A DNA stretch of 64,000 nucleotides from Desulfobacteraceae bacterium (lineage in GTDB: Bacteria; Desulfobacterota; Desulfobacteria; Desulfobacterales; JAABSP01): contig JAABSP010000005.1 of assembly GCA_011390345.1 (NCBI GenBank), positions 36,004-100,003 of the forward strand, given 5' to 3'. Below are positions 1 to 64,000 of the stretch, in pieces. Under the pieces are notes generated by a model. That model did not search any database and was not told the origin of the DNA. It saw nothing but the letters and a program-made list of their open reading frames with translations. How positions within the stretch are numbered: position 1 is the first letter of the stretch; each line of letters opens with the position of its first letter. The translations under genes were made by a program, and so were the position numbers.

Positions 1-379
1 GGTCCAGATCGGCCATCTCCCGGGCATCTCCATCGGGAGAGGTCTCCTCGTGGTCGTATTCCATCAACTGATCGGCCCGGACCCGCATCTTCGCAAGCTC
101 CCGCTGCCGCTTCTCCAGAAGCCGGGAGCGCTGGCGCAGGGCCTTTTCCGTCAGCTTCAGCCGGGATTTCCGGGTTTCGATGGCCTCGACCACAGGGGAA
201 CGGGTCCGGTAGAACCAGGCCAGGGCCGGCAGAACCGAAAATCCGGCAAGCCCCAGCACCCAGCGCAAGGGCCCCAGAACATCCCACGCCTCGATAATCA
301 CCCCGCTAATCATCCCCAGGCCGCAGAGGACGAAAACCAGGGAGACGAAGGGCCATTTTCCCGAAGGTTCCGGATTCAT
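1..379 (-). CDS. hypothetical membrane/coiled-coil protein; its 3' end runs off the window start
   Basis: My own minus-strand translation from the ATG (cat at 377-379) reads MNPEPSGKWPFVSLVFVLCGLGMISGVIIEAWDVLGPLRWVLGLAGFSVLPALAWFY. That is two hydrophobic helices followed by a charged helix (LKLTEKALRQRSRLLEKRQRELAKMR). The frame stays open to position 1, so it is missing from the ORF track. Confidence 0.45.
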   Translation of the reverse strand, partial: MNPEPSGKWPFVSLVFVLCGLGMISGVIIEAWDVLGPLRWVLGLAGFSVLPALAWFYRTRSPVVEAIETRKSRLKLTEKALRQRSRLLEKRQRELAKMRVRADQLMEYDHEETSPDGDAREMADLD

Positions 380-447
380 ATCACCCACATCATCATCTGT
401 TTTGCATCGTCTGCTGCAAGAGAACAATTACCTTTTAAAAGCCTCTA

Positions 448-1233
448 TCAGGAGCTGCGGATGCGGCGGACCAACGGGTCCAGCAATCGGCTTTTCACCA
501 GTCTTTTAAGCCCCTCCCTTCGCGCGATGAAATCCGCAGCAGGAGGCGAGAACCGGTAATAGCAGCGGACAAAGGTCTTTCCCAATGGATGGTTGAGCAG
601 ATGCTGGTCCCGAAAATCGCGGAGAGTCCGAACTTCAGGAGTCTGCCAGGAGCCGTAAACCCCGGTCGCAACAAAACATTTCTTATCCTCCTTGAACTCC
701 ACCTTGCCCCCGTCCATCTTGAAGGTCCCGTCGGTCTTGATGACCGGAGCCTGCTCCACATCGGCCTTGGAATAGGTCTCGGCATGGCTGATGGTGATCT
801 TGCCGGTTTCGGTGAAATCGAGCCGGGCTATTGCCACCCAGTAGGCGTAGTCGTTCTTCTCATGGAGAGGAACCGACACACTGTTCCCGGTCTCGTTTTC
901 GATCACGGCCGAGGCATTGGCCGATTCAAAGCTCCCCGCGCCGCTCTCGAACTCCCGATGCCCCACGATCAGCGCATATTTCAGCAGCTCGGGCCGGAGG
1001 ATGGTCATAGTTTCGGACCCGCCCTTCTTGCTGTCCTGGTTCAGATAGACATGGGGATATTTGTCTGCGCCCCCCATATCCTTATAGAAGATCTTCCCGA
1101 TTTCGTTCTTCTGCGTGACGTAGAAGCAGTAGAGATCCAGATCGGTTCTGGTCTCCCATTTGAGGGTGGCGAGGATCGGCGGGTTGCTGGTGATGGCGGT
1201 CGACTCTTTGCTCTTGAGGATTATATCTGTCAT
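448..1233 (-). CDS. TerD-like beta-sandwich domain protein with a C-terminal CF(V/I)ATxxYGS...LRDFRD module
   Basis: ORF 448..1299. The start is moved to the ATG at 1233 (MTDIILK), preceded by gaaaggagcggaac. TDLDLYCFYV and LNQDSKKGGSETMTI resemble TerD-family motifs. The C-terminus reads CFVATGVYGSWQTPEVRTLRDFRDQHLL. Confidence 0.6.
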   Translation of the reverse strand: MTDIILKSKESTAITSNPPILATLKWETRTDLDLYCFYVTQKNEIGKIFYKDMGGADKYPHVYLNQDSKKGGSETMTILRPELLKYALIVGHREFESGAGSFESANASAVIENETGNSVSVPLHEKNDYAYWVAIARLDFTETGKITISHAETYSKADVEQAPVIKTDGTFKMDGGKVEFKEDKKCFVATGVYGSWQTPEVRTLRDFRDQHLLNHPLGKTFVRCYYRFSPPAADFIARREGLKRLVKSRLLDPLVRRIRSS

Positions 1234-1330
1234 GTTCCGCTCCTTTCGGTATTCCGTTCCTTTTCTTGAGGAATCTCGGGTTAACCCAGTATTGCACACT
1301 TTCTATATTAAATGGAAACGGCTTTGAAGA

Positions 1331-2485
1331 TCAATCCTGATTTATCGATTTTTTATTTTCATCGGTTTTCTCTTCGGTTTGGGCCTGGGCCCGCTGCCGC
1401 TCTTTGTTCTGATAGAGATGATCATCGGCTTTCATGATCAGATGATAGAGGATATTCCGGGGATTGCTGTGGCCGATATCGGCCATCCGGTCCGGCGAGA
1501 GGGTGCTGACGCCCCGGCTTACGGAGAGGGGAACCGGATACTGATCCCATTGAAATTCCATGATCGCCTCCTCCAGTCGCTCCGCGGTCTGCTCCGCACC
1601 CTCTACTTCGGTGTGGGGCAGCAGGATCAGAAAGGTCTTTCCGCCAAAGCGGGCCACCATATCCACCTCTCGAACCCCTTTCAGAAGGGATCGGGAGATC
1701 TGCACCAGCACCTCGTCGCCATAAGGGAGTCCGTGGATCTGATTGATATCGCTCATCCCTTCGATATCGACCAGGATCAGTGAAAGATGATGGGCATACC
1801 GCCGGGATTTGGCAATCTCGCTTGCGAGCTGCTCCATGATATACTTCCGGTTGTACAGCCCCGTCAGATCATCGATAATGGCCATCCGTTCGATATACTG
1901 CTCTTTTTCCGAAATAGATTCCTTGAGTTCGGCCTTCTCCCGGGCCAGGCGCACCCGATCGTCCGATTCCAGCCGGTTCTGCTCCTGATAATCGGACAGC
2001 ATCTTTTCTGCATGCTTCAGCTTCAGTTGAAGATCGATCACCGAGAGCAGATTGTGCGGATGCACCGGCTTGACCAGATAATCGATGGTGCTGCAGGCAT
2101 AGGATGAAAAGAGATCGGTATTGGTGGAGTCCTTCTTTTCCGGTTTTTCCGGCTTAGCCGATTTTTCCGTTATTTCCGGCTTCTTCGGTTTTTCCGGGGA
2201 TTGCCCGGCAGAAAGCAGCAGCAGAACCGGAATGTCCCACTCCTTGGAAATAGACTTGATTCGGGCACAGAAATCCGGAGATTCGACGCCCGAAAGTCCA
2301 TCATCCATGAGGATGAAATCCGGAAGATTCTCCTTTGACTTGGCAAGTGCTTGTGCCTGGGTCAAGGCCACAATGACCGTATAATCCTTTTCCCGCAGAA
2401 GATTGGCAAGACGTTGAAGATCCTGGGGGTCCTCATCCACAACCAGAATCATCGGGGGCTCAACTGCTCGATTCCGGGCACTCAT
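1331..2485 (-). CDS. response-regulator receiver fused to a degenerate GGDEF domain (GGKTF; RxxD I-site kept)
   Basis: ORF 1331..2686. The start is moved to the ATG at 2485 (MSARN) behind GGAGGTG. The REC domain starts MILVVDEDPQD and includes FILMDDGL. The GGDEF-domain core is DDLTGLYNRKY ... REVDMVARFGGKTFLILLP. Confidence 0.85.
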   Translation of the reverse strand: MSARNRAVEPPMILVVDEDPQDLQRLANLLREKDYTVIVALTQAQALAKSKENLPDFILMDDGLSGVESPDFCARIKSISKEWDIPVLLLLSAGQSPEKPKKPEITEKSAKPEKPEKKDSTNTDLFSSYACSTIDYLVKPVHPHNLLSVIDLQLKLKHAEKMLSDYQEQNRLESDDRVRLAREKAELKESISEKEQYIERMAIIDDLTGLYNRKYIMEQLASEIAKSRRYAHHLSLILVDIEGMSDINQIHGLPYGDEVLVQISRSLLKGVREVDMVARFGGKTFLILLPHTEVEGAEQTAERLEEAIMEFQWDQYPVPLSVSRGVSTLSPDRMADIGHSNPRNILYHLIMKADDHLYQNKERQRAQAQTEEKTDENKKSINQD

Positions 2486-2540
2486 ACTCACCTCCGGTAC
2501 TGGGTTTTTCCGACTACCGCCCTTCCCTTTTCTACCGGTA

Positions 2541-4223
2541 TCATGAATCGGGGCAGGAATCAAAGGAAATTGGAATCCGGGAAATGGGGGCAGTGCTGTC
2601 GAGGACCTTCCGGATGACTGCGGCCAGTTGATCCCGGATGGCCGGTTTCCGGATGACCTCCCGGATGCCGAGCTGATGCAGGGCATCCTGATGAAGCTCT
2701 TCGCTGAATCCGGTGCAGAGGATGACCGGAAAGCCGGGCCGGACCCGAAGGATCTCCTGGGTGAGGCGGATGCCCGTCATCTTCGGCATGGTCAGATCGG
2801 TGATCACCAGATCGAACCGGTCCGGCTCCTTTTGAAACGTATCGAGCGCATCGAGGCTGCTGGTGCCGGAGACCACCTCATATCCAAGGCTTTCCAGGGA
2901 CCGGACCAGCATATCCACTACCTGGGGCTCGTCATCCACCAGAAGGATCGTCTCATTGCCTCTGGGAACGGCACTCTCCTTTTCCGGCTTTCGGAGGTCG
3001 GCCCGATGCACCAGCCGGGGCAGATAGACCCGGAAACAGCTCCCCTTGCCCGGCTCGCTCTCGGCTTCGATCCAGCCGTTGTATCGGGTTACGATCCCGT
3101 GAACCACCGACAGCCCCAGACCAGTGCCCTCCTTTCGAGTGGTGAAGTAGGGATCGAAGATCCGGGCCTTCACCGTCTCATCCATCCCGATGCCGGTATC
3201 GGAAATGCTCAGACAGAGATAGGTTCCGTCCCTTTTGGCTGCTGTGGAAGCCGATTCCGCGGTCAACTGAACCTCCTCCAGCTTTACGGTCAGCAGGCCC
3301 CCTGTTTCGGTCATGGAATGGTAGGCGTTGGTAATCAGGTTCATGGCGACCTGATGGATCTCGGTCGGGTCCGCCAGCACCAGTCCGCAGTTTCTGCGGA
3401 TCTCCTGGCGAAGCTCGATGGTGGACGGTAGAGTGGCCCGGCTCAGGTTCAAGACCTCCTTGACGATATGGCGGATATGCACCGGAACCGGATCGGTCTT
3501 CTTCTGACGGCTGAACGCGAGAATATGATCCACGAGCTTTCCGGCCCGCTCCGCGCCGTCAAAGACATGGCGGGTCCAGGTTGCGATCTTGCTCCCTTTC
3601 TCCGCATTGTCGAGGATCAATTCGAGATATCCGTACATGGAAAAGAGAATGTTGTTGAAATCATGCGCGATCCCCCCGGCAAGAGTGCCGATGGCCTCCA
3701 GCTTCTGGGCCTGCTGGATCTGGCTCTGGATCTGCATAGTCTTCTCATATTGGTCGGCCAGCTCCGCGCTCTTCTCCGCAACACGCCGCTCCAGAAGCTG
3801 ATTGCTCTGTTGGAGCTGTTGCTGCAGTTCCCTGATCCGGAGATGGGTTCGAATCCGGGCCAGGGCTTCGTCCTTGTGAAAGGGCTTGACAATATAATCG
3901 ACGCCGCCCGCGCCAAATGCCGAGACCTTGTCCACCGATTCCGAGAGCGCGCTGATGAAGATCACTGGAATGTCGCAGGTCCGCAGATCCGCCTTGAGCT
4001 GACGGCAGATCTCGTATCCGTCCATCTCCGGCATCATGATATCGAGCAGAATCAGATCCGGCTGCCGCTTCCGCACCGAATCCAGGGCCAGGGCCGATTC
4101 CGGAATGAGGCGGACCTCGTATCCCTCCGACTCCAGGAGCTTTTCGAAATAGTTGAGGCTCTGGGGGTTGTCCTCGATGACCAGGATAGAAGGGATCTTC
4201 CCAGAGCTTAGGGTTCGGCTCAT
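2541..4223 (-). CDS. hybrid sensor histidine kinase (REC-HisKA-HATPase-REC)
   Basis: ORF 2541..4328. The start is moved to the ATG at 4223 (MSRTLSSGKIPSILVIEDNP) behind AGGAGA. H-box GIAHDFNNIL, ATPase motifs DTGIGM and GTGLGLS, and a second receiver ILLVDDEP...ITDLTMPKMTG. Confidence 0.85.
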   Translation of the reverse strand: MSRTLSSGKIPSILVIEDNPQSLNYFEKLLESEGYEVRLIPESALALDSVRKRQPDLILLDIMMPEMDGYEICRQLKADLRTCDIPVIFISALSESVDKVSAFGAGGVDYIVKPFHKDEALARIRTHLRIRELQQQLQQSNQLLERRVAEKSAELADQYEKTMQIQSQIQQAQKLEAIGTLAGGIAHDFNNILFSMYGYLELILDNAEKGSKIATWTRHVFDGAERAGKLVDHILAFSRQKKTDPVPVHIRHIVKEVLNLSRATLPSTIELRQEIRRNCGLVLADPTEIHQVAMNLITNAYHSMTETGGLLTVKLEEVQLTAESASTAAKRDGTYLCLSISDTGIGMDETVKARIFDPYFTTRKEGTGLGLSVVHGIVTRYNGWIEAESEPGKGSCFRVYLPRLVHRADLRKPEKESAVPRGNETILLVDDEPQVVDMLVRSLESLGYEVVSGTSSLDALDTFQKEPDRFDLVITDLTMPKMTGIRLTQEILRVRPGFPVILCTGFSEELHQDALHQLGIREVIRKPAIRDQLAAVIRKVLDSTAPISRIPISFDSCPDS

Positions 4224-4558
4224 CGCTTCTCCTATTCTCGACCGCCGGCGTTTGCCTTCCGCCGAAATGGTTCCTCTTTGTTTGGAAACATCTCCTGTTT
4301 TTTTCTCCCTGCAACACAGACGGTCCATGATACGATAAATGGCGGTGAAGTCAAGTCATCTCAAGGCCGGTGACGCAGAAACTATAGGGCCAAAGGGCTT
4401 TCAGGCTTGTGATTTTCCTGCTTTGTCAGTATAAAAGGTCTGGATAGCAATGAAGGCAGGAGAGGTATTCGATTTCAACCGGAACAGAATCTGCAGCAGG
4501 AAAAGATCGCATTCCGGGAAAAACGCATATTCGGAGTCCGGGTCTTGAGGAGGCAAAA

Positions 4559-4774
4559 ATGTTCAAATTTCCCTACGGTCTTGCCGACTTCTACGTTTCG
4601 CTGCTCTGCTATTTCGGCCTATTGACGCTCACCCCCGAACGAACCCCGATCGGGGAGCTGACCTTTAGAATTCCGAATCTGGTGATTCGGAAATTGTATG
4701 TGGAACAGAACCGGCTATGTCCATCCGATAGCCGTGGTGTTGACCCCGACACCGTCGATGGTTTCCGAACCTGA
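4559..4774 (+). pseudogene. remnant of a PF09820/PF08011-type AAA-ATPase/PD-(D/E)XK gene (N-terminal tip joined to a C-terminal piece)
   Basis: MFKFPYGLADFY resembles the family N-terminus (xFPxGxxDF). It is followed directly by SLLCYFGLLTL...FRIPNLVIRKLY, which resembles the family C-terminus (LLYxxGYLT...IPNxEV). It is only 71 aa and overlaps the 3' end of the convergent gene. The family is recognised from memory. Confidence 0.35.
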
Positions 4775-6316
4775 TAGTTTTTCAAGAACAGTATCGTCAT
4801 CTGTGGGCACGAACATGGCCAGGGTGACGCACTTCAGCCCCATCTGCAGGGCATAGGCGGCAGCCTGCTTTTTCGACCGTTTTGCCTCGTGGATATCTAT
4901 GAAGCTCTTGACCTCGATCAGCCCCTTTTTCCCTTCGCACCGAAGATGAAGATCGACTTTTCCGTTGCCGGTGGGAAATTCCGGGCTCACGGAACAGCGC
5001 CGGCCAATGGCATTGAGGAGCCAGGAATAGAGATGAAAATGGCCCACAGCCTCGGTCAGATGGAGATCGGCCCGGCGGGGCTGATCCTTCCAGGGATTCA
5101 ATCCTCTGGCTTTCAATCGCTTCAAATAATCTTTGTATCTCGCCAGCAGAGCCAAAAGATCGAGTTCAGGTTCTGCGAATACATCGGCCAGATCATCCAG
5201 CGGATCGAGCGGGGGGATCGGGAGGACCTCACCGACTATATCCAGGGTCAGTGCGTTGTACAACGCCTCCTGAACAAAAGGGGAGGAGAAGCGGCAGATA
5301 TACTTTTTGCCGCGGGTTGCCGCAGGAATCCTTTCCTCTTCGATAATCCCGTTGAGATACAGAAAGCTGCACCAGTCAGACTGGATATTGAAGGGGATAT
5401 TCGATCTGCTGAACAGCTCGACCACATGATTCAGATAGGGCCTCTTTGCCTTCTTGATCAGATTCAAGACGGTGTTGTTCCACTCTCTGTGGATCGCAGC
5501 ATCATAGATCTCCTCCCAGAGCGGAAGATCGATGGGAAGATCTGCGCCGGGATTATAGGTTTCGGTCATCATTTCCCCGAACCAGCAGACCAGTCCCGGC
5601 TGACCCCGGGTCGCGGCATAGAGCCTCTCGATGATTCCCGGATCGACGATCTGTCCGCTTTCGGCTTCATACTGGCAAAAGAGGTCTTCCACCTCTTCCC
5701 GGCTGAAGTTGGGAACCCGCAGGGATCGCTGGATATTGAATGGAGACCCCCGCCGGCTTTCCACCCCCAGAACAGCCCGGACTCCTGCAAGCCCGAGGCC
5801 GTGGAGCAGATATCGGTTTCGGTCCAGATAGATCTCCCGGAACTGCGCGACCATCATGTCCAGCAGCTCCGGATGGAGGGTATCCACCTCGTCGATCAGC
5901 AGAATCAGCGGTTGATCCCAGAGCCCGGCCTCCCGGGTGAAGAGTCCGATGAAATCCTGCCAGTCCTGGATAGGCCCTACCGCGCCCGGCAAATTTTTTG
6001 CCAGCAGTTTCTCCAGAGCAACGGGAACGGTTCTGCCGGTCCTTTGGGCATCGGGCTCCAGGGCCGCGCCCCGAAGCCCTCCAAAGGAGAGGCGCTGCAG
6101 CGCAAACCGATCTTTGTATTCGGCGGAAATACTCTGCATCGCCTGCTGCATCAGCCAGGTCTTGCCGGTCTGTCTCGGAGCCCAGATCGTAAAGAAATGC
6201 CCTCCTTCTTCGATATCGCCGACCAGAAACCGGACGCAGGATTCAATCAACGCCTTTCTCGGGGCCACAAAATGCTTTTTCGCATCCACCGGCCCATAGG
6301 AATGAAACCGTCTCAT
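4715..6316 (-). CDS. P-loop ATPase with a C-terminal PD-(D/E)XK-like nuclease module
   Basis: 533 aa; ATG at 6316 behind AAGGAGAA. Walker A WAPRQTGKTW, Walker B LILLIDEVD. The C-terminus has GNGKVDLHL...GLIEVKSF (D...ExK pattern). Confidence 0.7.
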   Translation of the reverse strand: MRRFHSYGPVDAKKHFVAPRKALIESCVRFLVGDIEEGGHFFTIWAPRQTGKTWLMQQAMQSISAEYKDRFALQRLSFGGLRGAALEPDAQRTGRTVPVALEKLLAKNLPGAVGPIQDWQDFIGLFTREAGLWDQPLILLIDEVDTLHPELLDMMVAQFREIYLDRNRYLLHGLGLAGVRAVLGVESRRGSPFNIQRSLRVPNFSREEVEDLFCQYEAESGQIVDPGIIERLYAATRGQPGLVCWFGEMMTETYNPGADLPIDLPLWEEIYDAAIHREWNNTVLNLIKKAKRPYLNHVVELFSRSNIPFNIQSDWCSFLYLNGIIEEERIPAATRGKKYICRFSSPFVQEALYNALTLDIVGEVLPIPPLDPLDDLADVFAEPELDLLALLARYKDYLKRLKARGLNPWKDQPRRADLHLTEAVGHFHLYSWLLNAIGRRCSVSPEFPTGNGKVDLHLRCEGKKGLIEVKSFIDIHEAKRSKKQAAAYALQMGLKCVTLAMFVPTDDDTVLEKLSGSETIDGVGVNTTAIGWT

Positions 6317-6365
6317 TGTTTTTGATTTCTCCTTTACAAACTTTACCTGCTCCAGGCCGAAAATT

Positions 6366-8234
6366 TCACCCTTCAGAAGCCATCCTCAGATATTTTAGAA
6401 TCCTTGTGTATTGAAACCCTCGCACCATCCCCTCCAGGGAGTCCGCGATCTCCGGATCATCCAGACGAATCGTTTCGATCTTCCGCAGGACCGGCCCCCG
6501 GCTTCCCTCCCGAAGGCCATCCTCGATCCGGATCAGGGATTTTGCAGAGATTTTTTTCAACCGCGCCAGAATCTCTTCTTCAGAGAGCTTTTTCCGCTGC
6601 TGAACCGGTTCGGTTCCGGGGCTGCATCGGAGGTTGAGATGCTGCCGGATCATCATAATCAGTTCCTTCTCGTGAAAGGGTTTTCCGATAAAGGCATCGC
6701 AGCCGGCCGCCAGGGCCTGGAATCGGGTCTCTTTGAAGACCAGTGCAGAGAGGGCGATGATCGGGATTCGGCGCGGGGCTTCTCCGGCTTCGGCCCTACA
6801 TCTTTCCTCCTCCAGCCGGCGGATGGTCCGGGTGGTTTCAATGCCGGAGGAGCCCTGCAGTTGAAGATCCATCAGGATCAGGTCCATGCGCGCTTTCTCC
6901 CAGATGCGGATCGCACCCTTTCCGTCACATGCCTCTATCATCGTAAAGCTGTTTTTTTCCAGCATATGCTTCAGCAGCTTCCGATTTAACGGGTCATCCT
7001 CCACCGCAAGAACTGAGAGGTTGGGCCCATCCGGGTCCGGATGGAGGAAAAGATGCCTCGATTCCGATTCCATCATGGGTCTGTAAGCCTTTTCAGCTTC
7101 GATGTCGAAATCGAAGACCGTCCCCTTTCCGGTTTCGCTCTTGAGGCGCAGTTCGCCCTTCATGCTCCGGACGAGCTTGCGGCTGATGTAGAGGCCGAGC
7201 CCCGCGCCTTCTGGCTTGTCTCCGGATCTGGAATACTGATAAAAAGATTCAAAAACTGACGACTGAACATCTTCCGGTATGCCGGGGCCCGAGTCGGAAA
7301 CCGTAAAGAAGAGGCGGAGCGAATTCTTTTTATCCTTTCCATTTCCATGCCGGATCTTGAAACGGATACTCCCCCTTTGGGTGAACTTGACCCCATTGGA
7401 GAGGATATTGATGAGCACCTGCCGCAGCCGAACCTCATCGCCGATGATATACCGGGGGAGATCCGGAGCCGTCTCCATTTGAAAGGAGAGGTTCTTCTCC
7501 GCGGCACGGGGCCGGAAGAGGTTCGACACGAAAGAGAGCAGTTCTTTGAGATCGAACGGCTTTTTCTCCGGCAGGATCTCTTCGGACTCCAGCCGGGTGA
7601 ACTCCAGCACCTGGTCGATGATGGTCTTGAGATGCTCCCCGGAAGTCAGCAGCATCTGCGCGTTCTGCCGGGAGATCTCACACATGTCCGGATCATCCAT
7701 CAGCAGTTGGGCAAATCCGAAGACCGCGTTGAGGGGGGTGCGGAGTTCATGGCTGATATTGGCCACAAAGAGGTTCTTGGCCAGACTGTCCGCATCGGCA
7801 ATCCTTCGTTTCCGCTGCAGCTCCTCCTCGAACCGCTTCCGGTCGGTGATATCCACGGCGATGACAACGATGCCCTCCACCCCTCCATTTTCATCGATAT
7901 CCGGCACATAGGAGACATGGAGCCAGCAAATGCCCGAAGCCGATTCCATCGGAACTTCAAAGGTAACTGTCTCCCCGTTTTTCGCGGCCTCCAGCCGGGG
8001 GCGGGTCTTTTCAAAATACTCTTCCCCCAGAACCTCCGGGACAGTTCTGTTTAGAATCTCGGCCATCGGTTTTCCAAAGAAGACCCCGTACCATTCATTG
8101 ACCACCCGATATCGAAAGGATGCAGCATCCAGATACGCGATGAGCGCCTGCGCGTTGTTGAGCAGGATATGGATCAGGCGGCGGCATGATTTCAGGTCGT
8201 TTTGCATTTTTTCAATACCGTTCAAAATCCTCAT
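6366..8234 (-). CDS. hybrid sensor histidine kinase (PAS-HisKA-HATPase-REC plus a helical C-terminal tail)
   Basis: ORF 6366..8303. H-box [27 protein letters not shown], receiver LAVEDDPLN...LMDLQLQG. The start is uncertain: ATG at 8234 or 8207. The 8303 start would overlap the upstream MCP gene by 92 nt. Confidence 0.8.
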
Positions 8235-9951
8235 CCGAATCGGTCCCTTTGGATCGATATTCCATATCTTCCTTTTCGACCCTCTTTTTTGGTGTGCGCC
8301 CATCTTTCCCGATTTCTCTTTTCCCGAAAGCTGCGCCTTTCCCCTCCCCCATTTTTGCCGGCGCAGCCGATTGCCGTTTCTTCTCCTGCAGATTCAGGGT
8401 GCTGATCTCCCCTTCAGAGAGCTTGAACTTGGAAAGGATCTGCCGCAGCCCGCTCGACTGGGTCGCCAGCTCTTGAGCCGACGACGCGGTCTCCTCCGCG
8501 CTTGCCGTGTTCATCTGGGTCACCTGATCCACCTGCTCCAGCCCCTGGGTCACCTGTACGATGGACTCGGCCTGCTCCTGGGTCGAGGCCGCGATCTCGG
8601 CCGTCATTCTGGCGCTCTCCACCGATGCCTCGGAGATCCGCAGGAGCGCGTCCGCGGTCCCATTCGCGATCTCGCCCCCTTTTTCCACCTTCCGGATGGT
8701 GCTCTCGATCAGTTCCGCAGTCTCGCCGGCCGCCTTTGCGCTCTGGTTGGCCAGCTCTTTGATCTCGTTGGCCACCACCGCAAATCCTCTTCCGGCATCC
8801 CCGGCCGAGGCCGCCTCAATGGTCGCGTTCAGCGCCAGCAGATTGGTCTGGGACGCGATCGCGTCGATCACCTTGATGATCTTTGCTATGGATTTGCCGG
8901 CCTCGTCGATCTCCCCCATAGCCTGGGTCATCTTCTTCATCTCCTGAAGACCTGCGTCCGCCGTCTCCTTGAGCCCCTTGACGCTCTGGCTGGTTCTTTC
9001 AGCATAATCGGCATTGTTTTTCACCTGGGAATCGATCTCCACCATTGTGCTGGCAAGCTCCTCCAGAGAGGAGGCCTGTTCAGCCGCGCCCTCGGAGAGG
9101 GATTCGCTGGCCTCCGCGAGCTGGGATGCGGCATTGTCGATCCGGTCCGCAACCGCAGAAATTTCCGCCAGATCCTCCCGAAGGGATTCGGACATTATAT
9201 CCAGGGAGTCGGCCAGTTGCCCGCACTCGTCCTTTCTGCCGAGGCCGAGCTGGCGGGTCATGTCGCCGCTGGCCATGGTTCGGGCCGCATCGCCCACCCG
9301 GCTGATGGGAACCGTGATGCCCCGGGTGATGAAGATCGCCAGAAAAAGGCTCACGATCAGCACGAATGCCGAGACCCCGTAGTTGATCAGCACGGCTCTT
9401 CGGCCATAGGTTTGGGAATTTTCCAGAAACTCCTGGGCCTTGCCGGCCGCAAATTCGATGAAATGGTCCATGTCATCGGTCAACTGTTTCACCTGTGCTT
9501 CGCTCCTGGTGGCCTCCACTGTGCCGAATCCGTCCCGGCCCACCAGGGTCATGGTTTCGATCACCTCGTCACGGATCGGCTTCCACTCGGCAAAGAGCCT
9601 TTTGACCGCCTCAACCTGGCTCTTGTCCCCCAGAAAGCGCTCCTCCAGAACATCAAAGTCATCGGAGATCCGCTTTTCATATCGCTCGATCTCCTCTCTT
9701 GCGGCCCGGATCTCCGCTGGGGTCCGGGCCAGCGCAATATTCCTCATGTCCCGGTGAATCCGGATGATATCGGCATCGATGCGGAGTGCAGCGGTCGATA
9801 CCGTAAAGGGGTGTCGATAGAGCTTCTCGGTTGCTCCGGAAGTGGTCTTCAGTCCGCTGATGGAGATGATGTTGTTGATGATCATCAGCAGCAGAATAAT
9901 TCCGAAACCGATCCCCAGCCGCACTCCTATGCGCATATCTGAGATCCGCAT
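8212..9951 (-). CDS. methyl-accepting chemotaxis protein (two TM helices, four-helix-bundle sensor, HAMP, MA domain)
   Basis: 579 aa; ATG at 9951 behind GGGAGGGAG. TM1 is [19 protein letters not shown]. The signalling core reads [37 protein letters not shown]. Confidence 0.9.
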
Positions 9952-9993
9952 GGTACTCCCTCCCTGTTTTCCTAAAGATGATGGTTGTCGTAT

Positions 9994-10440
9994 TTAAAGC
10001 GATTTCAGCAGCTTTGGTGCATTCAGCAGAATCAGCAGCCGGTCTTTGAGCATACAGATGCCGGTTATCAGATCCCGGACATCTTCGAGGCCCCTGGCTT
10101 GGACCTCCTGGCCCCGATCCCCCAGGTTTTCAATCCGCGCCGGGTCCACCTCAGCCACATCCCCCACCCCATCCACCAGAATCCCGAAGGACTCCCCCAC
10201 ATGGGGTTTAAAAAGAATGATCCGGTAATCCTCGGCTCCGGCGATCCTTTCAAAGCCGAGCAGGGTTCTCAGGTCGATCACCAGGTGAATGTTTCCCCGG
10301 ATATTGACAAACCCCTTGACGGCCTCGGCCGCATGAAAGACCGGGGTACACCGGGCCGGGGGCTGAACCTCTTTCACATCGGTGATCTCCACCCCGAAAT
10401 GGCGGTCCGCGATGTAAAATGTGCAGTACTGTCGGTTCAT
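9994..10440 (-). CDS. cheW: CheW coupling protein
   Basis: 148 aa: CTFYIADRHFGVEITDVKEV...VKGFVNIRGNIHLVIDLRTLLGF. Its start overlaps the cheA stop as ATGA. Confidence 0.9.
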   Translation of the reverse strand: MNRQYCTFYIADRHFGVEITDVKEVQPPARCTPVFHAAEAVKGFVNIRGNIHLVIDLRTLLGFERIAGAEDYRIILFKPHVGESFGILVDGVGDVAEVDPARIENLGDRGQEVQARGLEDVRDLITGICMLKDRLLILLNAPKLLKSL

Positions 10441-13400
10441 GAGACCTCCTCGGGTCTTTGGATCAGGCGCGCGATATCCTGCAGCAGCGCCTCCCGATCC
10501 AGCTTGATCTGATATCCGTTGAAACCGGCCTCCTTTGCCCGCTCCTGATCCTCTTCGCCATCCAGTGCGGTCAGGGCCAGGGCAGGAATCCGGGGCTGTG
10601 CGCTCTCCTTCCGGACATACTCCATAAAGGCCCAGCCGTTCATCACCGGCATATCGATATCCGAGACGATCAGATCGAAACGCTCCCTTTTCACTGCATC
10701 CATTCCCTCTTGTCCGTTCTCCACTGCCGTGACTTTATAGCCGTCGCTCTCCAGATATCCCCGCACCAGGTTCCGGAAAAAAGGGGTGTCTTCGAGCAGC
10801 AGGATCTTCTTTTGCTCCCGGGGCCGCGGGGCTGATTTCTTCCGCTCTTCAAACCAGTCCGGCTCCGCACGCTCGATCAGTTTGAAGATATCGAGAAAAA
10901 GGGTGATCCGGTTCAGGAGGATCGCTGTTCCCAGCAGCCCATCCTCGGTATGGCTTTGAGTATTGAGGCGCAGGGTCGTGGTGAGGGTATCCACCACCGA
11001 AGAGACCAGAATCCCGAAGGGTCTGCGGATATGCTTGGGCAGCAGCAGAAGCATATTCTCAGCCTCTTGGCAGGGTGAGACATGGAGCACGCTCTCCAGC
11101 CGCACCACCCGGTGGGGGACATCATCCACAGTGACGAACTCCCGATCCCCGATCCGCTCGATATCCCGGCCCCCGATCGGCTCTACCCGCCGGATCATGG
11201 GCAGAGGGACCGCATACTGCTCCTGGGGGCCGCTTTTGAAAAGAAGAACGGTCTGGCGCTCCTCCCCTCGGGCATCGGAGATCTCCGTTTCGGCCTCCCG
11301 CCGGTTGAACTGGACATCGGCATGTCTTGCGATCCCCTCGATGTCGAGGATCAACGCAACGGTTCCGTCGCCCATGATGGTGGTTCCGGCATAGATGGCC
11401 AGGGATTTGAGCGCGGAATGGATCGGGTTGACAACGATCTCCTCCACCCCCAGGACCCTGCCCACCACCAGCCCGTACCCGCGGGAACCGATCTTGACTA
11501 CAGCGAAGGTGAGGCTCTTCTGAAGCAAGGAGAAATCGGCCGGCGCATAGGCTTCTTCCCGTTTTACTTTTTGGCCTCTTTCAATGCAGATCTTTGCGCG
11601 GGTCTCCTTTGTAAAAGGCTCGGGACGCTGAAGAACCTCGGCCAGTTGCACCAGGGGCAGGAGCCGGTCCCGGAGCCGGAAGACCTCCTGATCCCCCGCG
11701 ATCTCGATCCGGGTGTCGATCTCCTTGTCCCGAAGGCTGACCAGCTCCACCAGATTGGATTGGGGGATGGCGTACCGGTTTTCCCCCACCGAGACCAGCA
11801 GGCAGGGAATGATGGCCAGGGTCAGAGGAAGCCGGAGATGCACCCTTGTGCCCTTCTCTTTTTCCGAATCGATTTCGATCCCGCCCCCCAGCCGCTCCAC
11901 TCCGCTGCGCACCACATCCATGCCCACGCCCCGGCCCGAGACATCGCTGATCTGCTCTACCGTGGAAAAGCCGGAGATCAGGATGAGATCGAAAAGCTCC
12001 CGATCCTTCATTTTTGAAAGTAGATCGGCCCCCTTGATGCCCTCTGAAATGGCCTTCTCCCGAACCGCATCCGCATCGATGCCGGCCCCGTCATCCGCGA
12101 TTTCGATATTGATCTGGCCGGCCTCATGCCAGGCCCTGACCCGGATCTTTCCGGTCTCGGTCTTCCCTTTCTGCCTGCGGATCTTTGGGGCTTCGATCCC
12201 GTGGTCGCAACAGTTGCGGACCAGATGGATCAGCGGGTCCGTCAGGGATTCCAGAATGGTCTTGTCCAGCTCCACATCGCCCCCTATGGTCTCGATCTCG
12301 ATCCTCTTGTCCAGCTTTGCTCTCAGATCCCGGACGATTCTGGGAAGCCGGTCAAAGAGATATCCGATGGGCTGGAGACGGGTCTGCATGATCGTCTCCT
12401 GCATCTCGGTGGTCACGATATCGAGCCGCTGGGATACCCCCCGGTAGAGCGAATCTGCGGCCGTCATGGCCAGCAGGTTGTTGCGCACCTGCACCAGCTC
12501 TCCGGCCAGCTTCATCAGTTTGTCCAAAATCTCCACCCGGATCCGCACCGTATCCTGGTGTTCCAGCGAAGAGACACAGGCCGATGCCTCGGGGGAAAGT
12601 GCGGTTTGGCCGGATGCTGAAGGCCGGTTCGGATCTTCGGCTGAACCCGTCGGAACCGGTTGGCCGGCCGGCTGACAGACCGGCGCGGAATCTCCTTTTG
12701 AATGCACCCGGGTAAGGATTTCGGGCCCCCAGCGCTCTTGGATACCGGCTTCTGAGAGAGGGGTCGCAAAGAGAATATGATAGAGCAGGGCCGCGTCGAG
12801 CAGATCCCCGTCAAAATCATCGGCCCCGGTTTCGATCCGGGTCTCGAGGATGAACCCCTGCTGCAGAAGATCCCGGATCAGCTTCAGCGGCGGAATGCTC
12901 CTCTTCTGCTGGAGATGGTTGAGGTTGAATCGGAGATGAAAGAGGTGGTGATCTTCAGGAAGGGAATCGAGACGGAACTGATTTACGGTAAACCCGGAAT
13001 CCTTCTCCTCCTCATCGAAAAGAGAGAGGGGCCTGCCCATCTTCTCCAGGGTTCCCGGGTTGCAGCCGGTCGAGATAAGATGCGAGAGGCGATCCGAAAT
13101 CCCCGAGATCTCCATCCCGTTTCCCCCCTCTTCCCCATCCAGCATCTTCCGGATCATATCCGTACCCGCAAGGAGCACGTCGATGATCTCCCTGTCGGGC
13201 TTTACATTCCCCTGGCGCAGGGTCTGCAGCAGGGTCTCCATCCCATGGCTCAACGCCATCATATGCTCATATCCCATGAAGCCGGCCCCGCCCTTGATCG
13301 AGTGGATGGAGCGGAAGATATTCGCGATCCGCTCCGGGTCCGGGGCCTTCTCTATGAAGATCAGCTCCTTTTCCACAGCCGACAGATGCTCCAGGGCCTC

Positions 13401-13451
13401 CTGACGAAACTCCTCCTTCAGCTCTCTCATGGAATGCTGCCACTCCTTCAT
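10437..13451 (-). CDS. cheA: CheA-type histidine kinase with two CheW-like domains and a C-terminal receiver
   Basis: 1004 aa. Hpt motif IHSIKGGAGFMG, kinase core HLVRNCCDHGIE...DDGAGID...GRGVGMDVV, and receiver ILLLEDTPFF...VSDIDMPVMNG. The start overlaps the upstream gene's stop as ATGA (13448-13451). Confidence 0.9.
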   Translation of the reverse strand: MKEWQHSMRELKEEFRQEALEHLSAVEKELIFIEKAPDPERIANIFRSIHSIKGGAGFMGYEHMMALSHGMETLLQTLRQGNVKPDREIIDVLLAGTDMIRKMLDGEEGGNGMEISGISDRLSHLISTGCNPGTLEKMGRPLSLFDEEEKDSGFTVNQFRLDSLPEDHHLFHLRFNLNHLQQKRSIPPLKLIRDLLQQGFILETRIETGADDFDGDLLDAALLYHILFATPLSEAGIQERWGPEILTRVHSKGDSAPVCQPAGQPVPTGSAEDPNRPSASGQTALSPEASACVSSLEHQDTVRIRVEILDKLMKLAGELVQVRNNLLAMTAADSLYRGVSQRLDIVTTEMQETIMQTRLQPIGYLFDRLPRIVRDLRAKLDKRIEIETIGGDVELDKTILESLTDPLIHLVRNCCDHGIEAPKIRRQKGKTETGKIRVRAWHEAGQINIEIADDGAGIDADAVREKAISEGIKGADLLSKMKDRELFDLILISGFSTVEQISDVSGRGVGMDVVRSGVERLGGGIEIDSEKEKGTRVHLRLPLTLAIIPCLLVSVGENRYAIPQSNLVELVSLRDKEIDTRIEIAGDQEVFRLRDRLLPLVQLAEVLQRPEPFTKETRAKICIERGQKVKREEAYAPADFSLLQKSLTFAVVKIGSRGYGLVVGRVLGVEEIVVNPIHSALKSLAIYAGTTIMGDGTVALILDIEGIARHADVQFNRREAETEISDARGEERQTVLLFKSGPQEQYAVPLPMIRRVEPIGGRDIERIGDREFVTVDDVPHRVVRLESVLHVSPCQEAENMLLLLPKHIRRPFGILVSSVVDTLTTTLRLNTQSHTEDGLLGTAILLNRITLFLDIFKLIERAEPDWFEERKKSAPRPREQKKILLLEDTPFFRNLVRGYLESDGYKVTAVENGQEGMDAVKRERFDLIVSDIDMPVMNGWAFMEYVRKESAQPRIPALALTALDGEEDQERAKEAGFNGYQIKLDREALLQDIARLIQRPEEVS

Positions 13452-15766
13452 CCTTTTTCCCCTTCTCTTTCAGATGCTGCTTCATGAATGTGATAGAGCT
13501 TTCCCAGGTTAATGAGGCAAAAGAGTTCTGCCAGATCCGGGGCCGCACCGATGATCTCCAGATCTGGCCGCTTTCCCGCTTTGGAAAGCATCTTCTCCAG
13601 CACGATAAAGGCGCTCAACCCCACCGAATCGATCTCCCGAACCGAACCCAGATCAAAGCAAAACGCGGTATGTCCCTGTCGGGCCAGCTTTTTCAGCAGC
13701 TCCCCGAAGATCGGAACCGAGGCCGCGGTGATGTCGCCGGTGGGCCGGATGATCACCCGATCCCCGGCCTTTTCCACCGGAAAATCGGTCCTGCCGAAGA
13801 CCTCATGGTAGACCGTCACCCGGTTTCCCCTGTTGTTGAACTCGATCTTTTCGGCAAAGGCATGTATAAAAGGATAGCCCCGTCTTCTCAGGCTCTTGGC
13901 ATCCTTGGGCAGATCGTACCGGAGGTCTTTCGGATCAAAGCCCTCCCCCTGATCCTCCACGATGATCCGGAAGAGATTCTTTCTGACCTGCTGCACCGTG
14001 CAGGAAACCCCTTTCTCCGGATCATTCCGGTTGCCGTGCTCCACCGCATTGATCAGCAGCTCCCGCAGGATCAGGTTGAATCCGGAAAAAGTCTCGAACC
14101 CGATGGTCTTCAGAAAATCCTTTGCCTCCAGAACCGCGCGATCCACCAGGGCCATCTCCGAAGCAAAGGTCATCCGCAGATCGGTATGGCTCTCCTCGAT
14201 ATGGAAACGGGAGAATTCAGCTCCCTCAACTGCAGGATCACTCACTCTTTCCTCTGTTTCCGGTTCTGTTTCCGGTTCTGTTTTCGGTTCCGGTTCCGGC
14301 GCGGGCTCTGCCGGAGACAGAATTTGATCGGTACGGGAAAAGCGCCGGCAAATGATTCGGGCAAGAATCGACTCCACCCCTTTCATTTTCGAAATCCGCT
14401 TTTCAATGGGACGGTTTCCATAGGCGGCTGCGGCATACTTCGTCTCCACGAACCCGGAAAGATCGGCAGTGATCCCCATGTCCATCCGCTCTGTCATATA
14501 CCGCTGCATCCGTTCGAGATCCGCGATGTCCGGAAAGAGATCGTCGGTGCAGACCTTTGAAGGCCCTTGCAGTACGCGCTTCAGCATCTCGGGCGTAAGT
14601 CCCAGATCTCCGTCAGGGTCGAGGAATTCCAGAGCGATCCTTTGGACATTTTCCGGATGCTCTGCCATATAAGCACCTGCCTCGACCAGCAGTCGGACCA
14701 GCTCCTGCGCCCCGGCTTCATGCTTTTCGAGCCAATCCTCCCGCACCGCAAGCACGCAGCAGGGATGGTTCTCCCAGAGCTGATCCGTATGGAAGAGAAG
14801 CTCCCCCACACCCTGATCGACAGCCTGTGTCCCGTAGGGCTCGGCCACGGCAAAACCGCTGACCTCGGCCTCCTCTGCAAGAATCCGGGGCATCTCGAGG
14901 GGCGGAACCACCTCATAGAAGACATCAGTGTCTGATCTGCCCACGGGTCCCAGCCTAAGGCCGATCTCCCGCAAAAAGATATCGGAGAGGATATGGTGGA
15001 TCGAGAGGGTATGGGGCAGCAGAAAGGTCTTCCCTTTGAAAAGATTGTGCAGGGTCTCCTGATCCGGATAGGGGCCCTGGTCTGTCCCCTGCCGGCGTCT
15101 GCAGACACAGGTGCTGCCGCTTCGATGGGCAAAGAGGATGAGCTTGATCTTTGCGTGGTTTGCAAACATATCCAGAGCCAGCGGCGCCAGAATCAGCGCC
15201 CCATCCACTTCCCCGGTCTCCAGAGCCCGGGCCGCGGGATTCCAGCTCGACATACACCGGGGCTCGATCTCTATCCGCTCCGGTTGAACCTGCCCCTCCC
15301 GGATCTGATGGACCAGGGCCCCCAGAACCAGGTGATCTGTGATCTGCAGATGCGCGATCCGGATGCGGGGTACCGCTGAAATTGTCTCTTTCGGGCTTTG
15401 GGCCCGGAGAACATCTGCCAGGGCCGCGCCGAGTTCTTCTCTGGTAAAGGGTTTGGTGATAAAGGCGTTCGCGCCGGCTGCAATGGCCTTTCTGGCCTGC
15501 TGAATCTCTCCTTGCGCGGTTGCGATGATAAAGGGGATGTGCCGGATCTTCGGATCTTTTCGGACCGCCAGCAACAGGTCATAGCCGCTGCACCGGGGCA
15601 TGTTCCAGTCGCTGATGATCAGGCCCGCATCGGGCTCCTCCCGAAGCTTTTGAAGGGCAGCCTCCCCATCCCCGGCCTCCAGAATCTCCCCATAGCCCAG
15701 CTCCGACAGCATCCGGATCTGTGCCCTTCTTGTCGTCTTGAAATCCTCTGCCACAAGGATTTTCAT
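13448..15766 (-). CDS. four-domain fusion: CheY-like receiver, NrtA/NasS-like solute-binding fold, RsbW/SpoIIAB-like serine kinase, STAS (anti-sigma antagonist)
   Basis: 772 aa.
- REC: MKILVAEDFKTTR...ISDWNMPRCSG.
- NrtA-like: RIRIAHLQITDHLVLGAL...VVPPLEMPRILAEEAEVSGFAVAEPYGTQAV.
- Linker: PEPEPKTEPETEPETEE.
- Kinase: LRELLINAVEHGN...IVEDQGEGFD.
- STAS: FDLGSVREIDSVGLSAFIVL, with the phosphorylatable Ser context DSxGL present. Confidence 0.8.
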   Translation of the reverse strand: MKILVAEDFKTTRRAQIRMLSELGYGEILEAGDGEAALQKLREEPDAGLIISDWNMPRCSGYDLLLAVRKDPKIRHIPFIIATAQGEIQQARKAIAAGANAFITKPFTREELGAALADVLRAQSPKETISAVPRIRIAHLQITDHLVLGALVHQIREGQVQPERIEIEPRCMSSWNPAARALETGEVDGALILAPLALDMFANHAKIKLILFAHRSGSTCVCRRRQGTDQGPYPDQETLHNLFKGKTFLLPHTLSIHHILSDIFLREIGLRLGPVGRSDTDVFYEVVPPLEMPRILAEEAEVSGFAVAEPYGTQAVDQGVGELLFHTDQLWENHPCCVLAVREDWLEKHEAGAQELVRLLVEAGAYMAEHPENVQRIALEFLDPDGDLGLTPEMLKRVLQGPSKVCTDDLFPDIADLERMQRYMTERMDMGITADLSGFVETKYAAAAYGNRPIEKRISKMKGVESILARIICRRFSRTDQILSPAEPAPEPEPKTEPETEPETEERVSDPAVEGAEFSRFHIEESHTDLRMTFASEMALVDRAVLEAKDFLKTIGFETFSGFNLILRELLINAVEHGNRNDPEKGVSCTVQQVRKNLFRIIVEDQGEGFDPKDLRYDLPKDAKSLRRRGYPFIHAFAEKIEFNNRGNRVTVYHEVFGRTDFPVEKAGDRVIIRPTGDITAASVPIFGELLKKLARQGHTAFCFDLGSVREIDSVGLSAFIVLEKMLSKAGKRPDLEIIGAAPDLAELFCLINLGKLYHIHEAASEREGEKG

Positions 15767-15790
15767 GCCCCCCCTTCCTCAAATGATATC

Positions 15791-17026
15791 TCAGGGAATC
15801 TCCACCCCGGCCAGAAGCATGTCGTCTCCGGGCCGCCGGTCACAGTAACCGAGCACCCCGCACCATACAGAAGTGATCATCTCCTTCAGGAAAAGATCCT
15901 GGCCCCCCAGCATCAGCCGGTCCAGCGCCTCCTGATCCATTCGCTTTTTCCGCCCCCCGGCCGTATCGAGCCGGGCCGCGTTGGCAATCCCGTCCGTATA
16001 GATGAGCAGCCGGTCATCTGATTCCAGGCGAAGATACTCCTTCAGAAAGACCGGCCTTTCATGGATGCCCAGTACATCGCTTCCTTTCCCCCCCAGGGGC
16101 CGCCGGGGCTGCGCCTCCCCCTGTCTCAGGATCGCGAGCCACGGGTGCGCGGCCGAGACCAGCTCTGCGGTAAAATCGGCCAGATAGATGCGGCAGAAGA
16201 GCGCGGTGATCATCCGCTCATCCTTTCCGCTCTCCAGCAGGTGCTGGTTGAGGAGCCGAAAGAGGGTCTCGCCGTCGTTGCCTTTGTAGCAGTTCTCCTC
16301 GAAAAAAGCCTTGAGCAGGATCGTATAGAAGGAGGAGCCGATATCATGCCCTGCCACATCGGCCACGATCAGATCGATCCGATCGCGGGTCTCCCGGATG
16401 TCTATGAAATCCCCGCCCAGGTCCGACAGGGGCTGATGGCGCCAGTGGATCTCCAGCGAACAGGGATTCTGGCGGAGCTTTACCAGATCCCGATAGACAT
16501 CCACCGCGGAATCGATCTGCTGCCGCAGTTGTTCCAGATGGAGCTGATAGGTCTCCAGCTCGAGATCCAACCGCACCCCTTGGGAATGCTCTTTGTTCCT
16601 GCCATCTGCTCTTTCCCGATGCTGCGCCAGAGCCCTTTCCACGGTCTCCAGCAGCGGCTTTACCTTGATCGGCTTCCGGATATAGTCGAACGCGCCCTTG
16701 CGGATGGCCGCGATGGCCGTATCCAGATCGGGTTTGCCGGTGATGAGGATCACTGGTGAGGAGAGGCCGATCCGCTTCATGGCATCCAGCAGATCGATCC
16801 CGGTCTTCTCCCCCAGCATGATGTCGCAGATGATAAGATCGAAATCCTGAGTCTCCAGAAGCTTCCGTCCGGTCTCATAGTCGATCGCAGTTTCGATTTG
16901 CGGGTATCCGTTTTCAAAAAAAACGGCCTCCAGCATGCCTAGGATCTCGGCGTCATCATCGATTACCAGGAATTTGGGCTCAGATAAATGCTTCATATGA
17001 TTTTTGTTTTCTTGAAAGCATTGCAT
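15791..17026 (-). CDS. response regulator with a PP2C/SpoIIE-type phosphatase output (RsbU-like)
   Basis: ORF 15791..17038 opens with TTG. The ATG at 17026 (MQCFQ) or 16996 (MKHLSE) is more likely. REC: KFLVIDDDAEIL...ICDIMLGEKTG. PP2C: LSDLGGDFIDI...IVADVAGHDIGSS...LLIYTDGI. Confidence 0.85.
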   Translation of the reverse strand: MQCFQENKNHMKHLSEPKFLVIDDDAEILGMLEAVFFENGYPQIETAIDYETGRKLLETQDFDLIICDIMLGEKTGIDLLDAMKRIGLSSPVILITGKPDLDTAIAAIRKGAFDYIRKPIKVKPLLETVERALAQHRERADGRNKEHSQGVRLDLELETYQLHLEQLRQQIDSAVDVYRDLVKLRQNPCSLEIHWRHQPLSDLGGDFIDIRETRDRIDLIVADVAGHDIGSSFYTILLKAFFEENCYKGNDGETLFRLLNQHLLESGKDERMITALFCRIYLADFTAELVSAAHPWLAILRQGEAQPRRPLGGKGSDVLGIHERPVFLKEYLRLESDDRLLIYTDGIANAARLDTAGGRKKRMDQEALDRLMLGGQDLFLKEMITSVWCGVLGYCDRRPGDDMLLAGVEIP

Positions 17027-17198
17027 CCTTTCTCTCAAAAATAAGGATGTTTTGGAGCTATTCTAAACAATTCGAGAGGATTTTAAAACTCCTTTTTTCG
17101 GGTGACGCCACTTTGGTTTTCCTGATAAGATGGAGTTGTTTGATTTTTAATGTTCAACGACAAGGATGGTCTAACCGAACGAGGAATAGAAAATAGAA

Positions 17199-19271
17199 AT
17201 GAATATCGTATCTCCATGCCAACTGCTGGTGGTCGATGACGAAGAGGAGGTACTCAAATCGATCGGCCGCCTCTTTCGAAAGAAGTACACCATTCATACC
17301 GCAACGAGCGCGGCCCAGGGGTTCACCATCCTGGAGCAGAATGCGGTGCAGGTGGTTTTGTGCGACCAGCGGATGCCGAAAGTCAACGGGACCGAGTTTC
17401 TGGCCCAAGTCCGAATCCGCTACCCCCATATCGTCCGGCTGATCCTGACCGGATATTCCGATATCCATGCGGTGATCTCAGCGGTCAATGATGCCAACAT
17501 CTTCCGCTATATGACCAAGCCCTGGAAGCCGGAGGAGCTGGAAAAGGCCATCGACGAGGCCCACCAGTTTCATCTGAAAATCCATAAGGAAGAGCGCTTT
17601 TTGGACATCTTGAAAGATATGGGCGATGAGATGGAGGTGCGGATCTCAGAGAAGACCGAAACCCTTTTAACGGCAAATCAGGAGCTGCAACGCCTCTATG
17701 GGGAGAAGGAGTCCCTGATCCGGCAGCTTCAGGAGCGGGAGAAGCGGTATCGGGGGCTCTTCGAGGCGATCACCGATGCGGTCTTCGTCCATGAGGCTAG
17801 GCCGGATTTGACGCAGGCTCGTTTTCTCGAATGCAACGAGATCGCCTGCCGCAGGCTCGGCTACAGCCGGGAGGAACTTCTCTCCATGAGCCCCCATGAA
17901 ATCGATGCGCCGGATACGATCGTGGATACTGCGGCCATTTCAAAACGCCTTTTTAGGGGGCAATCGGCCACGTTCGAACAGATGCACATCACCAAAACCG
18001 GTGAGAGAATCCCGGTGGAGATCCATACCCGGGTCTTTGATATGGATGGAACCCCCCGGGTGATGTCGATTGCCAGAGATATCACCGAACGGAAGATCGC
18101 AGAGCGGAAGCTGACCCAGGCCAAAGAGGCCGCAGAGGCCGCAAACCGGGCCAAGGATCGTTTTCTGGCCAATATGAGCCATGAACTCCGCACCCCATTG
18201 AACGGCATCATGGGCTATTCCCAACTCCTCAAAGAGGATGAGACGATTTCTGAAACCCATTCCGAATCGATCGAGACGATCTACCAGTGCGGCAACCATC
18301 TGCTCGCCATGATCGAAGATATCCTCGACTTTGCCAAGATCGAGGCTGAAATGCTCGATATCGAAAAAAAGGCATTCGACCTCCATGCCTTCATAGACAA
18401 CCTCGGGAAGAACTTTGGGATCCAGGCCCGTAAAAAGGGTATCGGGTTTGAAATCCAAATCGATCCGGCCATTACCGGCCCTGTACTGGGAGATGAGAAA
18501 CGGCTTCGGCAGATTCTGTTCAACCTCATAGACAATGCGATTCATTATACGGAAAAGGGGAAAGTCGTGCTCGGGGCGGAAAAGGCAGGGGACCGGCTCC
18601 TATTCCGGGTGGAAGATACGGGCATCGGCATTCCAAAGGATCAGCAGGAGACCATCTTTACCCCCTTTTTCCAGATCAAAGACGGCCGCATTCCCGCTGC
18701 CGGCACAGGTCTGGGGCTTTCCATCTGCCGAAGGCTTCTCCATCTCATGGGGTCAAATCTCAGGGTAAAGAGTGATCCGGAAATGGGAAGCTGCTTTGAA
18801 TTTTCCCTCCATTGGACTGTTCTGCCGAAGAAAAAAGAGGGGAAATCCAAAAAGGCCGGGAAGATCGTCGGTTATGCGGGGCCAACCCGAAAGGTTCTGG
18901 TGGTGGATGACATCCCCTTCAACCGGCATCTGATGCGGATGATGCTCTCCAGTCTGAAATTTGAAATTGAAGAGGCCGAGAATGGCCTGGCCGCGCTGGA
19001 GCAGATGGAGAAGTCTTTTCCGGACCTGGTAATTTTGGATCTGCTGATGCCGACCATGGACGGTTACGAGTTTGCCCGCACCTGCCGGGAGCGGTTCGGA
19101 AATGAGCGTCCGGTAATCTTAGCCGTCACCGCGGATGCCACACCAAATGCGAAAAAGGAATGCCTCCGTTCCGGGTGCAATTACTGCATCACCAAGCCGG
19201 TTCAACTGCCGGAGCTGCTGGCAAAGATCGAAGAAGATCTCGGAATGGAGTGGATCTATGCGGAAAAATAA
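17199..19271 (+). CDS. hybrid sensor histidine kinase (REC-PAS-HisKA-HATPase-REC)
   Basis: 690 aa. Receiver LLVVDDEEEVL...LCDQRMPKVNG, H-box [26 protein letters not shown], second receiver VLVVDDIPFN...ILDLLMPTMDG. Confidence 0.85.
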   Translation: MNIVSPCQLLVVDDEEEVLKSIGRLFRKKYTIHTATSAAQGFTILEQNAVQVVLCDQRMPKVNGTEFLAQVRIRYPHIVRLILTGYSDIHAVISAVNDANIFRYMTKPWKPEELEKAIDEAHQFHLKIHKEERFLDILKDMGDEMEVRISEKTETLLTANQELQRLYGEKESLIRQLQEREKRYRGLFEAITDAVFVHEARPDLTQARFLECNEIACRRLGYSREELLSMSPHEIDAPDTIVDTAAISKRLFRGQSATFEQMHITKTGERIPVEIHTRVFDMDGTPRVMSIARDITERKIAERKLTQAKEAAEAANRAKDRFLANMSHELRTPLNGIMGYSQLLKEDETISETHSESIETIYQCGNHLLAMIEDILDFAKIEAEMLDIEKKAFDLHAFIDNLGKNFGIQARKKGIGFEIQIDPAITGPVLGDEKRLRQILFNLIDNAIHYTEKGKVVLGAEKAGDRLLFRVEDTGIGIPKDQQETIFTPFFQIKDGRIPAAGTGLGLSICRRLLHLMGSNLRVKSDPEMGSCFEFSLHWTVLPKKKEGKSKKAGKIVGYAGPTRKVLVVDDIPFNRHLMRMMLSSLKFEIEEAENGLAALEQMEKSFPDLVILDLLMPTMDGYEFARTCRERFGNERPVILAVTADATPNAKKECLRSGCNYCITKPVQLPELLAKIEEDLGMEWIYAEK

Positions 19272-19282
19272 AAATCTTTGGG

Positions 19283-19564
19283 CTATTTCTCCTTGAGCAT
19301 ATTGCTGATGGTCTGGGAGTTCCACCGCCCTTTCCCGGAAAGTGTCGGCACCCCCGCTTCATTCAAGAGATCCTCGATCTGCTTATAGGAATGCTTCTCC
19401 TCCCGTTTCCGCAGAATCCATTTAATGAGCATTTTCTTTTTGATCTCCCGTAGCTCATCATCGAATTTCTTCAATGGAATGCCAAGATCATGCGCCTTTC
19501 CCTGGATATCCTCGAGTTTATCTTTGATGTCTTTGAACAATGGATCTGTGTTGGGCTGCGTCAT
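19283..19564 (-). CDS. small protein with a resolvase/recombinase-type helix-turn-helix
   Basis: 93 aa. YKQIEDLLNEAGVPTLSGKGRWNSQTISNMLKEK matches the pattern seen in serine-recombinase DNA-binding regions. There is no catalytic domain. Confidence 0.45.
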   Translation of the reverse strand: MTQPNTDPLFKDIKDKLEDIQGKAHDLGIPLKKFDDELREIKKKMLIKWILRKREEKHSYKQIEDLLNEAGVPTLSGKGRWNSQTISNMLKEK

Positions 19565-19590
19565 CAGATCTTTTCCCGTTGAATAGCGAA

Positions 19591-20169
19591 TCAGGTGAAC
19601 AGATAAAAGGCGATGGCCCGGTCATAGGCTTTCTGCTCTTTTGTATCCATCTCCGGCAGGGCAAACTCCACATGAACATTCCCCGGCGAGATATTTCGAA
19701 CGATACCCTCTTTGCGGATCAGGGTCCGGTTCCGGTTGTCGAGATAGAACGCGAGAACAATCTGATCGTTTACGGAAAGACCGATACCGTTCCGGTTTTC
19801 AAAGCGCAGGCCATAGCGGGAGATATCTTTCACCCGCATGGGGCTTTTCTGCCTGCCCTTTTTTCTGCGGAAGACGCCGACAAGATCCACCGGTTTGCGA
19901 AAGGATTTGCGCCTTTCCAGAAAAATTATTTTGGAATAGCCGCATGCGCAACTGTGTCGGATATTGACCTTCCCTTCGGCCTGCTTATGTTCGGAACCAT
20001 CCATCATCATTGTCCTTTCGCATTCGGGGCAGACCAGCAGGATCATGGCATTCCGATCCAGATGGACCTGGTGATCGAAATCAGCGAATGTCGATTGATC
20101 CTGTCCGGTATTTTTCTGATTATCGGTTTGTAACTGCAGGCTCGTTGCCCTTTCCACGTCGATTTGCAC
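19591..20169 (-). CDS. PilZ-domain protein with an N-terminal zinc-ribbon-like CxxC...CxC
   Basis: The PilZ motifs RRKSFR (RxxxR) and DISRYG (DxSxxG) are present. Cys motifs: CPECERTM...SCACGYS. The start is uncertain (GTG at 20169 or ATG at 20046). Confidence 0.7.
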   Translation of the reverse strand: MQIDVERATSLQLQTDNQKNTGQDQSTFADFDHQVHLDRNAMILLVCPECERTMMMDGSEHKQAEGKVNIRHSCACGYSKIIFLERRKSFRKPVDLVGVFRRKKGRQKSPMRVKDISRYGLRFENRNGIGLSVNDQIVLAFYLDNRNRTLIRKEGIVRNISPGNVHVEFALPEMDTKEQKAYDRAIAFYLFT

Positions 20170-20388
20170 TCCGGATTTAAAAAATTCAAGACGATGCTGA
20201 CCCCTTGACGTTTTGCGTCATCTATCCCATGAAAGGGGGAAAGAATTCAATGGGTTTAAAAAGGTAATCCGGGGTAGGATAACTCTACCCGCACCTGTTT
20301 TGTTATTTTCCAATTGTCTTTTGTCGGATGAAACGATAAAATCCAATTGTCCTTTTTAAGAAAAATCCTCGATCCGGAGGCTCTTGTC

Positions 20389-20663
20389 GTGAAACGATTT
20401 GCCGAAGATTACCTTTTGGAATGGAAAGATAGGACTGATCGAAAGCCGTGCATCTCTTTTTCCATGAAAAGAAGACCGATTTCGGGCTGCGGTTCAATAT
20501 GGACAAACCCTCGGTCGGGCGGTTCAATGCCCATGTCCGGCGGAAAGATATGGCCGATCGGATCGAATATACGCTGTTGTCCCTGCCGTTGTATATGGTG
20601 GGGCAATGGGAGCGGCTGATCTCGGATGCGCCGGCACATCTTCCCGCCCCCCGGCAGGGGTAA
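20389..20663 (+). pseudogene. possible remnant of a DUF4143-type AAA ATPase gene (start plus 20 codons joined out of frame to a C-terminal piece)
   Basis: GGAGG plus a GTG at 20389 gives VKRFAEDYLLEWKDRTDRKP, which looks like the family N-terminus. From 20448 a different frame reads HLFFHEKKTDFGLRF...LLSLPLYMV, which looks like the family C-terminus. Recognised from memory, with weak support. Confidence 0.3.
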
Positions 20664-20724
20664 GGGATTTCTTATGCTGCGTCCGATGCCTCTTCAAAAT
20701 TCTCCAGGATTTTTCCCGGAGTTT

Positions 20725-23700
20725 TCAATCCAAAAACCGCACCTCTCCATTTTCCGCTATGGTGATCCCTTCAGCAGATAGCTTTTTCAGAAGTTCTGTC
20801 ACCCTCTTTATAGGAGCCAGAAACCCTTCATATGAACGCAGCCCCCCCATATTGGCGATATTGAGCCGCTCGATGGGCGGAATCCGGATGCGGGCTCCCC
20901 CGGCCTGAACCTCGCCTGTCAGCGAGAGCAGTCCCTCCTCGATACGGATATGAACCCACCGGGGCGTTCCGGTGCGAAGCAGTCGGCGTCCGGAGACGAT
21001 CGCCTCGTTGCTCTCGTATGGATCGAGTCCATACAGAAGACGCTCCAGCGCCCTGGGGCCGATCCGGGTCATTCGCAGATCCAGTGCGATTTCCGACAGC
21101 AGCAGATCCATCCGCTCTTTCAGCGGCAGTTGCAAGGCCATTTCACCGGCCACTTCTGCAAGATCCGGATCTTCTGAACTCGAAACGGTCCCCAGAAACA
21201 GGCGGGTGTCCATGCCGGAAAAACCTACGCGGCACCGGAGGAAGAAATCATCTCCCCCTTTCAGCATGGCTATCGCTCCCATCACTGTCCCGCCCAGAAG
21301 ATCCAACTGAAAATAATCAGCATGGGGAAGGCCGTCATCAAGATTGAAATCCAGGGCCATTGGGCCGAGTCGGATGGGCAGGGGGCCCGCTGCAAAACGG
21401 GCTCCATCAAAGGAGATCGCGTGATGGGTGTTGTACCTCTGGCGCAGTTGCCCCAGGTAATTTCCCAGTCCGTTTTCATTCCCCCGGCCAGATTCCCCGG
21501 CCAGATCCTCTGATCGGAGAACCGATTCGGAAAGGGGCGGAATCTCGTTTTTTCTCTTCTTTTGACCCTCTGCGCCCTTCATCAGCAGATACCGCTTCCC
21601 CAGGTTCAGATCCGCACGCAGCCCCTGAACCGAAAGCTCTTCTCCCATTCGGATATCCATTCCATCGCTTTTGAAAATCGCTTCTCCTTTCACCTCCTGA
21701 TTCGGCGACAACTGTATGTTCATTCCCGCTCTCATCCCGCCCTCCAGCGTAATGCCCTCTGCCACCGCGCCAATATCCCCGTCCCTCTCTTTCACGATGC
21801 TGCCGGCAATCTTTCCGCCCATGTGCCGAAGCCATCCGGAGATGCCGCGGCTCTGCAATCCCCTTGCCATGCCGTAGAGGGAGAGATCCAGAGTCTGTTG
21901 GATCTTCAACTGATCCACCGTCATTGACTGGTTCATCTGAAAACTATCCAGCCCCTCCTGTCGGCCATCCATCAGGATCTCCAGCGTCAGCGGCACTTTC
22001 AGCGGTTTTCCCGGGGGCAGATCGGGAATCCGGACCCGGATGGCACTGCCGATCTCTCCTTTTCCGGAACGGCCCCTGAACTCATATCGGAGGGGATTCA
22101 ATGTCCGGATCGGGCCGAGCCGCATCGGGCCGCTCTTCTCCATCGGCAGGGATATCTCCAGATCATCGATGGTCGCGGAAAGATCGGCTTTTTCCAGAAA
22201 GGCCAGATCCTTTTTGAAATCGAGCTTCAGGGGATCGCTAAATTTCCGCATGGCCTCAGCATCCGGAATCCGGACGATCACCTCCCAGCCGAATCCGATT
22301 CCGCCCTGAAAGTTTCCGCCTTTGCTCGCCTTGTCGATCCAGTTTTTCGGCAGAGCGGAAAGGTTTATTGCTCCGGTGCCGTCTGTTCGGATTCCCGAGG
22401 CGGCCGAATTCCCCCGAGTCTGGGCCGTGAGGGAAAGTTTTACGATCTTTCCCGCAGAAAGAGCGGCCTTTGCCCCGTCGATGCGAACCGTTGAGAGATC
22501 AAAGCCGGGCAGGAGGATTCTTTTTACCCCGGCACTGAAATCGGCATCGACACTCAGGGGGCCGTAGGGAAGTGCAAAGACCGATGCGGTACCGATCTTC
22601 ACCCCGAATTGGGGCAGCCCAATCTGAATCAGGCTTTTCTCTGTCAGTTGGGCCTCAACTTTCAGGTTCTCCTGCAGGCTTTTGAGAGCGGCAAGCCCCG
22701 GAAGCTCGATCGCGGCGCAGGAGAGGGACTGATCCAACCATACCCTGCCCGTAATCCCCAGTGGCGCTTTTTCCGAGGACTCGATAGCCTCTGCCCGCAA
22801 ATGAAGATCTCTCATCGACATATTCCGCAGCCCCAGAGTTTTTCCCTGATCAACAGCTAATGATTTCAAATCCATCTGAAGAAGACTTTCCAGTTGTCGG
22901 GGAAAGAGGTCCTGCAGTTCCATCCGCATTTTCGGCACAGACAAGGAGAAGCCTTTTGCAGATATGGGCATCTTGCCCGATCGGTGTTCAGCATCGGGAA
23001 GATCGAGCCTCATTTCCAAGACTTCCACTACAGCCGCGCCTTTGGCGAGAGCGCCGGTCAGATGTATCATTTCCGCTTGAAATTGAGCCTTTTCTGAAAC
23101 TGCGATTGCCATTTGGTCCGGCAGAAGGGGCTTTATCCGGTATAGGATCTCTTTCAGGCCGAATGTCATGGGCCCCGCCACCAGATCGGCCTGGGGATCA
23201 CCGGCCCCAAGCTTTTGGATGGTCCCGGCCCATTGAATTCTCCCCTCTTCCAGAAAGGTGAGTTGTCCGTTTTCCAGAGTGAGCCGGTCTTCGCTGAAAT
23301 TGTAAGATGCATCATTGGCAAAGGTGTAAGCAAAAGGCCCCAGCGGTTTTCCCCTGGAAAAGGGGCCTGACGCGCGGAGATTTCCGCCCTGACTTTCCAT
23401 TTGGATCGCGGCTGTTTTCGGATTCAGTCCATCGAGTTCGACCCGGAATTCCGGAAGGGAAAACAGAATGAGATCGGAAAGAAGGGTCATTTCTCCGATA
23501 TTTGCGTCTAAACCGGGAATATTGAAATCGAATCCAAGCAGTTCGATGCTCCCGGGGTTTTGGGCCAATCCGCCATTTATATGGATCGAATCAACGGTAA
23601 GCATGGGTGGCGCACTGAAATGGAGGCGCATTTTCTCCGGGAAAAGTGGCCGAACCCGGTCAAGGATCTCCCCCAGATCCATTGAGACAGGGGCGATGGT

Positions 23701-25095
23701 AAAATCAGCATGGGGCGCGGTCTGTATGTCGGTGATAATGCCCTTCCATCCAATCCGGCTCCTTTCCAGAAACCGGAATTCGCCGCTTTCGATGGATGCT
23801 TTTCCCGCATCGGGATCGATCCGGCCCTCAGACTTCAGGGAAAAGGCAAAAGGCCCGAGAGACCTGTCCCCAACAGACCTGTCCCCAACAGACCTGTCCC
23901 CAACAGACCTGTCCCCGACAGACCTATCCCCAACAGAGCTGTCCCCGACAGACCTGTCCCCGACAGACCTGTCCCCGACAGACCTGTCCCCGACAGACCT
24001 ATCCCCAACAGAGCTGTCCGCGACAGAGCTATCAGCGACAGACATATCATGAATGAGCTTGCCGGAGACTCCCAGCCCCTCCCCCTTCACCTCGATTTCG
24101 AATTCCGGAGCTGCTGTTTCTCCCGCGGCCCAAGCCCAAAGGGTCAATCTGCCGAAGAAATCTGTTCCGGCCAGCGATGAGGGCAAAAAAGGAGACGCGG
24201 CCGCGGTCAGTTGGTCCAACCGGATTTCGACATCTCCCCTGAATCCGCCCCGGGAAATGCTCCCTTCCATCATCAATCGGGTTCCCGGCAGATCCCCTTT
24301 GACATCGATGACCGCACCGGCCAGGTCGAGGGCTCCGTCATCCGTAAACAGATGGTCCATTTCCGCAACCAGGGAGGGCTTTGGCAGAGCCTCTCCGTCG
24401 ATCGCGATATCTGCGCCCATTTCCATGCGGACGGTTTGGGTGAGAAGAGAGGGAAAGTCGAGCCGGAGACCCGCATCGGTGATCTCAGCCGATCTACCGG
24501 TTACCCGATCCTGCGCCAGAATCGAAATCCCGGTCAGGCGGATGCTCCCCTGCAGATCCAGGGGCAGGCGGATCGGGCCGCTCTCCTTTTCCGGTTCCGG
24601 TTCAGCCGGCTCTTCCGGCACGGTTTCCGGGATGATATCTGCGATCAGCGCTTCGATGTTGGTCGTTCCGTCCGGATTCCGGACCACCCGAAGGATTGTA
24701 TTCTGGGAATCGACTTCGAGAAAAACCCTTTCGCGGATGATATCCCACGGCCGGAGAAGAATCCGGGCTCGCTCCATCCGGAAGAGCGGAGCATCTGAAT
24801 AATCGGGATCATCCGGGATCTCCAACCCCTCGATGTTGATGCCGTCGTTCCATGTCCAGAAGATAGCATCGATCCGGACGGGCCGTTTGAGAGAGCTGGA
24901 AAGCTGCGTCTGAACGGTCTCCCGGAACCATTGGGTCGAAACCAGTGCCGGAAGGGTGATAAAGAGGCTGACAAGAAGCCCGATCCCGATAAATCCCAGG
25001 ACCAGAAGGACGGCAAATATCCGCAGGAGAATGCGCGGGACCGAGCCGCGGTTTTCGGAATCGGAAGAAGTGCGGGTCTGCGCGATGTCGGTCAT
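20725..25095 (-). CDS. large AsmA/TamB-like envelope protein (N-terminal membrane anchor, long beta-rich body)
   Basis: 1456 aa; ATG at 25095. The single N-terminal TM is ILLRIFAVLLVLGFIGIGLLVSLFITLPALV, followed by STQWFRETVQTQLSSSLKRPVRIDAIFWTW (AsmA-like start). It is co-directional with miaA upstream. Confidence 0.65.
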   Translation of the reverse strand: MTDIAQTRTSSDSENRGSVPRILLRIFAVLLVLGFIGIGLLVSLFITLPALVSTQWFRETVQTQLSSSLKRPVRIDAIFWTWNDGINIEGLEIPDDPDYSDAPLFRMERARILLRPWDIIRERVFLEVDSQNTILRVVRNPDGTTNIEALIADIIPETVPEEPAEPEPEKESGPIRLPLDLQGSIRLTGISILAQDRVTGRSAEITDAGLRLDFPSLLTQTVRMEMGADIAIDGEALPKPSLVAEMDHLFTDDGALDLAGAVIDVKGDLPGTRLMMEGSISRGGFRGDVEIRLDQLTAAASPFLPSSLAGTDFFGRLTLWAWAAGETAAPEFEIEVKGEGLGVSGKLIHDMSVADSSVADSSVGDRSVGDRSVGDRSVGDRSVGDSSVGDRSVGDRSVGDRSVGDRSVGDRSLGPFAFSLKSEGRIDPDAGKASIESGEFRFLERSRIGWKGIITDIQTAPHADFTIAPVSMDLGEILDRVRPLFPEKMRLHFSAPPMLTVDSIHINGGLAQNPGSIELLGFDFNIPGLDANIGEMTLLSDLILFSLPEFRVELDGLNPKTAAIQMESQGGNLRASGPFSRGKPLGPFAYTFANDASYNFSEDRLTLENGQLTFLEEGRIQWAGTIQKLGAGDPQADLVAGPMTFGLKEILYRIKPLLPDQMAIAVSEKAQFQAEMIHLTGALAKGAAVVEVLEMRLDLPDAEHRSGKMPISAKGFSLSVPKMRMELQDLFPRQLESLLQMDLKSLAVDQGKTLGLRNMSMRDLHLRAEAIESSEKAPLGITGRVWLDQSLSCAAIELPGLAALKSLQENLKVEAQLTEKSLIQIGLPQFGVKIGTASVFALPYGPLSVDADFSAGVKRILLPGFDLSTVRIDGAKAALSAGKIVKLSLTAQTRGNSAASGIRTDGTGAINLSALPKNWIDKASKGGNFQGGIGFGWEVIVRIPDAEAMRKFSDPLKLDFKKDLAFLEKADLSATIDDLEISLPMEKSGPMRLGPIRTLNPLRYEFRGRSGKGEIGSAIRVRIPDLPPGKPLKVPLTLEILMDGRQEGLDSFQMNQSMTVDQLKIQQTLDLSLYGMARGLQSRGISGWLRHMGGKIAGSIVKERDGDIGAVAEGITLEGGMRAGMNIQLSPNQEVKGEAIFKSDGMDIRMGEELSVQGLRADLNLGKRYLLMKGAEGQKKRKNEIPPLSESVLRSEDLAGESGRGNENGLGNYLGQLRQRYNTHHAISFDGARFAAGPLPIRLGPMALDFNLDDGLPHADYFQLDLLGGTVMGAIAMLKGGDDFFLRCRVGFSGMDTRLFLGTVSSSEDPDLAEVAGEMALQLPLKERMDLLLSEIALDLRMTRIGPRALERLLYGLDPYESNEAIVSGRRLLRTGTPRWVHIRIEEGLLSLTGEVQAGGARIRIPPIERLNIANMGGLRSYEGFLAPIKRVTELLKKLSAEGITIAENGEVRFLD
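23861..24040 (-). repeat. 12 tandem copies of a 15-bp unit (gacctgtcccc[a/g]aca) inside the AsmA-like CDS, encoding (V[G/A]D[R/S]S)n
   Basis: Counted directly: units start every 15 nt from 23861. Variant units (gacctatccccaaca, gagctgtcc...) recur in the same order, which indicates a higher-order duplication. The repeat is in frame. Confidence 0.9.
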
Positions 25096-25146
25096 GGAAG
25101 CCTCGATCCGTTTATGGTTGTCATGACCTGAAAAATGGCCATAGGG

Positions 25147-26073
25147 TCAACGCATCATCATCTTTGAAATCAATCCACTCGCTTCTTCCACGGCATCGGG
25201 CCCCATCCGGCAAATCTCCGGGTCCGCCCGAAACCAGGTCAACTGCCGCTTTGCATAGCGCCGTGTGTCCCGCTTCAGAGTCCGCAGGGCCTCCTCCCAG
25301 TCGATCGCTCCCTGAAGATAATCGGCCATATGGCGATACCCGAGGGACTGCATCGCCTTCAGCTCCGGAGAATAGCACCTCTCCAGCAGCCCCTTCACCT
25401 CGTCGAGAAGCCCCTCTTGGATCATCAGATCCACCCGCCGGTCGATTCGTTCATATAGCCTCTCCCGCTCCATGAAAAGGCCGATCTTCAAGGCATCGAA
25501 CCGGGCTTGGGCAAACCGGTGCTGATTCTGGAATTCGGACAGAGTCTTTCCGGTCGCCGCAAAAGTTTCCAGCGCCCTGATGATCCGGTACGCATCGTTG
25601 GGATGAATCCGGGCCCCGGCCTCGGGATCGCAACTTTTCAGTCGCTCGTGAAGGGCATGGCTTCCCACTTCTTCGGCCTCTTTTCGAAGTTCTCTCCGGA
25701 TGGCCCGGTCCACCGGTTCGGCTTCAAAAATTCCGTAGATCAGGGATTTGATATAGAGCCCTGTTCCGCCGGTTACAATTGGCAGCTTCCCTCGATCTAT
25801 CAGCGACATGGCCGTCTTTTCCGCGATTTCGGCATATCGGACCGCATCAAAGGGCTCGGCCGGGTCCACGAAATCGACCAGATGATGGGGAACCTGGGCC
25901 CTCTCTTGGGCCGTCGGCTTTGCGGTTCCGATATCCATATATTTATAGATCTGCATCGAGTCCGCGCCCACGATCTCGCCGTTGAACCGCTGCGCCAGCT
26001 CGATGGACATCGCGGTCTTTCCGATCCCTGTGGGGCCGCAGATAACGATGATCTTCGGTTTCTCCTGCGCCAT
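25147..26073 (-). CDS. miaA: tRNA dimethylallyltransferase
   Basis: ORF 25147..26112. The start is moved to the ATG at 26073 (MAQEKPKIIVICGPTGIGKT) behind GAGGGGAG. GADSMQIYKYMDIGTAKPT is a typical MiaA motif. Confidence 0.92.
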   Translation of the reverse strand: MAQEKPKIIVICGPTGIGKTAMSIELAQRFNGEIVGADSMQIYKYMDIGTAKPTAQERAQVPHHLVDFVDPAEPFDAVRYAEIAEKTAMSLIDRGKLPIVTGGTGLYIKSLIYGIFEAEPVDRAIRRELRKEAEEVGSHALHERLKSCDPEAGARIHPNDAYRIIRALETFAATGKTLSEFQNQHRFAQARFDALKIGLFMERERLYERIDRRVDLMIQEGLLDEVKGLLERCYSPELKAMQSLGYRHMADYLQGAIDWEEALRTLKRDTRRYAKRQLTWFRADPEICRMGPDAVEEASGLISKMMMR

Positions 26074-26087
26074 CTGGCTCCCCTCTT

Positions 26088-28015
26088 TCAAAAACTGCCG
26101 GCTGAGGGGCATCCGCTTCGGGCCGACGTGACCGCCTGCAGAATATAGATCATCTCTTCAAAACCGATCCGCCCATCTGATTTCAGATCCGGCCCAGTGT
26201 AGCCATTTTCGGGAACCATACCGGCCAGAATCTTCAAAAGCACCAGAGCATCGGCCAGTTCCGGAACAAATCCGCCTGCACAGAGATTCAATCCCGCGAG
26301 CACCGGGTCGTGATCGGACGAGCGAAAGGGGCCCGGATCATAGAGCGTTTTCTGCGCTTCGGTCTTACCGGCCAACTGGTAGTCGAAGACGTAGGGCTCG
26401 TCGGCATTTATATGCCAGATACCCGCGCCGTCGATCTGAGGCGTCAGTGAAGGGCTGGCAAGAGCATAATCGAGGGTTCCGGCTTCCCCGTCATAGAGAT
26501 AAGAATAGGAATGGAAGCCGTTCACGGCAGCAACAATATCTGTATAGCCGGCATCTGCGAAGCTCTTGAGCGGATCTTCCTTTGCATACGCGTTGAGATC
26601 GCCGATGATGAGAAAATCGGGATCTTCCGAGCCGGTCGGATCGGTTTCGAGCCATGCTGCAAGATCGGCTGCGGCCTCTGTGCGTTTGCCGTTGCACCAG
26701 CCCTGCTGCCCTTCCAGCGTATCCTCGGGGCATGGGCTTCTTCGGGATCGGAAATGGTTGACTACAGCGGTGAATCGCTCTCCGGTTGCAATCTCTTCAA
26801 AGGTCTGTGCCAGGGGCTGGCGATGTTGGCTTGAAAAGGCCCCGGTGTAGCGGGTCGCGGCTGATCCCACCGGTTTTACACGGTCAGCCCGATAGAGCAG
26901 CCCCACCGCGATCGCATCGGTTCCAAGGCGGGAAAGTTTAGGATCGACAAAGGTATATCGCTCTTCTCCGATCCGGACATTGAGGCCGCGGGTCAGATCC
27001 GCGATCGCGCTATCGGGGCCGTAGCCGTCATTTTCGACTTCGATGATCCCGATGATGTCGGCATTCATCCCGAAGAGTGCTGAGATGATCTTTGCCCGCT
27101 GCCGCTGAAATTCTTCAAGCGTCGCAGCTCCCCGTTCCGTAGGAAAGAGAGGGCCGTTGAAGTAGTTTTCCAGGTTGAAGGCCGCAACGATGATTCTGCC
27201 TGAAATCTCCGGCGTCACGGTTCTTGGATTGGGAGCCGTATTGAATACCGTCGGCACAGTTGAAGCTTCATATGCCGGATGTATCCGATATTCCTCATAC
27301 CCCTGTGTCAATACACCGGCAAAACCGCTGATCTCCGTTCCGCACCGGAGCGGGTTTTCATGGGAAAGGGCCGGGCGCGGATAAATCACGGGCCACGGAT
27401 CGGAGGTATACAGACCGTCATCGACAATGATCCGGTCTAAAGCATTGGCCTTGGAGACCCTCTCGGCATCGGCTCCCGGATCTGCAATCTGTGTCGGCTG
27501 AAACCGCCTTCCCCAGGAGAGAAGAAAGGAGCCGTACAGAGCAAGCTGGGAATTGTCCGAGACGGTCAGGCTCTGGGGTAAGCCGACCGCCATCCCCTCG
27601 AACCTTTCGGGATGGAAGATATCGGGCAGAGGAAGCGATAGCGCCTCCGGTTCCGGCAGAGGAACCCCTTTTTCAAGGATCGTGATCTCCTGGACACTTG
27701 TGATCTCGGTCAGATCACGGTATTCTATGACCTTCCCCGTAACCCGCACCAGATCCTGTGGTGAAACATCGAAAAATGTCGAATAGACGAAAATCCCTTC
27801 GGAAGTAGCAGGATCGCCGTCCTGATCTTCTTTCCGGGCCTGTAGAAAAAAGCCGTTCACCCTCTCCCGCGCCTGAAAATCGGCCGTTACGATCCCTTCG
27901 ATCGTAACAGTCTGACCCTCATAGGTGCTGGAAAGCCCCGGCCCCTGAATTGCGTGGATCGGAGTGATGGTGAGTGCCGCAGCCATGAACATCGTTGTCA
28001 GAATCATATTCGCAT
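26088..28015 (-). CDS. secreted ExeM/NucH-type endonuclease/exonuclease/phosphatase-family nuclease
   Basis: Only the lower part of ORF 26088..28583 is credible. The ATG at 28015 (MILTTMFMAAALTITPIHA, signal-like) follows GAGGAGA. Also IQGPGLSSTYEGQTVTIEGIVTADF, and FRSSDHDPV near the C-terminus. Confidence 0.8.
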
Positions 28016-28226
28016 CTCCTCTCTTCTGTCCCTTTATAGCAGAGATGAGGGATGCTGATCCACTTCTTTTCGGGGGGCAGCAGGGCAGCATCCATATATG
28101 CTTGACTTTCCGGCTTATTGATGCCAAAAGAGACTGAACAACGAAAAAGTAAGGAACAGCCGCTTGCATACGGCGGCTTGACAACTGTTGGAGGCGGTCA
28201 TTGTTGAAACCGGCTAACTGGGCGAA

Positions 28227-29090
28227 TTGAGCCAGGCGATTACCGCACATGTCGAGAATCTGCCCAGGCCCGAGACTGTCCGGGAAATCGACAGGAGCGG
28301 CTGGAATGGCGACGGACAGTTTCTGCCGGCGTACAACGAGCGCTTCCGCAAAGGGCCGGATGATCCCATCGGCCCCGGCTTTGCTTCTGTTGCGGAAAAA
28401 CGCCTGGTAATGGATGTCGATCGCTTCGAGATCGCGGGGGCCAGCCAGGAAGTGATCGACAGGGACGCGGTGATCTTTGTTGACGGGACCACCAAGCCGA
28501 TCTGGACCCGGCTCTTCAGTTAGTCCACCCCCATGAGCATGGTGGGTCGCACGATGCCGGGACTGGAAACGGTGGCTTTTCACAGCGGCTATGGGACACC
28601 GATCTGGATGTTGACCTGCAGCGGCCGGACCCCGCTGGTCAATCTGATTCCGGAGGCGATCGGAAGGCTCGATGATATCTGCGGCTCGTCGTCGGTCGGC
28701 CGAATCATGGTCATCGATGCAGAAGGGTTTGCAATTTCCTTTCTCAAAGGGCTGGAGCAGGGGGATCCGCTGTCGCGGATCTCTACTTCGACCGGTGGCC
28801 GAACCAGGAAGCCGATTTCCGGGCGGTGAACCAGGCCGCCGGGTTCATGGAGGTTCATGGATACGGCAAGCAAGTGGATGACCACCCTGCCGGCACGTCA
28901 ACGGATGACTCCGAATTTTGAGATCATCACCTTTTCCTGGAACCAACGGGACCCTGAAATGATGGACTTGCTCAAGGAGTTCAGCAGTGCAATCAACGAG
29001 CGGGGCTTACGGATGCGCAGCGGCCGAAAACTGAGAGTGGAGGTTGACCCTGAACCGCCGCCGCTTCGGGCACCACACCCATCTCGATGA
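28227..29090 (+). pseudogene. transposase-like gene broken by several frameshifts
   Basis: Pieces in three plus-strand frames read on from one another: ...VIFVDGTTKPIWTRLFS* / MVGRTMPGLETVAFHSGYGTPIWML...VIDAEGFAISFLKGLEQG / DLYFDRWPNQEADFRAVNQAAGFMEVHGYG / ...EIITFSWNQRDPEMMDLLKEF. The family assignment is from memory only. Confidence 0.4.
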
Positions 29091-29214
29091 TGGTGCATTT
29101 CATAACGTCGAATATGGCGGTGGCCACCGGAAGTCCTGTCCTATAGCCGATTTGGTGCAACAGGGGCAAGGAGTTTCCTTTCCTTGATCTTTTCATCTGC
29201 GTGAAATATGATGG

Positions 29215-29904
29215 ATGAGGGTCCCAAAAACACGGGAGTCATCATTCGACCCTTTCAAAAAGAAGGGCCGGAAAGGATCAAAACCAATGAAAAGCAGAGG
29301 CGCTGAGGTGACATCACCCGGAAGATTGCCGGTCGGCGATTCATCATTTGAAAGCATTCGGACAAACAACTGCATCTATGTGGACAAAACCCGTCAAATG
29401 AATATTCTTCGGCGAACCGTTCAACGGATCGGATCATACATCCGGGCAGGTCTGCTGCTGCATGTCGTCACTGTGACGGAGCTTTTAGTTCTGGGGGTTG
29501 TGGGGCCAGAGCTGCTCCCGTTTACGGCCCGATCCGTATGGGAAGCGGTTTTTGACACAGCCGCCCTGACATTTCTGGTCAGCCTGCCGGTTCTGTCTCA
29601 ACTGGACGCCCGCTCCCGGTTTCAGAGCTACAAGCGGGTCAAGGACCATCTCTTCCGGTTCGGGTTCGACACCCGGATTCTAAGGCCGTTTCTCAAATCC
29701 CGGTGCCAGCGGGATGCGGTTATGGCCGCGGCCGGTGAGCTGGGGTACGGGCGGCAGTGCCGCGCTTATTTTTACCGGCAGGGATACCGGTGGTACCACA
29801 TCCTGGCCGATTTCGTCTTCACCAATCCGGGGTTTCTGGTCAGTCCGCGGTTCTGGCGGTCCACCTTCTTCTCTGAAACCTATCGTGCCCAGATTGATTT
29901 CTGA
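29215..29904 (+). CDS. hypothetical protein, apparently chimeric (AAA-ATPase N-terminal remnant joined to an unrelated membrane-like body)
   Basis: From the ATG at 29287, MKSRGAEVTSPGRLPVGDSSFESIRTNNCIYVDKTRQ matches the PF09820-type N-terminus (LPxGxxxFxxxRxxxxxYVDKT). No P-loop follows. The rest is hydrophobic and ends ...CQRDAVMAAAGELGY...YRQGYRWYHILADFVF. Confidence 0.35.
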   Translation: MRVPKTRESSFDPFKKKGRKGSKPMKSRGAEVTSPGRLPVGDSSFESIRTNNCIYVDKTRQMNILRRTVQRIGSYIRAGLLLHVVTVTELLVLGVVGPELLPFTARSVWEAVFDTAALTFLVSLPVLSQLDARSRFQSYKRVKDHLFRFGFDTRILRPFLKSRCQRDAVMAAAGELGYGRQCRAYFYRQGYRWYHILADFVFTNPGFLVSPRFWRSTFFSETYRAQIDF

Positions 29905-29954
29905 TGATACCGGAGGGCCGGGAACCATCAAAAACCATCAAAAGGGGTCTAAAG

Positions 29955-30164
29955 ATGCAGAAGACAAGGATCCAATACGATTCACCGGTAGATGCGCTGG
30001 TGGCGCTGGTGAAGCGGCTTGGGCGGTTTGAAGAGAAATATGGGATGTCATCGGAGCGGTTCCATGAGGGGTATATGGCCGGAAAGACCGATGACAGCGC
30101 GGATTCTTTGGATTGGGCCAATAATTATCGGCACTCTATCGCATTGAAAGGACAAGTCCAATGA
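29955..30164 (+). CDS. small conserved-looking hypothetical protein (antitoxin-like size)
   Basis: The ATG at 29955 follows AAAGGGG. The 69-aa product is MQKTRIQYDSPVDALVALVKRLGRFEEKYGMSSERFHEGYMAGKTDDSADSLDWANNY. No partner gene was recognised. Confidence 0.35.
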   Translation: MQKTRIQYDSPVDALVALVKRLGRFEEKYGMSSERFHEGYMAGKTDDSADSLDWANNYRHSIALKGQVQ

Positions 30165-30249
30165 AAAGCATTCAGCGGTTGCCTTTTCACCGCCGGAGTG
30201 GTAATCTTCATATTCGGATACGAAACCTGTTGGAGAAAAAGGAGCACGG

Positions 30250-31077
30250 ATGCAGCAATACGACATCGCGACCAAGGTGCTGATGGAGTCCTGCCGGGAT
30301 GAGATCATCCGCCACCTGCTGGAACTCCCGGTGCGGGAGAGCGTTCTCCTGGAACCATTGCCCCAGGAGACGGCCAGCCTCAAGCGGAGCGACTTTCCGG
30401 TGATGATGACCGATAAGAAAGGCCAAAAGAGCCTGGTGATCATCGAGGTGCAGACCGAATGGAAACGGAGCATTCCGCTGAACCTGATCGACTACCGGAC
30501 CCGGTATCTGCTGAAGCATGATGTGAAGGCGACCTCTGCGGTGATTCTGCTGCGACCTTCCGGGGCCGCAACGGATTTCTACGAGGACGAAGAGTTCCGG
30601 TTTCGGTTCCGGCTGATCCGGATTTACGATCTGGAGGCCCGGCACTTCATTGAAGGGGGGCCGGTCTGCATGCTGCCATTTGTCCCGCTGATGAAGGGCG
30701 GGGCCGAAGCGCTGGATCAGGCCGAAGCCATTATTTACGGCAGTGAGAGGTCGAGGCCCGAAAAGGCGGATATGCTTACAACGATGGCGATACTGTCGGG
30801 ACTGATTTCAAGGGATATGCCGGCAAAGCTGGTTGCAAGGAGGAAGGATATCATGATTGAGTCTGCGGCTTATGAGATGATAAAGCGGGAAGGGATCGAA
30901 GAGGGTGTCCACGAGTCGATCAAAAAGATGCTGGATGTGAAATTTCCGAACATGGATGCAGATATTCGAAGAAAAATTCAGCAGATCGACGACCCGGACA
31001 GGCTCAATTCTCTTATTGAAGTCATCATATTGGCTTCAAATCCCGAAGAAGTGATCCGGGAAGTGGAGCGGGAATGA
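30250..31077 (+). CDS. Rpn/YhgA-like PD-(D/E)XK putative nuclease/transposase
   Basis: 275 aa. YDIATKVLME...KRSDFPVMMTD...LVIIEVQTEW...LIDYRTRY fits the D...(D/E)xQ core of this family. It has a helical C-terminal region. Confidence 0.65.
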   Translation: MQQYDIATKVLMESCRDEIIRHLLELPVRESVLLEPLPQETASLKRSDFPVMMTDKKGQKSLVIIEVQTEWKRSIPLNLIDYRTRYLLKHDVKATSAVILLRPSGAATDFYEDEEFRFRFRLIRIYDLEARHFIEGGPVCMLPFVPLMKGGAEALDQAEAIIYGSERSRPEKADMLTTMAILSGLISRDMPAKLVARRKDIMIESAAYEMIKREGIEEGVHESIKKMLDVKFPNMDADIRRKIQQIDDPDRLNSLIEVIILASNPEEVIREVERE

Positions 31078-31198
31078 ACCTTTGTCTCCTTCGCTTTCCT
31101 TCTTGTCAATTCTCCCATATCGGAAAGTGCCTTTGGAAAATTTAAATTTTTGCCGCGCGGCGGCTTCGCCGCCTCAAAGGGTAAAAGGGTAAAAGCGC

Positions 31199-32393
31199 TC
31201 AGGGTGATGGCCTCAGAAGGCGAAAGCCCAAGTCGTCGTAGCGGAAGCCCGGGGTGAACCTGCCGCGGCCCGCCGAACCGCAGCTGGCCGCGTGGTGGCC
31301 CCAGGAGCCGCCCCGGACCACGCCCGAATCTGGCCCCTGTGGATCTTCTTCAGGGCTTTTCGCATAGTAGTCTCCACCATACCAATCCTGACACCATTCC
31401 CAGACATTGCCATGCATGTCATATAGCCCCAGGCATTGGGAGGAAAACTTTTTATCGGTGTCGTTTTTTGAGGATACTCGCCTTTCGGGCACCCCTTCAG
31501 CGGATGGTTCCCATCATAGTTGGCCTCATCCGTTGAAAGACAGCGGCCAAAAAAAAACGGCGTATCCGTCCCCGCGCGGCAGGCATACTCCCATTCTGCC
31601 TCAGTCGGCAGCCGATAGACATCCTTTCCCTCCTGCTGGTTGAGCTTTCGGATGAAATCCTGTGCATCCTTCCATGAAACATTCTCAACCGGCGCTTCGG
31701 GTCCGGATTCCTTGAAGCGAGATGGATTGTTTCCCATCACTTCTTCATACTGCCGCTGTGTCACCGGAGTGGTCTGTAGGTAAAAGCCGCGTGTCAATCT
31801 CACGTCGTGAAGAGTTTCATCGCCACCTCTACCAGGTTCATCCCCCGGGCTGCCCATCATGAATTTCCCCGGCGGAATATATACAAAACCGATATCAAGA
31901 TCATTATCGATCAATGCTTTGAATTCAAATTGAGCCCCTGCTAAAATAGCTTCTTTCAAATTGGCCTTTTCCAGGTTAGTCCCTCTCAAATCCGCATTGC
32001 TGAGATCAACGCCGCTAAGATCGAAACCGGAAAGATCCCCCCCAGGAAGCTGAACCCCTCTCAAATCCATATCCTTCAGACTGAGAGACTTGAAATCGAG
32101 CAGTTCGATGAAATTCGGCTTCCGCTTTGATTTGACGATCCAATCAAAGATCAAAGTCGTCACAGGAATCTTATGCTTCGGATTGAAGATCCGATCTTCC
32201 AGCAGCAGCTTTGCAACACAGAACTCCTGAATACTGTAGTGGGAAAACCGGAAATGGCCTTCGGAGTTCCGATTGAGGTGTTGATCTCTTCAAGGTCTTT
32301 GCGGTACCGCTCCCGCCGTCCCTTCAGGACACCCCACAGCCGATTGATCCATTCTTTGCCGAGACCGAAGGAGATGAGTTCTGTAGTTGCCAT
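31199..32393 (-). pseudogene. disrupted gene: short N-terminus, NACHT-type C-terminal remnant, pentapeptide repeats, FGE-sulfatase (SUMF1) domain; at least two frame changes
   Basis: An ATG at 32393 behind AAAGGAG gives MATTELISFGLGKEWINRLWGVLKG. A second frame reads EGHFRFSHYSIQEFCVAKLL...TTLIFDWIV, then DLRGVQLPGGDLSGFDLSGVDLSNADLRGTNLEKANL, then FVYIPPGKFMMGSP...RLPTEAEWEYACRAGT...FPPNAWG. The sequence continues in another frame as LYDMHGNVWEWCQDWY...RGGSW (ORF 31199..31492). Confidence 0.7.
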
Positions 32394-32580
32394 CAAAAGA
32401 CTCCTTTCACCGTTAGAATTACCGCTTTTTACCCCAAAGCCGAAGGATTGTCCATAGAAGAAGAAGTCGTTTTTGAAAATGAAAAGGGCAAAGGCCCGTA
32501 AGCCCCTCTTGCACAAACATATTTCAGATGGCATAATCGAAAAAAGAAGGCGATAACCCAAACAGAGGAGGATCGCTGTC

Positions 32581-33270
32581 ATGAACCGTTACAGCAGTAG
32601 GGTTTTCATCACTGCCATTCTGGCCATTTTTCTGATCAAAGGGGATCTGATGTCTGCAACCGATGATGTAAAAGCCATTGAACTGCCCGCGCCCGAGGCC
32701 AAAGGGGGAATGCCCGTTGAAACCGCGCTGGCCAACCGGCGCTCAGCCCGGCGCTTTTCAGATGCTGCCCTGACCCTTTCCCAGGTGGGCCAGCTTCTCT
32801 GGGCCGCACAGGGAATCTCCGATCCTAGGGGCTATCGAACCGCGCCCTCGGCCGGAGCCCTCTACCCGCTGGAGGTCTATATCGTTGCCGGAAAGACAGA
32901 GGATCTGCCGGCCGGTGTCTATCGGTATCTGCCCGTAAATCACCAGCTCCAAATGACCGCTTCCGGAGATCTGCGGGATGATCTTTCAGGCGCGGCCCTG
33001 AACCAGAGTTCGGTTAAAAATGCCCCAGGAGTCATTGTCATCTGTGCGGTCTATGAGCGGGTGACAGGAAAATACCGCGAGCGGGGGGTGCGGTATGTTC
33101 ACATGGAGGCAGGTCATGCGGGCCAGAACATCGCGCTTCAGGCCGTCTCTCTGGGGCTGGGAACCGTTCCCGTGGGCGCGTTCCGGGATGATGCGGTGAA
33201 AAAAATCATCGCAGCAGGCCAAAATGAAGTTCCCCTCTACCTGATCCCGGTGGGAGAACCCCGGGAATGA
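32581..33270 (+). CDS. SagB/ThcOx-type nitroreductase-family dehydrogenase with an N-terminal signal/anchor
   Basis: 229 aa behind GAGGAGG. RRSARRF...LLWAAQGISDPRGYRTAPSAGALYPLEVY...HMEAGHAGQNIALQAVSLGLG. Confidence 0.8.
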   Translation: MNRYSSRVFITAILAIFLIKGDLMSATDDVKAIELPAPEAKGGMPVETALANRRSARRFSDAALTLSQVGQLLWAAQGISDPRGYRTAPSAGALYPLEVYIVAGKTEDLPAGVYRYLPVNHQLQMTASGDLRDDLSGAALNQSSVKNAPGVIVICAVYERVTGKYRERGVRYVHMEAGHAGQNIALQAVSLGLGTVPVGAFRDDAVKKIIAAGQNEVPLYLIPVGEPRE

Positions 33271-34562
33271 GCCTTTTCATGAAGATTTTCCCCTTGCACC
33301 TCATCCTGGTTTCCACACTTCTCCTTTCGGCTGCCCAGTCCGCTTCCGCAATCACCCGGGAGGCGGCCATCGAGTATGCACTGGAACATTCCGAAGCGGT
33401 AAAGATGGCACTGGAATCGGCCCATGCGATCCGCGGAGAGGCGGACCAGGCCACCGCCTTTACCCTGCCCCAGGCGAACATGGAGGCCGGATACCTGGAG
33501 ATGGGGGACAATGTACCGGACAGCCCCTTTCCCATTCCCGGATATCCGGAGCGGGAGATCTCGGCTCAGATCGGGCTTAACCAGCTCCTTTATGCCGGGG
33601 GCCGCATCAAAAAGAGTTGGAAGCTCAAGGACCGCCTCTATGAACAGGCCGATCTGACCGCAGAATCCGGGGCAAGGGATGTGAAGGGGGCCGTTCGAAG
33701 CCGGTTCAACGGGGTGCTCTATCAGAAAGCATCGGTCGCCATCCTTTTCGATCGGGTGGAGCAGCGGCTGACCGAGCTGGAGGATGCCCGGGATCTTCGG
33801 GAGGTGGGGATGGTGACCTCACTGGATGTCCGCCAGGCCAATCTGAACCTCAATCTTGCCCGGGACGAGTTGAGCGCTGCTCAGGCCGCACACCAGGATA
33901 GGCTGATCGCATTCAACCTCTCTATGGGCCGTTCGGTTCAAGAGGAACTCTGGGCCCCGGACGGCAGCCTCCAGGATATTCCGGATCTCTCCGGCCTTAT
34001 CGAAAGGCTTCAGGCCGCAATGGGCGAGGCCGATCTTCTGGATATCGGGCTGGCCAGAAAGGAGGCCCAGACCACGGGGCTTCAGTATGAGATCGCAGAG
34101 GGAGAGCGCTTTCCAAGCCTCATGCTGGTATCGTCTGCAAAATCCTCCGGAGAGGAGGTCGATGGGATGGATGAATCCTGGGCCCTCGGGCTCCAGCTTC
34201 AGTGGAACGCTTTTGACGGCGGGCTGATCCGCTCCAGAATGGCGACCCGAAGGGCCCAGCATCGGCGGGCCCAGGCCAACCTGACCCGGGCACAAAAGGA
34301 GATCGACGGTCAGATCGAGTCGATCATCGTCAACATCAGATCCCTGGAGAACCGCATCCGCCTGCAGCAGGAGGCCGTGGCCCTCTCCAAAGAGAACTAC
34401 GAAGATGCCCGGGGCCACTACCGCGCCGGCACCATCACCCTTACCCGGATGGGAGAGTTCAACCTCAACTATGCAGAGGCCCGGTTCAACCTGCTGCGGA
34501 TCTACTTCCTCCTCTGGGAGAAGATCACCGATGCCGCGGCCATTCTGGAGCCGGCCGCGTAG
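33267..34562 (+). CDS. TolC-family outer-membrane efflux protein
   Basis: 431 aa with a signal peptide, an internally duplicated helical/beta pattern, and an ATGA overlap with the SagB-like gene. Confidence 0.8.
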   Translation: MSLFMKIFPLHLILVSTLLLSAAQSASAITREAAIEYALEHSEAVKMALESAHAIRGEADQATAFTLPQANMEAGYLEMGDNVPDSPFPIPGYPEREISAQIGLNQLLYAGGRIKKSWKLKDRLYEQADLTAESGARDVKGAVRSRFNGVLYQKASVAILFDRVEQRLTELEDARDLREVGMVTSLDVRQANLNLNLARDELSAAQAAHQDRLIAFNLSMGRSVQEELWAPDGSLQDIPDLSGLIERLQAAMGEADLLDIGLARKEAQTTGLQYEIAEGERFPSLMLVSSAKSSGEEVDGMDESWALGLQLQWNAFDGGLIRSRMATRRAQHRRAQANLTRAQKEIDGQIESIIVNIRSLENRIRLQQEAVALSKENYEDARGHYRAGTITLTRMGEFNLNYAEARFNLLRIYFLLWEKITDAAAILEPAA

Positions 34563-34565
34563 AAC

Positions 34566-34979
34566 ATGGATCTCTTTTCGGAGCTGAAATCCCTTGTCCC
34601 GGAGATCATGGCGGCCTTTCCGGCCATCGAGGTGATGTATCTCTTCGGCTCCCATGCCAGGGGAGTTGCGCGGGAGAATAGCGATGTGGATATCGGAATC
34701 TTTGTATCGGATCTGACGGACCCGCTGCTCGATCTGGAGATCGGGGTATTTCTGGAGAACCGGCTGAAAAAGCAAGTGGATGTGGTGATCCTGCAGAAGG
34801 TCTCGGCCATTCTCCAGCATGAGGTTATCAAGGAACAAAAGCGGGTTTTCGAGCGGGACCCGGAGATCCGCGCGAAGCGGGAGGTGATGACATCGCGATT
34901 ATATTTTGATGCCGTTTACGTTCAAGAACGGCGGGAAGCTTATCGGAGATGGAAGAATGGTCAATCAGAAGATCGTTAA
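34566..34979 (+). CDS. mntA: MNT-type nucleotidyltransferase (antitoxin of a HEPN/MNT pair)
   Basis: LFGSHARGVARENSDVDIGIFV contains the GSxxxG...DxD motif. Confidence 0.8.
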   Translation: MDLFSELKSLVPEIMAAFPAIEVMYLFGSHARGVARENSDVDIGIFVSDLTDPLLDLEIGVFLENRLKKQVDVVILQKVSAILQHEVIKEQKRVFERDPEIRAKREVMTSRLYFDAVYVQERREAYRRWKNGQSEDR

Positions 34980-35385
34980 CCGGCTGCTGCAGAACCTCGA
35001 AGGCTATATCCGGGATCTGAAGTCTGCAGATGATATCACCTATGAAAAATATATGAATGATATCCGCTCCCAGCGCTTTGTGGAGCGAACCCTGCAGATC
35101 GCCATCGAATGCTGTTTCGATATTTCCCATCACATCATCTCGGATGAGGGATTCCGCTCCCCGAAATCCTATGCGGAGAGCTTTACGGTGTTGGCGGAAA
35201 ACGGGATCATTCCCATGGAATCGGTGCGGGAATATCAGATGATGGCGCAATTCCGGAACAAGATCGTCCATTACTACGAGAAGATCGAGCCGGAGCAGGT
35301 GTTTGTGATCTTTCAGAAGCGCCTGGGAACTTTGGAAGGATTTGTACGGCAGGTTCGGGAATGGGCCGAAAATGCAAATCATTGA
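34957..35385 (+). CDS. hepT: HEPN/DUF86 toxin
   Basis: The start is moved to the ATG at 34957 (MVNQKIV) behind GGAGATGGAAGA. The Rx4-6H motif is FRNKIVHYY. It overlaps mntA by 23 nt. Confidence 0.85.
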   Translation: MVNQKIVNRLLQNLEGYIRDLKSADDITYEKYMNDIRSQRFVERTLQIAIECCFDISHHIISDEGFRSPKSYAESFTVLAENGIIPMESVREYQMMAQFRNKIVHYYEKIEPEQVFVIFQKRLGTLEGFVRQVREWAENANH

Positions 35386-35440
35386 AGGCTTTGGACAATC
35401 GACATGATGATTTGATGCGCATCGTAACGGGAGGTGATTT

Positions 35441-36466
35441 GTGCCCCTGACCAGAATTAAACTTGAAAAGTTTACGGCTTTTGATAAACTCGATCTCGAT
35501 TTATCCCCGGGAATCAATGTCTTTATAGGCGCAAACAGTACAGGTAAAACCCATTTGATGAAACTGGCATATGCGGCCTGCGACATCAGCAAAACCAAAA
35601 CCGATTTTGCCCAAAAGCTGATACATGTCTTCATGCCTTCAGGGCGGGCAATCGGCCGGTTGGTGAAACGGCAGAAAGTCAGCACCCGATGCGCTGTTGA
35701 AATCTACAGAAACCGAAAAAAATTGAGAATCTCCTTTTCCAATCATGCCGCAGTTCCGGATTCTGCAACCGTCACCGGCAGCAAAGATTGGAGCGAAGCC
35801 CCCATCGAGAGCGTTTACATCCCTGTCAAGGAAATGCTTTCCAATTCTCCCGGCTTCCGCTCCCTCTATTCTCAGCGGGAGATTCACTTTGAAGAGGTCT
35901 ATGCAGACATTCTGGATCGGGCATTTCGGCCGGCACTGCGAGGTCCTGTAGCAAATGAAAGAAAAGAATTACTGAAGGATTTGCAGAAAAACATGGAGGG
36001 GAAGGTAGCCATCAAGGATGAAGAATTTTTTCTGCGGAACAAACAGGGAAATCTTGAGTTCTCACTGCTTGCGGAGGGAATCCGGAAACTCGGCCTGTTG
36101 TGGCTGCTGATTCAAAACGGAACATTGCTGAAAGGCTCTGTCCTTTTCTGGGATGAACCGGAAACCAATTTAAATCCGAAACTCTTCGGCCCCCTCTTGG
36201 AAATCCTTCTCAAACTCCAGCGGATGGGGGTTCAGGTATTTCTTGCCACCCATGATTATGTGATATTGAAGGAATTGGATCTGAGAAAAGAGCCCGAAGA
36301 TGATGTTTTTTTCTATTCTCTTTTTCGGGATAAAGAGAGCGGACAGATTCAATATCATAGGACTGATGAATATCTGGCAATCGATCCCAATGCCATTCAG
36401 GATACCTTTCTGGATCTTTTCGATCGGGATGTAAAACGAGACATGGTGCTTTCAGCCAATGGATAA
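35441..36466 (+). CDS. stand-alone ABC-type (AAA_21-like) ATPase
   Basis: The GTG at 35441 follows GGGAGGTGA. Walker A GANSTGKTH, signature-like LAEGIRKLG, Walker B VLFWDEPE, H-loop LATHD. Confidence 0.75.
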   Translation: MPLTRIKLEKFTAFDKLDLDLSPGINVFIGANSTGKTHLMKLAYAACDISKTKTDFAQKLIHVFMPSGRAIGRLVKRQKVSTRCAVEIYRNRKKLRISFSNHAAVPDSATVTGSKDWSEAPIESVYIPVKEMLSNSPGFRSLYSQREIHFEEVYADILDRAFRPALRGPVANERKELLKDLQKNMEGKVAIKDEEFFLRNKQGNLEFSLLAEGIRKLGLLWLLIQNGTLLKGSVLFWDEPETNLNPKLFGPLLEILLKLQRMGVQVFLATHDYVILKELDLRKEPEDDVFFYSLFRDKESGQIQYHRTDEYLAIDPNAIQDTFLDLFDRDVKRDMVLSANG

Positions 36467-36548
36467 AAAAAGGGGTAAGACACATAACCATCGTTGATTT
36501 TGAAACAGCAGATAAAATGGGACTTCCGGTTAAGCGGTTGAGTTGAAA

Positions 36549-39473
36549 ATGGAAAAACGCGCACAGGAAATCCTGAAAACCGTCTTCGGCTTCGAAAGTT
36601 TTCACCCGCACCAGGAAAAGACCATCCGAAACGTCCTCTCCGGCAGAGACACCCTCGGGGTCATGCCCACGGGCGGCGGAAAATCCCTCTGTTATCAGAT
36701 CCCCGCACTGATCTTTGACGGGCTGACAGTGGTGATCTCCCCGCTGATCTCCCTGATGCAGGATCAGATCCAGGGTCTTTTGGAGAACGGAATCCGGGCA
36801 GCGGTCTTGAACAGTTCTCTGCCGCTGCCGGAATACCGGGAAAATGCGGAGATGGTGCGAAACGGTGAAGCCAGACTTCTCTATCTCGCCCCTGAAACCC
36901 TGATGAAGCCGAACGTCATCGACCTGCTGGGCAACGTCCGTGTGAGCCTGGTGGCCGTGGATGAGGCCCACTGCGTCTCTGCATGGGGGCATGACTTCCG
37001 GCCCGAATACCGGCAGCTCATCCGGGTTCGACATGCGTTTCCGGGCGCGGTATGGCTTGCGCTGACCGCGACCGCAACCCCCCGGGTGCGGGAGGATATC
37101 ATGGCTGCACTCGGGTTTGCCGAGGATAACCTGATCCTTGCCGGATTCGACCGGCCCAACCTCTTCATCGACATCACGCCCAAATTCGAGCCGGAAAAGC
37201 AGTTGATCCGGTTCGTCAACCGATTCGAAGGGGCATCCGGGATCGTCTATTGCCAAAGCCGAAAGCGTGCGGACAGGCTGGCGCAGATTCTCTCCAAAGC
37301 GGAAATCCCCGCCCTCCCCTACCATGCCGGCCTGGATGGAAAACTTCGTCAGCACCATCAGCGCCTCTTTGCGACCGACGATGTCCGGGTGATCACGGCA
37401 ACTGTGGCCTTTGGCATGGGCATCGACAAATCCGATGTCCGGTTTGTGGTACATTACGATCTGCCCAAGGATATCGAAAGCTACTATCAGGAGATCGGCC
37501 GCGCTGGCAGAGACGGCCTTGCGGCCCACTGTCGGCTGATGTTCGACCCCGGCGATGCTGCAAAGATCCGCTACTTCTTCCAGGAGAAATCGGATCAGGA
37601 GAGGATCGAGGCCGAAAGACGATTGCAGGCCATCGTGGATCTGGCCACGGCTCGGGCCTGCCGCCGCACGGGGCTGCTCCGCTATTTCGGAGAGAGGGTC
37701 CCAGAAGAGTCCTGCGGAGGATGCGATATCTGCCGGAAAGTCGAAACGGACGGGACAGACCTCACGATTCCTGCGCAGAAATTTCTCTCCTGCGTCTTTC
37801 GGACCCGCCAGATCTTCGGCGCGATCCATGTATCGGACGTGCTCATGGGGGGAAATACCGCAAAGATCCGCCAGTTCGAGCATGACAAACTCTCCACCTA
37901 CGGCATCGGCACGGAACTGGACCGCCGGGGATGGCGCATCCTCGGGCTCCATCTGATTCAGCAGGGGTATCTGGATCTCCACCCGAAACATCGCTCCCTC
38001 AAGCTGACCCCTGAAGCCTGGCCGATTCTTCGCAAAGAAAAGGGCTTTTTCGCAGAAATGGAGATCGCAGAGAATCCAGGCGCGAAAAGCGATCCCCAAT
38101 TAGAGGAATCATACGACACAAGACTCTTCGAGATCCTGCGGAAAAAGCGTAAAGAGCTGGCCGATGGCGCAGATGTGCCGCCCTTTGTAATCTTCGGAGA
38201 CAGAAGCCTGCGGGATATGGCGATCCGCTTTCCCCAGGGACTGGAAAGCTTTTCAGCCATTCACGGCGTCGGAAGAGCAAAGCTGGAGAAGTATGGGGAA
38301 ATCTTTGTGCCCCTGATTCAGGAGTATTGCAAAGAGAAGGGGATTTCGGAAAACGAGACGGCCCGCGCGGCCCCGATCTCCAGACCCGAGAGGTCATCGG
38401 GAAAAGCGGCCCCCGGCTCCCGCTGTGTCGCGGTGGGAGATGCCTTTAACGCTGGTGAGGCCATCAACGAGCTTACGGAAAAGTATAGTGTAAAGCCGCA
38501 GACGATCCTCAATCATCTGGAGAATTATCTGCTGGCCGGCCGCACCCTTTCTGCTGAACGGCTCCGGCAGTATGCGCAGTTGCCCCATGATCAGAACCGG
38601 GCCGTTCTGGAATTTTTTTCCGAAAACGGCCCCGAACGGCTCAAGCCCGCGTTTGTCCATTTCAACGAAGCCATCCCCTATGATGATCTTCGCTATCTGC
38701 GGATTATCTTCTATGCGGAAAACGGAATTCCGGAACCTGAAACAGCAGAACAAGAGGCAGAGATGCCCGGGATCTGCCGGATCGTCTGTCTGGCAAACTC
38801 CCGGAAGTACGGGGGCCGCTGTATTGCTGGCAAAAGACTGAACCGCGATTCCCCGGGTTCCTGGGTGCGGCCTGTTTCCAGAAGCCCCAGGGGAGAGCTG
38901 GATCTGAAAACCATGACAATGGAAGACGGGGAAATCCCTGCACTGGGAGACATCCTTTCCATTCCCGCGGGCTCTTCTGCGCCCCACCCGTATCAGCCGG
39001 AGAACAGGTTTGCGCTGCCGGAAATCTGGCAGCGTGAAGGAAGGTTTCCGGGGCTGCGGCTGGACCGACTCTGCGACCATCCCGATACCCTCTGGGAAAA
39101 CGGCCACAGCGGATGGAACGGCATCAATGACCGAATTCCCGCGGAGACGGTATACGAGACAGTTGAGCAGAGCCTTTTCTTCGTGAGGGTATACCGCCTT
39201 TCCGCGCATGTGGTCAAGGCCCCGACCGGGCTGAAGCATATCCGGACAGGCTTTGTCTATAACAACGAGGAATATCTGCTGACGGCGACCGACCCGGTCT
39301 TTGAAGCGGAATTCATGGCCTGTGATTTCGGAATCTATCCGCTGCACGAGGAAAAGGTCTACATCTGCGCCAGCCTGGGCGAGCCCTACGAGGATTACTG
39401 TTACAAGCTGGCGGCCGGGATTCTGCGGTACGAAGATGTGAAAACGGACAGCAAAGAGATCGAGGATTCATGA
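36549..39473 (+). CDS. recQ: RecQ-family helicase with HRDC, an HTH-like region and an extra C-terminal module of about 235 aa containing several Cys
   Basis: The helicase core reads VMPTGGGKSLCYQIPAL, VAVDEAHCVSAWGHDFRPEY, TVAFGMGIDKSDVRFVVHYDLPK, QEIGRAGRDG, and a zinc-finger-like CRR...CGGCDIC. HRDC-like: LRKKRKELADGADVPPFVIFGDRSLRDM. The C-terminal module runs from about 38763: ICRIVCLANSRKYGGRCIAGK...WVRPVS. The ATG at 36549 is preferred to the TTG at 36543. Confidence 0.85.
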   Translation: MEKRAQEILKTVFGFESFHPHQEKTIRNVLSGRDTLGVMPTGGGKSLCYQIPALIFDGLTVVISPLISLMQDQIQGLLENGIRAAVLNSSLPLPEYRENAEMVRNGEARLLYLAPETLMKPNVIDLLGNVRVSLVAVDEAHCVSAWGHDFRPEYRQLIRVRHAFPGAVWLALTATATPRVREDIMAALGFAEDNLILAGFDRPNLFIDITPKFEPEKQLIRFVNRFEGASGIVYCQSRKRADRLAQILSKAEIPALPYHAGLDGKLRQHHQRLFATDDVRVITATVAFGMGIDKSDVRFVVHYDLPKDIESYYQEIGRAGRDGLAAHCRLMFDPGDAAKIRYFFQEKSDQERIEAERRLQAIVDLATARACRRTGLLRYFGERVPEESCGGCDICRKVETDGTDLTIPAQKFLSCVFRTRQIFGAIHVSDVLMGGNTAKIRQFEHDKLSTYGIGTELDRRGWRILGLHLIQQGYLDLHPKHRSLKLTPEAWPILRKEKGFFAEMEIAENPGAKSDPQLEESYDTRLFEILRKKRKELADGADVPPFVIFGDRSLRDMAIRFPQGLESFSAIHGVGRAKLEKYGEIFVPLIQEYCKEKGISENETARAAPISRPERSSGKAAPGSRCVAVGDAFNAGEAINELTEKYSVKPQTILNHLENYLLAGRTLSAERLRQYAQLPHDQNRAVLEFFSENGPERLKPAFVHFNEAIPYDDLRYLRIIFYAENGIPEPETAEQEAEMPGICRIVCLANSRKYGGRCIAGKRLNRDSPGSWVRPVSRSPRGELDLKTMTMEDGEIPALGDILSIPAGSSAPHPYQPENRFALPEIWQREGRFPGLRLDRLCDHPDTLWENGHSGWNGINDRIPAETVYETVEQSLFFVRVYRLSAHVVKAPTGLKHIRTGFVYNNEEYLLTATDPVFEAEFMACDFGIYPLHEEKVYICASLGEPYEDYCYKLAAGILRYEDVKTDSKEIEDS

Positions 39474-40081
39474 AGCTCTACACCATCGGCCATTCCAACC
39501 ATCCCATCGAGGATTTTCTCGAACTCCTTCAAAAACACCGCATCGAGGCCATCTGCGATGTGCGCTCCAGCCCCTACAGCCGTTACAACCCGCAGTACAA
39601 CCGGGAGAACCTGATCCCGGAACTGAAAAAGGCCGGATTAAAGTATGTCTATCTGGGAAAAGAGCTGGGGCCCCGCTCCGAAGATCCGGCCTGTTATGAG
39701 GATGGAAGGGTCAGCTATGCTCAGCTTGCGCGGACAGCGCTCTTCGGTGAGGGGCTGAACCGATTGCGGGAGGGAATGGCGCGATACCGGGTCTCACTGC
39801 TCTGCTCGGAAAAGGAGCCGATGACATGCCACCGGGCCATTCTGGTCTGCCGGGAACTGCGGAAAGAGGTCGATATCGATCACATTTTGGAGGACGGAGA
39901 AATTTTACCGCAGAAAGAGCTGGAGGAAAATTTGCTGCAGATGCATGATCTGAAACAGATGTCTCTTTTTGAACCCGATATGGACCCGGTAGAGAAAGCC
40001 TATGACATGCAGGCCCGGAAGATCGCGTATGCGCCCAAACCGGATATTGAAGAGGAAAATCCAGAAGATGGCTACAATTAA
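39470..40081 (+). CDS. DUF488-family protein (copy 1)
   Basis: MKLYTIGHSNHPIEDFLELLQKHRIEAICDVRSSPYSR...LLCSEKEPMTCHRAILV. ATGA overlap with the recQ stop. Confidence 0.85.
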   Translation: MKLYTIGHSNHPIEDFLELLQKHRIEAICDVRSSPYSRYNPQYNRENLIPELKKAGLKYVYLGKELGPRSEDPACYEDGRVSYAQLARTALFGEGLNRLREGMARYRVSLLCSEKEPMTCHRAILVCRELRKEVDIDHILEDGEILPQKELEENLLQMHDLKQMSLFEPDMDPVEKAYDMQARKIAYAPKPDIEEENPEDGYN

Positions 40082-40514
40082 ACTCTACACCATCGGCTTT
40101 ACACAGAAATCTGCACAGGAATTCTTCGACCTGCTGAAATCCGCCAGGGTCCGGCGCATCGTGGATGTCCGCCTCAATGTCACCTCCCAACTGGCCGGAT
40201 TTGCCAAGCAGAAGGATCTGAAGTATTTCCTGGAAGCGATTCTGGGGGCCGACTATCTGCACTTGAAGAATGCCGCGCCCGAAAAGACGCTGCTGGAGGG
40301 GTACAAGAAAAAGGAGATATCCTGGGCCGAGTACGAAAAAGCATATCGGAAGCTGCTGGAAACACGGAAGGCATCGGAATGGCTTCCGGAAACCCTTTTT
40401 TCCGGGGATTGTTTTTTGTGCAGCGAACATGAGCCGGATCAGTGCCATCGTCGGCTGCTGGCTGAGTATTTTGCCGAGATTATTGGGAAAGTGGAAATCC
40501 ATCATCTGGTCTGA
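40068..40514 (+). CDS. DUF488-family protein (copy 2, divergent paralogue)
   Basis: The ATG at 40068 gives MATIKLYTIGFTQKSAQEFFDLLKSARVRRIVDVRLN...FLCSEHEPDQCHRRLLA. It overlaps copy 1 by 14 nt. Confidence 0.85.
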   Translation: MATIKLYTIGFTQKSAQEFFDLLKSARVRRIVDVRLNVTSQLAGFAKQKDLKYFLEAILGADYLHLKNAAPEKTLLEGYKKKEISWAEYEKAYRKLLETRKASEWLPETLFSGDCFLCSEHEPDQCHRRLLAEYFAEIIGKVEIHHLV

Positions 40515-40606
40515 TCTCGGAAGGGGCAGGCATGAATTCTCTTGCTTTTTCTTTGCAGTTTAGGGGAAAGGGGCTGGTTCTTTTTTGCTGGCGTCTTTTC
40601 CTCTCG

Positions 40607-41263
40607 TTATTGCAGCCCCTTAATCCGCCGAATATCCTCCGATTGCCCCAGCATCAGCAGAATATCGCTGTCTTTGATCACGAAATCGGCCGGCGGCATC
40701 AGGGTGAATTTCTCCGGAACCAGCTCTTTTACGCCGATCACATAGACCTTGTATTTGGCCCGCAGGTTGAGGGCCTTTAACGATTTTCCGATAAAGGGCG
40801 GGGGAGGGTCGATCTGCACCAGGGTGTAGTTATCCTCCAGGGGCACGAAATCTAGGATGTTGGGCGTTGAAAGGCCCCGGGCCACCCGCTGGGCCATGTC
40901 CTTTTCCGGGTGGATGATCTCGGTGGCCCCCACTTTCTTTAAAATCACCCCGTGATCCTCGTCCAGGGCCTTGGCCAGAATCTTCTTGACGCCCATCTCC
41001 TCCAGATAGAGGCAGATCAGAATGCTGATACTGATGTTGGTTCCGGTGCTGACAACCGCGCTGTTCAGCACCGACAGACCCAGAGAACGGAGCTGCTCCT
41101 TGTCGGTGGCATCCATGACGATGGCCTCGCTACAGTAGGGCTCGATGGCCTGCACCCGGTGCCGGTCGTTGTCGATGGCCATGACCTCATGGCCGTCCTC
41201 AAAGAGGGCTTTTGCCACATGAAAGCCGAATTTTCCCAGGCCGATGACGGCAAATCGTTTCAT
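40607..41263 (-). CDS. trkA: Trk/Ktr potassium-uptake NAD-binding subunit
   Basis: FAVIGLGKFGFHVAKALFEDGHEVMAIDND (Rossmann GxGxxG), plus a C-terminal TrkA_C-like part. Confidence 0.85.
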   Translation of the reverse strand: MKRFAVIGLGKFGFHVAKALFEDGHEVMAIDNDRHRVQAIEPYCSEAIVMDATDKEQLRSLGLSVLNSAVVSTGTNISISILICLYLEEMGVKKILAKALDEDHGVILKKVGATEIIHPEKDMAQRVARGLSTPNILDFVPLEDNYTLVQIDPPPPFIGKSLKALNLRAKYKVYVIGVKELVPEKFTLMPPADFVIKDSDILLMLGQSEDIRRIKGLQ

Positions 41264-41314
41264 ATCGTTTACTCCTGTTGATCCTTACTTTTCAAAAAAC
41301 TGCAGATGGACAGA

Positions 41315-42709
41315 CTATCCGATCATGATGTTCTCCTCGGCATATTCGATGCCGTTGGCCTTCCGGGGCCCTGCAATCACATAGGAGAAGGTCAGCACCC
41401 CCACCCGTCCGATGAGCATCATCAGGATGATGAGCCCTTTCCCCGCGGTCGTCAACTCATTGGTGGCGCCCATGGAGAGCCCCACCGTGCCGAAGGCCGA
41501 GACCACCTCGAAGAGGTAGGGCAGAAAGCGGTCATGGCCTGCGGAATGGAGCCAGTCCGGGGGGAGGGTCAGCAGCACAAGAAAGAAGATGACGCCGATG
41601 AGGCCGATGGAGATCACCACCAGGGCCGCGCTCTTTGAGATGGTATCTTCGGGAACGCTTCTCCGGAATAGATTGACCCGGCAGCGATGGCGCATCCGGC
41701 TCCAGGCAAAGGAAGAGAGAACCGCAAGGGTCGTGGTCTTTGTTCCGCCGCCGCAGGAGCCCGGAGATGCGCCGAAGAACATCAGAAAGAGCATGAACGC
41801 AAGGGTGGCATCTCCCAGGGTCGCGATGTCAACCGTATTGAACCCCGCTGTCCGGCAGGTGACGGACTGGAAAAAAGCGATAAGGCCCTTGGTTCCCCGG
41901 TTCTCGCTGCCCAGGGTGAGTCCGTACTCTTCGATCCAGAAGACAGCCATTCCTGCAATGATGAGCAGAAATGTGGTGATGAGAACTGTCCGGGTCTGCA
42001 CCGAAAGGCGCAGGCGCTTTCCGTTGGATCTGAATCCCACCTTGATGAGATCGTAGACCACGGGAAAGCCGATGCCGCCGAAGATGATCAGGCCCGAAAG
42101 GGTGAGGTTGAAGAGAAGGCTCTCCTGATACCGGATGAAGCTGTCCGGAAAAAGGGCAAACCCGGCATTGCAAAATGCAGAGATGGAATGGAAGATGGCC
42201 ATATAGAGCGCCTCTCCCCAGGGATACTCCCCGGCCCAGCCCAAAAAGAGCAGCAGGACTCCGATCCCCTCCATCAGGATTGTGAAACAGAGGATGGAGA
42301 TGAGCAGCGAATGGATATCGGCCATGGGGGTGTGCGCGAAGACATCCTGCATGGCCAGCCGCTGCTTGAAGGAGATGACCCTTCCCATGAGAAGGAATCC
42401 GGCAACGGTAACGGTCATGATCCCCAGCCCCCCGAGCTGGATCAGCGTCAGGATGACGAGCTGGCCCAATGGGGTGAAATAGCTGCCGGTGTCCACCACG
42501 ATCAGTCCGGTAACGCAGACCGCAGAGGTTGCGGTGAAGAGCGCGTCGATAAAGGAGATGGCCCCGGAGACCGTGGCCGGGGGCAGCATCAGCAACAGGG
42601 TTCCCAGCCCGATGGCCGTGAGGTAGCTGGCCAGCAGCAGCGTCGTCACCCGGATTCTGCGGAACCGGTCCGCGATCCATTTACCCGGCAATTTCCCTCC
42701 TCTTCTCAA
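41315..42709 (-). CDS. trkH: TrkH/KtrB potassium transporter membrane subunit
   Basis: 464 aa and polytopic, with repeated pore-loop-like motifs TAVCVTGL, SAFCNAGF, CRTAGFN, FGTVGLS. The ORF opens with TTG at 42709 and the start is uncertain. Confidence 0.85.
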   Translation of the reverse strand: MRRGGKLPGKWIADRFRRIRVTTLLLASYLTAIGLGTLLLMLPPATVSGAISFIDALFTATSAVCVTGLIVVDTGSYFTPLGQLVILTLIQLGGLGIMTVTVAGFLLMGRVISFKQRLAMQDVFAHTPMADIHSLLISILCFTILMEGIGVLLLFLGWAGEYPWGEALYMAIFHSISAFCNAGFALFPDSFIRYQESLLFNLTLSGLIIFGGIGFPVVYDLIKVGFRSNGKRLRLSVQTRTVLITTFLLIIAGMAVFWIEEYGLTLGSENRGTKGLIAFFQSVTCRTAGFNTVDIATLGDATLAFMLFLMFFGASPGSCGGGTKTTTLAVLSSFAWSRMRHRCRVNLFRRSVPEDTISKSAALVVISIGLIGVIFFLVLLTLPPDWLHSAGHDRFLPYLFEVVSAFGTVGLSMGATNELTTAGKGLIILMMLIGRVGVLTFSYVIAGPRKANGIEYAEENIMIG

Positions 42710-43286
42710 GGGGTTTGGGATCTTTGAAATATTCGCAGACCCCGAACCGGCCCGCCTCGCAGATCTCCTTCAGGCGGCCGCGGCCCAATACAAGACGGTT
42801 TCGGTATGCGCCGCAGGTGACAAATCCCTGTTTCCGGCCCGTTGCCCGGAAGGTGATATAGGGGCAGACCCGGGCAAATACGTTTTCAGAGCGGTCATCT
42901 GGCCCCAGGGCCTCGATCCGCTCGCTGAATTGAGAGAAGAAGCCGTTGTTCGATTTCATCTCACTGATACGGATGTAGTCGATACCGCCCTCCGCGATCC
43001 GCTGCACTATGTCCCGATGGCCTGAGGGCACCACCGCAAGGATCTTTGTATCCTTTGAATGGAGGTTTCGCTTGAGTGTCCGGCAGAGTTCCACAAGCGC
43101 ATTCTGCATCCGCGCATCCGCATTGGAAAAGGAGACCAGGATAAGATCGTAATCCGATTCCGTTGCCGCATCGAGACACCGGATGGGCCCCGGCATCCAC
43201 CGCACCCCGGCCGGCAGGAGCCGGTTTCCCGGATTTCCGGGATAACAGCCGAGTACTTTTTTATATCCGTTCTTTCTTTCCTGCAT
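42681..43286 (-). CDS. hypothetical protein: receiver-like fold lacking the acidic pocket, plus a C-terminal 4-Cys motif
   Basis: The ATG at 43286 (MQERKNGYKK) follows AAAGGGG. DLILVSFSNADARMQNALVELCRTL...ILAVVPSGH, then CPYI..x..CGAY..x..C..x..CEYF. It is the first gene after a sigma-54-type promoter. Confidence 0.5.
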   Translation of the reverse strand: MQERKNGYKKVLGCYPGNPGNRLLPAGVRWMPGPIRCLDAATESDYDLILVSFSNADARMQNALVELCRTLKRNLHSKDTKILAVVPSGHRDIVQRIAEGGIDYIRISEMKSNNGFFSQFSERIEALGPDDRSENVFARVCPYITFRATGRKQGFVTCGAYRNRLVLGRGRLKEICEAGRFGVCEYFKDPKPLEKRREIAG

Positions 43287-43324
43287 GGCAACCCCTTTCT
43301 TCAAGTCGGTTCGCCACTGGGGAT

Positions 43325-43340
43325 TGCAGGTTTGATACCA
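43325..43340 (-). promoter_or_regulatory. sigma-54 (-24/-12) type promoter upstream of the Cys-protein/trkH/trkA genes
   Basis: The minus strand reads TGGTATCAAACCTGCA. GG and GC have exactly the spacing of the TGGCAC-N5-TTGCA consensus. The element lies about 38 nt upstream of the ATG at 43286. Confidence 0.5.
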
Positions 43341-43415
43341 GAATGCTATTTTTTATTATTTTCAACAGGTTAGAAAAAGATCAGGGGGAAACGGGGGGAA
43401 AGAAGCGCTCTTTCC

Positions 43416-43443
43416 TTGCAAATTGCAAGAATCAGCGTTGCAG
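43416..43443. promoter_or_regulatory. cluster of three TTGCA(A/G) hexamers: possible enhancer-binding-protein site
   Basis: TTGCAAaTTGCAAgaatcagcgTTGCAG lies about 80-115 nt upstream of the sigma-54-type promoter. TTGCAA is self-complementary. Confidence 0.3.
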
Positions 43444-43455
43444 AATTCAATATGA

Positions 43456-44793
43456 TCAGTCGATCTGGTACTTCTTCCGCTTCCGCCAGAGGGTGGCCGG
43501 GTCGATGCCGAGGATCCGGGCCGCGGCCTCTAAAGATTCCGCGCGGGCCAGCACCTTCCGGATGTGGATCTTCTCCATCTCCGAAAGGCTCACGAGATCT
43601 TCATCCCTCTCCTGTCCCGGGATCTGGTCCCGGATATGGGGCGGCAGATCCTCCGGGGTGAGGCGATCCTTCCGGGACAGCACTGTTCCCCGTTCGATGC
43701 TGTTGATCAGCTCCCGGACATTGCCGGGCCAGGTATGGGACTGGAGTAGCCGGAGGGTCTCTTCATCTATCTTTCGGACGGGCCGGCTGTTTTCCCGGGC
43801 GAACTTTTTCAGGTAGTGCTCTGCAATCAAAGGGATGTCTTCGGGCCGCTCCCGCAGCCGCGGCATGAATATCTCCACCACATTGAGCCGGAAGAAGAGA
43901 TCCTGCCGGAAGAGGTTCTCCTTGACCATCTCCTCCAGGTTCCGGTTGGTGGCCGCGATCACCCGGACACTGACCTGGATCGGCCTCGGGTCCCCCAGTT
44001 TTTCAAACTCCCGGTGCTGGAGAAAATGGAGCAGCTTTGCCTGGATGGGCTGGGTCAGCTCCGAGACCTCATCTAAAAAGACGGTTCCGTTGTTGGCCAG
44101 CTCCAGCTTCCCGGTCTTCTCCTTTATGGCCCCGGTAAATGCCCCTTTTACATGGCCGAAGAGATCGCTCTCAAGCAGATTTTCATGGAGGCCGGTGCAG
44201 TCGACCGTGATAAAGGGCCCCGCTTTTGCCGGGCTCCAGTCATGGATCAGGCGGGCGATGACCCCTTTTCCGGTTCCGCTCTCCCCACTGATGAGGATGT
44301 TCGCGGTGGAATCGGCCACCTGGCGGGCCGTCTTTAAGATCCCGTGCATCTTCTTGCTCCGGGTGAGAAAATCCCCCTCCCGGACGATTCCCCGCACCTG
44401 ATCCCGAAGGCTCTTCACCTCCGACTCCAGGCTGTGGACCCGCTCGATCATCCGGACCAGATGGGTGATCCTGTCCGGGGTGAAGGGTTTTGCCAGATAC
44501 TCGAAAGCGCCCATCTTGATGGCCTTGACCGCGGTGTCGATGGCCGCGTATGCGGTGACGATCACCACATATGTCCGGATCTGTGCGGCCATGATCGCCT
44601 CCAGCACTGAAAGGCCGTCGGTGTCGGGCAGTTTCAAATCCAGAAAGACGATATCGGGCCGATGTTCGGCAAAGGCTTGGACGCCTTCTTCCCCACTCTG
44701 TGCGGTGATCACCGCCAGTCCCATCTCCTCCAGATGGATCTCGAGTGTGGTCAGGATGTTTTTATCGTCATCGATGAGAAGAACCGTTTTCAC
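43456..44793 (-). CDS. sigma-54-dependent response regulator (NtrC family: REC, AAA+, Fis-type HTH)
   Basis: The true start is taken as the GTG at 44793 (VKTVLLIDDDKN) behind GAGG; the rest of ORF 43456..45090 overlaps the kinase gene. GESGTGKGVIARLIH, GAFTGA, the C-terminal HTH AARILGIDPATLWRKRKKY. Confidence 0.9.
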   Translation of the reverse strand: MKTVLLIDDDKNILTTLEIHLEEMGLAVITAQSGEEGVQAFAEHRPDIVFLDLKLPDTDGLSVLEAIMAAQIRTYVVIVTAYAAIDTAVKAIKMGAFEYLAKPFTPDRITHLVRMIERVHSLESEVKSLRDQVRGIVREGDFLTRSKKMHGILKTARQVADSTANILISGESGTGKGVIARLIHDWSPAKAGPFITVDCTGLHENLLESDLFGHVKGAFTGAIKEKTGKLELANNGTVFLDEVSELTQPIQAKLLHFLQHREFEKLGDPRPIQVSVRVIAATNRNLEEMVKENLFRQDLFFRLNVVEIFMPRLRERPEDIPLIAEHYLKKFARENSRPVRKIDEETLRLLQSHTWPGNVRELINSIERGTVLSRKDRLTPEDLPPHIRDQIPGQERDEDLVSLSEMEKIHIRKVLARAESLEAAARILGIDPATLWRKRKKYQID

Positions 44794-46306
44794 CGGAAGC
44801 CTCGCTTTCCATGGGTATCCAGAACGTGAAGGTGGTGCCCCTGCCGATTCTGCTCTCCACCCGGATGTCGCCGCCGTGATCTTCGATGATCTCCCGGACG
44901 ATGGCCAGCCCCAGGCCGATGGTTCCGCTCTCCTCTCTCCGGGAGAACTGGGTGTACCGGTCGAAGATCCGGGGGAGATATTTCTCCTCGATCCCCGCGC
45001 CCTGATCCGCACACTGGAAATAGAAGCGGTTCCCCTTGCGCGAGACCCGGAGGTGAACCGTTCCGCCGGGGGCCGAGTAGCGGATGGCATTGCCCACGAG
45101 GTTGGTGATCACCCACGGAAAGCGCAGGGAATCGACCAGGACTTCCGGAAGATCAGGTTCGATCTCCGTTTCAATCCGGATCTTCTTCTCTTCGGCCTGG
45201 GGCAGCAGGGGTCTTAGGCACTCCTTTAAAAAATGATCCAGATGAAGCTGCTCCCGGCGCCTCGGTTCGAGCATACCCTCGAGCCGCGCGATGTTCACCA
45301 GCTCGTTGATGAGGCTCGAAAGGCGCATGCAGTCATCCCTTGCGGTCGTCAGCAGGCGGCTTCGCTTTTCGGCCGGGAGGCGGTCCCCTTTTTCCGCGAG
45401 AATGCCGATGCTCATGGAGAGCGAGGTCATGGGGGTCTTGAGCTGGTGGGAGAGGTCTGCGATGAATCGGGCCTTTGCCTTTTCCGCCTGACGGACTTTC
45501 AGTTTCTGGGCCGTCAGCTCATCCGCGCTGATCTGATCGTAGACCTTGAGGCGTTCGAAGAGCCGGTTGAACTCGGCTGTGAGAAATCCAATCTCATCCT
45601 CCGTGGTGACAGGGATTTTCGGATAAGAAGCGCTCCCCTCCCGGACTTGGGCAAGGGTTCCGGCCAACTCCACCAGGGGCTTTGCGATCCGGGCCGCGAG
45701 CAGATGGCTGAAGATCAGGGTGAAGAGGATAGCCAGGGCCAGCAGGGTCAGGGAGTAGCGCATGGCTTTGGCGGCCAGGGCCTGGGTCTCGTTCTCGGCA
45801 CGTTCCATCGCGTGCTCGTTGATCTGGATCAGATCGTTGAGATCCGAGAGGAAAAGAGCGGTGCGGGCGATGAAATCATAATGGCGCTTGGGCGGAATCT
45901 GAGTCCGGTTCAGGGCATCTTCGGCCGTCAGATTTCGGTAGAGGGGGAGAAAAGCCTCGTAATGGGCAAAAAGGGAATCGATGACCGCCTCTTCTCCGGG
46001 CTCGGTGATGTTCTCCCGGCAGAAGGTCAGCAGGCGGAAGACCTCCTGTAGCAGCGCCTCTCCGTTCAATTCCGGGGCCGGCTCATGAAAGAGCGCTGTC
46101 AGTATCCGGTTCCGCTCCCGCTCCAGGATCTGCCGGATGCCTTGGGCCGCCTGAATGCTCTTGTAGTTTTTCGACAGGATCGTCTCCGCGCTCTGGCCCA
46201 GGGCACTCAGGTTCTGATAGTCGAGGTAGATGACGAAAAGCAGCAGCACCGACGGAAAGAGGATCACCAGAAATATCTTGTTCTTCAACGAGGAATGGAA
46301 CAACAA
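44768..46306 (-). CDS. sensor histidine kinase (two TM helices, extracytoplasmic helical sensor, HAMP, HisKA, HATPase)
   Basis: H-box LSHQLKTPMTSL, NLVGNAIRYS, DQGAGI, GLGLAIV. The start is taken as the TTG at about 46306 directly after AAGGAGCGG (MLFHSSLKNKIFLVILFP); the longer ORF would overlap the upstream gene. Confidence 0.8.
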   Translation of the reverse strand: MLFHSSLKNKIFLVILFPSVLLLFVIYLDYQNLSALGQSAETILSKNYKSIQAAQGIRQILERERNRILTALFHEPAPELNGEALLQEVFRLLTFCRENITEPGEEAVIDSLFAHYEAFLPLYRNLTAEDALNRTQIPPKRHYDFIARTALFLSDLNDLIQINEHAMERAENETQALAAKAMRYSLTLLALAILFTLIFSHLLAARIAKPLVELAGTLAQVREGSASYPKIPVTTEDEIGFLTAEFNRLFERLKVYDQISADELTAQKLKVRQAEKAKARFIADLSHQLKTPMTSLSMSIGILAEKGDRLPAEKRSRLLTTARDDCMRLSSLINELVNIARLEGMLEPRRREQLHLDHFLKECLRPLLPQAEEKKIRIETEIEPDLPEVLVDSLRFPWVITNLVGNAIRYSAPGGTVHLRVSRKGNRFYFQCADQGAGIEEKYLPRIFDRYTQFSRREESGTIGLGLAIVREIIEDHGGDIRVESRIGRGTTFTFWIPMESEASGENGSSHR

Positions 46307-46319
46307 ACCGCTCCTTCTT

Positions 46320-47240
46320 TCAGATGAAGAAATTGAGGATATATTTTCCCGCCACAAAAAGCACGCAGATGCAGAGGATGACCTTGATAACATGTTCCGG
46401 GACATATCGCTGCAACCTCGCGCCGAGATAGATCCCCGCAAAGCCGCCGGCCCCCAGAAGAAATCCGAGATACCAGTCAGGGGAAACCGACATCTCCGGA
46501 TAGAGTCCCTGAAGGAGCTGGTAAAAGATCACCCCGGCCACAGAGGTGACAAAGGTTCCCATCAGGGCCGCGCCCGAGACGGTATAGACCGGAAGATGAA
46601 AGAAGGTCACAAAAAAGGGCGCAATGATGGCCCCGCCGCCGATGCCGTAGATGCCGCCGGCGATGCCCACAATGAAACAGAGGATGAAGATTCCGGCTGT
46701 AGAGCAGGAATAGTAATCTCCCGCGAATTCGAATTCCACCCGGGAAAGGGAAAACTGGGGGCTGCTGACCACAAAATCGGGGGCTGATCCCGCGCTTCCA
46801 TTCTTTTGGGCCGATGCCTTTTTGGTCTTGTTTTTCAAAATGTCGGACAGGAGCCGGAATCCTATATAGAGCAGCACGAATCCGGCAAAGAACTTGAAGC
46901 TCTTCGGGTCCGGCAGATACTGAATCCGAACCCATGCGCCGATAAAGACCCCGGGGAGCGTGCCGATGATCACGGCCCAGGTGAGGGGCCAGACCATGCG
47001 CCCTTCTTTGAGATACCGCCAGACCCCGCTGGGGATGGCCACGATGTTGTAGAGCTGATTGGTCGCGCTGACCGAGGGCGAGGTGTATCCGAGTACGCTC
47101 ACCTGAAAGGGGAGCAGGATGAACGCGCCCGAGACCCCGGCCATTGAAGTGAAAAAGGAGATGACGAATGCCACCAGAGGCGGCAGAAAGATCCAGGTGC
47201 TGACGCCGGAAATGGGGAAAACGGTGTAGAGAAAGTCCAT
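46320..47240 (-). CDS. TauE/SafE-family anion (sulfite-type) exporter
   Basis: The ATG at 47240 (MDFLYTVFPISG) follows AAGAGGA. Polytopic, with a duplicated half-protein pattern (MAGVSGAFILLP... / IAGGIYGIGGGAIIAP). Confidence 0.8.
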   Translation of the reverse strand: MDFLYTVFPISGVSTWIFLPPLVAFVISFFTSMAGVSGAFILLPFQVSVLGYTSPSVSATNQLYNIVAIPSGVWRYLKEGRMVWPLTWAVIIGTLPGVFIGAWVRIQYLPDPKSFKFFAGFVLLYIGFRLLSDILKNKTKKASAQKNGSAGSAPDFVVSSPQFSLSRVEFEFAGDYYSCSTAGIFILCFIVGIAGGIYGIGGGAIIAPFFVTFFHLPVYTVSGAALMGTFVTSVAGVIFYQLLQGLYPEMSVSPDWYLGFLLGAGGFAGIYLGARLQRYVPEHVIKVILCICVLFVAGKYILNFFI

Positions 47241-47343
47241 TGGGTTACCATCCTCTTTCTTCGGTTTTAAAAAACGATCCTTCGCGGAGCCCTGTGATGT
47301 AAGGTTTATGCTCCTCCTCTTCAAATCATCCGCTTTTCAAAAC

Positions 47344-47360
47344 ATGCAATAAACAAGCCG
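47344..47360 (-). promoter_or_regulatory. sigma-54 (-24/-12) type promoter upstream of the TauE-HK-NtrC genes
   Basis: The minus strand reads cGGCTTGTTTATTGCAT, with GG-N10-GC spacing and a perfect TTGCAT -12 region. It lies about 100 nt upstream of the ATG at 47240 and overlaps the palindrome CCGGAAatggTTCCGG (47358-47373). Confidence 0.45.
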
Positions 47361-47525
47361 GAAATGGTTCCGGATCGCCTATGTAATATATCCTATTTTC
47401 GTACCTTTTAAAAGCGCTCTCTTATTCTGCTGGAACAGGAAATACGGTTGACAAGACTTGGATGAAAGGATAAAGGATATGCGAAAAAACCGAATGTCAA
47501 ACGCAGAACAAGACAGGAAAAAGGA

Positions 47526-49217
47526 ATGAAATCTACAATCCATCGAACAACAGTGGCCATTCTCTGCGCACTTCTCTTTTCACTTGCATTTGCCGCAACG
47601 ATTGGGGCACAGCCTTCGACACCGGGCGATCGGTCCCAAAAGGCGATCCAGACCCTCAAGGAGATCAACCAGTCCATCGCGCTGCTGCAGAGCGAGCTGA
47701 AGCAGAAGGAGGCCGAGTACCGCAGAGCCGAAACCGATGACCGGAAGGAAAAACTTGCAAAAGAGATCCGGGAGATCAACGCACGGCTCGATGCCAACCT
47801 CCGGGAGTTCGAATCGATTGCATCTGGCATGGATGTAGCCGATTTCTCCGGGGAAACGGATCGGATCTTCAACTTCAAGGAGGAGATCCAGGAGATCATC
47901 CGCCCCCTGGTCGAAGAGCTGAAGAACGTCACCCGCCGGCCCCGGGAGATCGAACGGCTCCGGAAGGAGATCGACTTTTACGAGAAAAGCCTTCCGGCAG
48001 TTCAGGCGGCCATTGCCAATATCCAAAGCGTAAGGGAGGCGGCCGATGAGACGGCCGGTGAGAGGGCGCTGACCGCACATCTGGCTGAGATCGAAGAGGA
48101 GTGGCAGAACAGAGAAAAGGAGATCATAAGGCAGATCTCCCGGCTGCAGTACCAGCTCGACCAGAAGATGGAGAGCCGGCAGTCGCTATTTCGAGCCCTG
48201 CAGAGCGGCGCAAGGGAATTCTTCCAGACCCGGGGGCTGAACCTGCTGCTGGCCCTTGTCACCTTCTTTGCCATCTTTCTGCTGCTCCGGTTCCTCTACT
48301 GGCGGGTCTACCGGATCAGCTACAGAAAACGGCCCGAAACCCGCTCCCTCTATAACCGCCTCTTCCAGACCGCGTATCAGTTCTTCACCTTTATGGTGGC
48401 CATCGGCGCTGCCCTTTTTCTGCTCTATGCCTTTGGCGACTGGATGCTGTTGAGCATCGCTCTGATCCTGCTGGTGGGCGTTGCCTGGACCGCAAGACAC
48501 GCCTTTTCCATCTTCTGGGAGCAGTCCAAACTCCTGCTCAACATCGGCACGGTGCGGGAGAAGGAGCGGATCATCTACAACGGGATTCCGTGGCAGGTGG
48601 ATGCGCTCAACATCCAGACCAACCTGATCAACCCGGAGCTGAAAGGGGGGCTGATCCGCCTTCCCCTCAAGAGCCTCATCGGGCTGCAGTCCAGGCCCTG
48701 TGCCCCCGAAGAACTCTGGTTCCCCACCCGGGAGGGGGATTATGTGCTGCTGGGGGACGGAACCTACGGCAGGGTGCTGATGCAGACTCCGGAGATGGTG
48801 ACCATGGATGTGGTGGGGGGCTGCCGCAAGACCTACCCCACGACTTCGTTTATGGATCAAAACCCGGTCAACCTCTCCATCAACAATTTCGGGGTCTCCA
48901 CTGTTTTCGGCATCGACTACGCGCATCAGGCCGAGATCACCGATGCGGTTCCGGAAAAGCTGAAGGCCGTCATCGAAGAGGGCTTGGCGGAAGAGGCATA
49001 CGGAGAACACCTGGTGAGCCTGCTGGTGCAGTTCAAGGAGGCCGGAGCCTCTTCGCTGGATATCCTGATCTTTGCCGGTTTTGCCGGAGAGGCGGCAGCC
49101 AACTATTACCCGATCGCCAGAGCCCTCCAGCGGCTGACGGTGGAAGCCTGCAACCAGTACGGATGGGGAATTCCCTTTCCGCAGATTACGGTGCATGGGG
49201 TAGATGGGACAAACTGA
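47526..49217 (+). CDS. MscS-family mechanosensitive channel with a signal peptide and a long N-terminal coiled-coil
   Basis: 563 aa. Signal AILCALLFSLAFAATIGA and coiled-coil LQSELKQKEAEYRRAETDDRKEKLAKEIREINARL. The MscS beta-domain pattern is GDYVLLGDGTYGRVLMQTPEMVTMD...NPVNLS. Confidence 0.8.
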   Translation: MKSTIHRTTVAILCALLFSLAFAATIGAQPSTPGDRSQKAIQTLKEINQSIALLQSELKQKEAEYRRAETDDRKEKLAKEIREINARLDANLREFESIASGMDVADFSGETDRIFNFKEEIQEIIRPLVEELKNVTRRPREIERLRKEIDFYEKSLPAVQAAIANIQSVREAADETAGERALTAHLAEIEEEWQNREKEIIRQISRLQYQLDQKMESRQSLFRALQSGAREFFQTRGLNLLLALVTFFAIFLLLRFLYWRVYRISYRKRPETRSLYNRLFQTAYQFFTFMVAIGAALFLLYAFGDWMLLSIALILLVGVAWTARHAFSIFWEQSKLLLNIGTVREKERIIYNGIPWQVDALNIQTNLINPELKGGLIRLPLKSLIGLQSRPCAPEELWFPTREGDYVLLGDGTYGRVLMQTPEMVTMDVVGGCRKTYPTTSFMDQNPVNLSINNFGVSTVFGIDYAHQAEITDAVPEKLKAVIEEGLAEEAYGEHLVSLLVQFKEAGASSLDILIFAGFAGEAAANYYPIARALQRLTVEACNQYGWGIPFPQITVHGVDGTN

Positions 49218-49285
49218 AGGGTTGCCCTGAGAGGTGGGTGGAGCAATTGACGCGACTGGTCAGGGCATAAAGGGAATCAGAACCT

Positions 49286-49552
49286 TTAAGATCTTTTGTA
49301 GCCATCCTGCCGATGCCGAATATGAGAGACCATAATCATTTTTTCTTGAAAATCAATTTCGTAAAGGATTCTATAACTTCCGACTCTTAAGCGGTAACTG
49401 GATTCTGATCCTTTCAGTTTTTTGCACTGCGGCGGAAAAGGATTTTCAGATAATGCTCTAATGGCATCAAAAACAGGTCTGATGTATCTCTTATCAATTT
49501 TTCGGATGTCTTTGTCAGCAGATTTCAGGATTTCGAGCTTAAAGGAGGCCAT
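49286..49552 (-). CDS. RelE/ParE-family type II toxin
   Basis: 88 aa: ...LSENPFPPQCKKLKGSESSYRLRVGSYRILYEIDFQEKMIMVSHIRHRQDGY. Confidence 0.85.
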   Translation of the reverse strand: MASFKLEILKSADKDIRKIDKRYIRPVFDAIRALSENPFPPQCKKLKGSESSYRLRVGSYRILYEIDFQEKMIMVSHIRHRQDGYKRS

Positions 49553-49736
49553 CCTTTTTCAATCCCTCCTCAAAAGCCTCGAGGCTCATCCTTTCATCGT
49601 CTCTTCTTTCCGCCATTATGGCAAGATCATGCAGGTCTTCAACCAATTCTTCATATTCTTCTATTCGTAAAACGACAAAAGCTTTATTCCCGGCGCTGTC
49701 AAACAGATACTGAGGATCTGGCAGTTTATCGATCAT
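49539..49736 (-). CDS. type II antitoxin (Phd/RelB-like)
   Basis: It overlaps the toxin gene by 14 nt. AFVVLRIEEYEELVEDLHDLAIMAERRDD. The second ATG (49736) is preferred because AGGAG lies 6 nt upstream of it. Confidence 0.7.
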   Translation of the reverse strand: MIDKLPDPQYLFDSAGNKAFVVLRIEEYEELVEDLHDLAIMAERRDDERMSLEAFEEGLKKDGLL

Positions 49737-49776
49737 TTTCATCTCCTGTCATTTTCCCACGACCCAATCGTTTTCG

Positions 49777-49819
49777 ATATCAATAGTATTGATATGTCCC
49801 AACAGGGCGAAAAAGTCAA
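49777..49819 (-). promoter_or_regulatory. toxin-antitoxin promoter/operator: a 19-bp perfect palindrome with a TTGACT -35 box
   Basis: ATATCAATAgTATTGATAT (49777-49795) is a perfect inverted repeat. TTGACT (minus strand, 49814-49819) lies 17 nt upstream of the CATATC/ATATCA region that forms one palindrome arm. Confidence 0.45.
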
Positions 49820-50081
49820 GAATCTTTCAGTACATGCGATCAGATCTTGATCAATGGATCTAAAAATGGTATGAATTAAAGGTTCAAAGGCAAAATTTGG
49901 TTCCTCGCTATTTTGAGTGGGTAAACTAATTTTAAAGATGTTCACCACAACCAACTGTAACCGTTATAAATGCCTTGCTTTAGAGCTTTTTGGCCATGAT
50001 GAGGATTCTCGGGAAAGGGATCTATAAAACCCATTACCCATACAAAAGGGCGAAGAACCGCAAATTTCTTAGGCAGGAGTT

Positions 50082-53048
50082 ATGATGACCTTTTTCAAAT
50101 CTCATCCCCCAAAACTCAAGCACCTTTTTCTGCTGCTCATGACCTTTTCCTTTCTGATATCCGGGTTCTTTGTGATCTTTCTGGTCAACCACCACATGCG
50201 GAAACAGGCCATCTCCGAAGCCCGGAACAAAGCCCTGGCGCTTTTAGATCAGAACCTGGCCATTCACACCTACTTCTCCCATGACCTGAAGCCGAAGCTC
50301 TTCTCCTGGACAGAGCCCTTCCGCACCGAAGAGTACTTCGACCCCACATGGATGTCCTCCACATATGCGGTCCGCAAAATCCATGATTATTTCGAGGAAC
50401 TCAATCAGGAGGGGCTCTATTACAAAGAGGCGGCCGTCAACGCGCGAAGTCCCATAAGCGAAGCCGATGCCCAAGAGCTGGCATTTCTGGAACGGCTCAA
50501 GGAAAACCAGGAATTGACCGATGAAGCGATGATCCGCGACTTTGATGGCCAACCCTGGTATGTTGTGCTGCGCCGGGGAGAATCGATGGACAGTTCATGT
50601 CTCAGATGCCACGGTGATCCTGAAAATGCCCCAAAAGATCTGGTAAAGCGGTACGGAGATAAAAGAAGTTTTGGCCGGACTTTAGATGATCCCTCAGTTC
50701 AGGCCATCTCTATCCGGATTCCCCTTGCCGATGCCTATACCAACGCGAACAAGTTTTCCTTCAATCTGTCGGTGTACCTGCTGCTGATTCTGGGATTGCT
50801 CAATCTGGTCTATTTCCTCATGGCCAGATACCTCTTCTTTGCTCCGCTGACAACGATTCAGAATACAGCGGCGGCCATCGCAGACAAAAAAATGGCTCCG
50901 GGCACACAGATTCCCAAACCTGTTCTGCAGGAATGGCAGATCCTTACCGCTGCCTTCAACCGTATGTCTGCAACAGTCGGGGATATCATCAACCATCTCA
51001 ATCAACGGGTGGCGGAGAAGACCGCTGAACTGCAAGGCGCAAATCAGCAGTTGCAGCAAAAGATTCTGGAAAAGGAGAAGGCCGAAGAGAAGTTCCGGAG
51101 GTTCTTCGAGGCCAACCCCAACTACTGCTACATCGTCTCGAACCAGGGAAGCATTCTCGAGGCCAACGCGGCCGCCTTGAATGTGCTGGGATATGAACGG
51201 GAGGAACTGATGGGCCAGCCCGTCGAGATGATCTATGCGCCCGAATCCCAGAAGCGGCGGATGGAGATTATAGAGGAATGGAAGGGGAACGGACAGGTCA
51301 AGGGAGAGGAACTGATCCTGATGTCCCGGTCAGGAGAGCGGCGCACCGTGCTTCTCAGCGCCAGCCACACCCGGGACGCAGAGGGCGGGGTCTTCAATTC
51401 CATTTCCATTCAGACCGACATCACAGAGCGCAAACGCATGGAGGCAGCCCTGCGGGAGAGCCAGGCCATTCTGGGCGCAGCGCTGGATCAAAGCCAGGCC
51501 GGCATCGTCATCGCGGATGCGCCCGAGGGGAATATTCGGTATGTCAACCGAGCCGGGCTGATGACCCATGGCGTTGAAATCGCAGAGGATGAAGCCTTCG
51601 ACAGATTCCACAAGAGGGATATTGAATTTTACAACAGGAGCTGGAAAGCCCTCTATCCCAATGGAAAATCCTGTACCAAAGATGATCTCCCGCTTGTCAG
51701 AGCCTACAAATATAAAGAGACCTGCAGCAGAGAGATGATCATTCAAAGAGTGGACGGCAAAGAGCGGATCGTTGTGGCCAATGCAGGGCCCATTTTCGAT
51801 GAAAAAGGGGAGGTGACCGCGGGTATCGTGGTCTTTCTCGACATCACCGAACAGCGAAAGGCCGAGGAGGAGATCGCAAAGATCGAGGCCCAACTGCGCC
51901 AGGCACAGAAGATGGAGACCGTAGGCCAACTGGCCGGGGGCGTGGCCCACGATTTCAACAACCTGCTCTATGTGATCTCCGGATATGCGGAAATCGCGGA
52001 GATGCAGGCCAAAGGAGACGATCGGCTGGCCGACAACATCCGAAACATCATCTCTGCAGCCGAACAGGCCGCCACCCTGGTGCGCCAGCTCCTCCTCTTC
52101 AGCCGGAAAGAGTCGATGCAGGCCAAAGTGCTCGACATCAACGAACTGATCGGCGGACTGTTGAAAATGCTGCGCCGGGTGATCGGCGAGCATATCCATC
52201 TGGAGTACCATCCCGGTTATGACCTGAAACAGATCCTCGGAGACCCGGCCCAGTTCGAACAGGTGCTGATCAACCTCTGCGTCAATGCCAGAGACGCGAT
52301 GCCCGAAGGGGGAAAAATCGTCATCGAGACCGAAAACTTCACCGTGGATGAGGGGTTCTGCCATCACCATCCCTTGTCCAGCCCCGGAGAATATGTCTGC
52401 CTCGTCGTCTCCGACACCGGAACCGGGATGACACTCGAGATCCAGGAGAAAGTCTTCGAACCCTTCTTCACCACCAAGGAGGTGGGCAAAGGAACCGGTT
52501 TGGGTCTCTCTGCGGCCTACGGCATCGTCAAGGCACACAACGGCATGATCCATATCTACAGCGAGCCGGAGCAGGGAAGCGTCTTCCGGATCTATCTGCC
52601 GGCATTGGCCGGTGCAGAGGGTGAGGATGAGGCCCCGAAGCCAAATGCCCCGGATTCGGCTGATTTTTCCGGAGAGGAGACGATCCTTGTGGCAGAAGAT
52701 GAGGAGAAGGTGCGCAAACTTTCAGAGCTGATTCTCTCAAGGGCCGGCTACCGTATCTTGACCGCTTCGGACGGCGAAGCCGCGATGGAGATCATCCAAG
52801 AGAGCGGCGATGAAATCGATCTCGTTCTGGTGGATGTCATCATGCCAAAGGCCGGAGGGCATCTGGTTCATGCAAAGATCAAATTCCTCTATCCCGACAT
52901 GCCGGTGATCTTCATGACCGGTTACAGCCGGGGGCTGCTGCCGAAGATATTCTCGGACCAGCCCCATGAGATCCTTCAAAAACCCTTTAACCGAGCCCAA
53001 CTGCTGCAAAAAGTGCGGGAGGCTCTGGGGCAGAAAAATAGGAGATAA
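50082..53048 (+). CDS. hybrid sensor histidine kinase with a DUF3365-like haem-c (CxxCH) sensor, HAMP, two PAS domains, HisKA, HATPase and REC
   Basis: 988 aa. CLRCH at 50598-50612 sits in an extracytoplasmic domain between two TM segments. H-box [23 protein letters not shown], receiver [10 protein letters not shown]...[11 protein letters not shown]. Confidence 0.85.
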
Positions 53049-53187
53049 AGGGGCTTTTGCCAGATTATCCGTTGACAGATTCGAAAGCGGATGATGGAGG
53101 CCGGGGCTTCGGCCTATCTCTATCCGGAAACGCCTCATAGCCCCCCCGGCTTCTCTATGGCCATTCCCGGCGTATCCAGCACGATTT

Positions 53188-55911
53188 TCATGACTGCCTT
53201 GCCGATCCGGCAAAGCCCGTTGATTGCGACGCGTTTTGCCAATGTCTCTTTCCCTTCCTGGAGGGTCTCGGCCGTCCTTTCCAAAGGCTGAAATCGAGTT
53301 CATCTGCAGCAGACGGTTCACAGATAAAATTTCCCTGTACTTCATGACACCTGTTTTTTTTGAGGAAGATGAACTGATCCTTCTGCTCCACACATTCAGC
53401 GATCGTCTTGATCTTCAAATTCCGGCTGAGATCGATGATCGATTTTACAATGGCGCTGTCATCATTATTGTAAATGTTGTGGATCAAAGAGCAGTCGATC
53501 TTGATGAAATCGAGCGGCACCTTTTTCAGAAGGTTCAGGGGAAGCGCGCCGGTTCCATAATCGTCCAGCGCGATCTTTACCCCAAGGGCCTTGATCTTTC
53601 CGAGAACCGACGCTGCAGCATCAGGATTATTCACCAGCACATCTTCTGTAATATCCAGGATCAGTTTTTCCCCGTCAAAACCTGTATCCCTGAGCACCTC
53701 CCGTACTATATCTACAATATTTTCGCTGATTAACTGTTTTGAAGATAGATTGACCGAGACATAGAGATCCTCATATCCATGCCGCTGCCAGCGGAGGGTC
53801 TGAATGCAGGCTTTATATAGAACCCAGCGGCTGATCTTTGAGATCAGATCCAGCTTCTCCGTCAGCGAGATGAACTGTCCTGGCAGAATGAGATTTCCCG
53901 GCGACTTCTCCCATCGGATAAAGGCTTCATTTCCGACAATGCGGCCGCTGTGGATATCAATGATGGGCTGGTAGTGAAGATAAAACTGCTCTTTTTCCAA
54001 AGCCCCGCGAAGACTCTCCTCGATTTTCAGCTTATTCTCAAAAACCTCTCCCAACTTATCCGTGTAGAGTTCATATGTGTTTTTTCCGCTATCCTTGGCC
54101 CGATACATGGCGATATCGGCATATCTTTTCAGATCAGCAGAATTGTCTGTATCTGTAGGATAGATCGCGATACCGATGCTGGTGCTGGTTTGAACCGTAT
54201 TCCCTTCCAATTGGATCGATTCCCCAATAGATTGGATGATGCGCCTGGCCACATCGATGGCATCCTGCCATCCGTTTTGGATCTCCGGAAGGATCAGGGC
54301 AAACTCATCGCCGCCGATTCTGGCAATGGTATCCTCATCCCTGCAGGATGATTTCAGCCGATCCGCTACCTCTTTCAGCAACTGATCTCCGATATGGTGC
54401 CCCATTGTATCATTGATCGATTTAAAATTGTCCAGATCCAGAAAAAGCAGAGATAATTTTTCATCTTTCCGCTTGGCATGGGAAATAGCTTTTTCCAGCC
54501 GGTCATCAAAGAGATTTCGATTGTATAGACCCGTAAGATCGTCATGGTACGCTTGATCTTTTAAATCCGCCTCGATCCTTTTGGCATCCGATATATCATG
54601 AAAAATCTCGACAAAATGGGTGGCTTCGCCATTTTTATCGGAGATGGCGGTGATGGAGGTTCTTTGGGGATAAGATTCGCCGTTTTTGCGTCGGTTCCAG
54701 ACCTCACCGATCCATACTCCTTCATAGTTTACCGTATCCCAGATACTCTCGAAGAAAGATGCCTCATGCTTTCCGGATTTTAGCAGTTCGGGGGTATGGC
54801 CGATCACCTCTTCAGGCAGATAGCCGGTGATCTTCGTAAAGGCCGGATTAACCTGCTGAATAATTCCTTTTTTATCAGTGATGATGATTCCTTCAGCGAC
54901 ATTTTCATAGACGTTGGCGCAGAGTTTCAGCTCTTCCTCGTAGCCGACTTGCTCGGTTATATCCCTGCCATACATAAACAGCGAACTATCATCCGAAAAC
55001 GAAGAGACTTGGAAAGCATATACTTTCTTTCCGATTTTCAGCTTTGCTTCGGGAGTGAATCCGCAAAGAAAATAATCGATCAGTTTTTGATACCAGTACA
55101 GGGGCAGCATATCTCCTACTTGAGTACCCCACTGGCGAAGTAAATCAGAGGCCGCGGGATTGGAATAGAGAAGCCTTCCATCCAGCGTGGACTGCAGCAT
55201 CGGATTTGGATTCTCTTTTGGAAAATTTGTCAGATTTTGGATTTTTGCTTCCGATTTTTTTCCACATGTAATGTCCACAGCCATGATCGCGCCCAGTCTT
55301 CTTTCATCGGGGAGTTTTCCCAAAGAGAGCGCGGATAATTCCCAGTAACGAATCCTTTTTGATGCAGTACGAACCTGTAAAACCCCTTCTTTAAGGCATT
55401 CATCCGCGTCCAGTATGGCGTCGATATGATTTTCAACATCCTCGGGGCTTTCTGAAAATGCTCTTGCGGCCCATTCATGATAGGTGGGGATACCATCGAG
55501 ATCGTATCCGGACAACTCTGTCCACATTTTGTTGATCGTCTGGATCTCTCCATCCTCTGCAAATACCATTATCGGAAATGGCGCATTTTCAATAATCTGA
55601 TCAAGCTGCCAGTTTCTTTCCCAAAGGGATTTTTGGGTCATTATATCCGCAGCTTCATCTTTGATGGAAAGCTTTCCTGGCGCTTTTCTTTCCCTTGTAT
55701 TCACTCTTCCATAAAACAACAGCGAGAATAGAACAGCATAACAAAAAATTGCGAAAATCGAAAATAGATATATGTCATTTTGGAGAATGTCAGAGATGAA
55801 CAGGTTAAAGAATCCTCCAATTTGAAAATGACTGGATACGAAAAAGAAAAGAATAAAGCAGAAACCAGCCTTTATCAGAATATTCTTTTTGTAATTTATA
55901 TATTTTATCAT
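53188..55911 (-). CDS. membrane-anchored PAS(x3)-GGDEF-EAL c-di-GMP turnover protein
   Basis: 907 aa. RDEDTIARIGGDEFALILP (RxxD plus GGDEF). The EAL domain starts GNEAFIRW and also has DDYGTG and IKIDCSLI. Codon usage is visibly AT-rich. Confidence 0.85.
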   Translation of the reverse strand: MIKYINYKKNILIKAGFCFILFFFVSSHFQIGGFFNLFISDILQNDIYLFSIFAIFCYAVLFSLLFYGRVNTRERKAPGKLSIKDEAADIMTQKSLWERNWQLDQIIENAPFPIMVFAEDGEIQTINKMWTELSGYDLDGIPTYHEWAARAFSESPEDVENHIDAILDADECLKEGVLQVRTASKRIRYWELSALSLGKLPDERRLGAIMAVDITCGKKSEAKIQNLTNFPKENPNPMLQSTLDGRLLYSNPAASDLLRQWGTQVGDMLPLYWYQKLIDYFLCGFTPEAKLKIGKKVYAFQVSSFSDDSSLFMYGRDITEQVGYEEELKLCANVYENVAEGIIITDKKGIIQQVNPAFTKITGYLPEEVIGHTPELLKSGKHEASFFESIWDTVNYEGVWIGEVWNRRKNGESYPQRTSITAISDKNGEATHFVEIFHDISDAKRIEADLKDQAYHDDLTGLYNRNLFDDRLEKAISHAKRKDEKLSLLFLDLDNFKSINDTMGHHIGDQLLKEVADRLKSSCRDEDTIARIGGDEFALILPEIQNGWQDAIDVARRIIQSIGESIQLEGNTVQTSTSIGIAIYPTDTDNSADLKRYADIAMYRAKDSGKNTYELYTDKLGEVFENKLKIEESLRGALEKEQFYLHYQPIIDIHSGRIVGNEAFIRWEKSPGNLILPGQFISLTEKLDLISKISRWVLYKACIQTLRWQRHGYEDLYVSVNLSSKQLISENIVDIVREVLRDTGFDGEKLILDITEDVLVNNPDAAASVLGKIKALGVKIALDDYGTGALPLNLLKKVPLDFIKIDCSLIHNIYNNDDSAIVKSIIDLSRNLKIKTIAECVEQKDQFIFLKKNRCHEVQGNFICEPSAADELDFSLWKGRPRPSRKGKRHWQNASQSTGFAGSARQS

Positions 55912-56280
55912 TTTTAATACCTCATGTTTGTATGGCCTGTAAAAGCATCTTACAAAAACCTACCCCGAATATTATAAAAAACATAATATATCTTCTAAAA
56001 GAAAAAGAACATCGGGTAAAATACCCATATTGATAAATGGAATGTACATTTTTATTTTAACCATATTCCCGACAGTATATAATTTACGAATAGGATCTAT
56101 CATTAAAACTTATATTTATAAAATATTTATCATTGCTGATTATAATTCTGCCTATTGCATCCTATCCTGCTCGTGAAGTAGGGTGACACCCCATAGTATC
56201 TGACAACTGGTAAGATTACTTTATAAGTCACTGCCCGGGAAAAAGAACCGGACGGTAAAAAGGAAAAGGAGATAACGCTA

Positions 56281-56520
56281 ATGAAGAAACCTCAGATTAA
56301 AATTTATATAAAGCTTTTCATTCTGGCAATCGGATTCAGTCTTACAATTGTAAAGACCTCGCTTGCTCAGAGTATTCTTTCAGATTTTGGATGGAAGCTT
56401 TCCAGTGGGATGTTGGATTCTTCAGAACCTGTCGCAATGCTTATTGTGGGATTCTCACTATTATTTGCGGCATCCATTGGAAGAGATATGTATTTCAATC
56501 CAAAATCTGAAAGAAAATAG
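56281..56520 (+). CDS. 79-aa secreted mini-protein with a PEP-CTERM-like tail
   Basis: Follows AAGGAGA. Signal MKKPQIKIYIKLFILAIGFSLTIVKTSLAQS. The tail is SSEPVAMLIVGFSLLFAASIGRD (EP, hydrophobic helix, Arg). Confidence 0.45.
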   Translation: MKKPQIKIYIKLFILAIGFSLTIVKTSLAQSILSDFGWKLSSGMLDSSEPVAMLIVGFSLLFAASIGRDMYFNPKSERK

Positions 56521-56658
56521 GAAGAGCGGAAGAATTTTGGCAATAGCTTAATATTCGGCAGTAAGGAGGTGATTTTATGAATGTGAAATAAATAGAATCA
56601 GTCTATGGAAAAGAAAGCAAAATCGGAATTAACGTAAAGAATAAGAAAAGGCATAAAA

Positions 56659-57384
56659 ATGAAAAAAATTATTACAATATCGGTTATAGGTCTATTGTCC
56701 GTCTTTTTAATCTACGGAAATGCATTGGCAATCCATAACTTCGATTTCGGCGGTGTCATAAATTTTGCGAATAATGGAGGTGGCGACGAATTCGCTGAAA
56801 CATTGGTATTCGAAAGAGGCTTTATACCGACTTTCAATACGGCAGACGATGCCCTCTTCAATGATACAGGAGGAGCGCTCCCACCATATGGTGATCGCGA
56901 TAATGAAGAATATATCGAATTTTCAGATCTGATTCTTGATCCAAGCGATTACGTATCCGGGGAGTACTACTCCTTTTTAGATGATGGATACCAGCTTGAA
57001 CTTTTCGACCACACAGGTGATCGCATCTTTTATGGAGATCTTTTTGTAGACAAATTAATAATTTTTGGGCAAATCGGCCATATCAATCCCTATTTCAATG
57101 CAAATCTGACAAATATTGTTGCCGATGACAGTTACATAATGGGCTCCTCGACGATTGCAGATGGCTTTATCAATAGGACCGAGGGATCTATTCAGTTCAG
57201 CACACAATTCGGCAATGCTGTAGTCATAGATGCAATTGAAAATGGAATAAAGCCGGAAAACACTCTTACCTATTCCGGTACTGCCGCTGCTGCTGCCGCA
57301 CCGGTTCCCGAGCCCGCAACCATTATTCTTCTCGGAATGGGTCTGGCCGGACTGGCGCTCTACAGAAGACGCCAGAACTCATAA
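56659..57384 (+). CDS. PEP-CTERM sorting-domain protein
   Basis: Signal MKKIITISVIGLLSVFLIYGNALA. The C-terminus PVPEPATIILLGMGLAGLALYRRRQNS is a textbook PEP-CTERM anchor. Confidence 0.8.
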   Translation: MKKIITISVIGLLSVFLIYGNALAIHNFDFGGVINFANNGGGDEFAETLVFERGFIPTFNTADDALFNDTGGALPPYGDRDNEEYIEFSDLILDPSDYVSGEYYSFLDDGYQLELFDHTGDRIFYGDLFVDKLIIFGQIGHINPYFNANLTNIVADDSYIMGSSTIADGFINRTEGSIQFSTQFGNAVVIDAIENGIKPENTLTYSGTAAAAAAPVPEPATIILLGMGLAGLALYRRRQNS

Positions 57385-57440
57385 GGTAAAAATCATCCAT
57401 ATGGTAGCCGATGCGAAACTGCATCGGTGAATAACAAATG

Positions 57441-57482
57441 AAGCGGGATTCCCCCAAAGTGGGTCTCCCGCTTCACTTTTTT
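57441..57482. terminator. intrinsic terminator hairpin between convergent genes (PEP-CTERM gene and mvhA)
   Basis: The 8-bp stem aagcggga (57441-48) / tcccgctt (57466-73) is followed by cacTTTTTT on the plus strand and preceded by an A/T-rich stretch. On the minus strand the stem is followed by cattTgTTaT. Confidence 0.6.
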
Positions 57483-57494
57483 AGAGCAACCTAC

Positions 57495-58934
57495 CTACCG
57501 TTTCACAACCACTCTGTTCTTCGCGTTCACGACCGAGATGGAGATTCCGTTACCGCCGTCCAGGCGGTGGGTGGCGCAGGAGACTCATGGGTCGTAGGCG
57601 CGCACCGCCATCTCCACCCGGTTTAGTATCCCTTCATCCACATGGCCGTCATGAATCAGGGTCTTCGCGGCCTGGTGGACGCTCATGTTGATGGGGCCGA
57701 GATTGTGGGTGGTTCCCACGATCATGTTGGCCCGGGTGATGAGGCCGTTTTCGTCGGTGGAGTAGTCGTGGATCAGGGTGCCGCGGGGGGCCTCCACGCA
57801 GCCGACGCCCCGGCCCGCCTTGGGCTCTGCGGGGACCCGGATGTTCGGGTCCGTGATCTCCGGGTCATTGAGCAGCTCGATCGCGTGCTCGCAGGCATAG
57901 ACCTCCTCGATGAGGCGGGCCCAATGATACAATAAGGTGGCCTGTGCCGGCCGACCGAACTTCTCCCGGAACTCCTCCAGCTCGGCCTGGGCCTTTGGCG
58001 TTGAGATCCTGTCGGCCACGTTGATCCGGGCCAGACAGTTGGAGCGGTAGATCCCCTTGGGCGCGTCCAGATCCAGGGAGAAGCCTTCGTTCCAGAATCT
58101 GGCATACGGCATCTTGCCGAAGGAGTAGGGCTCCACATGCTCGCCGATGTAGTCGGTATAATCGGCCGGGTCGAAGTCGGTATATGTGGAGTCCGGCTTC
58201 ATCATCCGGATCTTGCCGTGATACAGGTTCAATGATCCGTCATCATGCACCGTGCCGATGAAGCCGGTGTTGATGACGCCGATGGTCTGTACCGCGTCCA
58301 GGTAATTGGGAAAGACCTGGGTCTTGGCAAATTCGATGGTGAAGAGCGCAAACTCGAGCAGCTCCTCCATCTGGGCTAGGATCTCCTTCCGATCGGCCTC
58401 GAGCAGGGGCTTGGCAAATCCGCCGACCACGCCGGCCACCGGATGGATCGCCTTTCCCGCGAACTTCTCCAGAATCATCTTGGCCATCTGGCGCATCTTG
58501 ACCACTTTCCCGGCCAGCTCCGGGTTGGCCTTCGCGATCCCGATGACGTTCCGGGCTGCGTAATCCGCATCAGGGCCGATGACGAAATCGGCCGCCGCGA
58601 GAAAGAAGAAGTGGAGCAGCTTGTCTTCCGCGTGCGCGATGGTCTGCATCAGCTCCCGCAGCTTCTGACCGGCCCGGGGCGGCGTTACGCCGAAGCAGCC
58701 GTCCACGGCCTTGTTGGATGCCAGGTGATGGTGCCAGGGGCAGATGCCGCAGATCCGGTTGACGATCCGGGGCAGCTCCTCGGCCGGTTTTCCTTCCACA
58801 AATTTTTCAAACCCCCGCAATGACATGAAGTGGACCTTGCTGTCGGCCACATTGCCGTCGTCATCCAGTTGGATCTTGATGGCCGCGTGCCCCTCGATCC
58901 GTGTGATGGGGGAGATGTTGATGGTTCGGGCCAT
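57495..58934 (-). CDS. mvhA: [NiFeSe]-type hydrogenase large subunit, Mvh/Vhu (group 3c-like), with in-frame UGA (Sec) at 57585-57587
   Basis: The ATG at 58934 (MARTINISPITRIEGH) follows AAGGAGA. The N-terminal Ni motif is RICGICPWHH. ORF-track translation stops at ...RAYDP+TGA. My read-through gives U-VSCATH-RLDGGNGISISVVNAKNRVVVKR then TAG at 57495-57497, which restores the DPxxxCxxH motif. Confidence 0.85.
57552..57568 (-). promoter_or_regulatory. SECIS-like hairpin downstream of the mvhA UGA
   Basis: RNA ACCGCC-UGGAC-GGCGGU: a 6-bp stem and 5-nt loop, with the stem starting 16 nt after the UGA. Confidence 0.6.
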
Positions 58935-58939
58935 AGATT

Positions 58940-59872
58940 TCAATTCTCCTTTTTGTGCGCAGGACGCAGCCGTCCGTGCGCGCCTGAAAATCTCAGCAGC
59001 GATGGGATCTCCGGAAGGCTCTTCACATCGATGCCGTTGGATGCCAGCGCGTTGAGCATGCCGAGCATCTGGTTTCCGTTCTGCTTCACCGGGCCGTAGC
59101 AGCCCCGGCAGGGGACCCGGGCCGAGATGCACCGGGGGTCGATCTTGTCGCCGCCGCAGCCGGCCCTGGTTACGGGGCCCATGCAGAGGACCCCCTGCTC
59201 CAGAAGGCAGCGCATCCGGTCAAGGGGCTCGTCGCTCCTGTACTGGGGAGACTGGAGAAAGCGGCGCAGCTTCTTTACCTGGCCCTTGCCCTCCCGGATC
59301 GTTGGGCAGGTGTCGCAGACGCTTCTGTCGGGAAGCGCGGCCGGCTGGCCCGTGAGCAAGCCGGCCAGCGCGGCAAAGACCTGGTCCGAGTGGGGCGGGC
59401 ATCCGGGGAGATAGACATCTACCGGGATCTTCTCGTCCAGCGCGTAACACCGGTCCAGCAGCTCCGGCAGTCCCTGGGAGGGAAAATCATCGGGCCGGTC
59501 CGTGGTTTCGGTGGAGTAGTACCGGCCCATGATCTCGTCGTTGGTGAAGGTGTTGACCAGCGCGGGAATCCCGCCGTGGGTCGCGCAGGTTCCGATCGCG
59601 ATGATCAACTTGCACTGTTTGCGCATCTCATGGGCCACCTCCAGATGCTCGGTGTTCCGGACCGAGCCGGAGATGATGCCGACATCGGCCTCGGGAATCG
59701 AAAGATGCCGGCCGTCTCCCAACTGTCCGTAATATTTATGATCCATCAGCACCGGGATGTGAACGAAATCCACCAGTTGGAGTACGTCCAGCAGGCGCTC
59801 TCCCATATCCACCAGGGAGATCTCGCACCCGGAGCAGGCATTCAACCATTCTTCGGCAACTCTTGCCGCCAT
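58940..59872 (-). CDS. mvhG: Mvh-type hydrogenase small subunit
   Basis: 310 aa: CSGCEISLVD...IAIGTCATHGGIPAL...LPGCPP...CTGC-like cluster ligands. The RBS GGAGGAGG precedes the ATG at 59872. Confidence 0.9.
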   Translation of the reverse strand: MAARVAEEWLNACSGCEISLVDMGERLLDVLQLVDFVHIPVLMDHKYYGQLGDGRHLSIPEADVGIISGSVRNTEHLEVAHEMRKQCKLIIAIGTCATHGGIPALVNTFTNDEIMGRYYSTETTDRPDDFPSQGLPELLDRCYALDEKIPVDVYLPGCPPHSDQVFAALAGLLTGQPAALPDRSVCDTCPTIREGKGQVKKLRRFLQSPQYRSDEPLDRMRCLLEQGVLCMGPVTRAGCGGDKIDPRCISARVPCRGCYGPVKQNGNQMLGMLNALASNGIDVKSLPEIPSLLRFSGAHGRLRPAHKKEN

Positions 59873-59884
59873 AAACTCCTCCTC

Positions 59885-61006
59885 CTATTGATGACTGAAA
59901 CTGTGCGATTTGCCGAGCTGCCGCCGGTTCTCCCGGGCCGCCTTCTTCTTTTTGGCGGACCACTTCCGGACAGTGCTCATGGCATCGGATGCGAATTTGG
60001 GGCTCTCCTTGTGGGTCAGCTCCTCGATATCATTGCCCCGGGCATCCGCGATGATCGCGCGGCCCAACGGGGTTCGGATCAGCACCGTGGTCCACCCTTC
60101 TTCTGCGCCGATGCCGCCAAAGGAGATGTCCGCGAACTCCGCGGAATAATCATCGCAGTACCGGCACGCGTACCGCTTCATGAAGTCGAGGTCGTCCAGG
60201 TCGATGCTGCGGTTCTCGCCGTTCTTCAGGTGGATCATCAAAGTCTCTTTCACATTGACCTTGTCAACGTCCTCCCATTTGAATCCGCCCATCTCCTCCA
60301 GCTTTTTCCGCTGGGTCTCCTGAAAGGTGAAGTTGCCGGTACAGAAGAGGCCCAGGTGGAACTGGATGCTGTCCGAGGGGACGATGCCCATCGCCTCCAT
60401 CTTCCGGATGGTCTCGATCTGGCACGGCGTGCCCACAAAGGCCACCCGGCGCAGGCCCCGGCGAATGACCGGAGCCAGCTCCTGGATGGAGGGGGAGTAG
60501 GTGGAGTAGGTGTCGCTGTAGAGATGCATGCCGTGGGAGGTGTCGAAGTGAAAGCCCCCGGCCTCGATGATCTCCTCTCTGGTGGTGGCCAGGGCAGGCT
60601 CCCGGTGGAACATTCCCACGGGGCGGCTGACGATCGCGCCGTCGATGCGGCCGATCTCCATCAGGTGGGTCAGCAGGGCCGTGACCGCGCCGCCGTCGGT
60701 CGCGTTTTCCCGGATCTTCGAATCCGTTGCCCGGGCAACGGTGGTCTCGATCACCCGGCCTAAGGGCATGCTCCATGCAGCCTGGCGCCGGATCTCCTGG
60801 TCCAGCTCCCCGATCTCGGGGCAAATCGCGTAGCAGATGCCGCACTCGATGCACTTCTCCATGTCCTTGTACCGGGGTCTGCCGGTCCCGTCCATCTCCA
60901 GCGCACCGTAGTTGATGGCGGTGCAGAAGGAGACGCAGCCGCCGCAGTGGTGGCAGAATCCCGGCTTCTGGACCTCCTGCATCAGGTTGAAAAATGTCTT
61001 CATCAT
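59885..61006 (-). CDS. FrhB/FdhB-family (F420-hydrogenase beta-like) iron-sulfur flavoprotein
   Basis: 373 aa. The N-terminal ferredoxin-type motif is CIECGICYAICP, followed by ATDGGAVTALL...VAFVGTPCQIETIRK. Confidence 0.75.
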   Translation of the reverse strand: MMKTFFNLMQEVQKPGFCHHCGGCVSFCTAINYGALEMDGTGRPRYKDMEKCIECGICYAICPEIGELDQEIRRQAAWSMPLGRVIETTVARATDSKIRENATDGGAVTALLTHLMEIGRIDGAIVSRPVGMFHREPALATTREEIIEAGGFHFDTSHGMHLYSDTYSTYSPSIQELAPVIRRGLRRVAFVGTPCQIETIRKMEAMGIVPSDSIQFHLGLFCTGNFTFQETQRKKLEEMGGFKWEDVDKVNVKETLMIHLKNGENRSIDLDDLDFMKRYACRYCDDYSAEFADISFGGIGAEEGWTTVLIRTPLGRAIIADARGNDIEELTHKESPKFASDAMSTVRKWSAKKKKAARENRRQLGKSHSFSHQ

Positions 61007-61020
61007 CCGTCTCCTTTGGG

Positions 61021-62313
61021 TTAGAGGCCCACTTGGGCCAGATCGGAGCCGAGGTACTCCCGTTCGTTTTCCCCCAGTATGCCTAAAGAGAGGCAGATCA
61101 GGGTCCAGAGGTGGACCGTCTGATATCCGCCTTCATAGTGCTCGCTCAGGTCGTGGATCTGCGCGTGGCAGTTGTGGCACGGGGTGATGCAGTAGGCAGC
61201 ATTGGTGGCTTTGATCTGGTTGAACTTGGTTTTGCCGTAGGCCCGGCGGGCATCGGCCAGCCCCGACTGGAGGAATCCGCCGCCGCCCCCGCAGCAGAAG
61301 TTGTTGGAGCGGTTGGGGAGCATGTCCACGAAGTTCTCCTCGCCGACCACGGACCTGACCACGAAGCGCAGTTCCTCGGCCACGGGGTCGCCCAGGCTTT
61401 TCCGCACCAGTTGGCAGGGGTCCTGGACCGTGAACTTGATCTTCAGGTCCTTGTTCCAGTCGGATTTGACCGGGAGTTTGCCCTCTCTGATCCATTTCGC
61501 GTAGTATGGGATGATGCTTTCGATTTCGAAGTTGTGGGGGATGTTGTACTTTTTCAGTCCGGCCCGGACTGCAAAGAACTCGTGCCCTCACTCGGTGTTG
61601 AGCCAGACCTTGCAGCCCAGCTCTTCGACCGCATCCACCTTGGTGCGGATGATCCGCTCCCACCCTTCGTCGTCCGCGAGGAACATGCAGTAGTTCTCCG
61701 CGGCCCATCCTTTGGAGCCGTAGGTCCAGTTCGCGCCGACCTTCTGGAGGATCTTCCAGAGGGGGATCATCTCCTCGGGCTCTGTGACCGGCTCTCTGGA
61801 GTTCTGGTTCAAAAAGAAGGTTGCGCCTCTCTTGTCCATGGGCGCGACCAGGTCCTCGAAGCCCTCCTGAGTCTCCCGGACCTCTGCGGCAACATCTTCC
61901 ACCACAAAGTGCCAGTCCTCTTCGGATGTGCCCATCGCGCTGCAGGTGTCATGCTTGAGTGCTAAGTCGCATGAGCCCCGGATGCCCTTGGGCCGTTTTT
62001 CCCGGGGCCAGCTCTTGCGCACCTGGAAGATGAGCGCGGGGATGTCGATCCGCATGGGGCAGACATGGATGCACCGCTGGCATCCTGTACACATCCAGGC
62101 CCAGTCTGTGTTCAAAATCTCCTCGTCCATGCCGAGGGCCGCCATGCGGAGGAATTTTCTCGGGTCCATGTTCTCCAGGCCCGTTGCGGGGCAGCCGGAG
62201 CTGCAAGCACCGCAGGTGAGGCAGGCATTCAGATTGCCGCCGTCGGGCAGAAGAGACATGATCCGGTCTTTGAAGATGCTCTTCTCTTTGACTCTGCCGA
62301 TTTCAATGGCCAT
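61021..62313 (-). CDS. HdrD/DsrK-like Fe-S (2x[4Fe-4S] plus CCG domain) protein with in-frame UGA (Sec) at 61588-61590
   Basis: ORFs 61588..62313 and 61021..61407 are in the same frame, and I see no other stop between them. CLTCGACSSGCP and CTGCQRCIHVCP. The junction reads VWLNTE-U-GHEFFAV...VQDPCQLVR...FCCGGGGGF...TPCHNCH. The ATG at 62313 follows AAGGAGGG. Confidence 0.75.
61555..61571 (-). promoter_or_regulatory. SECIS-like hairpin downstream of the hdrD-like UGA
   Basis: RNA CAGUCC-GGGCC-GGACUG (one more G-C pair can form). The stem starts 16 nt after the UGA. Confidence 0.55.
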
Positions 62314-62326
62314 ATAATGCCCTCCT

Positions 62327-62752
62327 TTATGCGGCGTTTTCCTGTTTCAGGGGGTTGGGGCCGAGGGATCGGATCTTTTCCGTGAATGCGGTGACGACTT
62401 CCGCAAATCTCGGGGCCTCGGCCGATGAGACCCATTCGATGGCAAACCGCTCCGGGTCCATGCCGAGGGTTTCCAAAGAGATGCGGATCGCGTCCGCGCG
62501 GGCCAATGCTTTGTGATTACCTTCCAGGTAATGGCATTCGCCCAGGTGTCAGCCCATGACGATGGCGCCGTCTGCGCCTTTTATGAGCGCGTCCACCACG
62601 AATTCGGGGTGGACCATGCCGGAGCACATGACCCGAACGGCCCGCATGTTCGGGGGGTACTGAAGGCGTGAGACACCGGCGAGGTCGGCGCCGGCATACG
62701 CGCACCAGTTGCAGAGGAAGCCGATGATGACGGGTTCGAAGGGTTGTGGCAT
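62327..62752 (-). CDS. mvhD: methyl-viologen-reducing hydrogenase delta subunit (MvhD) with in-frame UGA (Sec) at 62549-62551
   Basis: The ATG at 62752 (MPQPFEPVIIGFLCNWCAYAGADLAG) lies 9 nt after AAGGAGA. ORF-track translation stops at ...GADGAIVMG+TGA. My read-through gives U-HLGECHYLEGNHKALARADAIRISLETLGMDPERFAIEWVS... then TAA at 62327-62329. Confidence 0.8.
62516..62532 (-). promoter_or_regulatory. SECIS-like hairpin downstream of the mvhD UGA
   Basis: RNA AUUACC-UGGAA-GGUAAU: a 6-bp stem and 5-nt loop, with the stem starting 16 nt after the UGA. Confidence 0.6.
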
Positions 62753-62832
62753 TATGGGGGTTCTCCTTTTTTTCATTGGTTAAAAGGACCAAAACGACAT
62801 AAACGACCCAGGGACACGATGGACGGTTTTGC

Positions 62833-64000
62833 TCAATTGAACAGGAGAGCGGCGTCTATCTGTGCCCGGATCTGGGCTGGGGTGAAGCCGTAGATGTTGA
62901 CGCCCTCCTTGGGGCAGGTGGCCGCGCAGAGGCCGCAGCCCTTGCAGAGGGCCGGGTCCGTTTTGATGCGGCGGGCCTGCCGGTCGTTATCCTGATATGT
63001 CTCGATGGTGATGGCCATGTAGGGGCAGACGTCCAGGCAGAGGCCGCAGCCGTCGCACTGTTCGGTTACATAGGATTTGACCGCGTCCAGCTTCATGGCT
63101 TTTTGGGCAAGCAGGACCCCGGCACGGGCCACGGCCGCCTTTGCCTGGGAGATGGCCTCGTCCACCGGCTTGGGATAGTTGCACATGCCGGCCACAAAGA
63201 GGCCCTCTACGGTCATGTCAACCGGGCGCAGCTTGGGATGGGCTTCGTTTATGAAGCCGTCTTCGTTGACGCCGCACTTGTAGAGATCCACCAGGTCCCG
63301 GGTTTCATTGGGGATCACGGCTGTGGCCAGCACCAGATGGTCGGCCCATATCCTGATCTCCTCCCGGAGGACCGGGTCGTGGGCCAGGACAAAGAGGTCC
63401 TCGCCCTCTTTCACCACCTGCGGCTTGGTCTCCCGGTGGTACCGGACAAAGAGCACGCCCATGTCCCGGGCCTGTTTGTAGAGGTCCTCCCGCGCTCCGT
63501 AGGTGCGGATATCCCGGTGAAGGATGGTGACGTTCATCTTGGGGTTGCGCTCTTTGAGGTAGATCGCGTTCTTCACCGAATGGGTGCAGCAGACCCGGCT
63601 GCAGTAGGGATGTTCATCGTTTCTGGAGCCGACGCACTGGATGAAGACGACGCTCTCCATCTCGGCCGCGCGCGCGCCTTCGGCCTCCTCCAGGCGGGCG
63701 TCGAACTCCAGGTGGGTGTAAACCCGGTTGTCGGTTCCGTAGAGGTACTCGTCGGGCTTGTATTCCCGGGCCCCGGTGGCGATAACGGCCGCGCCGTACC
63801 GGATCTCCCGCTCTCCTTGGCCCTCCACGGAGATCCGGCTGGTGAAATCCCCCACCGATCCCTCGCAGGATACCAGGTGCGCGTTCCTGAGTACCGTGAT
63901 CCCCTCGTGGTCCTCGATCCGCTGAATCATCTCCCGGAGCATGGGACGAATCGGCTCATGCTTCCAGGTGCTGCGCAGTGCCCAGGCGTTGCCGCCGAGC
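62833..64000 (-). CDS. hdrA: heterodisulfide reductase subunit A-like flavoprotein, C-terminal part (5' end lies outside the window)
   Basis: The frame is open from 62833 to the window edge; my translation upstream of 63942 reads ...LGGNAWALRSTWKHEPIRP-MLREMIQ. VVFIQCVGSRN...YCSRVCC, and the C-terminal ferredoxin motifs CDGCGLCLDVCP and CKGCGLCAATCP. Confidence 0.85.
   Translation of the reverse strand, partial: LGGNAWALRSTWKHEPIRPMLREMIQRIEDHEGITVLRNAHLVSCEGSVGDFTSRISVEGQGEREIRYGAAVIATGAREYKPDEYLYGTDNRVYTHLEFDARLEEAEGARAAEMESVVFIQCVGSRNDEHPYCSRVCCTHSVKNAIYLKERNPKMNVTILHRDIRTYGAREDLYKQARDMGVLFVRYHRETKPQVVKEGEDLFVLAHDPVLREEIRIWADHLVLATAVIPNETRDLVDLYKCGVNEDGFINEAHPKLRPVDMTVEGLFVAGMCNYPKPVDEAISQAKAAVARAGVLLAQKAMKLDAVKSYVTEQCDGCGLCLDVCPYMAITIETYQDNDRQARRIKTDPALCKGCGLCAATCPKEGVNIYGFTPAQIRAQIDAALLFN

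Follow-up and report, generated by a model that had tools for sequence, protein, structure and literature searches.

A single-chain kinase-STAS protein with a receiver and a putative Cys/His-pocket sensor in a chemotaxis-like operon of a Desulfobacteraceae bacterium

From our analysis of a 64,000-nucleotide stretch of a Desulfobacteraceae contig (hereafter the window), we found a gene at 13448..15766 on the minus strand that encodes a 772-aa protein in which a CheY-like receiver (REC), an NMT1_2-like solute-binding-fold domain, an RsbW-type kinase domain (HATPase_c_2) and a STAS domain follow one another in a single chain. The kinase-STAS fusion is already known, and it is the sensor module that looks undescribed. 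We consider it reasonably probable that this protein is the central switch of a non-motility, chemotaxis-like pathway, in which CheA would signal to two receivers, the kinase domain and a PP2C phosphatase would set the state of Ser714 in the STAS domain, and a Cys/His pocket would provide a second input.

In the ORF listing of the window, the gene is a single ATG-to-stop reading frame of 772 codons with a ribosome-binding site, GAGGAAGGGGGGG, just 5' of its ATG, and a protein identical to its product is present on an NCBI contig. VVPPLEMP, GFAVAEPYGTQAV and PEPEPKTEPETEPETEE are all present in the translation, and a check of the coordinates placed EIDSVGL at 13616-13636. A sequence-only reading of this DNA had predicted the four-domain chain and proposed domain and architecture searches. 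Both bear it out: Pfam, with its curated gathering cut-offs, recovered REC, NMT1_2, HATPase_c_2 and STAS, each above its cut-off, and the same four domains were found in 24 other homologue clusters (defined at 90% identity) on independent contigs, at 37-49% identity to the 772-aa protein. Fifteen of the 24 were fully aligned and match from end to end, giving a full-length alignment of 16 sequences (the 772-aa protein and 15 homologues).

The two halves are separated by an acidic Pro/Glu/Thr linker, PEPEPKTEPETEPETEE (14252..14311, minus strand), in whose coding sequence a 12-nt unit is repeated in tandem and in frame, in 3.9 copies, at 14253-14299. As low-complexity repeats are error-prone, this stretch could be read as a faulty join, made during sequencing or assembly, between two or more genes; the domain matches might also be due to chance. 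We regard such an artefact as extremely improbable, since the four domains recur together in 24 clusters from different assemblies and other genomes show the same gene order; moreover, the 15 aligned homologues match over the whole length and are without the repeat, the repeat keeps the frame at 12 nt per unit, all four domains exceed curated cut-offs, and both halves were modelled with high confidence. The possibility that the frame is really two genes joined by error is hence refuted by the 24 clusters and the 15 end-to-end alignments. The linker itself, noted earlier as the join between the two halves, is not a family feature; the insertion is absent from all 15 aligned homologues and, by this alignment, is a lineage-specific repeat insertion.

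The receiver (residues 3-116; 15419..15760, minus strand; Pfam Response_reg, E 1.6e-22) has CheY as its best PDB matches (8e-23) and the CheY model as its best NCBIfam match. Its predicted phospho-acceptor, Asp53, has its codon at 15608-15610 (coordinates checked) within the SDWNM of an SDWNMP motif, and E7/D8, D53, T83, F102 and K105 are invariant in the 16-sequence alignment. Judged by these residues, the receiver is of the complete CheY type, in agreement with the original assignment.

The middle domain (residues ~134-470; 14357..15367, minus strand) was recognised from Pfam, AlphaFold2, Foldseek and phmmer as a solute-binding fold of the NrtA/SsuA type whose C-terminal subdomain is all-helical. 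Pfam NMT1_2 covers residues 134-378 (E 2e-30), and the AlphaFold2 model has a pLDDT of 93 and a pTM of 0.91. The top Foldseek match to the model was 3UN6 (E 8.5e-23, TM 0.91 on target), followed by CmpC-CRD, NrtA and NrtC (E-values of 9.6e-19 for 9UAI, 5.4e-18 for 2G29 and 5.9e-16 for 8WM7_C), so that the NrtA-like fold suggested from the letters holds. 3UN6, a zinc-bound ABC-import ligand-binding protein of Staphylococcus aureus, is the closest in sequence as well as in fold (best phmmer match in the PDB, E 1.2e-17) and has in common with the middle domain a Cys-Cys pair and three conserved histidines, the CC pair and the equivalents of H214, H252 and H257 being aligned by phmmer. NrtC and CmpC end in regulatory domains that show the same two-lobed fold with an all-helical C-terminal subdomain and, as in the 772-aa protein, a cytoplasmic regulatory use of it, although there the fold is attached to an ABC ATPase and here to a receiver and signalling outputs. 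NrtA and CmpA are periplasmic versions of the fold, and the sequence and fold matches to these cytoplasmic and periplasmic relatives are significant. The middle domain has no signal peptide and sits within a cytoplasmic signalling protein, unlike 3UN6 and the solute-binding proteins of clade-B CODH operons, which are secreted transporter components.

The pocket of this domain carries a W-E-N-H-P-C-C motif (residues 331-337; 14756..14776, minus strand; coordinates checked), placed by alignment to 8wm7_C. Across 184 domain instances W-x-x-H-P-C-C is near-invariant (His334 100%, Cys337 98%, Cys336 92%), the pocket residues are 90-100% conserved, and the cleft is lined by near-invariant His/Cys/Asp. 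Nitrate binding is determined by a lysine, K269 in NrtA and K480 in Anabaena NrtC (PMC10945777). In the phmmer alignment to 8wm7_C, Cys337 falls on NrtC K480, and the nitrate-lysine position is Cys in 180 of the 184 domains of the HPCC family. The nitrate/nitrite/bicarbonate-type ligand suggested earlier is thus not supported: Cys337 of HPCC takes the position of the lysine that determines nitrate binding, and 3UN6, the closest structure, was deposited with zinc. Solute-binding proteins related to 3UN6 from clade-B CODH operons have been modelled with a metal on two Cys and one or two His (PMC13592312). By sequence and by this analogy, the probable occupant of the Cys/His pocket is a metal ion, or a small molecule coordinated through a metal, and not nitrate.

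The C-terminal half comprises an RsbW/SpoIIAB-type GHKL serine-kinase domain (residues 535-652; 13811..14164, minus strand; Pfam HATPase_c_2, PF13581, 4e-13) and a STAS domain of the anti-sigma antagonist type (residues 664-761; 13484..13777, minus strand; Pfam STAS, 2e-7). The family profile of kinase-STAS matches SpoIIAB (3.5e-9), RsbW and Rv1364c (3KE6, 1e-3) over the kinase domain, and TM1442 (3.6e-13), RsbV and SpoIIAA over the STAS domain. The model of this half (pLDDT 91, pTM 0.79) shows two confident domains joined by a short, well-ordered linker, and its nearest folds in Foldseek are RsbV (TM 0.87), SpoIIAA and SpoIIAB (TM ~0.75). D713-S714 is invariant both in the 16 homologues and in 21 kinase-STAS sequences, the D-S-x-G-L context aligns to DSAGLG of TM1442, and the codon of the predicted phospho-serine, Ser714, lies at 13625-13627 (coordinates checked). 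The proposal of an RsbW-like kinase domain followed by a STAS domain is supported, as an RsbW/SpoIIAB-like plus an RsbV/SpoIIAA-like domain with an invariant Asp-Ser. In the same two sequence sets, the N-box (E569/N573), H577, G578 and the G1 box (D605/G607/G609) are invariant or at least 90% conserved, and they align to SEAVTNAIIHG and DEGVGI of SpoIIAB. In place of the G-x-G of a G2 box, the kinase domain has R-x-R-G630-[YFL]-[PAG], so that just one glycine aligns with the G-M-G of SpoIIAB across the family, and catalytic competence is therefore not assured. Some relatives carry additional kinase-like parts: an extra RsbW-like domain or gene is present in P0022, P0026 and locus L005. Where there is such a second RsbW-like domain or gene, the internal kinase motifs can degenerate, as they do in P0026; P0025 likewise has a degenerate G1 box. 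The 772-aa protein has one kinase domain only, with N-box and G1 motifs intact; on these sequence grounds, internal kinase activity appears to be needed here, and intramolecular phosphorylation of the STAS serine is plausible.

The gene lies in a five-gene unit in the order REC-PP2C, 772-aa protein, CheA-REC, CheW and MCP. Immediately upstream is a REC-PP2C phosphatase gene of the SpoIIE type (15791..17038, minus strand; Pfam SpoIIE 1.9e-25, REC 6.2e-23), preceded by a promoter-like site at 17087-17060 and encoding the metal-binding motifs GGDFID, ADVAGHD, TDG and GDD; a REC-SpoIIE gene lies upstream in L001, L004, L005, L007 and L008 as well, and from this sequence context the phosphatase likely acts on Ser714. 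Downstream lies a hybrid cheA (10437..13451, minus strand; Pfam Hpt, dimerisation, HATPase_c, CheW-like and REC, with HSIKGG in the Hpt domain), whose start codon and the stop codon of the 772-aa gene share a 4-nt overlap (ATGA). This cheA is followed by cheW (9994..10440; Pfam CheW 2.9e-25), which has a 4-nt overlap with cheA, and a methyl-accepting chemoreceptor (8212..9951; Pfam 4HB_MCP, HAMP, MCPsignal), both on the minus strand. The five-gene order recurs in two other genomes at 46% identity (L001, L004), and the paralogue locus L005 has a similar order; this conserved synteny and the translational coupling of cheA through the ATGA overlap uphold the suspected link to CheA. A stand-alone kinase-STAS gene of ~250 aa directly precedes cheA in L007 and L002, and in L007 it is itself preceded by a REC-SpoIIE gene, as the PP2C gene precedes the 772-aa gene in the window. 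In L008 a single cluster contains the kinase-STAS, the REC and the HPCC-type domain as individual genes, a split arrangement which is indicative that the parts are functionally linked. One homologue (L006) is not part of a che cluster; in all the loci examined that have a che link, the kinase-STAS gene is directly 5' of cheA.

Fusion of a partner-switching kinase to its STAS substrate had been presented as a departure from known systems; Mycobacterium tuberculosis Rv1364c and the stand-alone kinase-STAS family are precedents. Rv1364c, a PAS-PP2C-kinase-STAS protein, autophosphorylates and autodephosphorylates its own STAS domain, with Ser600 as the reported autophosphorylation site (PMC7693655, PMC9138534). 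Its layout recalls the 772-aa protein: the STAS domain comes directly after the RsbW-type kinase domain that has it as substrate, and partner-switch-type enzymes add phosphate to the STAS serine and take it off again, as they would in our protein. However, sequence similarity between the two is marginal, and the single-chain layout of Rv1364c does not extend to our protein: in Rv1364c the PP2C is in the same chain, the sensor is a PAS domain and the context is the SigF regulon, whereas here PP2C is a separate, receiver-controlled protein with its own gene, the sensor by Pfam is a CheY-like receiver plus the NMT1_2 solute-binding-fold domain, and the context is a che operon. The closest studied parallel of the operon is the Shewanella oneidensis che1 locus, where CrsR (REC-PP2C-kinase) and CrsA (STAS) are clustered with CheA, CheW and MCPs (PMC9855816, PMC6482189). 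CrsR/CrsA and HsbR/HsbA of Pseudomonas aeruginosa use the same toolkit (receiver, PP2C, RsbW-type kinase and STAS antagonist), but CrsR and HsbR combine REC, PP2C and kinase and act with a free STAS protein, whereas our operon encodes REC-PP2C as a protein of its own and puts the kinase in one chain with STAS, a further receiver and a ligand-binding domain. RpoS is the binding partner of CrsR and HsbR; for the 772-aa protein, the window ORFs scanned and loci L001, L002 and L004-L008 yielded neither a sigma or anti-sigma factor nor any other evident target, which may be encoded elsewhere.

In the pathway that we favour, the receptor array would control CheA, which would pass phosphoryl groups to the receiver of REC-PP2C and to Asp53 of the 772-aa protein, its own C-terminal receiver probably being a phosphate sink. 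The kinase domain would phosphorylate Ser714 of the attached STAS domain, within the chain or across a dimer, and the receiver-activated PP2C would remove this phosphate. The phosphorylation state of Ser714 would be the stored output, determining if STAS remains bound to its own kinase domain or if either of them is released to engage a downstream partner, while the receiver and the solute-binding-type domain would act as a portable input module that adds phosphorylation and pocket occupancy or redox signals. The operon family would then connect a receptor array to a serine-phosphorylation switch by a compact and well-defined path, and the fused kinase-STAS would offer a one-protein system for comparing cis and trans phosphorylation in partner switching.

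Loss of one of the two G2 glycines across the family would also fit a pseudokinase tether, in which HATPase_c_2 binds without phosphorylating, STAS is a permanently tethered antagonist, and docking is set by receiver phosphorylation and ligand only, or the serine is phosphorylated by another kinase. The extra RsbW-like domain or gene in P0022, P0026 and L005 could be such a kinase, and a study of Rv1364c is reportedly titled 'Loss of kinase activity'. Nevertheless, we find this explanation rather improbable. The clade of the 772-aa protein keeps the N-box Glu/Asn and the G1 D-x-G-x-G with little or no variation, the Asp-Ser of STAS is invariant, and a second RsbW-like gene is absent from the window operon and from L001, L004 and L007; moreover, a dedicated PP2C gene is kept immediately upstream, which would be pointless unless the serine carried a phosphate at some stage.

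A second alternative, to which we give somewhat more weight while still thinking it unlikely, would keep the protein at the array as an accessory or feedback component: the REC-solute-binding module would dock to the array or CheA, and kinase-STAS would tune CheA or receptor activity, replacing or adding to methylation-based adaptation, instead of acting, as a transcriptional switch would, on a sigma factor or another remote target. Several observations agree with it. The REC-NMT1_2 module is most often joined to CheW (~50 of the best 120 matches) and can take the place of the Hpt domain in a CheA-like protein (P0110); kinase-STAS is adjacent to cheA in all che-linked loci examined, with the stop/start overlap in the window; no CheB or CheR gene adjoins the window cluster; and no sigma or anti-sigma target is nearby. 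However, CheB adjoins the same operon in L001 and L004, and L002 has CheR, CheB and CheD, and therefore the unit does not simply replace the adaptation enzymes. Adjacency to cheA is equally expected of a pathway output, and we know of no case of RsbW/STAS proteins acting on CheA. To our knowledge, the outputs of non-motility chemosensory pathways are mostly not known.

The REC and NMT1_2-type domains of the 772-aa protein form a mobile, strongly conserved module of ~480 aa, which can stand by itself or be joined to CheW, to a CheA core or to PP2C, and which recurs on at least five different outputs. Our literature search found no description of a receiver plus Cys/His-pocket module. Tentatively, the receiver and HPCC unit may be an unrecognised class of cytoplasmic input module for arrays. 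Through a protein-bound metal at the Cys/His site it would detect redox state or a small molecule, and it would attach to CheW, PP2C, kinase-STAS or the core of CheA, making the 772-aa protein a three-input, self-phosphorylating, array-wired switch. If so, this protein would integrate the receptor array, receiver phosphorylation and a metal-site ligand, as a one-protein partner switch wired directly into a chemosensory array. The ligand of the Cys/His module, once identified, would show what these anaerobes keep track of within their cells and could help with the substrate of 3UN6-type and CODH-associated binding proteins. Among array adaptors, CheV (CheW-REC) and similar proteins also combine a CheY-type receiver with array components, and the REC-NMT1_2-CheW sister proteins of the 772-aa protein recall CheV, though with a different domain order and an inserted solute-binding-fold sensor; the 772-aa protein itself carries kinase-STAS, not CheW. 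The operon family was seen in Desulfobacterales MAGs; a MAG of Candidatus Anammoxibacter has it too, in the kinase-STAS form.

The gene at window positions 13448..15766 (minus strand) reads from ATG to stop as one ORF of 772 codons in the ORF listing, with a strong ribosome-binding site (GAGGAAGGGGGGG) directly 5' of its ATG, and a protein identical to its product is recorded on a 100,961-bp NCBI contig. With the Pfam gathering thresholds as the criterion, all four domains that the sequence-only reading had placed in this one chain exceeded them, namely the receiver (Response_reg, residues 3-116, 1.6e-22), the NrtA-like domain (NMT1_2, residues 134-378, 2e-30), the RsbW-like kinase (HATPase_c_2, residues 535-652, 4e-13), and STAS (residues 664-761, 2e-7). 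The translation contains the peptides cited in that reading, and EIDSVGL, WENHPCC, and SDWNM were confirmed at their coordinates. A search for the same architecture in other genomes returned 24 other protein clusters (90% identity level; 728-983 aa) with the same four Pfam domains, which come from independent assemblies and are 37-49% identical to the window protein; those with a source name belong to Desulfobacteraceae, Desulfococcaceae, or Desulfobacterales MAGs. All 15 four-domain homologues that were aligned match the window protein end to end, and with this shared architecture the possibility of two genes joined by a sequencing error is excluded. The linker reported to join the two halves is indeed present, but it is peculiar to this lineage. 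Its acidic stretch, PEPEPKTEPETEPETEE, is missing from all 15 aligned homologues and comes from a 12-nt tandem repeat that keeps the frame (3.9 copies, window 14253-14299). This marks it as an insertion that slippage recently produced in a linker between domains, and not as a family feature. One homologue, P0022, has a comparable insertion (TETSK/TETPK).

In the homologue alignment, the receiver residues that do not vary are E7/D8 (the acidic pair), D53 (the acceptor, within SDWNMP), T83, F102 (the aromatic residue), and K105. The top solved-structure and NCBIfam matches of the receiver are CheY, and SDWNMP is the motif of E. coli CheY. Residues 120-480 were predicted (pLDDT 93, pTM 0.91) to form a class II solute-binding fold of two lobes, with an all-helical subdomain after it. 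The first-ranked Foldseek match was 3UN6, an ABC-import ligand-binding protein of S. aureus deposited with zinc bound (E 8.5e-23, TM 0.91 on the target), followed by the cytoplasmic regulatory domain of CmpC, periplasmic NrtA, NrtC, TauA, SsuA, CmpA, and Thi5, and sequence searches with the middle domain agreed with this ranking. The earlier description as a cytoplasmic NrtA-like fold therefore holds, with precedents in the regulatory domains of NrtC and CmpC (PMC10945777).

The small-anion ligand (nitrate, nitrite, or bicarbonate type) proposed with that fold did not withstand inspection of the pocket. The nitrate-binding lysine K269 of NrtA is equivalent to K480 of Anabaena NrtC, and its mutation greatly weakens nitrate binding (PMC10945777), whereas in the alignment the middle domain has Cys337 at this position, the final residue of its W-E-N-H-P-C-C (HPCC) motif. 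Because the key lysine is a cysteine, a nitrate or bicarbonate site was rejected as a specific reading. In 184 domain instances from all proteins collected in the analysis, the pocket is highly conserved, with His334 in 100%, His145 and Asp144 in 99% each, Cys337 in 98%, His214 in 96%, Cys336 in 92%, and His252 and His257 in 90% each. The alignment shows that the Cys-Cys pair and the equivalents of His214, His252, and His257 are common to 3UN6 and the middle domain. According to a 2026 paper on clade-B CODH operons, 3UN6 binds zinc and its function is unknown; the paper models a related solute-binding protein, of unknown substrate, with a metal coordinated by two cysteines and by one or two histidines (PMC13592312). 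From these shared residues and this model, we infer that the pocket probably accommodates a metal, alone or together with a ligand, and not nitrate or bicarbonate.

The receiver and solute-binding fold (the REC-NMT1_2 module) are also portable, as the proteins in which they recur show. Among the best 120 matches to the whole window protein, about 50 are REC-NMT1_2-CheW proteins, about 35 consist of the module (~483 aa) with nothing attached or with a short tail (e.g., a TPR-like end), 6 have SpoIIE attached to the module, and 2 have a CheA core with the module in Hpt's place. One such CheA-like protein, P0110 (L090:7001-10600), has REC-NMT1_2 instead of the N-terminal Hpt (P1) and still has its dimerisation, HATPase_c, and CheW-like domains, with a REC at the C-terminus. 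Two complete modules in tandem in one polypeptide were seen in P0002, P0144, and P0006, the last with a CheW domain at its C-terminus. When 1.84 billion representatives were searched exhaustively, ~35 clusters of the full module at 50% identity were found, along with REC-less cytoplasmic versions of ~310 aa. The module occurs in the cultured Desulfatibacillum alkenivorans (DSM 16219), Desulfoluna spongiiphila (AA1), Desulfacinum hydrothermale, Desulfamplus magnetovallimortis, and Rosettibacter primus, and in MAGs labelled Chloroflexota, Ignavibacteriaceae, and Melioribacteraceae. Gene neighbours were considered as clues to the ligand: a LarA-like protein and a class III nucleotide cyclase for P0110, an FAD oxidoreductase for P0041, CheB for P0103, and a preceding DUF169 gene for the REC-less HPCC-type protein (311 aa), a gene pair at L008:4647-6487 and L009:35-1560 that in L009 is followed by a PAS-MCP gene. 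No consistent partner was found among the neighbours of these proteins.

The gene lies in a chemosensory operon on the minus strand. Upstream is a SpoIIE-type REC-PP2C gene (15791..17038) whose PP2C metal-binding motifs can be recognised in its sequence and which has a promoter-like site at its 5' side; downstream are a hybrid cheA (10437..13451; Hpt with HSIKGG, dimerisation, HATPase_c, CheW-like domains, and REC), cheW (9994..10440), and a 4HB-HAMP chemoreceptor gene (8212..9951). The stop of the window gene overlaps the cheA start (ATGA), cheA and cheW overlap alike, and no terminator-like site on the minus strand interrupts the che unit. Comparable loci were found elsewhere. In Desulfobacterales bacterium HSG16 (L001), the order is REC-SpoIIE, the four-domain protein, CheA-REC, CheW, MCP, and then CheB; a paralogous locus of this genome (L005) is similar, with an extra 146-aa RsbW-like gene and without CheW and CheB. 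GCA_011389855.1 (L004) has the L001 order, with CheB further downstream and a 340-aa secreted NMT1_2-family protein (L004:13837-14859) between the cheW and MCP genes. With a signal peptide and no HPCC motif, this protein belongs to a different subfamily and was rejected as an HPCC-type relative; it may act as the receptor's partner in the periplasm by presenting ligand to it. In GCA_037963515.1 (L007) and an ENA metagenome (L002), a lone ~250-aa kinase-STAS protein, 33-50% identical to the C-terminal half of the window protein, is encoded directly before cheA, and in L007 REC-SpoIIE precedes it. A Logan assembly (L008) is a split version tying all parts together, in which the kinase-STAS protein, a single REC, and the REC-less HPCC-type protein with its DUF169 partner are separate genes clustered with REC-SpoIIE and an Hpt protein. 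These gene orders indicate that REC-PP2C, kinase-STAS, CheA, and the chemoreceptor, usually with CheW, form the conserved core, to which the REC-NMT1_2 unit is an add-on.

The C-terminal half was confirmed as RsbW-like kinase plus STAS. Its profile matched the STAS proteins TM1442 (3.6e-13), RsbV, and SpoIIAA and the kinases SpoIIAB (3.5e-9) and RsbW, with a marginal match to Rv1364c (3KE6, 1e-3), and the nearest folds to the predicted model (pLDDT 91, pTM 0.79) were RsbV (TM 0.87), SpoIIAA, and SpoIIAB. The two-domain model is confident and its short connecting segment well ordered, which suggests that kinase and STAS keep a fixed position relative to each other. The Asp713-Ser714 pair does not vary and is matched in the alignment to the TM1442 phospho-serine motif. 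A rival explanation is that the HATPase_c_2 domain is a pseudokinase tether. The G2 box is shrunk to R-x-R-G630, with one glycine and not two. The N-box (E569, N573, H577-G578) is conserved, as is the G1 box (D605-x-G607-x-G609). Some four-domain relatives have an extra N-terminal RsbW-like domain (P0022, P0026) or a separate RsbW-like gene just upstream (L005:7547-7987). Degenerate internal kinase motifs were seen in P0026 and also in P0025, where the G1 box is affected. That these motifs can decay where a second RsbW-like domain or gene is present (P0026), and are intact in the sole kinase domain of the window protein, argues for the need for a working kinase, as does the PP2C gene conserved immediately upstream.

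The domain set is established, the receiver residues and the ATP and serine motifs are intact, and the operon is conserved. In the most likely mechanism, the receptor array would control CheA, and CheA~P would phosphorylate the receiver of REC-PP2C and Asp53 of the window protein; the kinase domain would phosphorylate Ser714, with PP2C reversing this, and the state of Ser714 would set whether STAS docks on its own kinase domain or engages a partner protein, and the Cys/His pocket would add a further intracellular signal. Alternatively, the window protein may have an array-resident feedback role. No sigma factor, anti-sigma, or other target gene was found among ~36 ORFs scanned across the window, and no sigma factor or other target gene in 10 related loci; one four-domain protein (L006, JGI metagenome) is encoded outside any che cluster. 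The window protein probably works like a partner switch. Its membership is incomplete on two counts, an atypical G2 box and the lack of a recognisable switched partner in the window or the related loci.

The view that kinase and STAS are always separate proteins was too strong, since Rv1364c unites PAS, PP2C, kinase, and STAS and autophosphorylates and autodephosphorylates its own STAS (PMC7693655, PMC9138534); overall, the earlier observation stands and its interpretation is supported in part. The nearest system-level analogue is the S. oneidensis che1 locus, which regulates RpoS and in which CrsR (REC-PP2C-kinase) and CrsA (STAS) are encoded beside CheA, CheW, and MCPs (PMC9855816); HsbR/HsbA of P. 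aeruginosa is homologous to CrsR/CrsA (PMC6482189). The toolkit is the same but partitioned otherwise, and the window protein has in addition another receiver and a sensor with a solute-binding fold. Literature searches on the module and its CheW/receiver fusions found no published description of REC-NMT1_2, and those on HATPase_c_2-STAS in a chemosensory context and on partner switching with CheA gave nothing relevant. Three features appear new: kinase-STAS as a conserved che-operon component, a portable receiver and Cys/His-pocket module, and both in one protein. The window protein is no categorical surprise; it is a clear, testable entry to a sensory module that is still uncharacterised and to a route from chemosensing to partner switching.

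The wider region is rich in hybrid histidine kinases and also encodes a REC-GGDEF and a PilZ protein. Three hybrid histidine kinases, the REC-GGDEF protein, and an AAA_35 protein surround the operon (window 1331-8303, minus strand, and 17199-19271, plus strand), and cross-talk or c-di-GMP output from neighbouring signalling genes is possible. At window 19283-20169 (minus strand), a 93-aa serine-recombinase fragment and the PilZ-domain protein lie in a patch with a G+C of 0.44-0.50, in contrast to ~0.57-0.60 in the che operon, which may be a mobile-element remnant between signalling genes. Further along are a 1456-aa protein (20725-25095, minus strand) with a weakly YhdP-like N-terminus and about a dozen pentapeptide repeats (VADSS/VGDRS), and a RecQ helicase (36543-39473, plus strand) with extra C-terminal HTH_40 and dual-OB (DuOB) domains, followed by a DUF488 gene.

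Follow-up and report, generated by a model that had tools for sequence, protein, structure and literature searches.

Organisation of the locus

In the window, by which we mean the whole 64-kb stretch of DNA that was analysed, a RecQ helicase gene with an extra C-terminal domain is followed by two DUF488 genes. An ABC-type ATPase gene and a toxin-antitoxin pair lie upstream on the same strand. The features of the locus are listed below.

34566-34979, + strand: MNT gene (Pfam Polbeta/NTP_transf_2, E 3e-19); context only
34957-35385, + strand: HepT gene (Pfam HepT-like, E 2.5e-32); context only
35441-36466, + strand: ABC-type ATPase of the HEC-02A family, GTG start, 341 aa, intact ORF; outside the module
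36472-36546, + strand: putative relic of a HEC-02B-type partner gene, about 22 final codons (36472-36537) plus stop, found by tblastn
36549-39473, + strand: RecQ-HTH_40-DuOB gene, ATG start, 974 aa without the stop; the open frame extends to a TTG at 36543
36549-38339, + strand: RecQ portion (aa 1-597) with helicase core, zinc-binding domain, RQC and HRDC
38442-38696, + strand: HTH_40 (aa 632-716; Pfam PF14493, E 4.7e-09)
38778-39422, + strand: DuOB, dual OB-fold (aa 744-958 of the RecQ protein; Pfam PF22557, E 7.5e-53)
39470-40081, + strand: DUF488-1, 203 aa, PDC-M45B type, with a C-terminal extension that is kept among homologues
40068-40514, + strand: DUF488-2, 148 aa, PDC-M45C type; the frame is open from 40002

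The four ORFs from the ATPase to DUF488-2 had been delineated in an earlier note made from the sequence alone, and their coordinates were confirmed by the ORF listing and by public gene calls, which on identical public contigs agree on the coordinates and lengths of the locus ORFs. The RecQ protein, given there as 975 aa, has 974 residues if the stop codon is not counted. Both overlaps reported there were also found: an ATGA (39470-39473) contains both the RecQ stop and the DUF488-1 start, and DUF488-1 and DUF488-2 share 14 nt (40068-40081). Pfam likewise agrees with the assignment of an MNT/HEPN pair directly upstream, an AAA_21-like ATPase and two DUF488 genes.

We are highly confident that the operon unit consists of RecQ-HTH_40-DuOB, DUF488-1 and DUF488-2, in this order, and that the neighbouring ATPase is not a part of it. 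A scan of the locus for promoters yielded 5 promoter-like sites where 3.9 were expected, and a scan for terminators between the ATPase and RecQ genes found none that was convincing. The remainder of the window is ordinary chromosome.

The RecQ helicase and its DuOB domain

The Pfam matches of the RecQ protein comprise DEAD, Helicase_C, RecQ_Zn_bind, RQC and HRDC, with all RecQ domains above their cut-offs, as well as HTH_40 and DuOB. Its translation shows Walker A (GGGKS) and DEAH motifs and four zinc-binding cysteines. With the NCBIfam recQ equivalog model TIGR01389, the whole protein scores 699.1 bits (cut-off 640.2), and the exact 974-aa RecQ-DuOB sequence is contained in the public protein database (P0121). 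The RecQ part is 53-55% identical to plain RecQ proteins of 720-735 aa, which also end in HTH_40, as the long RecQ form usually does. In a neighbour-joining tree, DuOB-fused and plain RecQ proteins interleave. As far as can be judged from its sequence, the RecQ part looks canonical and not fast-evolving. It has the full domain set and the catalytic motifs of canonical bacterial RecQ (TIGR01389, long form), but adds a DuOB region of about 240 aa and is translationally coupled to two DUF488 genes. A second RecQ-like ORF is absent from the 64-kb window.

The helicase also matches the PADLOC models for DpdF and PsyrT, because the RecQ helicase core is shared: DpdF of the Dpd system and PsyrT of PsyrTA both have it in common with the window protein. 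The PsyrT match is restricted to this core (aa 2-362), and the NCBIfam DpdF equivalog (NF041063) yields 182.5 bits against a cut-off of 550. Family scans of the locus and its neighbours flagged no other Dpd or PsyrA-type protein. Membership in Dpd or PsyrTA was rejected because of sub-threshold scores and missing partner genes.

The earlier note had seen a Cys-containing domain in the helicase that it could not assign; it is the Pfam domain DuOB, which lies downstream of HTH_40. The same part of the protein (aa 741-964) matches the PADLOC model PDC-M45A (PDLC04653) with E 6.9e-60 over model positions 3-228 of 230. In an alignment of 18 sequences, 34 DuOB columns are invariant, with C747 and C758 as the invariant cysteines. 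With many invariant polar residues, DuOB itself could be catalytic. The idea of an SRAP-like N-terminal Cys enzyme was rejected, since the cysteine is not at position 2. The AlphaFold2 model of DuOB (pLDDT 92.7) has two beta-barrels, and its best structural matches are the OB folds of HIN-200 and CTC1/SSB proteins; the Foldseek matches to tandem-OB HIN-200 domains and CTC1 have TM-scores of only 0.3-0.4. A viral fold search gave a match to a ribosomal protein S1-like protein. Most DuOB proteins are standalone and about 220-235 aa long, and the family is sparse, with 4073 clusters among 1.84 billion representatives.

The DUF488 pair

Both downstream proteins match Pfam PF04343, DUF488-1 with E 6.4e-25 and DUF488-2 with E 2.5e-23. 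Their PADLOC matches are to PDC-M45B (DUF488-1, E 5.9e-76) and PDC-M45C (DUF488-2, E 1.1e-56). DUF488-2 additionally reaches 38.5 bits with DUF488-N3a (PF22751, cut-off 27), which belongs to the subclade that Pfam calls "active DUF488-N3". A Cys-x-Glu...Pro..Cys-His-Arg signature is present in both copies, and all family-invariant polar residues are retained in both. The motifs are TIGHS (5-9), DVR (30-32), C112-S-E114, P117 and C120-H-R122 in DUF488-1, whose motif conservation was checked across 74 homologues, and TIGFT (8-12), DVR (33-35), C118-S-E120, P123 and C126-H-R128 in DUF488-2.

Searches of the PDB sequences with DUF488-1, DUF488-2 and a 15-sequence profile found no relative. An AlphaFold2 model of DUF488, calculated from a 3-sequence alignment (pLDDT 67), gave weak Foldseek matches to phosphatases of the PTP, DUSP and PRL types, each with E > 0.1. 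Burroughs and Aravind are said to have placed DUF488 in the rhodanese-phosphatase superfamily in 2023, and to have predicted DUF488 and DuOB systems that process nucleic-acid ends. Hallmarks of the superfamily are a Rossmannoid fold and a conserved Cys and Arg in the active site. From their naming style, we take the Pfam models DuOB (PF22557), DUF488-N3a (PF22751) and DUF488-N3i, which were matched here, to derive from that work. No DUF488 function was found in the literature that could be searched. On the E. coli DUF488 protein YeaO, a preprint states that there is no literature; the deletion mutant shows a skew in CRISPR spacer acquisition.

Conservation and fusions of the cassette

The earlier note had proposed to look at how far the neighbourhood of RecQ-DuOB and the two DUF488 genes is conserved across genomes. 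The order DuOB, DUF488-1 type, DUF488-2 type is indeed kept in 61 of 79 loci from other species, 36 of which are RecQ-fused and 25 of which have a standalone DuOB. In the other-species loci, the median gap between the DuOB stop and the start of the DUF488-1 domain is 19 nt, and that between the DUF488-1 stop and the start of the DUF488-2 domain is 0 nt. The RecQ-HTH_40-DuOB architecture was seen in 47 of 83 related loci, and the RecQ-fused form occurs across many families of Desulfobacterota. When 639 flanking ORFs from the 83 loci were clustered, no family was present in more than 5 loci, and hence there is no further conserved flanking gene.

Other arrangements of the same parts were also found. 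At one locus (L103), DuOB is located at the N-terminus of RecQ and both DUF488 genes are upstream. In the neighbour-joining tree, 31 RecQ proteins whose N-terminal extension exceeds 200 aa form one clade, and according to precomputed Pfam annotation, DuOB is present in most of them. A 950-aa protein (P0145) is a DUF488-RecQ fusion, its DUF488 being of the DUF488-1 subtype, and in a further locus (L064), DuOB and DUF488-1 share one ORF. A seemingly separate two-gene layout of RecQ and DuOB (L001) was rejected as genuine, the split being an in-frame TAA within HTH_40.

These arrangements bear on the reading that the RecQ is ordinary and that DuOB and DUF488 are functionally unrelated neighbours which were fused by accident. 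That most DuOB proteins are standalone, and that no RecQ-like ORF lies within the roughly 9 kb inspected at standalone DuOB loci, would agree with it. However, three RecQ fusion geometries and a DuOB-DUF488 fusion speak against an accident, as do the conserved translational coupling and the persistence of the fused form across many Desulfobacterota families, and we regard this reading as extremely improbable. Since RecQ-DuOB, DUF488-1 and DUF488-2 are inherited together, closely coupled and fused to one another time and again, they very probably act as a single complex.

Relation to the defence candidate PDC-M45

In the earlier note, the gene combination was not recognised as a described system. 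The domains have their own Pfam models, and DuOB with two DUF488 proteins corresponds to PDC-M45 A/B/C, a phage-defence candidate of PADLOC that was defined as a predicted system (Payne et al. 2024, bioRxiv 10.1101/2024.01.29.577857). The window operon and the candidate agree in their three protein families and in the order of these, including two distinct, adjacent DUF488 subtypes on the same strand. They differ in that the PDC-M45A models, at 188-318 positions, cover DuOB alone, the standalone protein A being about 230 aa long, whereas the window has a RecQ fusion, and in that RecQ-fused loci are mostly found in housekeeping surroundings. On these comparisons of protein families and gene order, the window operon is a RecQ-fused form of the PDC-M45 cassette. 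Among the papers covered by full-text searches on DuOB, DUF488 and PDC-M45, none describes the cassette.

Among the 100 nearest flanking ORFs of the RecQ-fused loci, most are metabolic or transport genes and any one defence family occurs at most 2-3 times, in counts made without statistical control. Standalone loci have somewhat more defence-like neighbours in counts of the same kind, although these are few (AAA_21, HEC-01A, RmrA and mad3). DuOB cassettes are present on 20 plasmids, including ones of 4-36 kb, where NotI-type restriction-modification (RM) and RelE toxin-antitoxin genes are neighbours; in some of the plasmid cassettes, DUF4326, a sister family, takes the place of the second DUF488. 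Viral carriage was seen in just 9 matches among 2.9 million IMG/VR contigs, and there were 0 matches in 50,697 phage records.

The cassette might be read as an anti-phage or anti-plasmid system, that is, a RecQ-fused PDC-M45 in which RecQ-DuOB would load on the ends or ssDNA of an invader and the DUF488 pair would modify or block these ends, stopping replication or packaging. All three PDC-M45 models match over their full length, and PDCs were defined from genes within BREX, DISARM or type I RM systems. The plasmid cassettes beside NotI-type RM and RelE genes, the sparseness of the DuOB family, the defence-like neighbours at some standalone loci and, in the window, the adjoining MNT/HepT pair and HEC-02 remnant (see below) point in the same direction. 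PDC-M45 itself is a prediction, however, and the RecQ protein passes the threshold of a housekeeping equivalog and is not fast-evolving, while metabolic and transport genes predominate in the RecQ-fused flanks and the window is otherwise ordinary chromosome. We consider a defence function possible but rather unlikely. Not every PDC-M45 match should be taken to mean "defence".

The replacement of the second DUF488 on plasmids raises another alternative, since DUF4326 was predicted by its discoverers to process terminal phosphates on the ribose of ADP-ribose (PMC9503650). The substrates of DuOB and DUF488 may be RNA ends or small molecules derived from nucleotides, for instance ADP-ribose derivatives, rather than DNA termini, with RecQ merely recruiting the proteins or being regulated by them. 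OB folds bind RNA too, which would fit the S1-like match of DuOB. Yet every fusion partner found is a RecQ-type DNA enzyme with RQC and HRDC, the best structural matches of DuOB are the DNA-binding HIN and CTC1 folds, and Macro, NADAR and Nudix genes are not recurrent in the flanks. An RNA or small-molecule substrate is therefore improbable in our opinion.

The upstream ATPase as a remnant of a separate cassette

The ATPase, which Pfam assigns to AAA_21/AAA_15, matches the PADLOC model HEC-02A (PDLC04213) with E 5.1e-131 over model positions 1-334 of 337. It has 5538 homologues, the top 120 of which are 69-82% identical, and the named ones among these come from several phyla. HEC-02 consists of an ABC ATPase and a small NERD-like partner (Payne et al. 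2024), and defence requires both genes. In all five contexts that were examined, a coupled HEC-02B-type partner of 168-183 aa was found beside the ATPase homologue.

In the window, a trace of such a partner is located directly behind the ATPase gene. It translates as GVRHITIVDFETADKMGLPVKRLS followed by a stop codon, which ends 2 nt upstream of the RecQ ATG. In tblastn searches, it was matched by the 181-aa partner of one homologue (L104; E 5e-6, 68% identity, partner aa 158-179) and the 183-aa partner of another (L106; E 6e-5, 55% identity, partner aa 160-181); it was detected solely with these closer partners, not with those of L092, L096 and L097. None of the five queries found HEC-02B elsewhere in the 64-kb window. 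The window ATPase is thus like HEC-02 in its full-length HEC-02A match and in having homologues that precede a coupled HEC-02B-type gene, and unlike it in that the partner is deleted save for 22 codons. Taken at the level of sequence, the ATPase is one half of a HEC-02-type defence cassette of two genes, the other half of which has decayed, and not a partner of the helicase. The cassette may have arrived beside recQ together with the MNT/HepT pair, which was not found beside any other DuOB locus.

The earlier note had joined the ATPase to the other three genes in a four-gene module and had likened the pairing of ATPase and helicase to Gabija. One Gabija-like module of four genes, in which the ABC ATPase would sense or power and RecQ would be its partner, could explain why the genes are co-directional with short gaps, why the ATPase ORF is intact, and why 11 metagenome contigs from the same population show the four-gene arrangement, including the ATPase, with 100% conservation. 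The ATPase is missing, however, in 82 of the 83 related loci (the single exception is a copy about 7 kb away), and also in the closest relative (77% identity in RecQ), so that the pairing of ATPase and helicase is not conserved. Its base composition differs as well (GC3 0.50, compared with 0.69 for RecQ), and its examined homologues have a partner of their own, a relic of which is present here. The likeness to Gabija, an ABC-type ATPase adjoining a helicase, does not extend further: GajA is an ATPase with TOPRIM, but the Pfam scan of the 341-aa window ATPase shows no TOPRIM and the GajA match is limited to the first 40-50 residues or so. GajB is an SF1 UvrD-like helicase, whereas the window helicase is an SF2 RecQ with no GajB model among the best 25 of its 42 PADLOC matches. 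What stands of the module is the conserved, coupled and independently fused set of RecQ-DuOB and two DUF488 genes; the ATPase has to be removed from it, and we give a four-gene system very little credence. As the ATPase is a decayed HEC-02 remnant, three genes and not four should be treated as the experimental unit.

Proposed function

In the mechanism that we propose, RecQ would unwind DNA in the 3'->5' direction, and DuOB, the model of which resembles tandem-OB DNA binders, would hold the single strand or DNA end that results. A phosphate or sugar-phosphate at this DNA terminus would then be the target of the DUF488 pair, which may remove or add a blocking group by cysteine-based chemistry. 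As a whole, a RecQ-coupled ssDNA/DNA-end processing operon next to an unrelated HEC-02 remnant is the best explanation of the locus, and it has about an even chance of being correct. The phosphate chemistry at DNA termini that is predicted for the DUF488 pair is, taken by itself, a little less probable than that. With respect to the biological role, the chances appear balanced that the operon assists RecQ-dependent repair and recombination by cleaning or marking DNA ends, rather than serving in defence against plasmids or phages, which is the main alternative.

A bolder version, which we put forward tentatively and consider rather doubtful, is that DuOB and the DUF488 pair form a Cys-dependent, DNA-terminus-modifying machine that writes or erases a covalent group on helicase-fed ends or ssDNA, and that this machine was joined to the main RecQ several times independently. 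If this were true, the large DUF488 family, to which E. coli YeaO belongs, would gain its first biochemical function, and a new step would come to light, either in RecQ-dependent repair or in immunity to foreign DNA that is linear or replicating. The repeated independent RecQ fusions suggest helicase-coupled processing of DNA termini as a concrete, bench-testable hypothesis, and they offer a natural single-polypeptide entry to the biochemistry.

Between repair and defence, the canonical RecQ and the housekeeping flanks speak for repair, and the plasmid copies and the PADLOC listing for defence.

Genes and protein identities

The earlier note had described four open reading frames, and all four were present in the window as described; the same gene calls are found on public contigs from the same population, and the exact RecQ-DuOB protein is also on record in a public protein database. 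Both gene overlaps it reported were seen as well, one as ATGA between the RecQ stop and the start of DUF488 copy 1 (39470-39473), the other spanning 14 nt between the two DUF488 copies. The features of the region are:

34566-34979, + strand, MNT nucleotidyltransferase (Pfam), upstream of the ATPase
34957-35385, + strand, HepT RNase (Pfam), upstream of the ATPase
35441-36466, + strand, ATPase ORF, GTG start, 341 aa
36472-36546, + strand, relic of a HEC-02B-type gene, about 22 codons plus stop, between ATPase and recQ
36549-39473, + strand, RecQ-HTH_40-DuOB ORF, 974 aa
39470-40081, + strand, DUF488 copy 1 ORF, 203 aa
40068-40514, + strand, DUF488 copy 2 ORF, 148 aa

The MNT and HepT genes overlap, and a TolC-like OEP gene has its stop 4 nt before the MNT start.

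A Pfam scan found DEAD, Helicase_C, RecQ_Zn_bind, RQC and HRDC in the RecQ gene, which is the full RecQ set, and HTH_40 in addition. The C-terminal domain that had been regarded as unassignable does exist, but it can be assigned: residues 744-958 match Pfam DuOB, the "dual OB-containing domain" (E 7.5e-53). Both small genes match DUF488, as had been proposed, and copy 2 additionally passes the Pfam model "active DUF488-N3 subclade". Compared with PADLOC, DuOB matched PDC-M45A (E 7e-60), DUF488 copy 1 PDC-M45B (E 6e-76) and DUF488 copy 2 PDC-M45C (E 1e-56). The PDCs are 145 candidates derived from genes that sit inside BREX, DISARM or type I RM systems and are predicted only (bioRxiv 10.1101/2024.01.29.577857). 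The combination, which the earlier note did not recognise as a described system, is a RecQ-fused variant of a catalogued, uncharacterised cassette.

Conservation of the module

The DuOB alignment was scanned against one genome per species, and the ORFs of 83 loci were then searched with the window proteins. DuOB, a DUF488-1-type and a DUF488-2-type gene follow each other in this order on a single strand in 61 of the 79 other-species loci, with DuOB fused to RecQ in 36 of these and encoded as a standalone protein in 25. Most of the remaining loci were interrupted by contig ends; in two archaeal loci the DUF488 genes lie upstream. Spacing in the other-species loci is tight: the DUF488-1 domain starts a median of 19 nt after the DuOB stop, and the DUF488-2 domain a median of 0 nt after the DUF488-1 stop. 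Clustering of 639 flanking ORFs from the 83 loci yielded no further conserved neighbour. Gene order and spacing therefore uphold the proposed module for RecQ-DuOB and the two DUF488 genes and argue that it is real, with three genes rather than four; the ATPase does not belong to it.

The fused form is spread over the Desulfobacterota (Desulfobacteraceae, Syntrophobacteraceae, Syntrophaceae, Smithellaceae, Desulfarculales and Desulfatiglandales). Complete chromosomes with the fusion include CP070746.1 and OY759599.1. At 50% identity the DuOB family as a whole falls into 4073 clusters, and its best-scoring members are mostly standalone. DuOB is hardly carried by viruses: there were no matches in 50,697 phage records and nine in 2.9 million IMG/VR contigs.

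The upstream ATPase

The ATPase matches PADLOC HEC-02A over its full length (E 5e-131). HEC-02 consists of an ABC ATPase and a small NERD-like protein, both of which are required for defence (Payne et al. 2024). In none of the 83 loci did the ORF search find an ATPase homologue adjoining the module; a single locus has a copy about 7 kb away. The closest relative (RecQ 77% identical) has no called gene for the ATPase, and upstream there is a gene on the opposite strand. The ATPase family itself is large (5538 matches, the best 120 at 69-82% identity, named ones among them coming from several phyla). In all five contexts examined, which lie within BREX-like islands or alone, the ATPase homologue is followed by an overlapping gene of 168-183 aa, with a HEC-02B match where tested.

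In the window, tblastn with the closest partners recovered just the last 22 codons of this gene (36472-36537, E 5e-6, 68% identity; translation GVRHITIVDFETADKMGLPVKRLS*), so that about 155 codons have been lost by deletion. GC3 is 0.50 in the ATPase versus 0.69 in RecQ. Taken together, the missing linkage elsewhere, the partner relic and the composition mark the ATPase as what is left of a two-gene HEC-02 cassette that has decayed after inserting, along with MNT/HepT, directly upstream of recQ. Since the stop codon of the relic lies 2 nt ahead of the RecQ ATG, recQ now probably depends on upstream transcription.

The orphan ATPase ORF is intact despite the deletion of its obligatory partner, and 11 metagenome contigs that come from several sequencing runs (L084-L091 among them) carry it at 100% identity. 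Either the partner was deleted recently or the ATPase alone is of some use. The PADLOC labels of PDLC04146 and PDLC04145 look swapped: the ATPase is matched by the model called "HEC-02B" (PDLC04146, E 4e-67), and the small partner protein, weakly, by the one called "HEC-02A" (PDLC04145).

Nature of the RecQ part and independent fusions

The helicase passed the NCBI RecQ equivalog TIGR01389 (699 bits, cut-off 640) and failed the DpdF equivalog (182 bits, cut-off 550). An identity as DpdF or PsyrT was thus rejected despite strong PADLOC matches, which reflect the common helicase core. Other DuOB fusions are the nearest relatives of the helicase (68-77% identical); plain RecQ-HTH_40 proteins of 720-735 aa share the 48-56% range with further fusions, and fused and plain proteins are interleaved in a neighbour-joining (NJ) tree. 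By these comparisons the fusion amounts to a normal long RecQ with DuOB appended. Neither the identity levels nor the tree gave any sign of the accelerated divergence expected for a defence paralogue in the RecQ part. No second RecQ-like ORF was found within the 64-kb window.

The same parts are joined in other ways elsewhere. On a 6-Mb contig (L103, 4950-8766), two DUF488 genes precede a gene with DuOB N-terminal to RecQ. A single clade of the NJ tree holds 31 RecQ proteins, 915-1031 aa long, that are extended by >200 aa at the N-terminus; some carry the name Candidatus Poribacteria, and DuOB is listed for most of the 31 in precomputed Pfam annotation. The 950-aa protein P0145 (contig L101:6001-8853) is a copy-1-type DUF488 fused to RecQ-HTH_40, and one ORF at locus L064:1777-3030 holds both DuOB and DUF488-1. 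It is difficult to account for such varied arrangements if RecQ, DuOB and DUF488 do not act together.

In two MAG or metagenome contigs an in-frame TAA splits the fused RecQ gene (L001:3824-3826 and L021:5915-5917), once inside HTH_40 and once inside the helicase core, resulting in gene calls that resemble a separate RecQ and DuOB pair. These stops are either assembly errors or signs of pseudogenes.

Structure and motifs of DuOB and DUF488

The AlphaFold2 model of DuOB is of high confidence (pLDDT 92.7) and has two beta-barrels. Foldseek matched it to the HIN-200 domains of p202, IFI16 and AIM2, then to CTC1, SSB and RPA, all tandem-OB DNA binders, at TM-scores of just 0.3-0.4; OB-fold matches in a viral structure library were weak. 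Across 18 sequences of about 40% identity, 34 columns are invariant, including C747 and C758 (full-protein numbering) and many charged residues, pointing to a specific ligand or even to a catalytic role.

Both DUF488 copies keep every family-invariant polar residue, in T-I-G-[HF]-[ST], D-V-R and C-[SA]-E..P..C-H-R; judged by these motifs, neither looks dead as a paralogue. PDB sequence searches found no related solved structure. A model from a shallow alignment (pLDDT 67) gave weak, non-significant fold matches, recurrently to PTP-fold, dual-specificity and PRL phosphatases. Burroughs and Aravind reportedly placed DUF488 in the rhodanese-phosphatase superfamily in 2023, and the pattern of fold matches is consistent with this assignment, without proving it.

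Co-inheritance, coupling, fusions, the OB fold and motif retention are observed for the module; its complex formation, substrate, chemistry and biological role are inferred. RecQ would unwind DNA, DuOB would hold the single strand or DNA end, and a DUF488 heterodimer might carry out cysteine-dependent phosphate or sugar-phosphate chemistry at the DNA terminus.

Repair or defence

The canonical RecQ is evidence for a maintenance role, as are the flanks of the fused loci, where most of the 100 nearest ORFs belong to metabolism or transport and defence families recur two to three times at most. The rest of the window, with Trk potassium uptake, sigma-54 regulators, histidine kinases and GGDEF/EAL proteins, is ordinary chromosome and points the same way. 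Evidence for defence includes the PADLOC entry, which has the cassette as a defence candidate, and carriage on plasmids. DuOB cassettes occur on 20 plasmids, among them a 25.5-kb Klebsiella IncFII plasmid (NZ_CP056428.1; L099:6004-7667), where the cassette has a NotI-family RM system, a RelE toxin-antitoxin pair and ParA as neighbours, and a 10-kb Acinetobacter plasmid (NZ_CP139284.1; L100:6010-7698). These two cassettes consist of DuOB, DUF488 and, in place of the second DUF488, DUF4326. Also on the side of defence, defence-like neighbours are somewhat commoner at standalone loci, and the module of the window lies next to a toxin-antitoxin pair and the HEC-02 remnant. No MNT/HepT pair was found next to other DuOB loci. 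For the RecQ-fused form we lean slightly towards repair.

Other features of the window

Two large ORFs, at 20725-25095 (- strand, 1456 aa) and 47526-49217 (+ strand, 563 aa), had no Pfam match at E <= 1e-5. A low-GC patch at 54000-57400 (0.36-0.46 versus about 0.56 elsewhere in the window) contains a PEP-CTERM protein gene (56659-57384) and adjoins a PAS-GGDEF-EAL gene (53188-55911).
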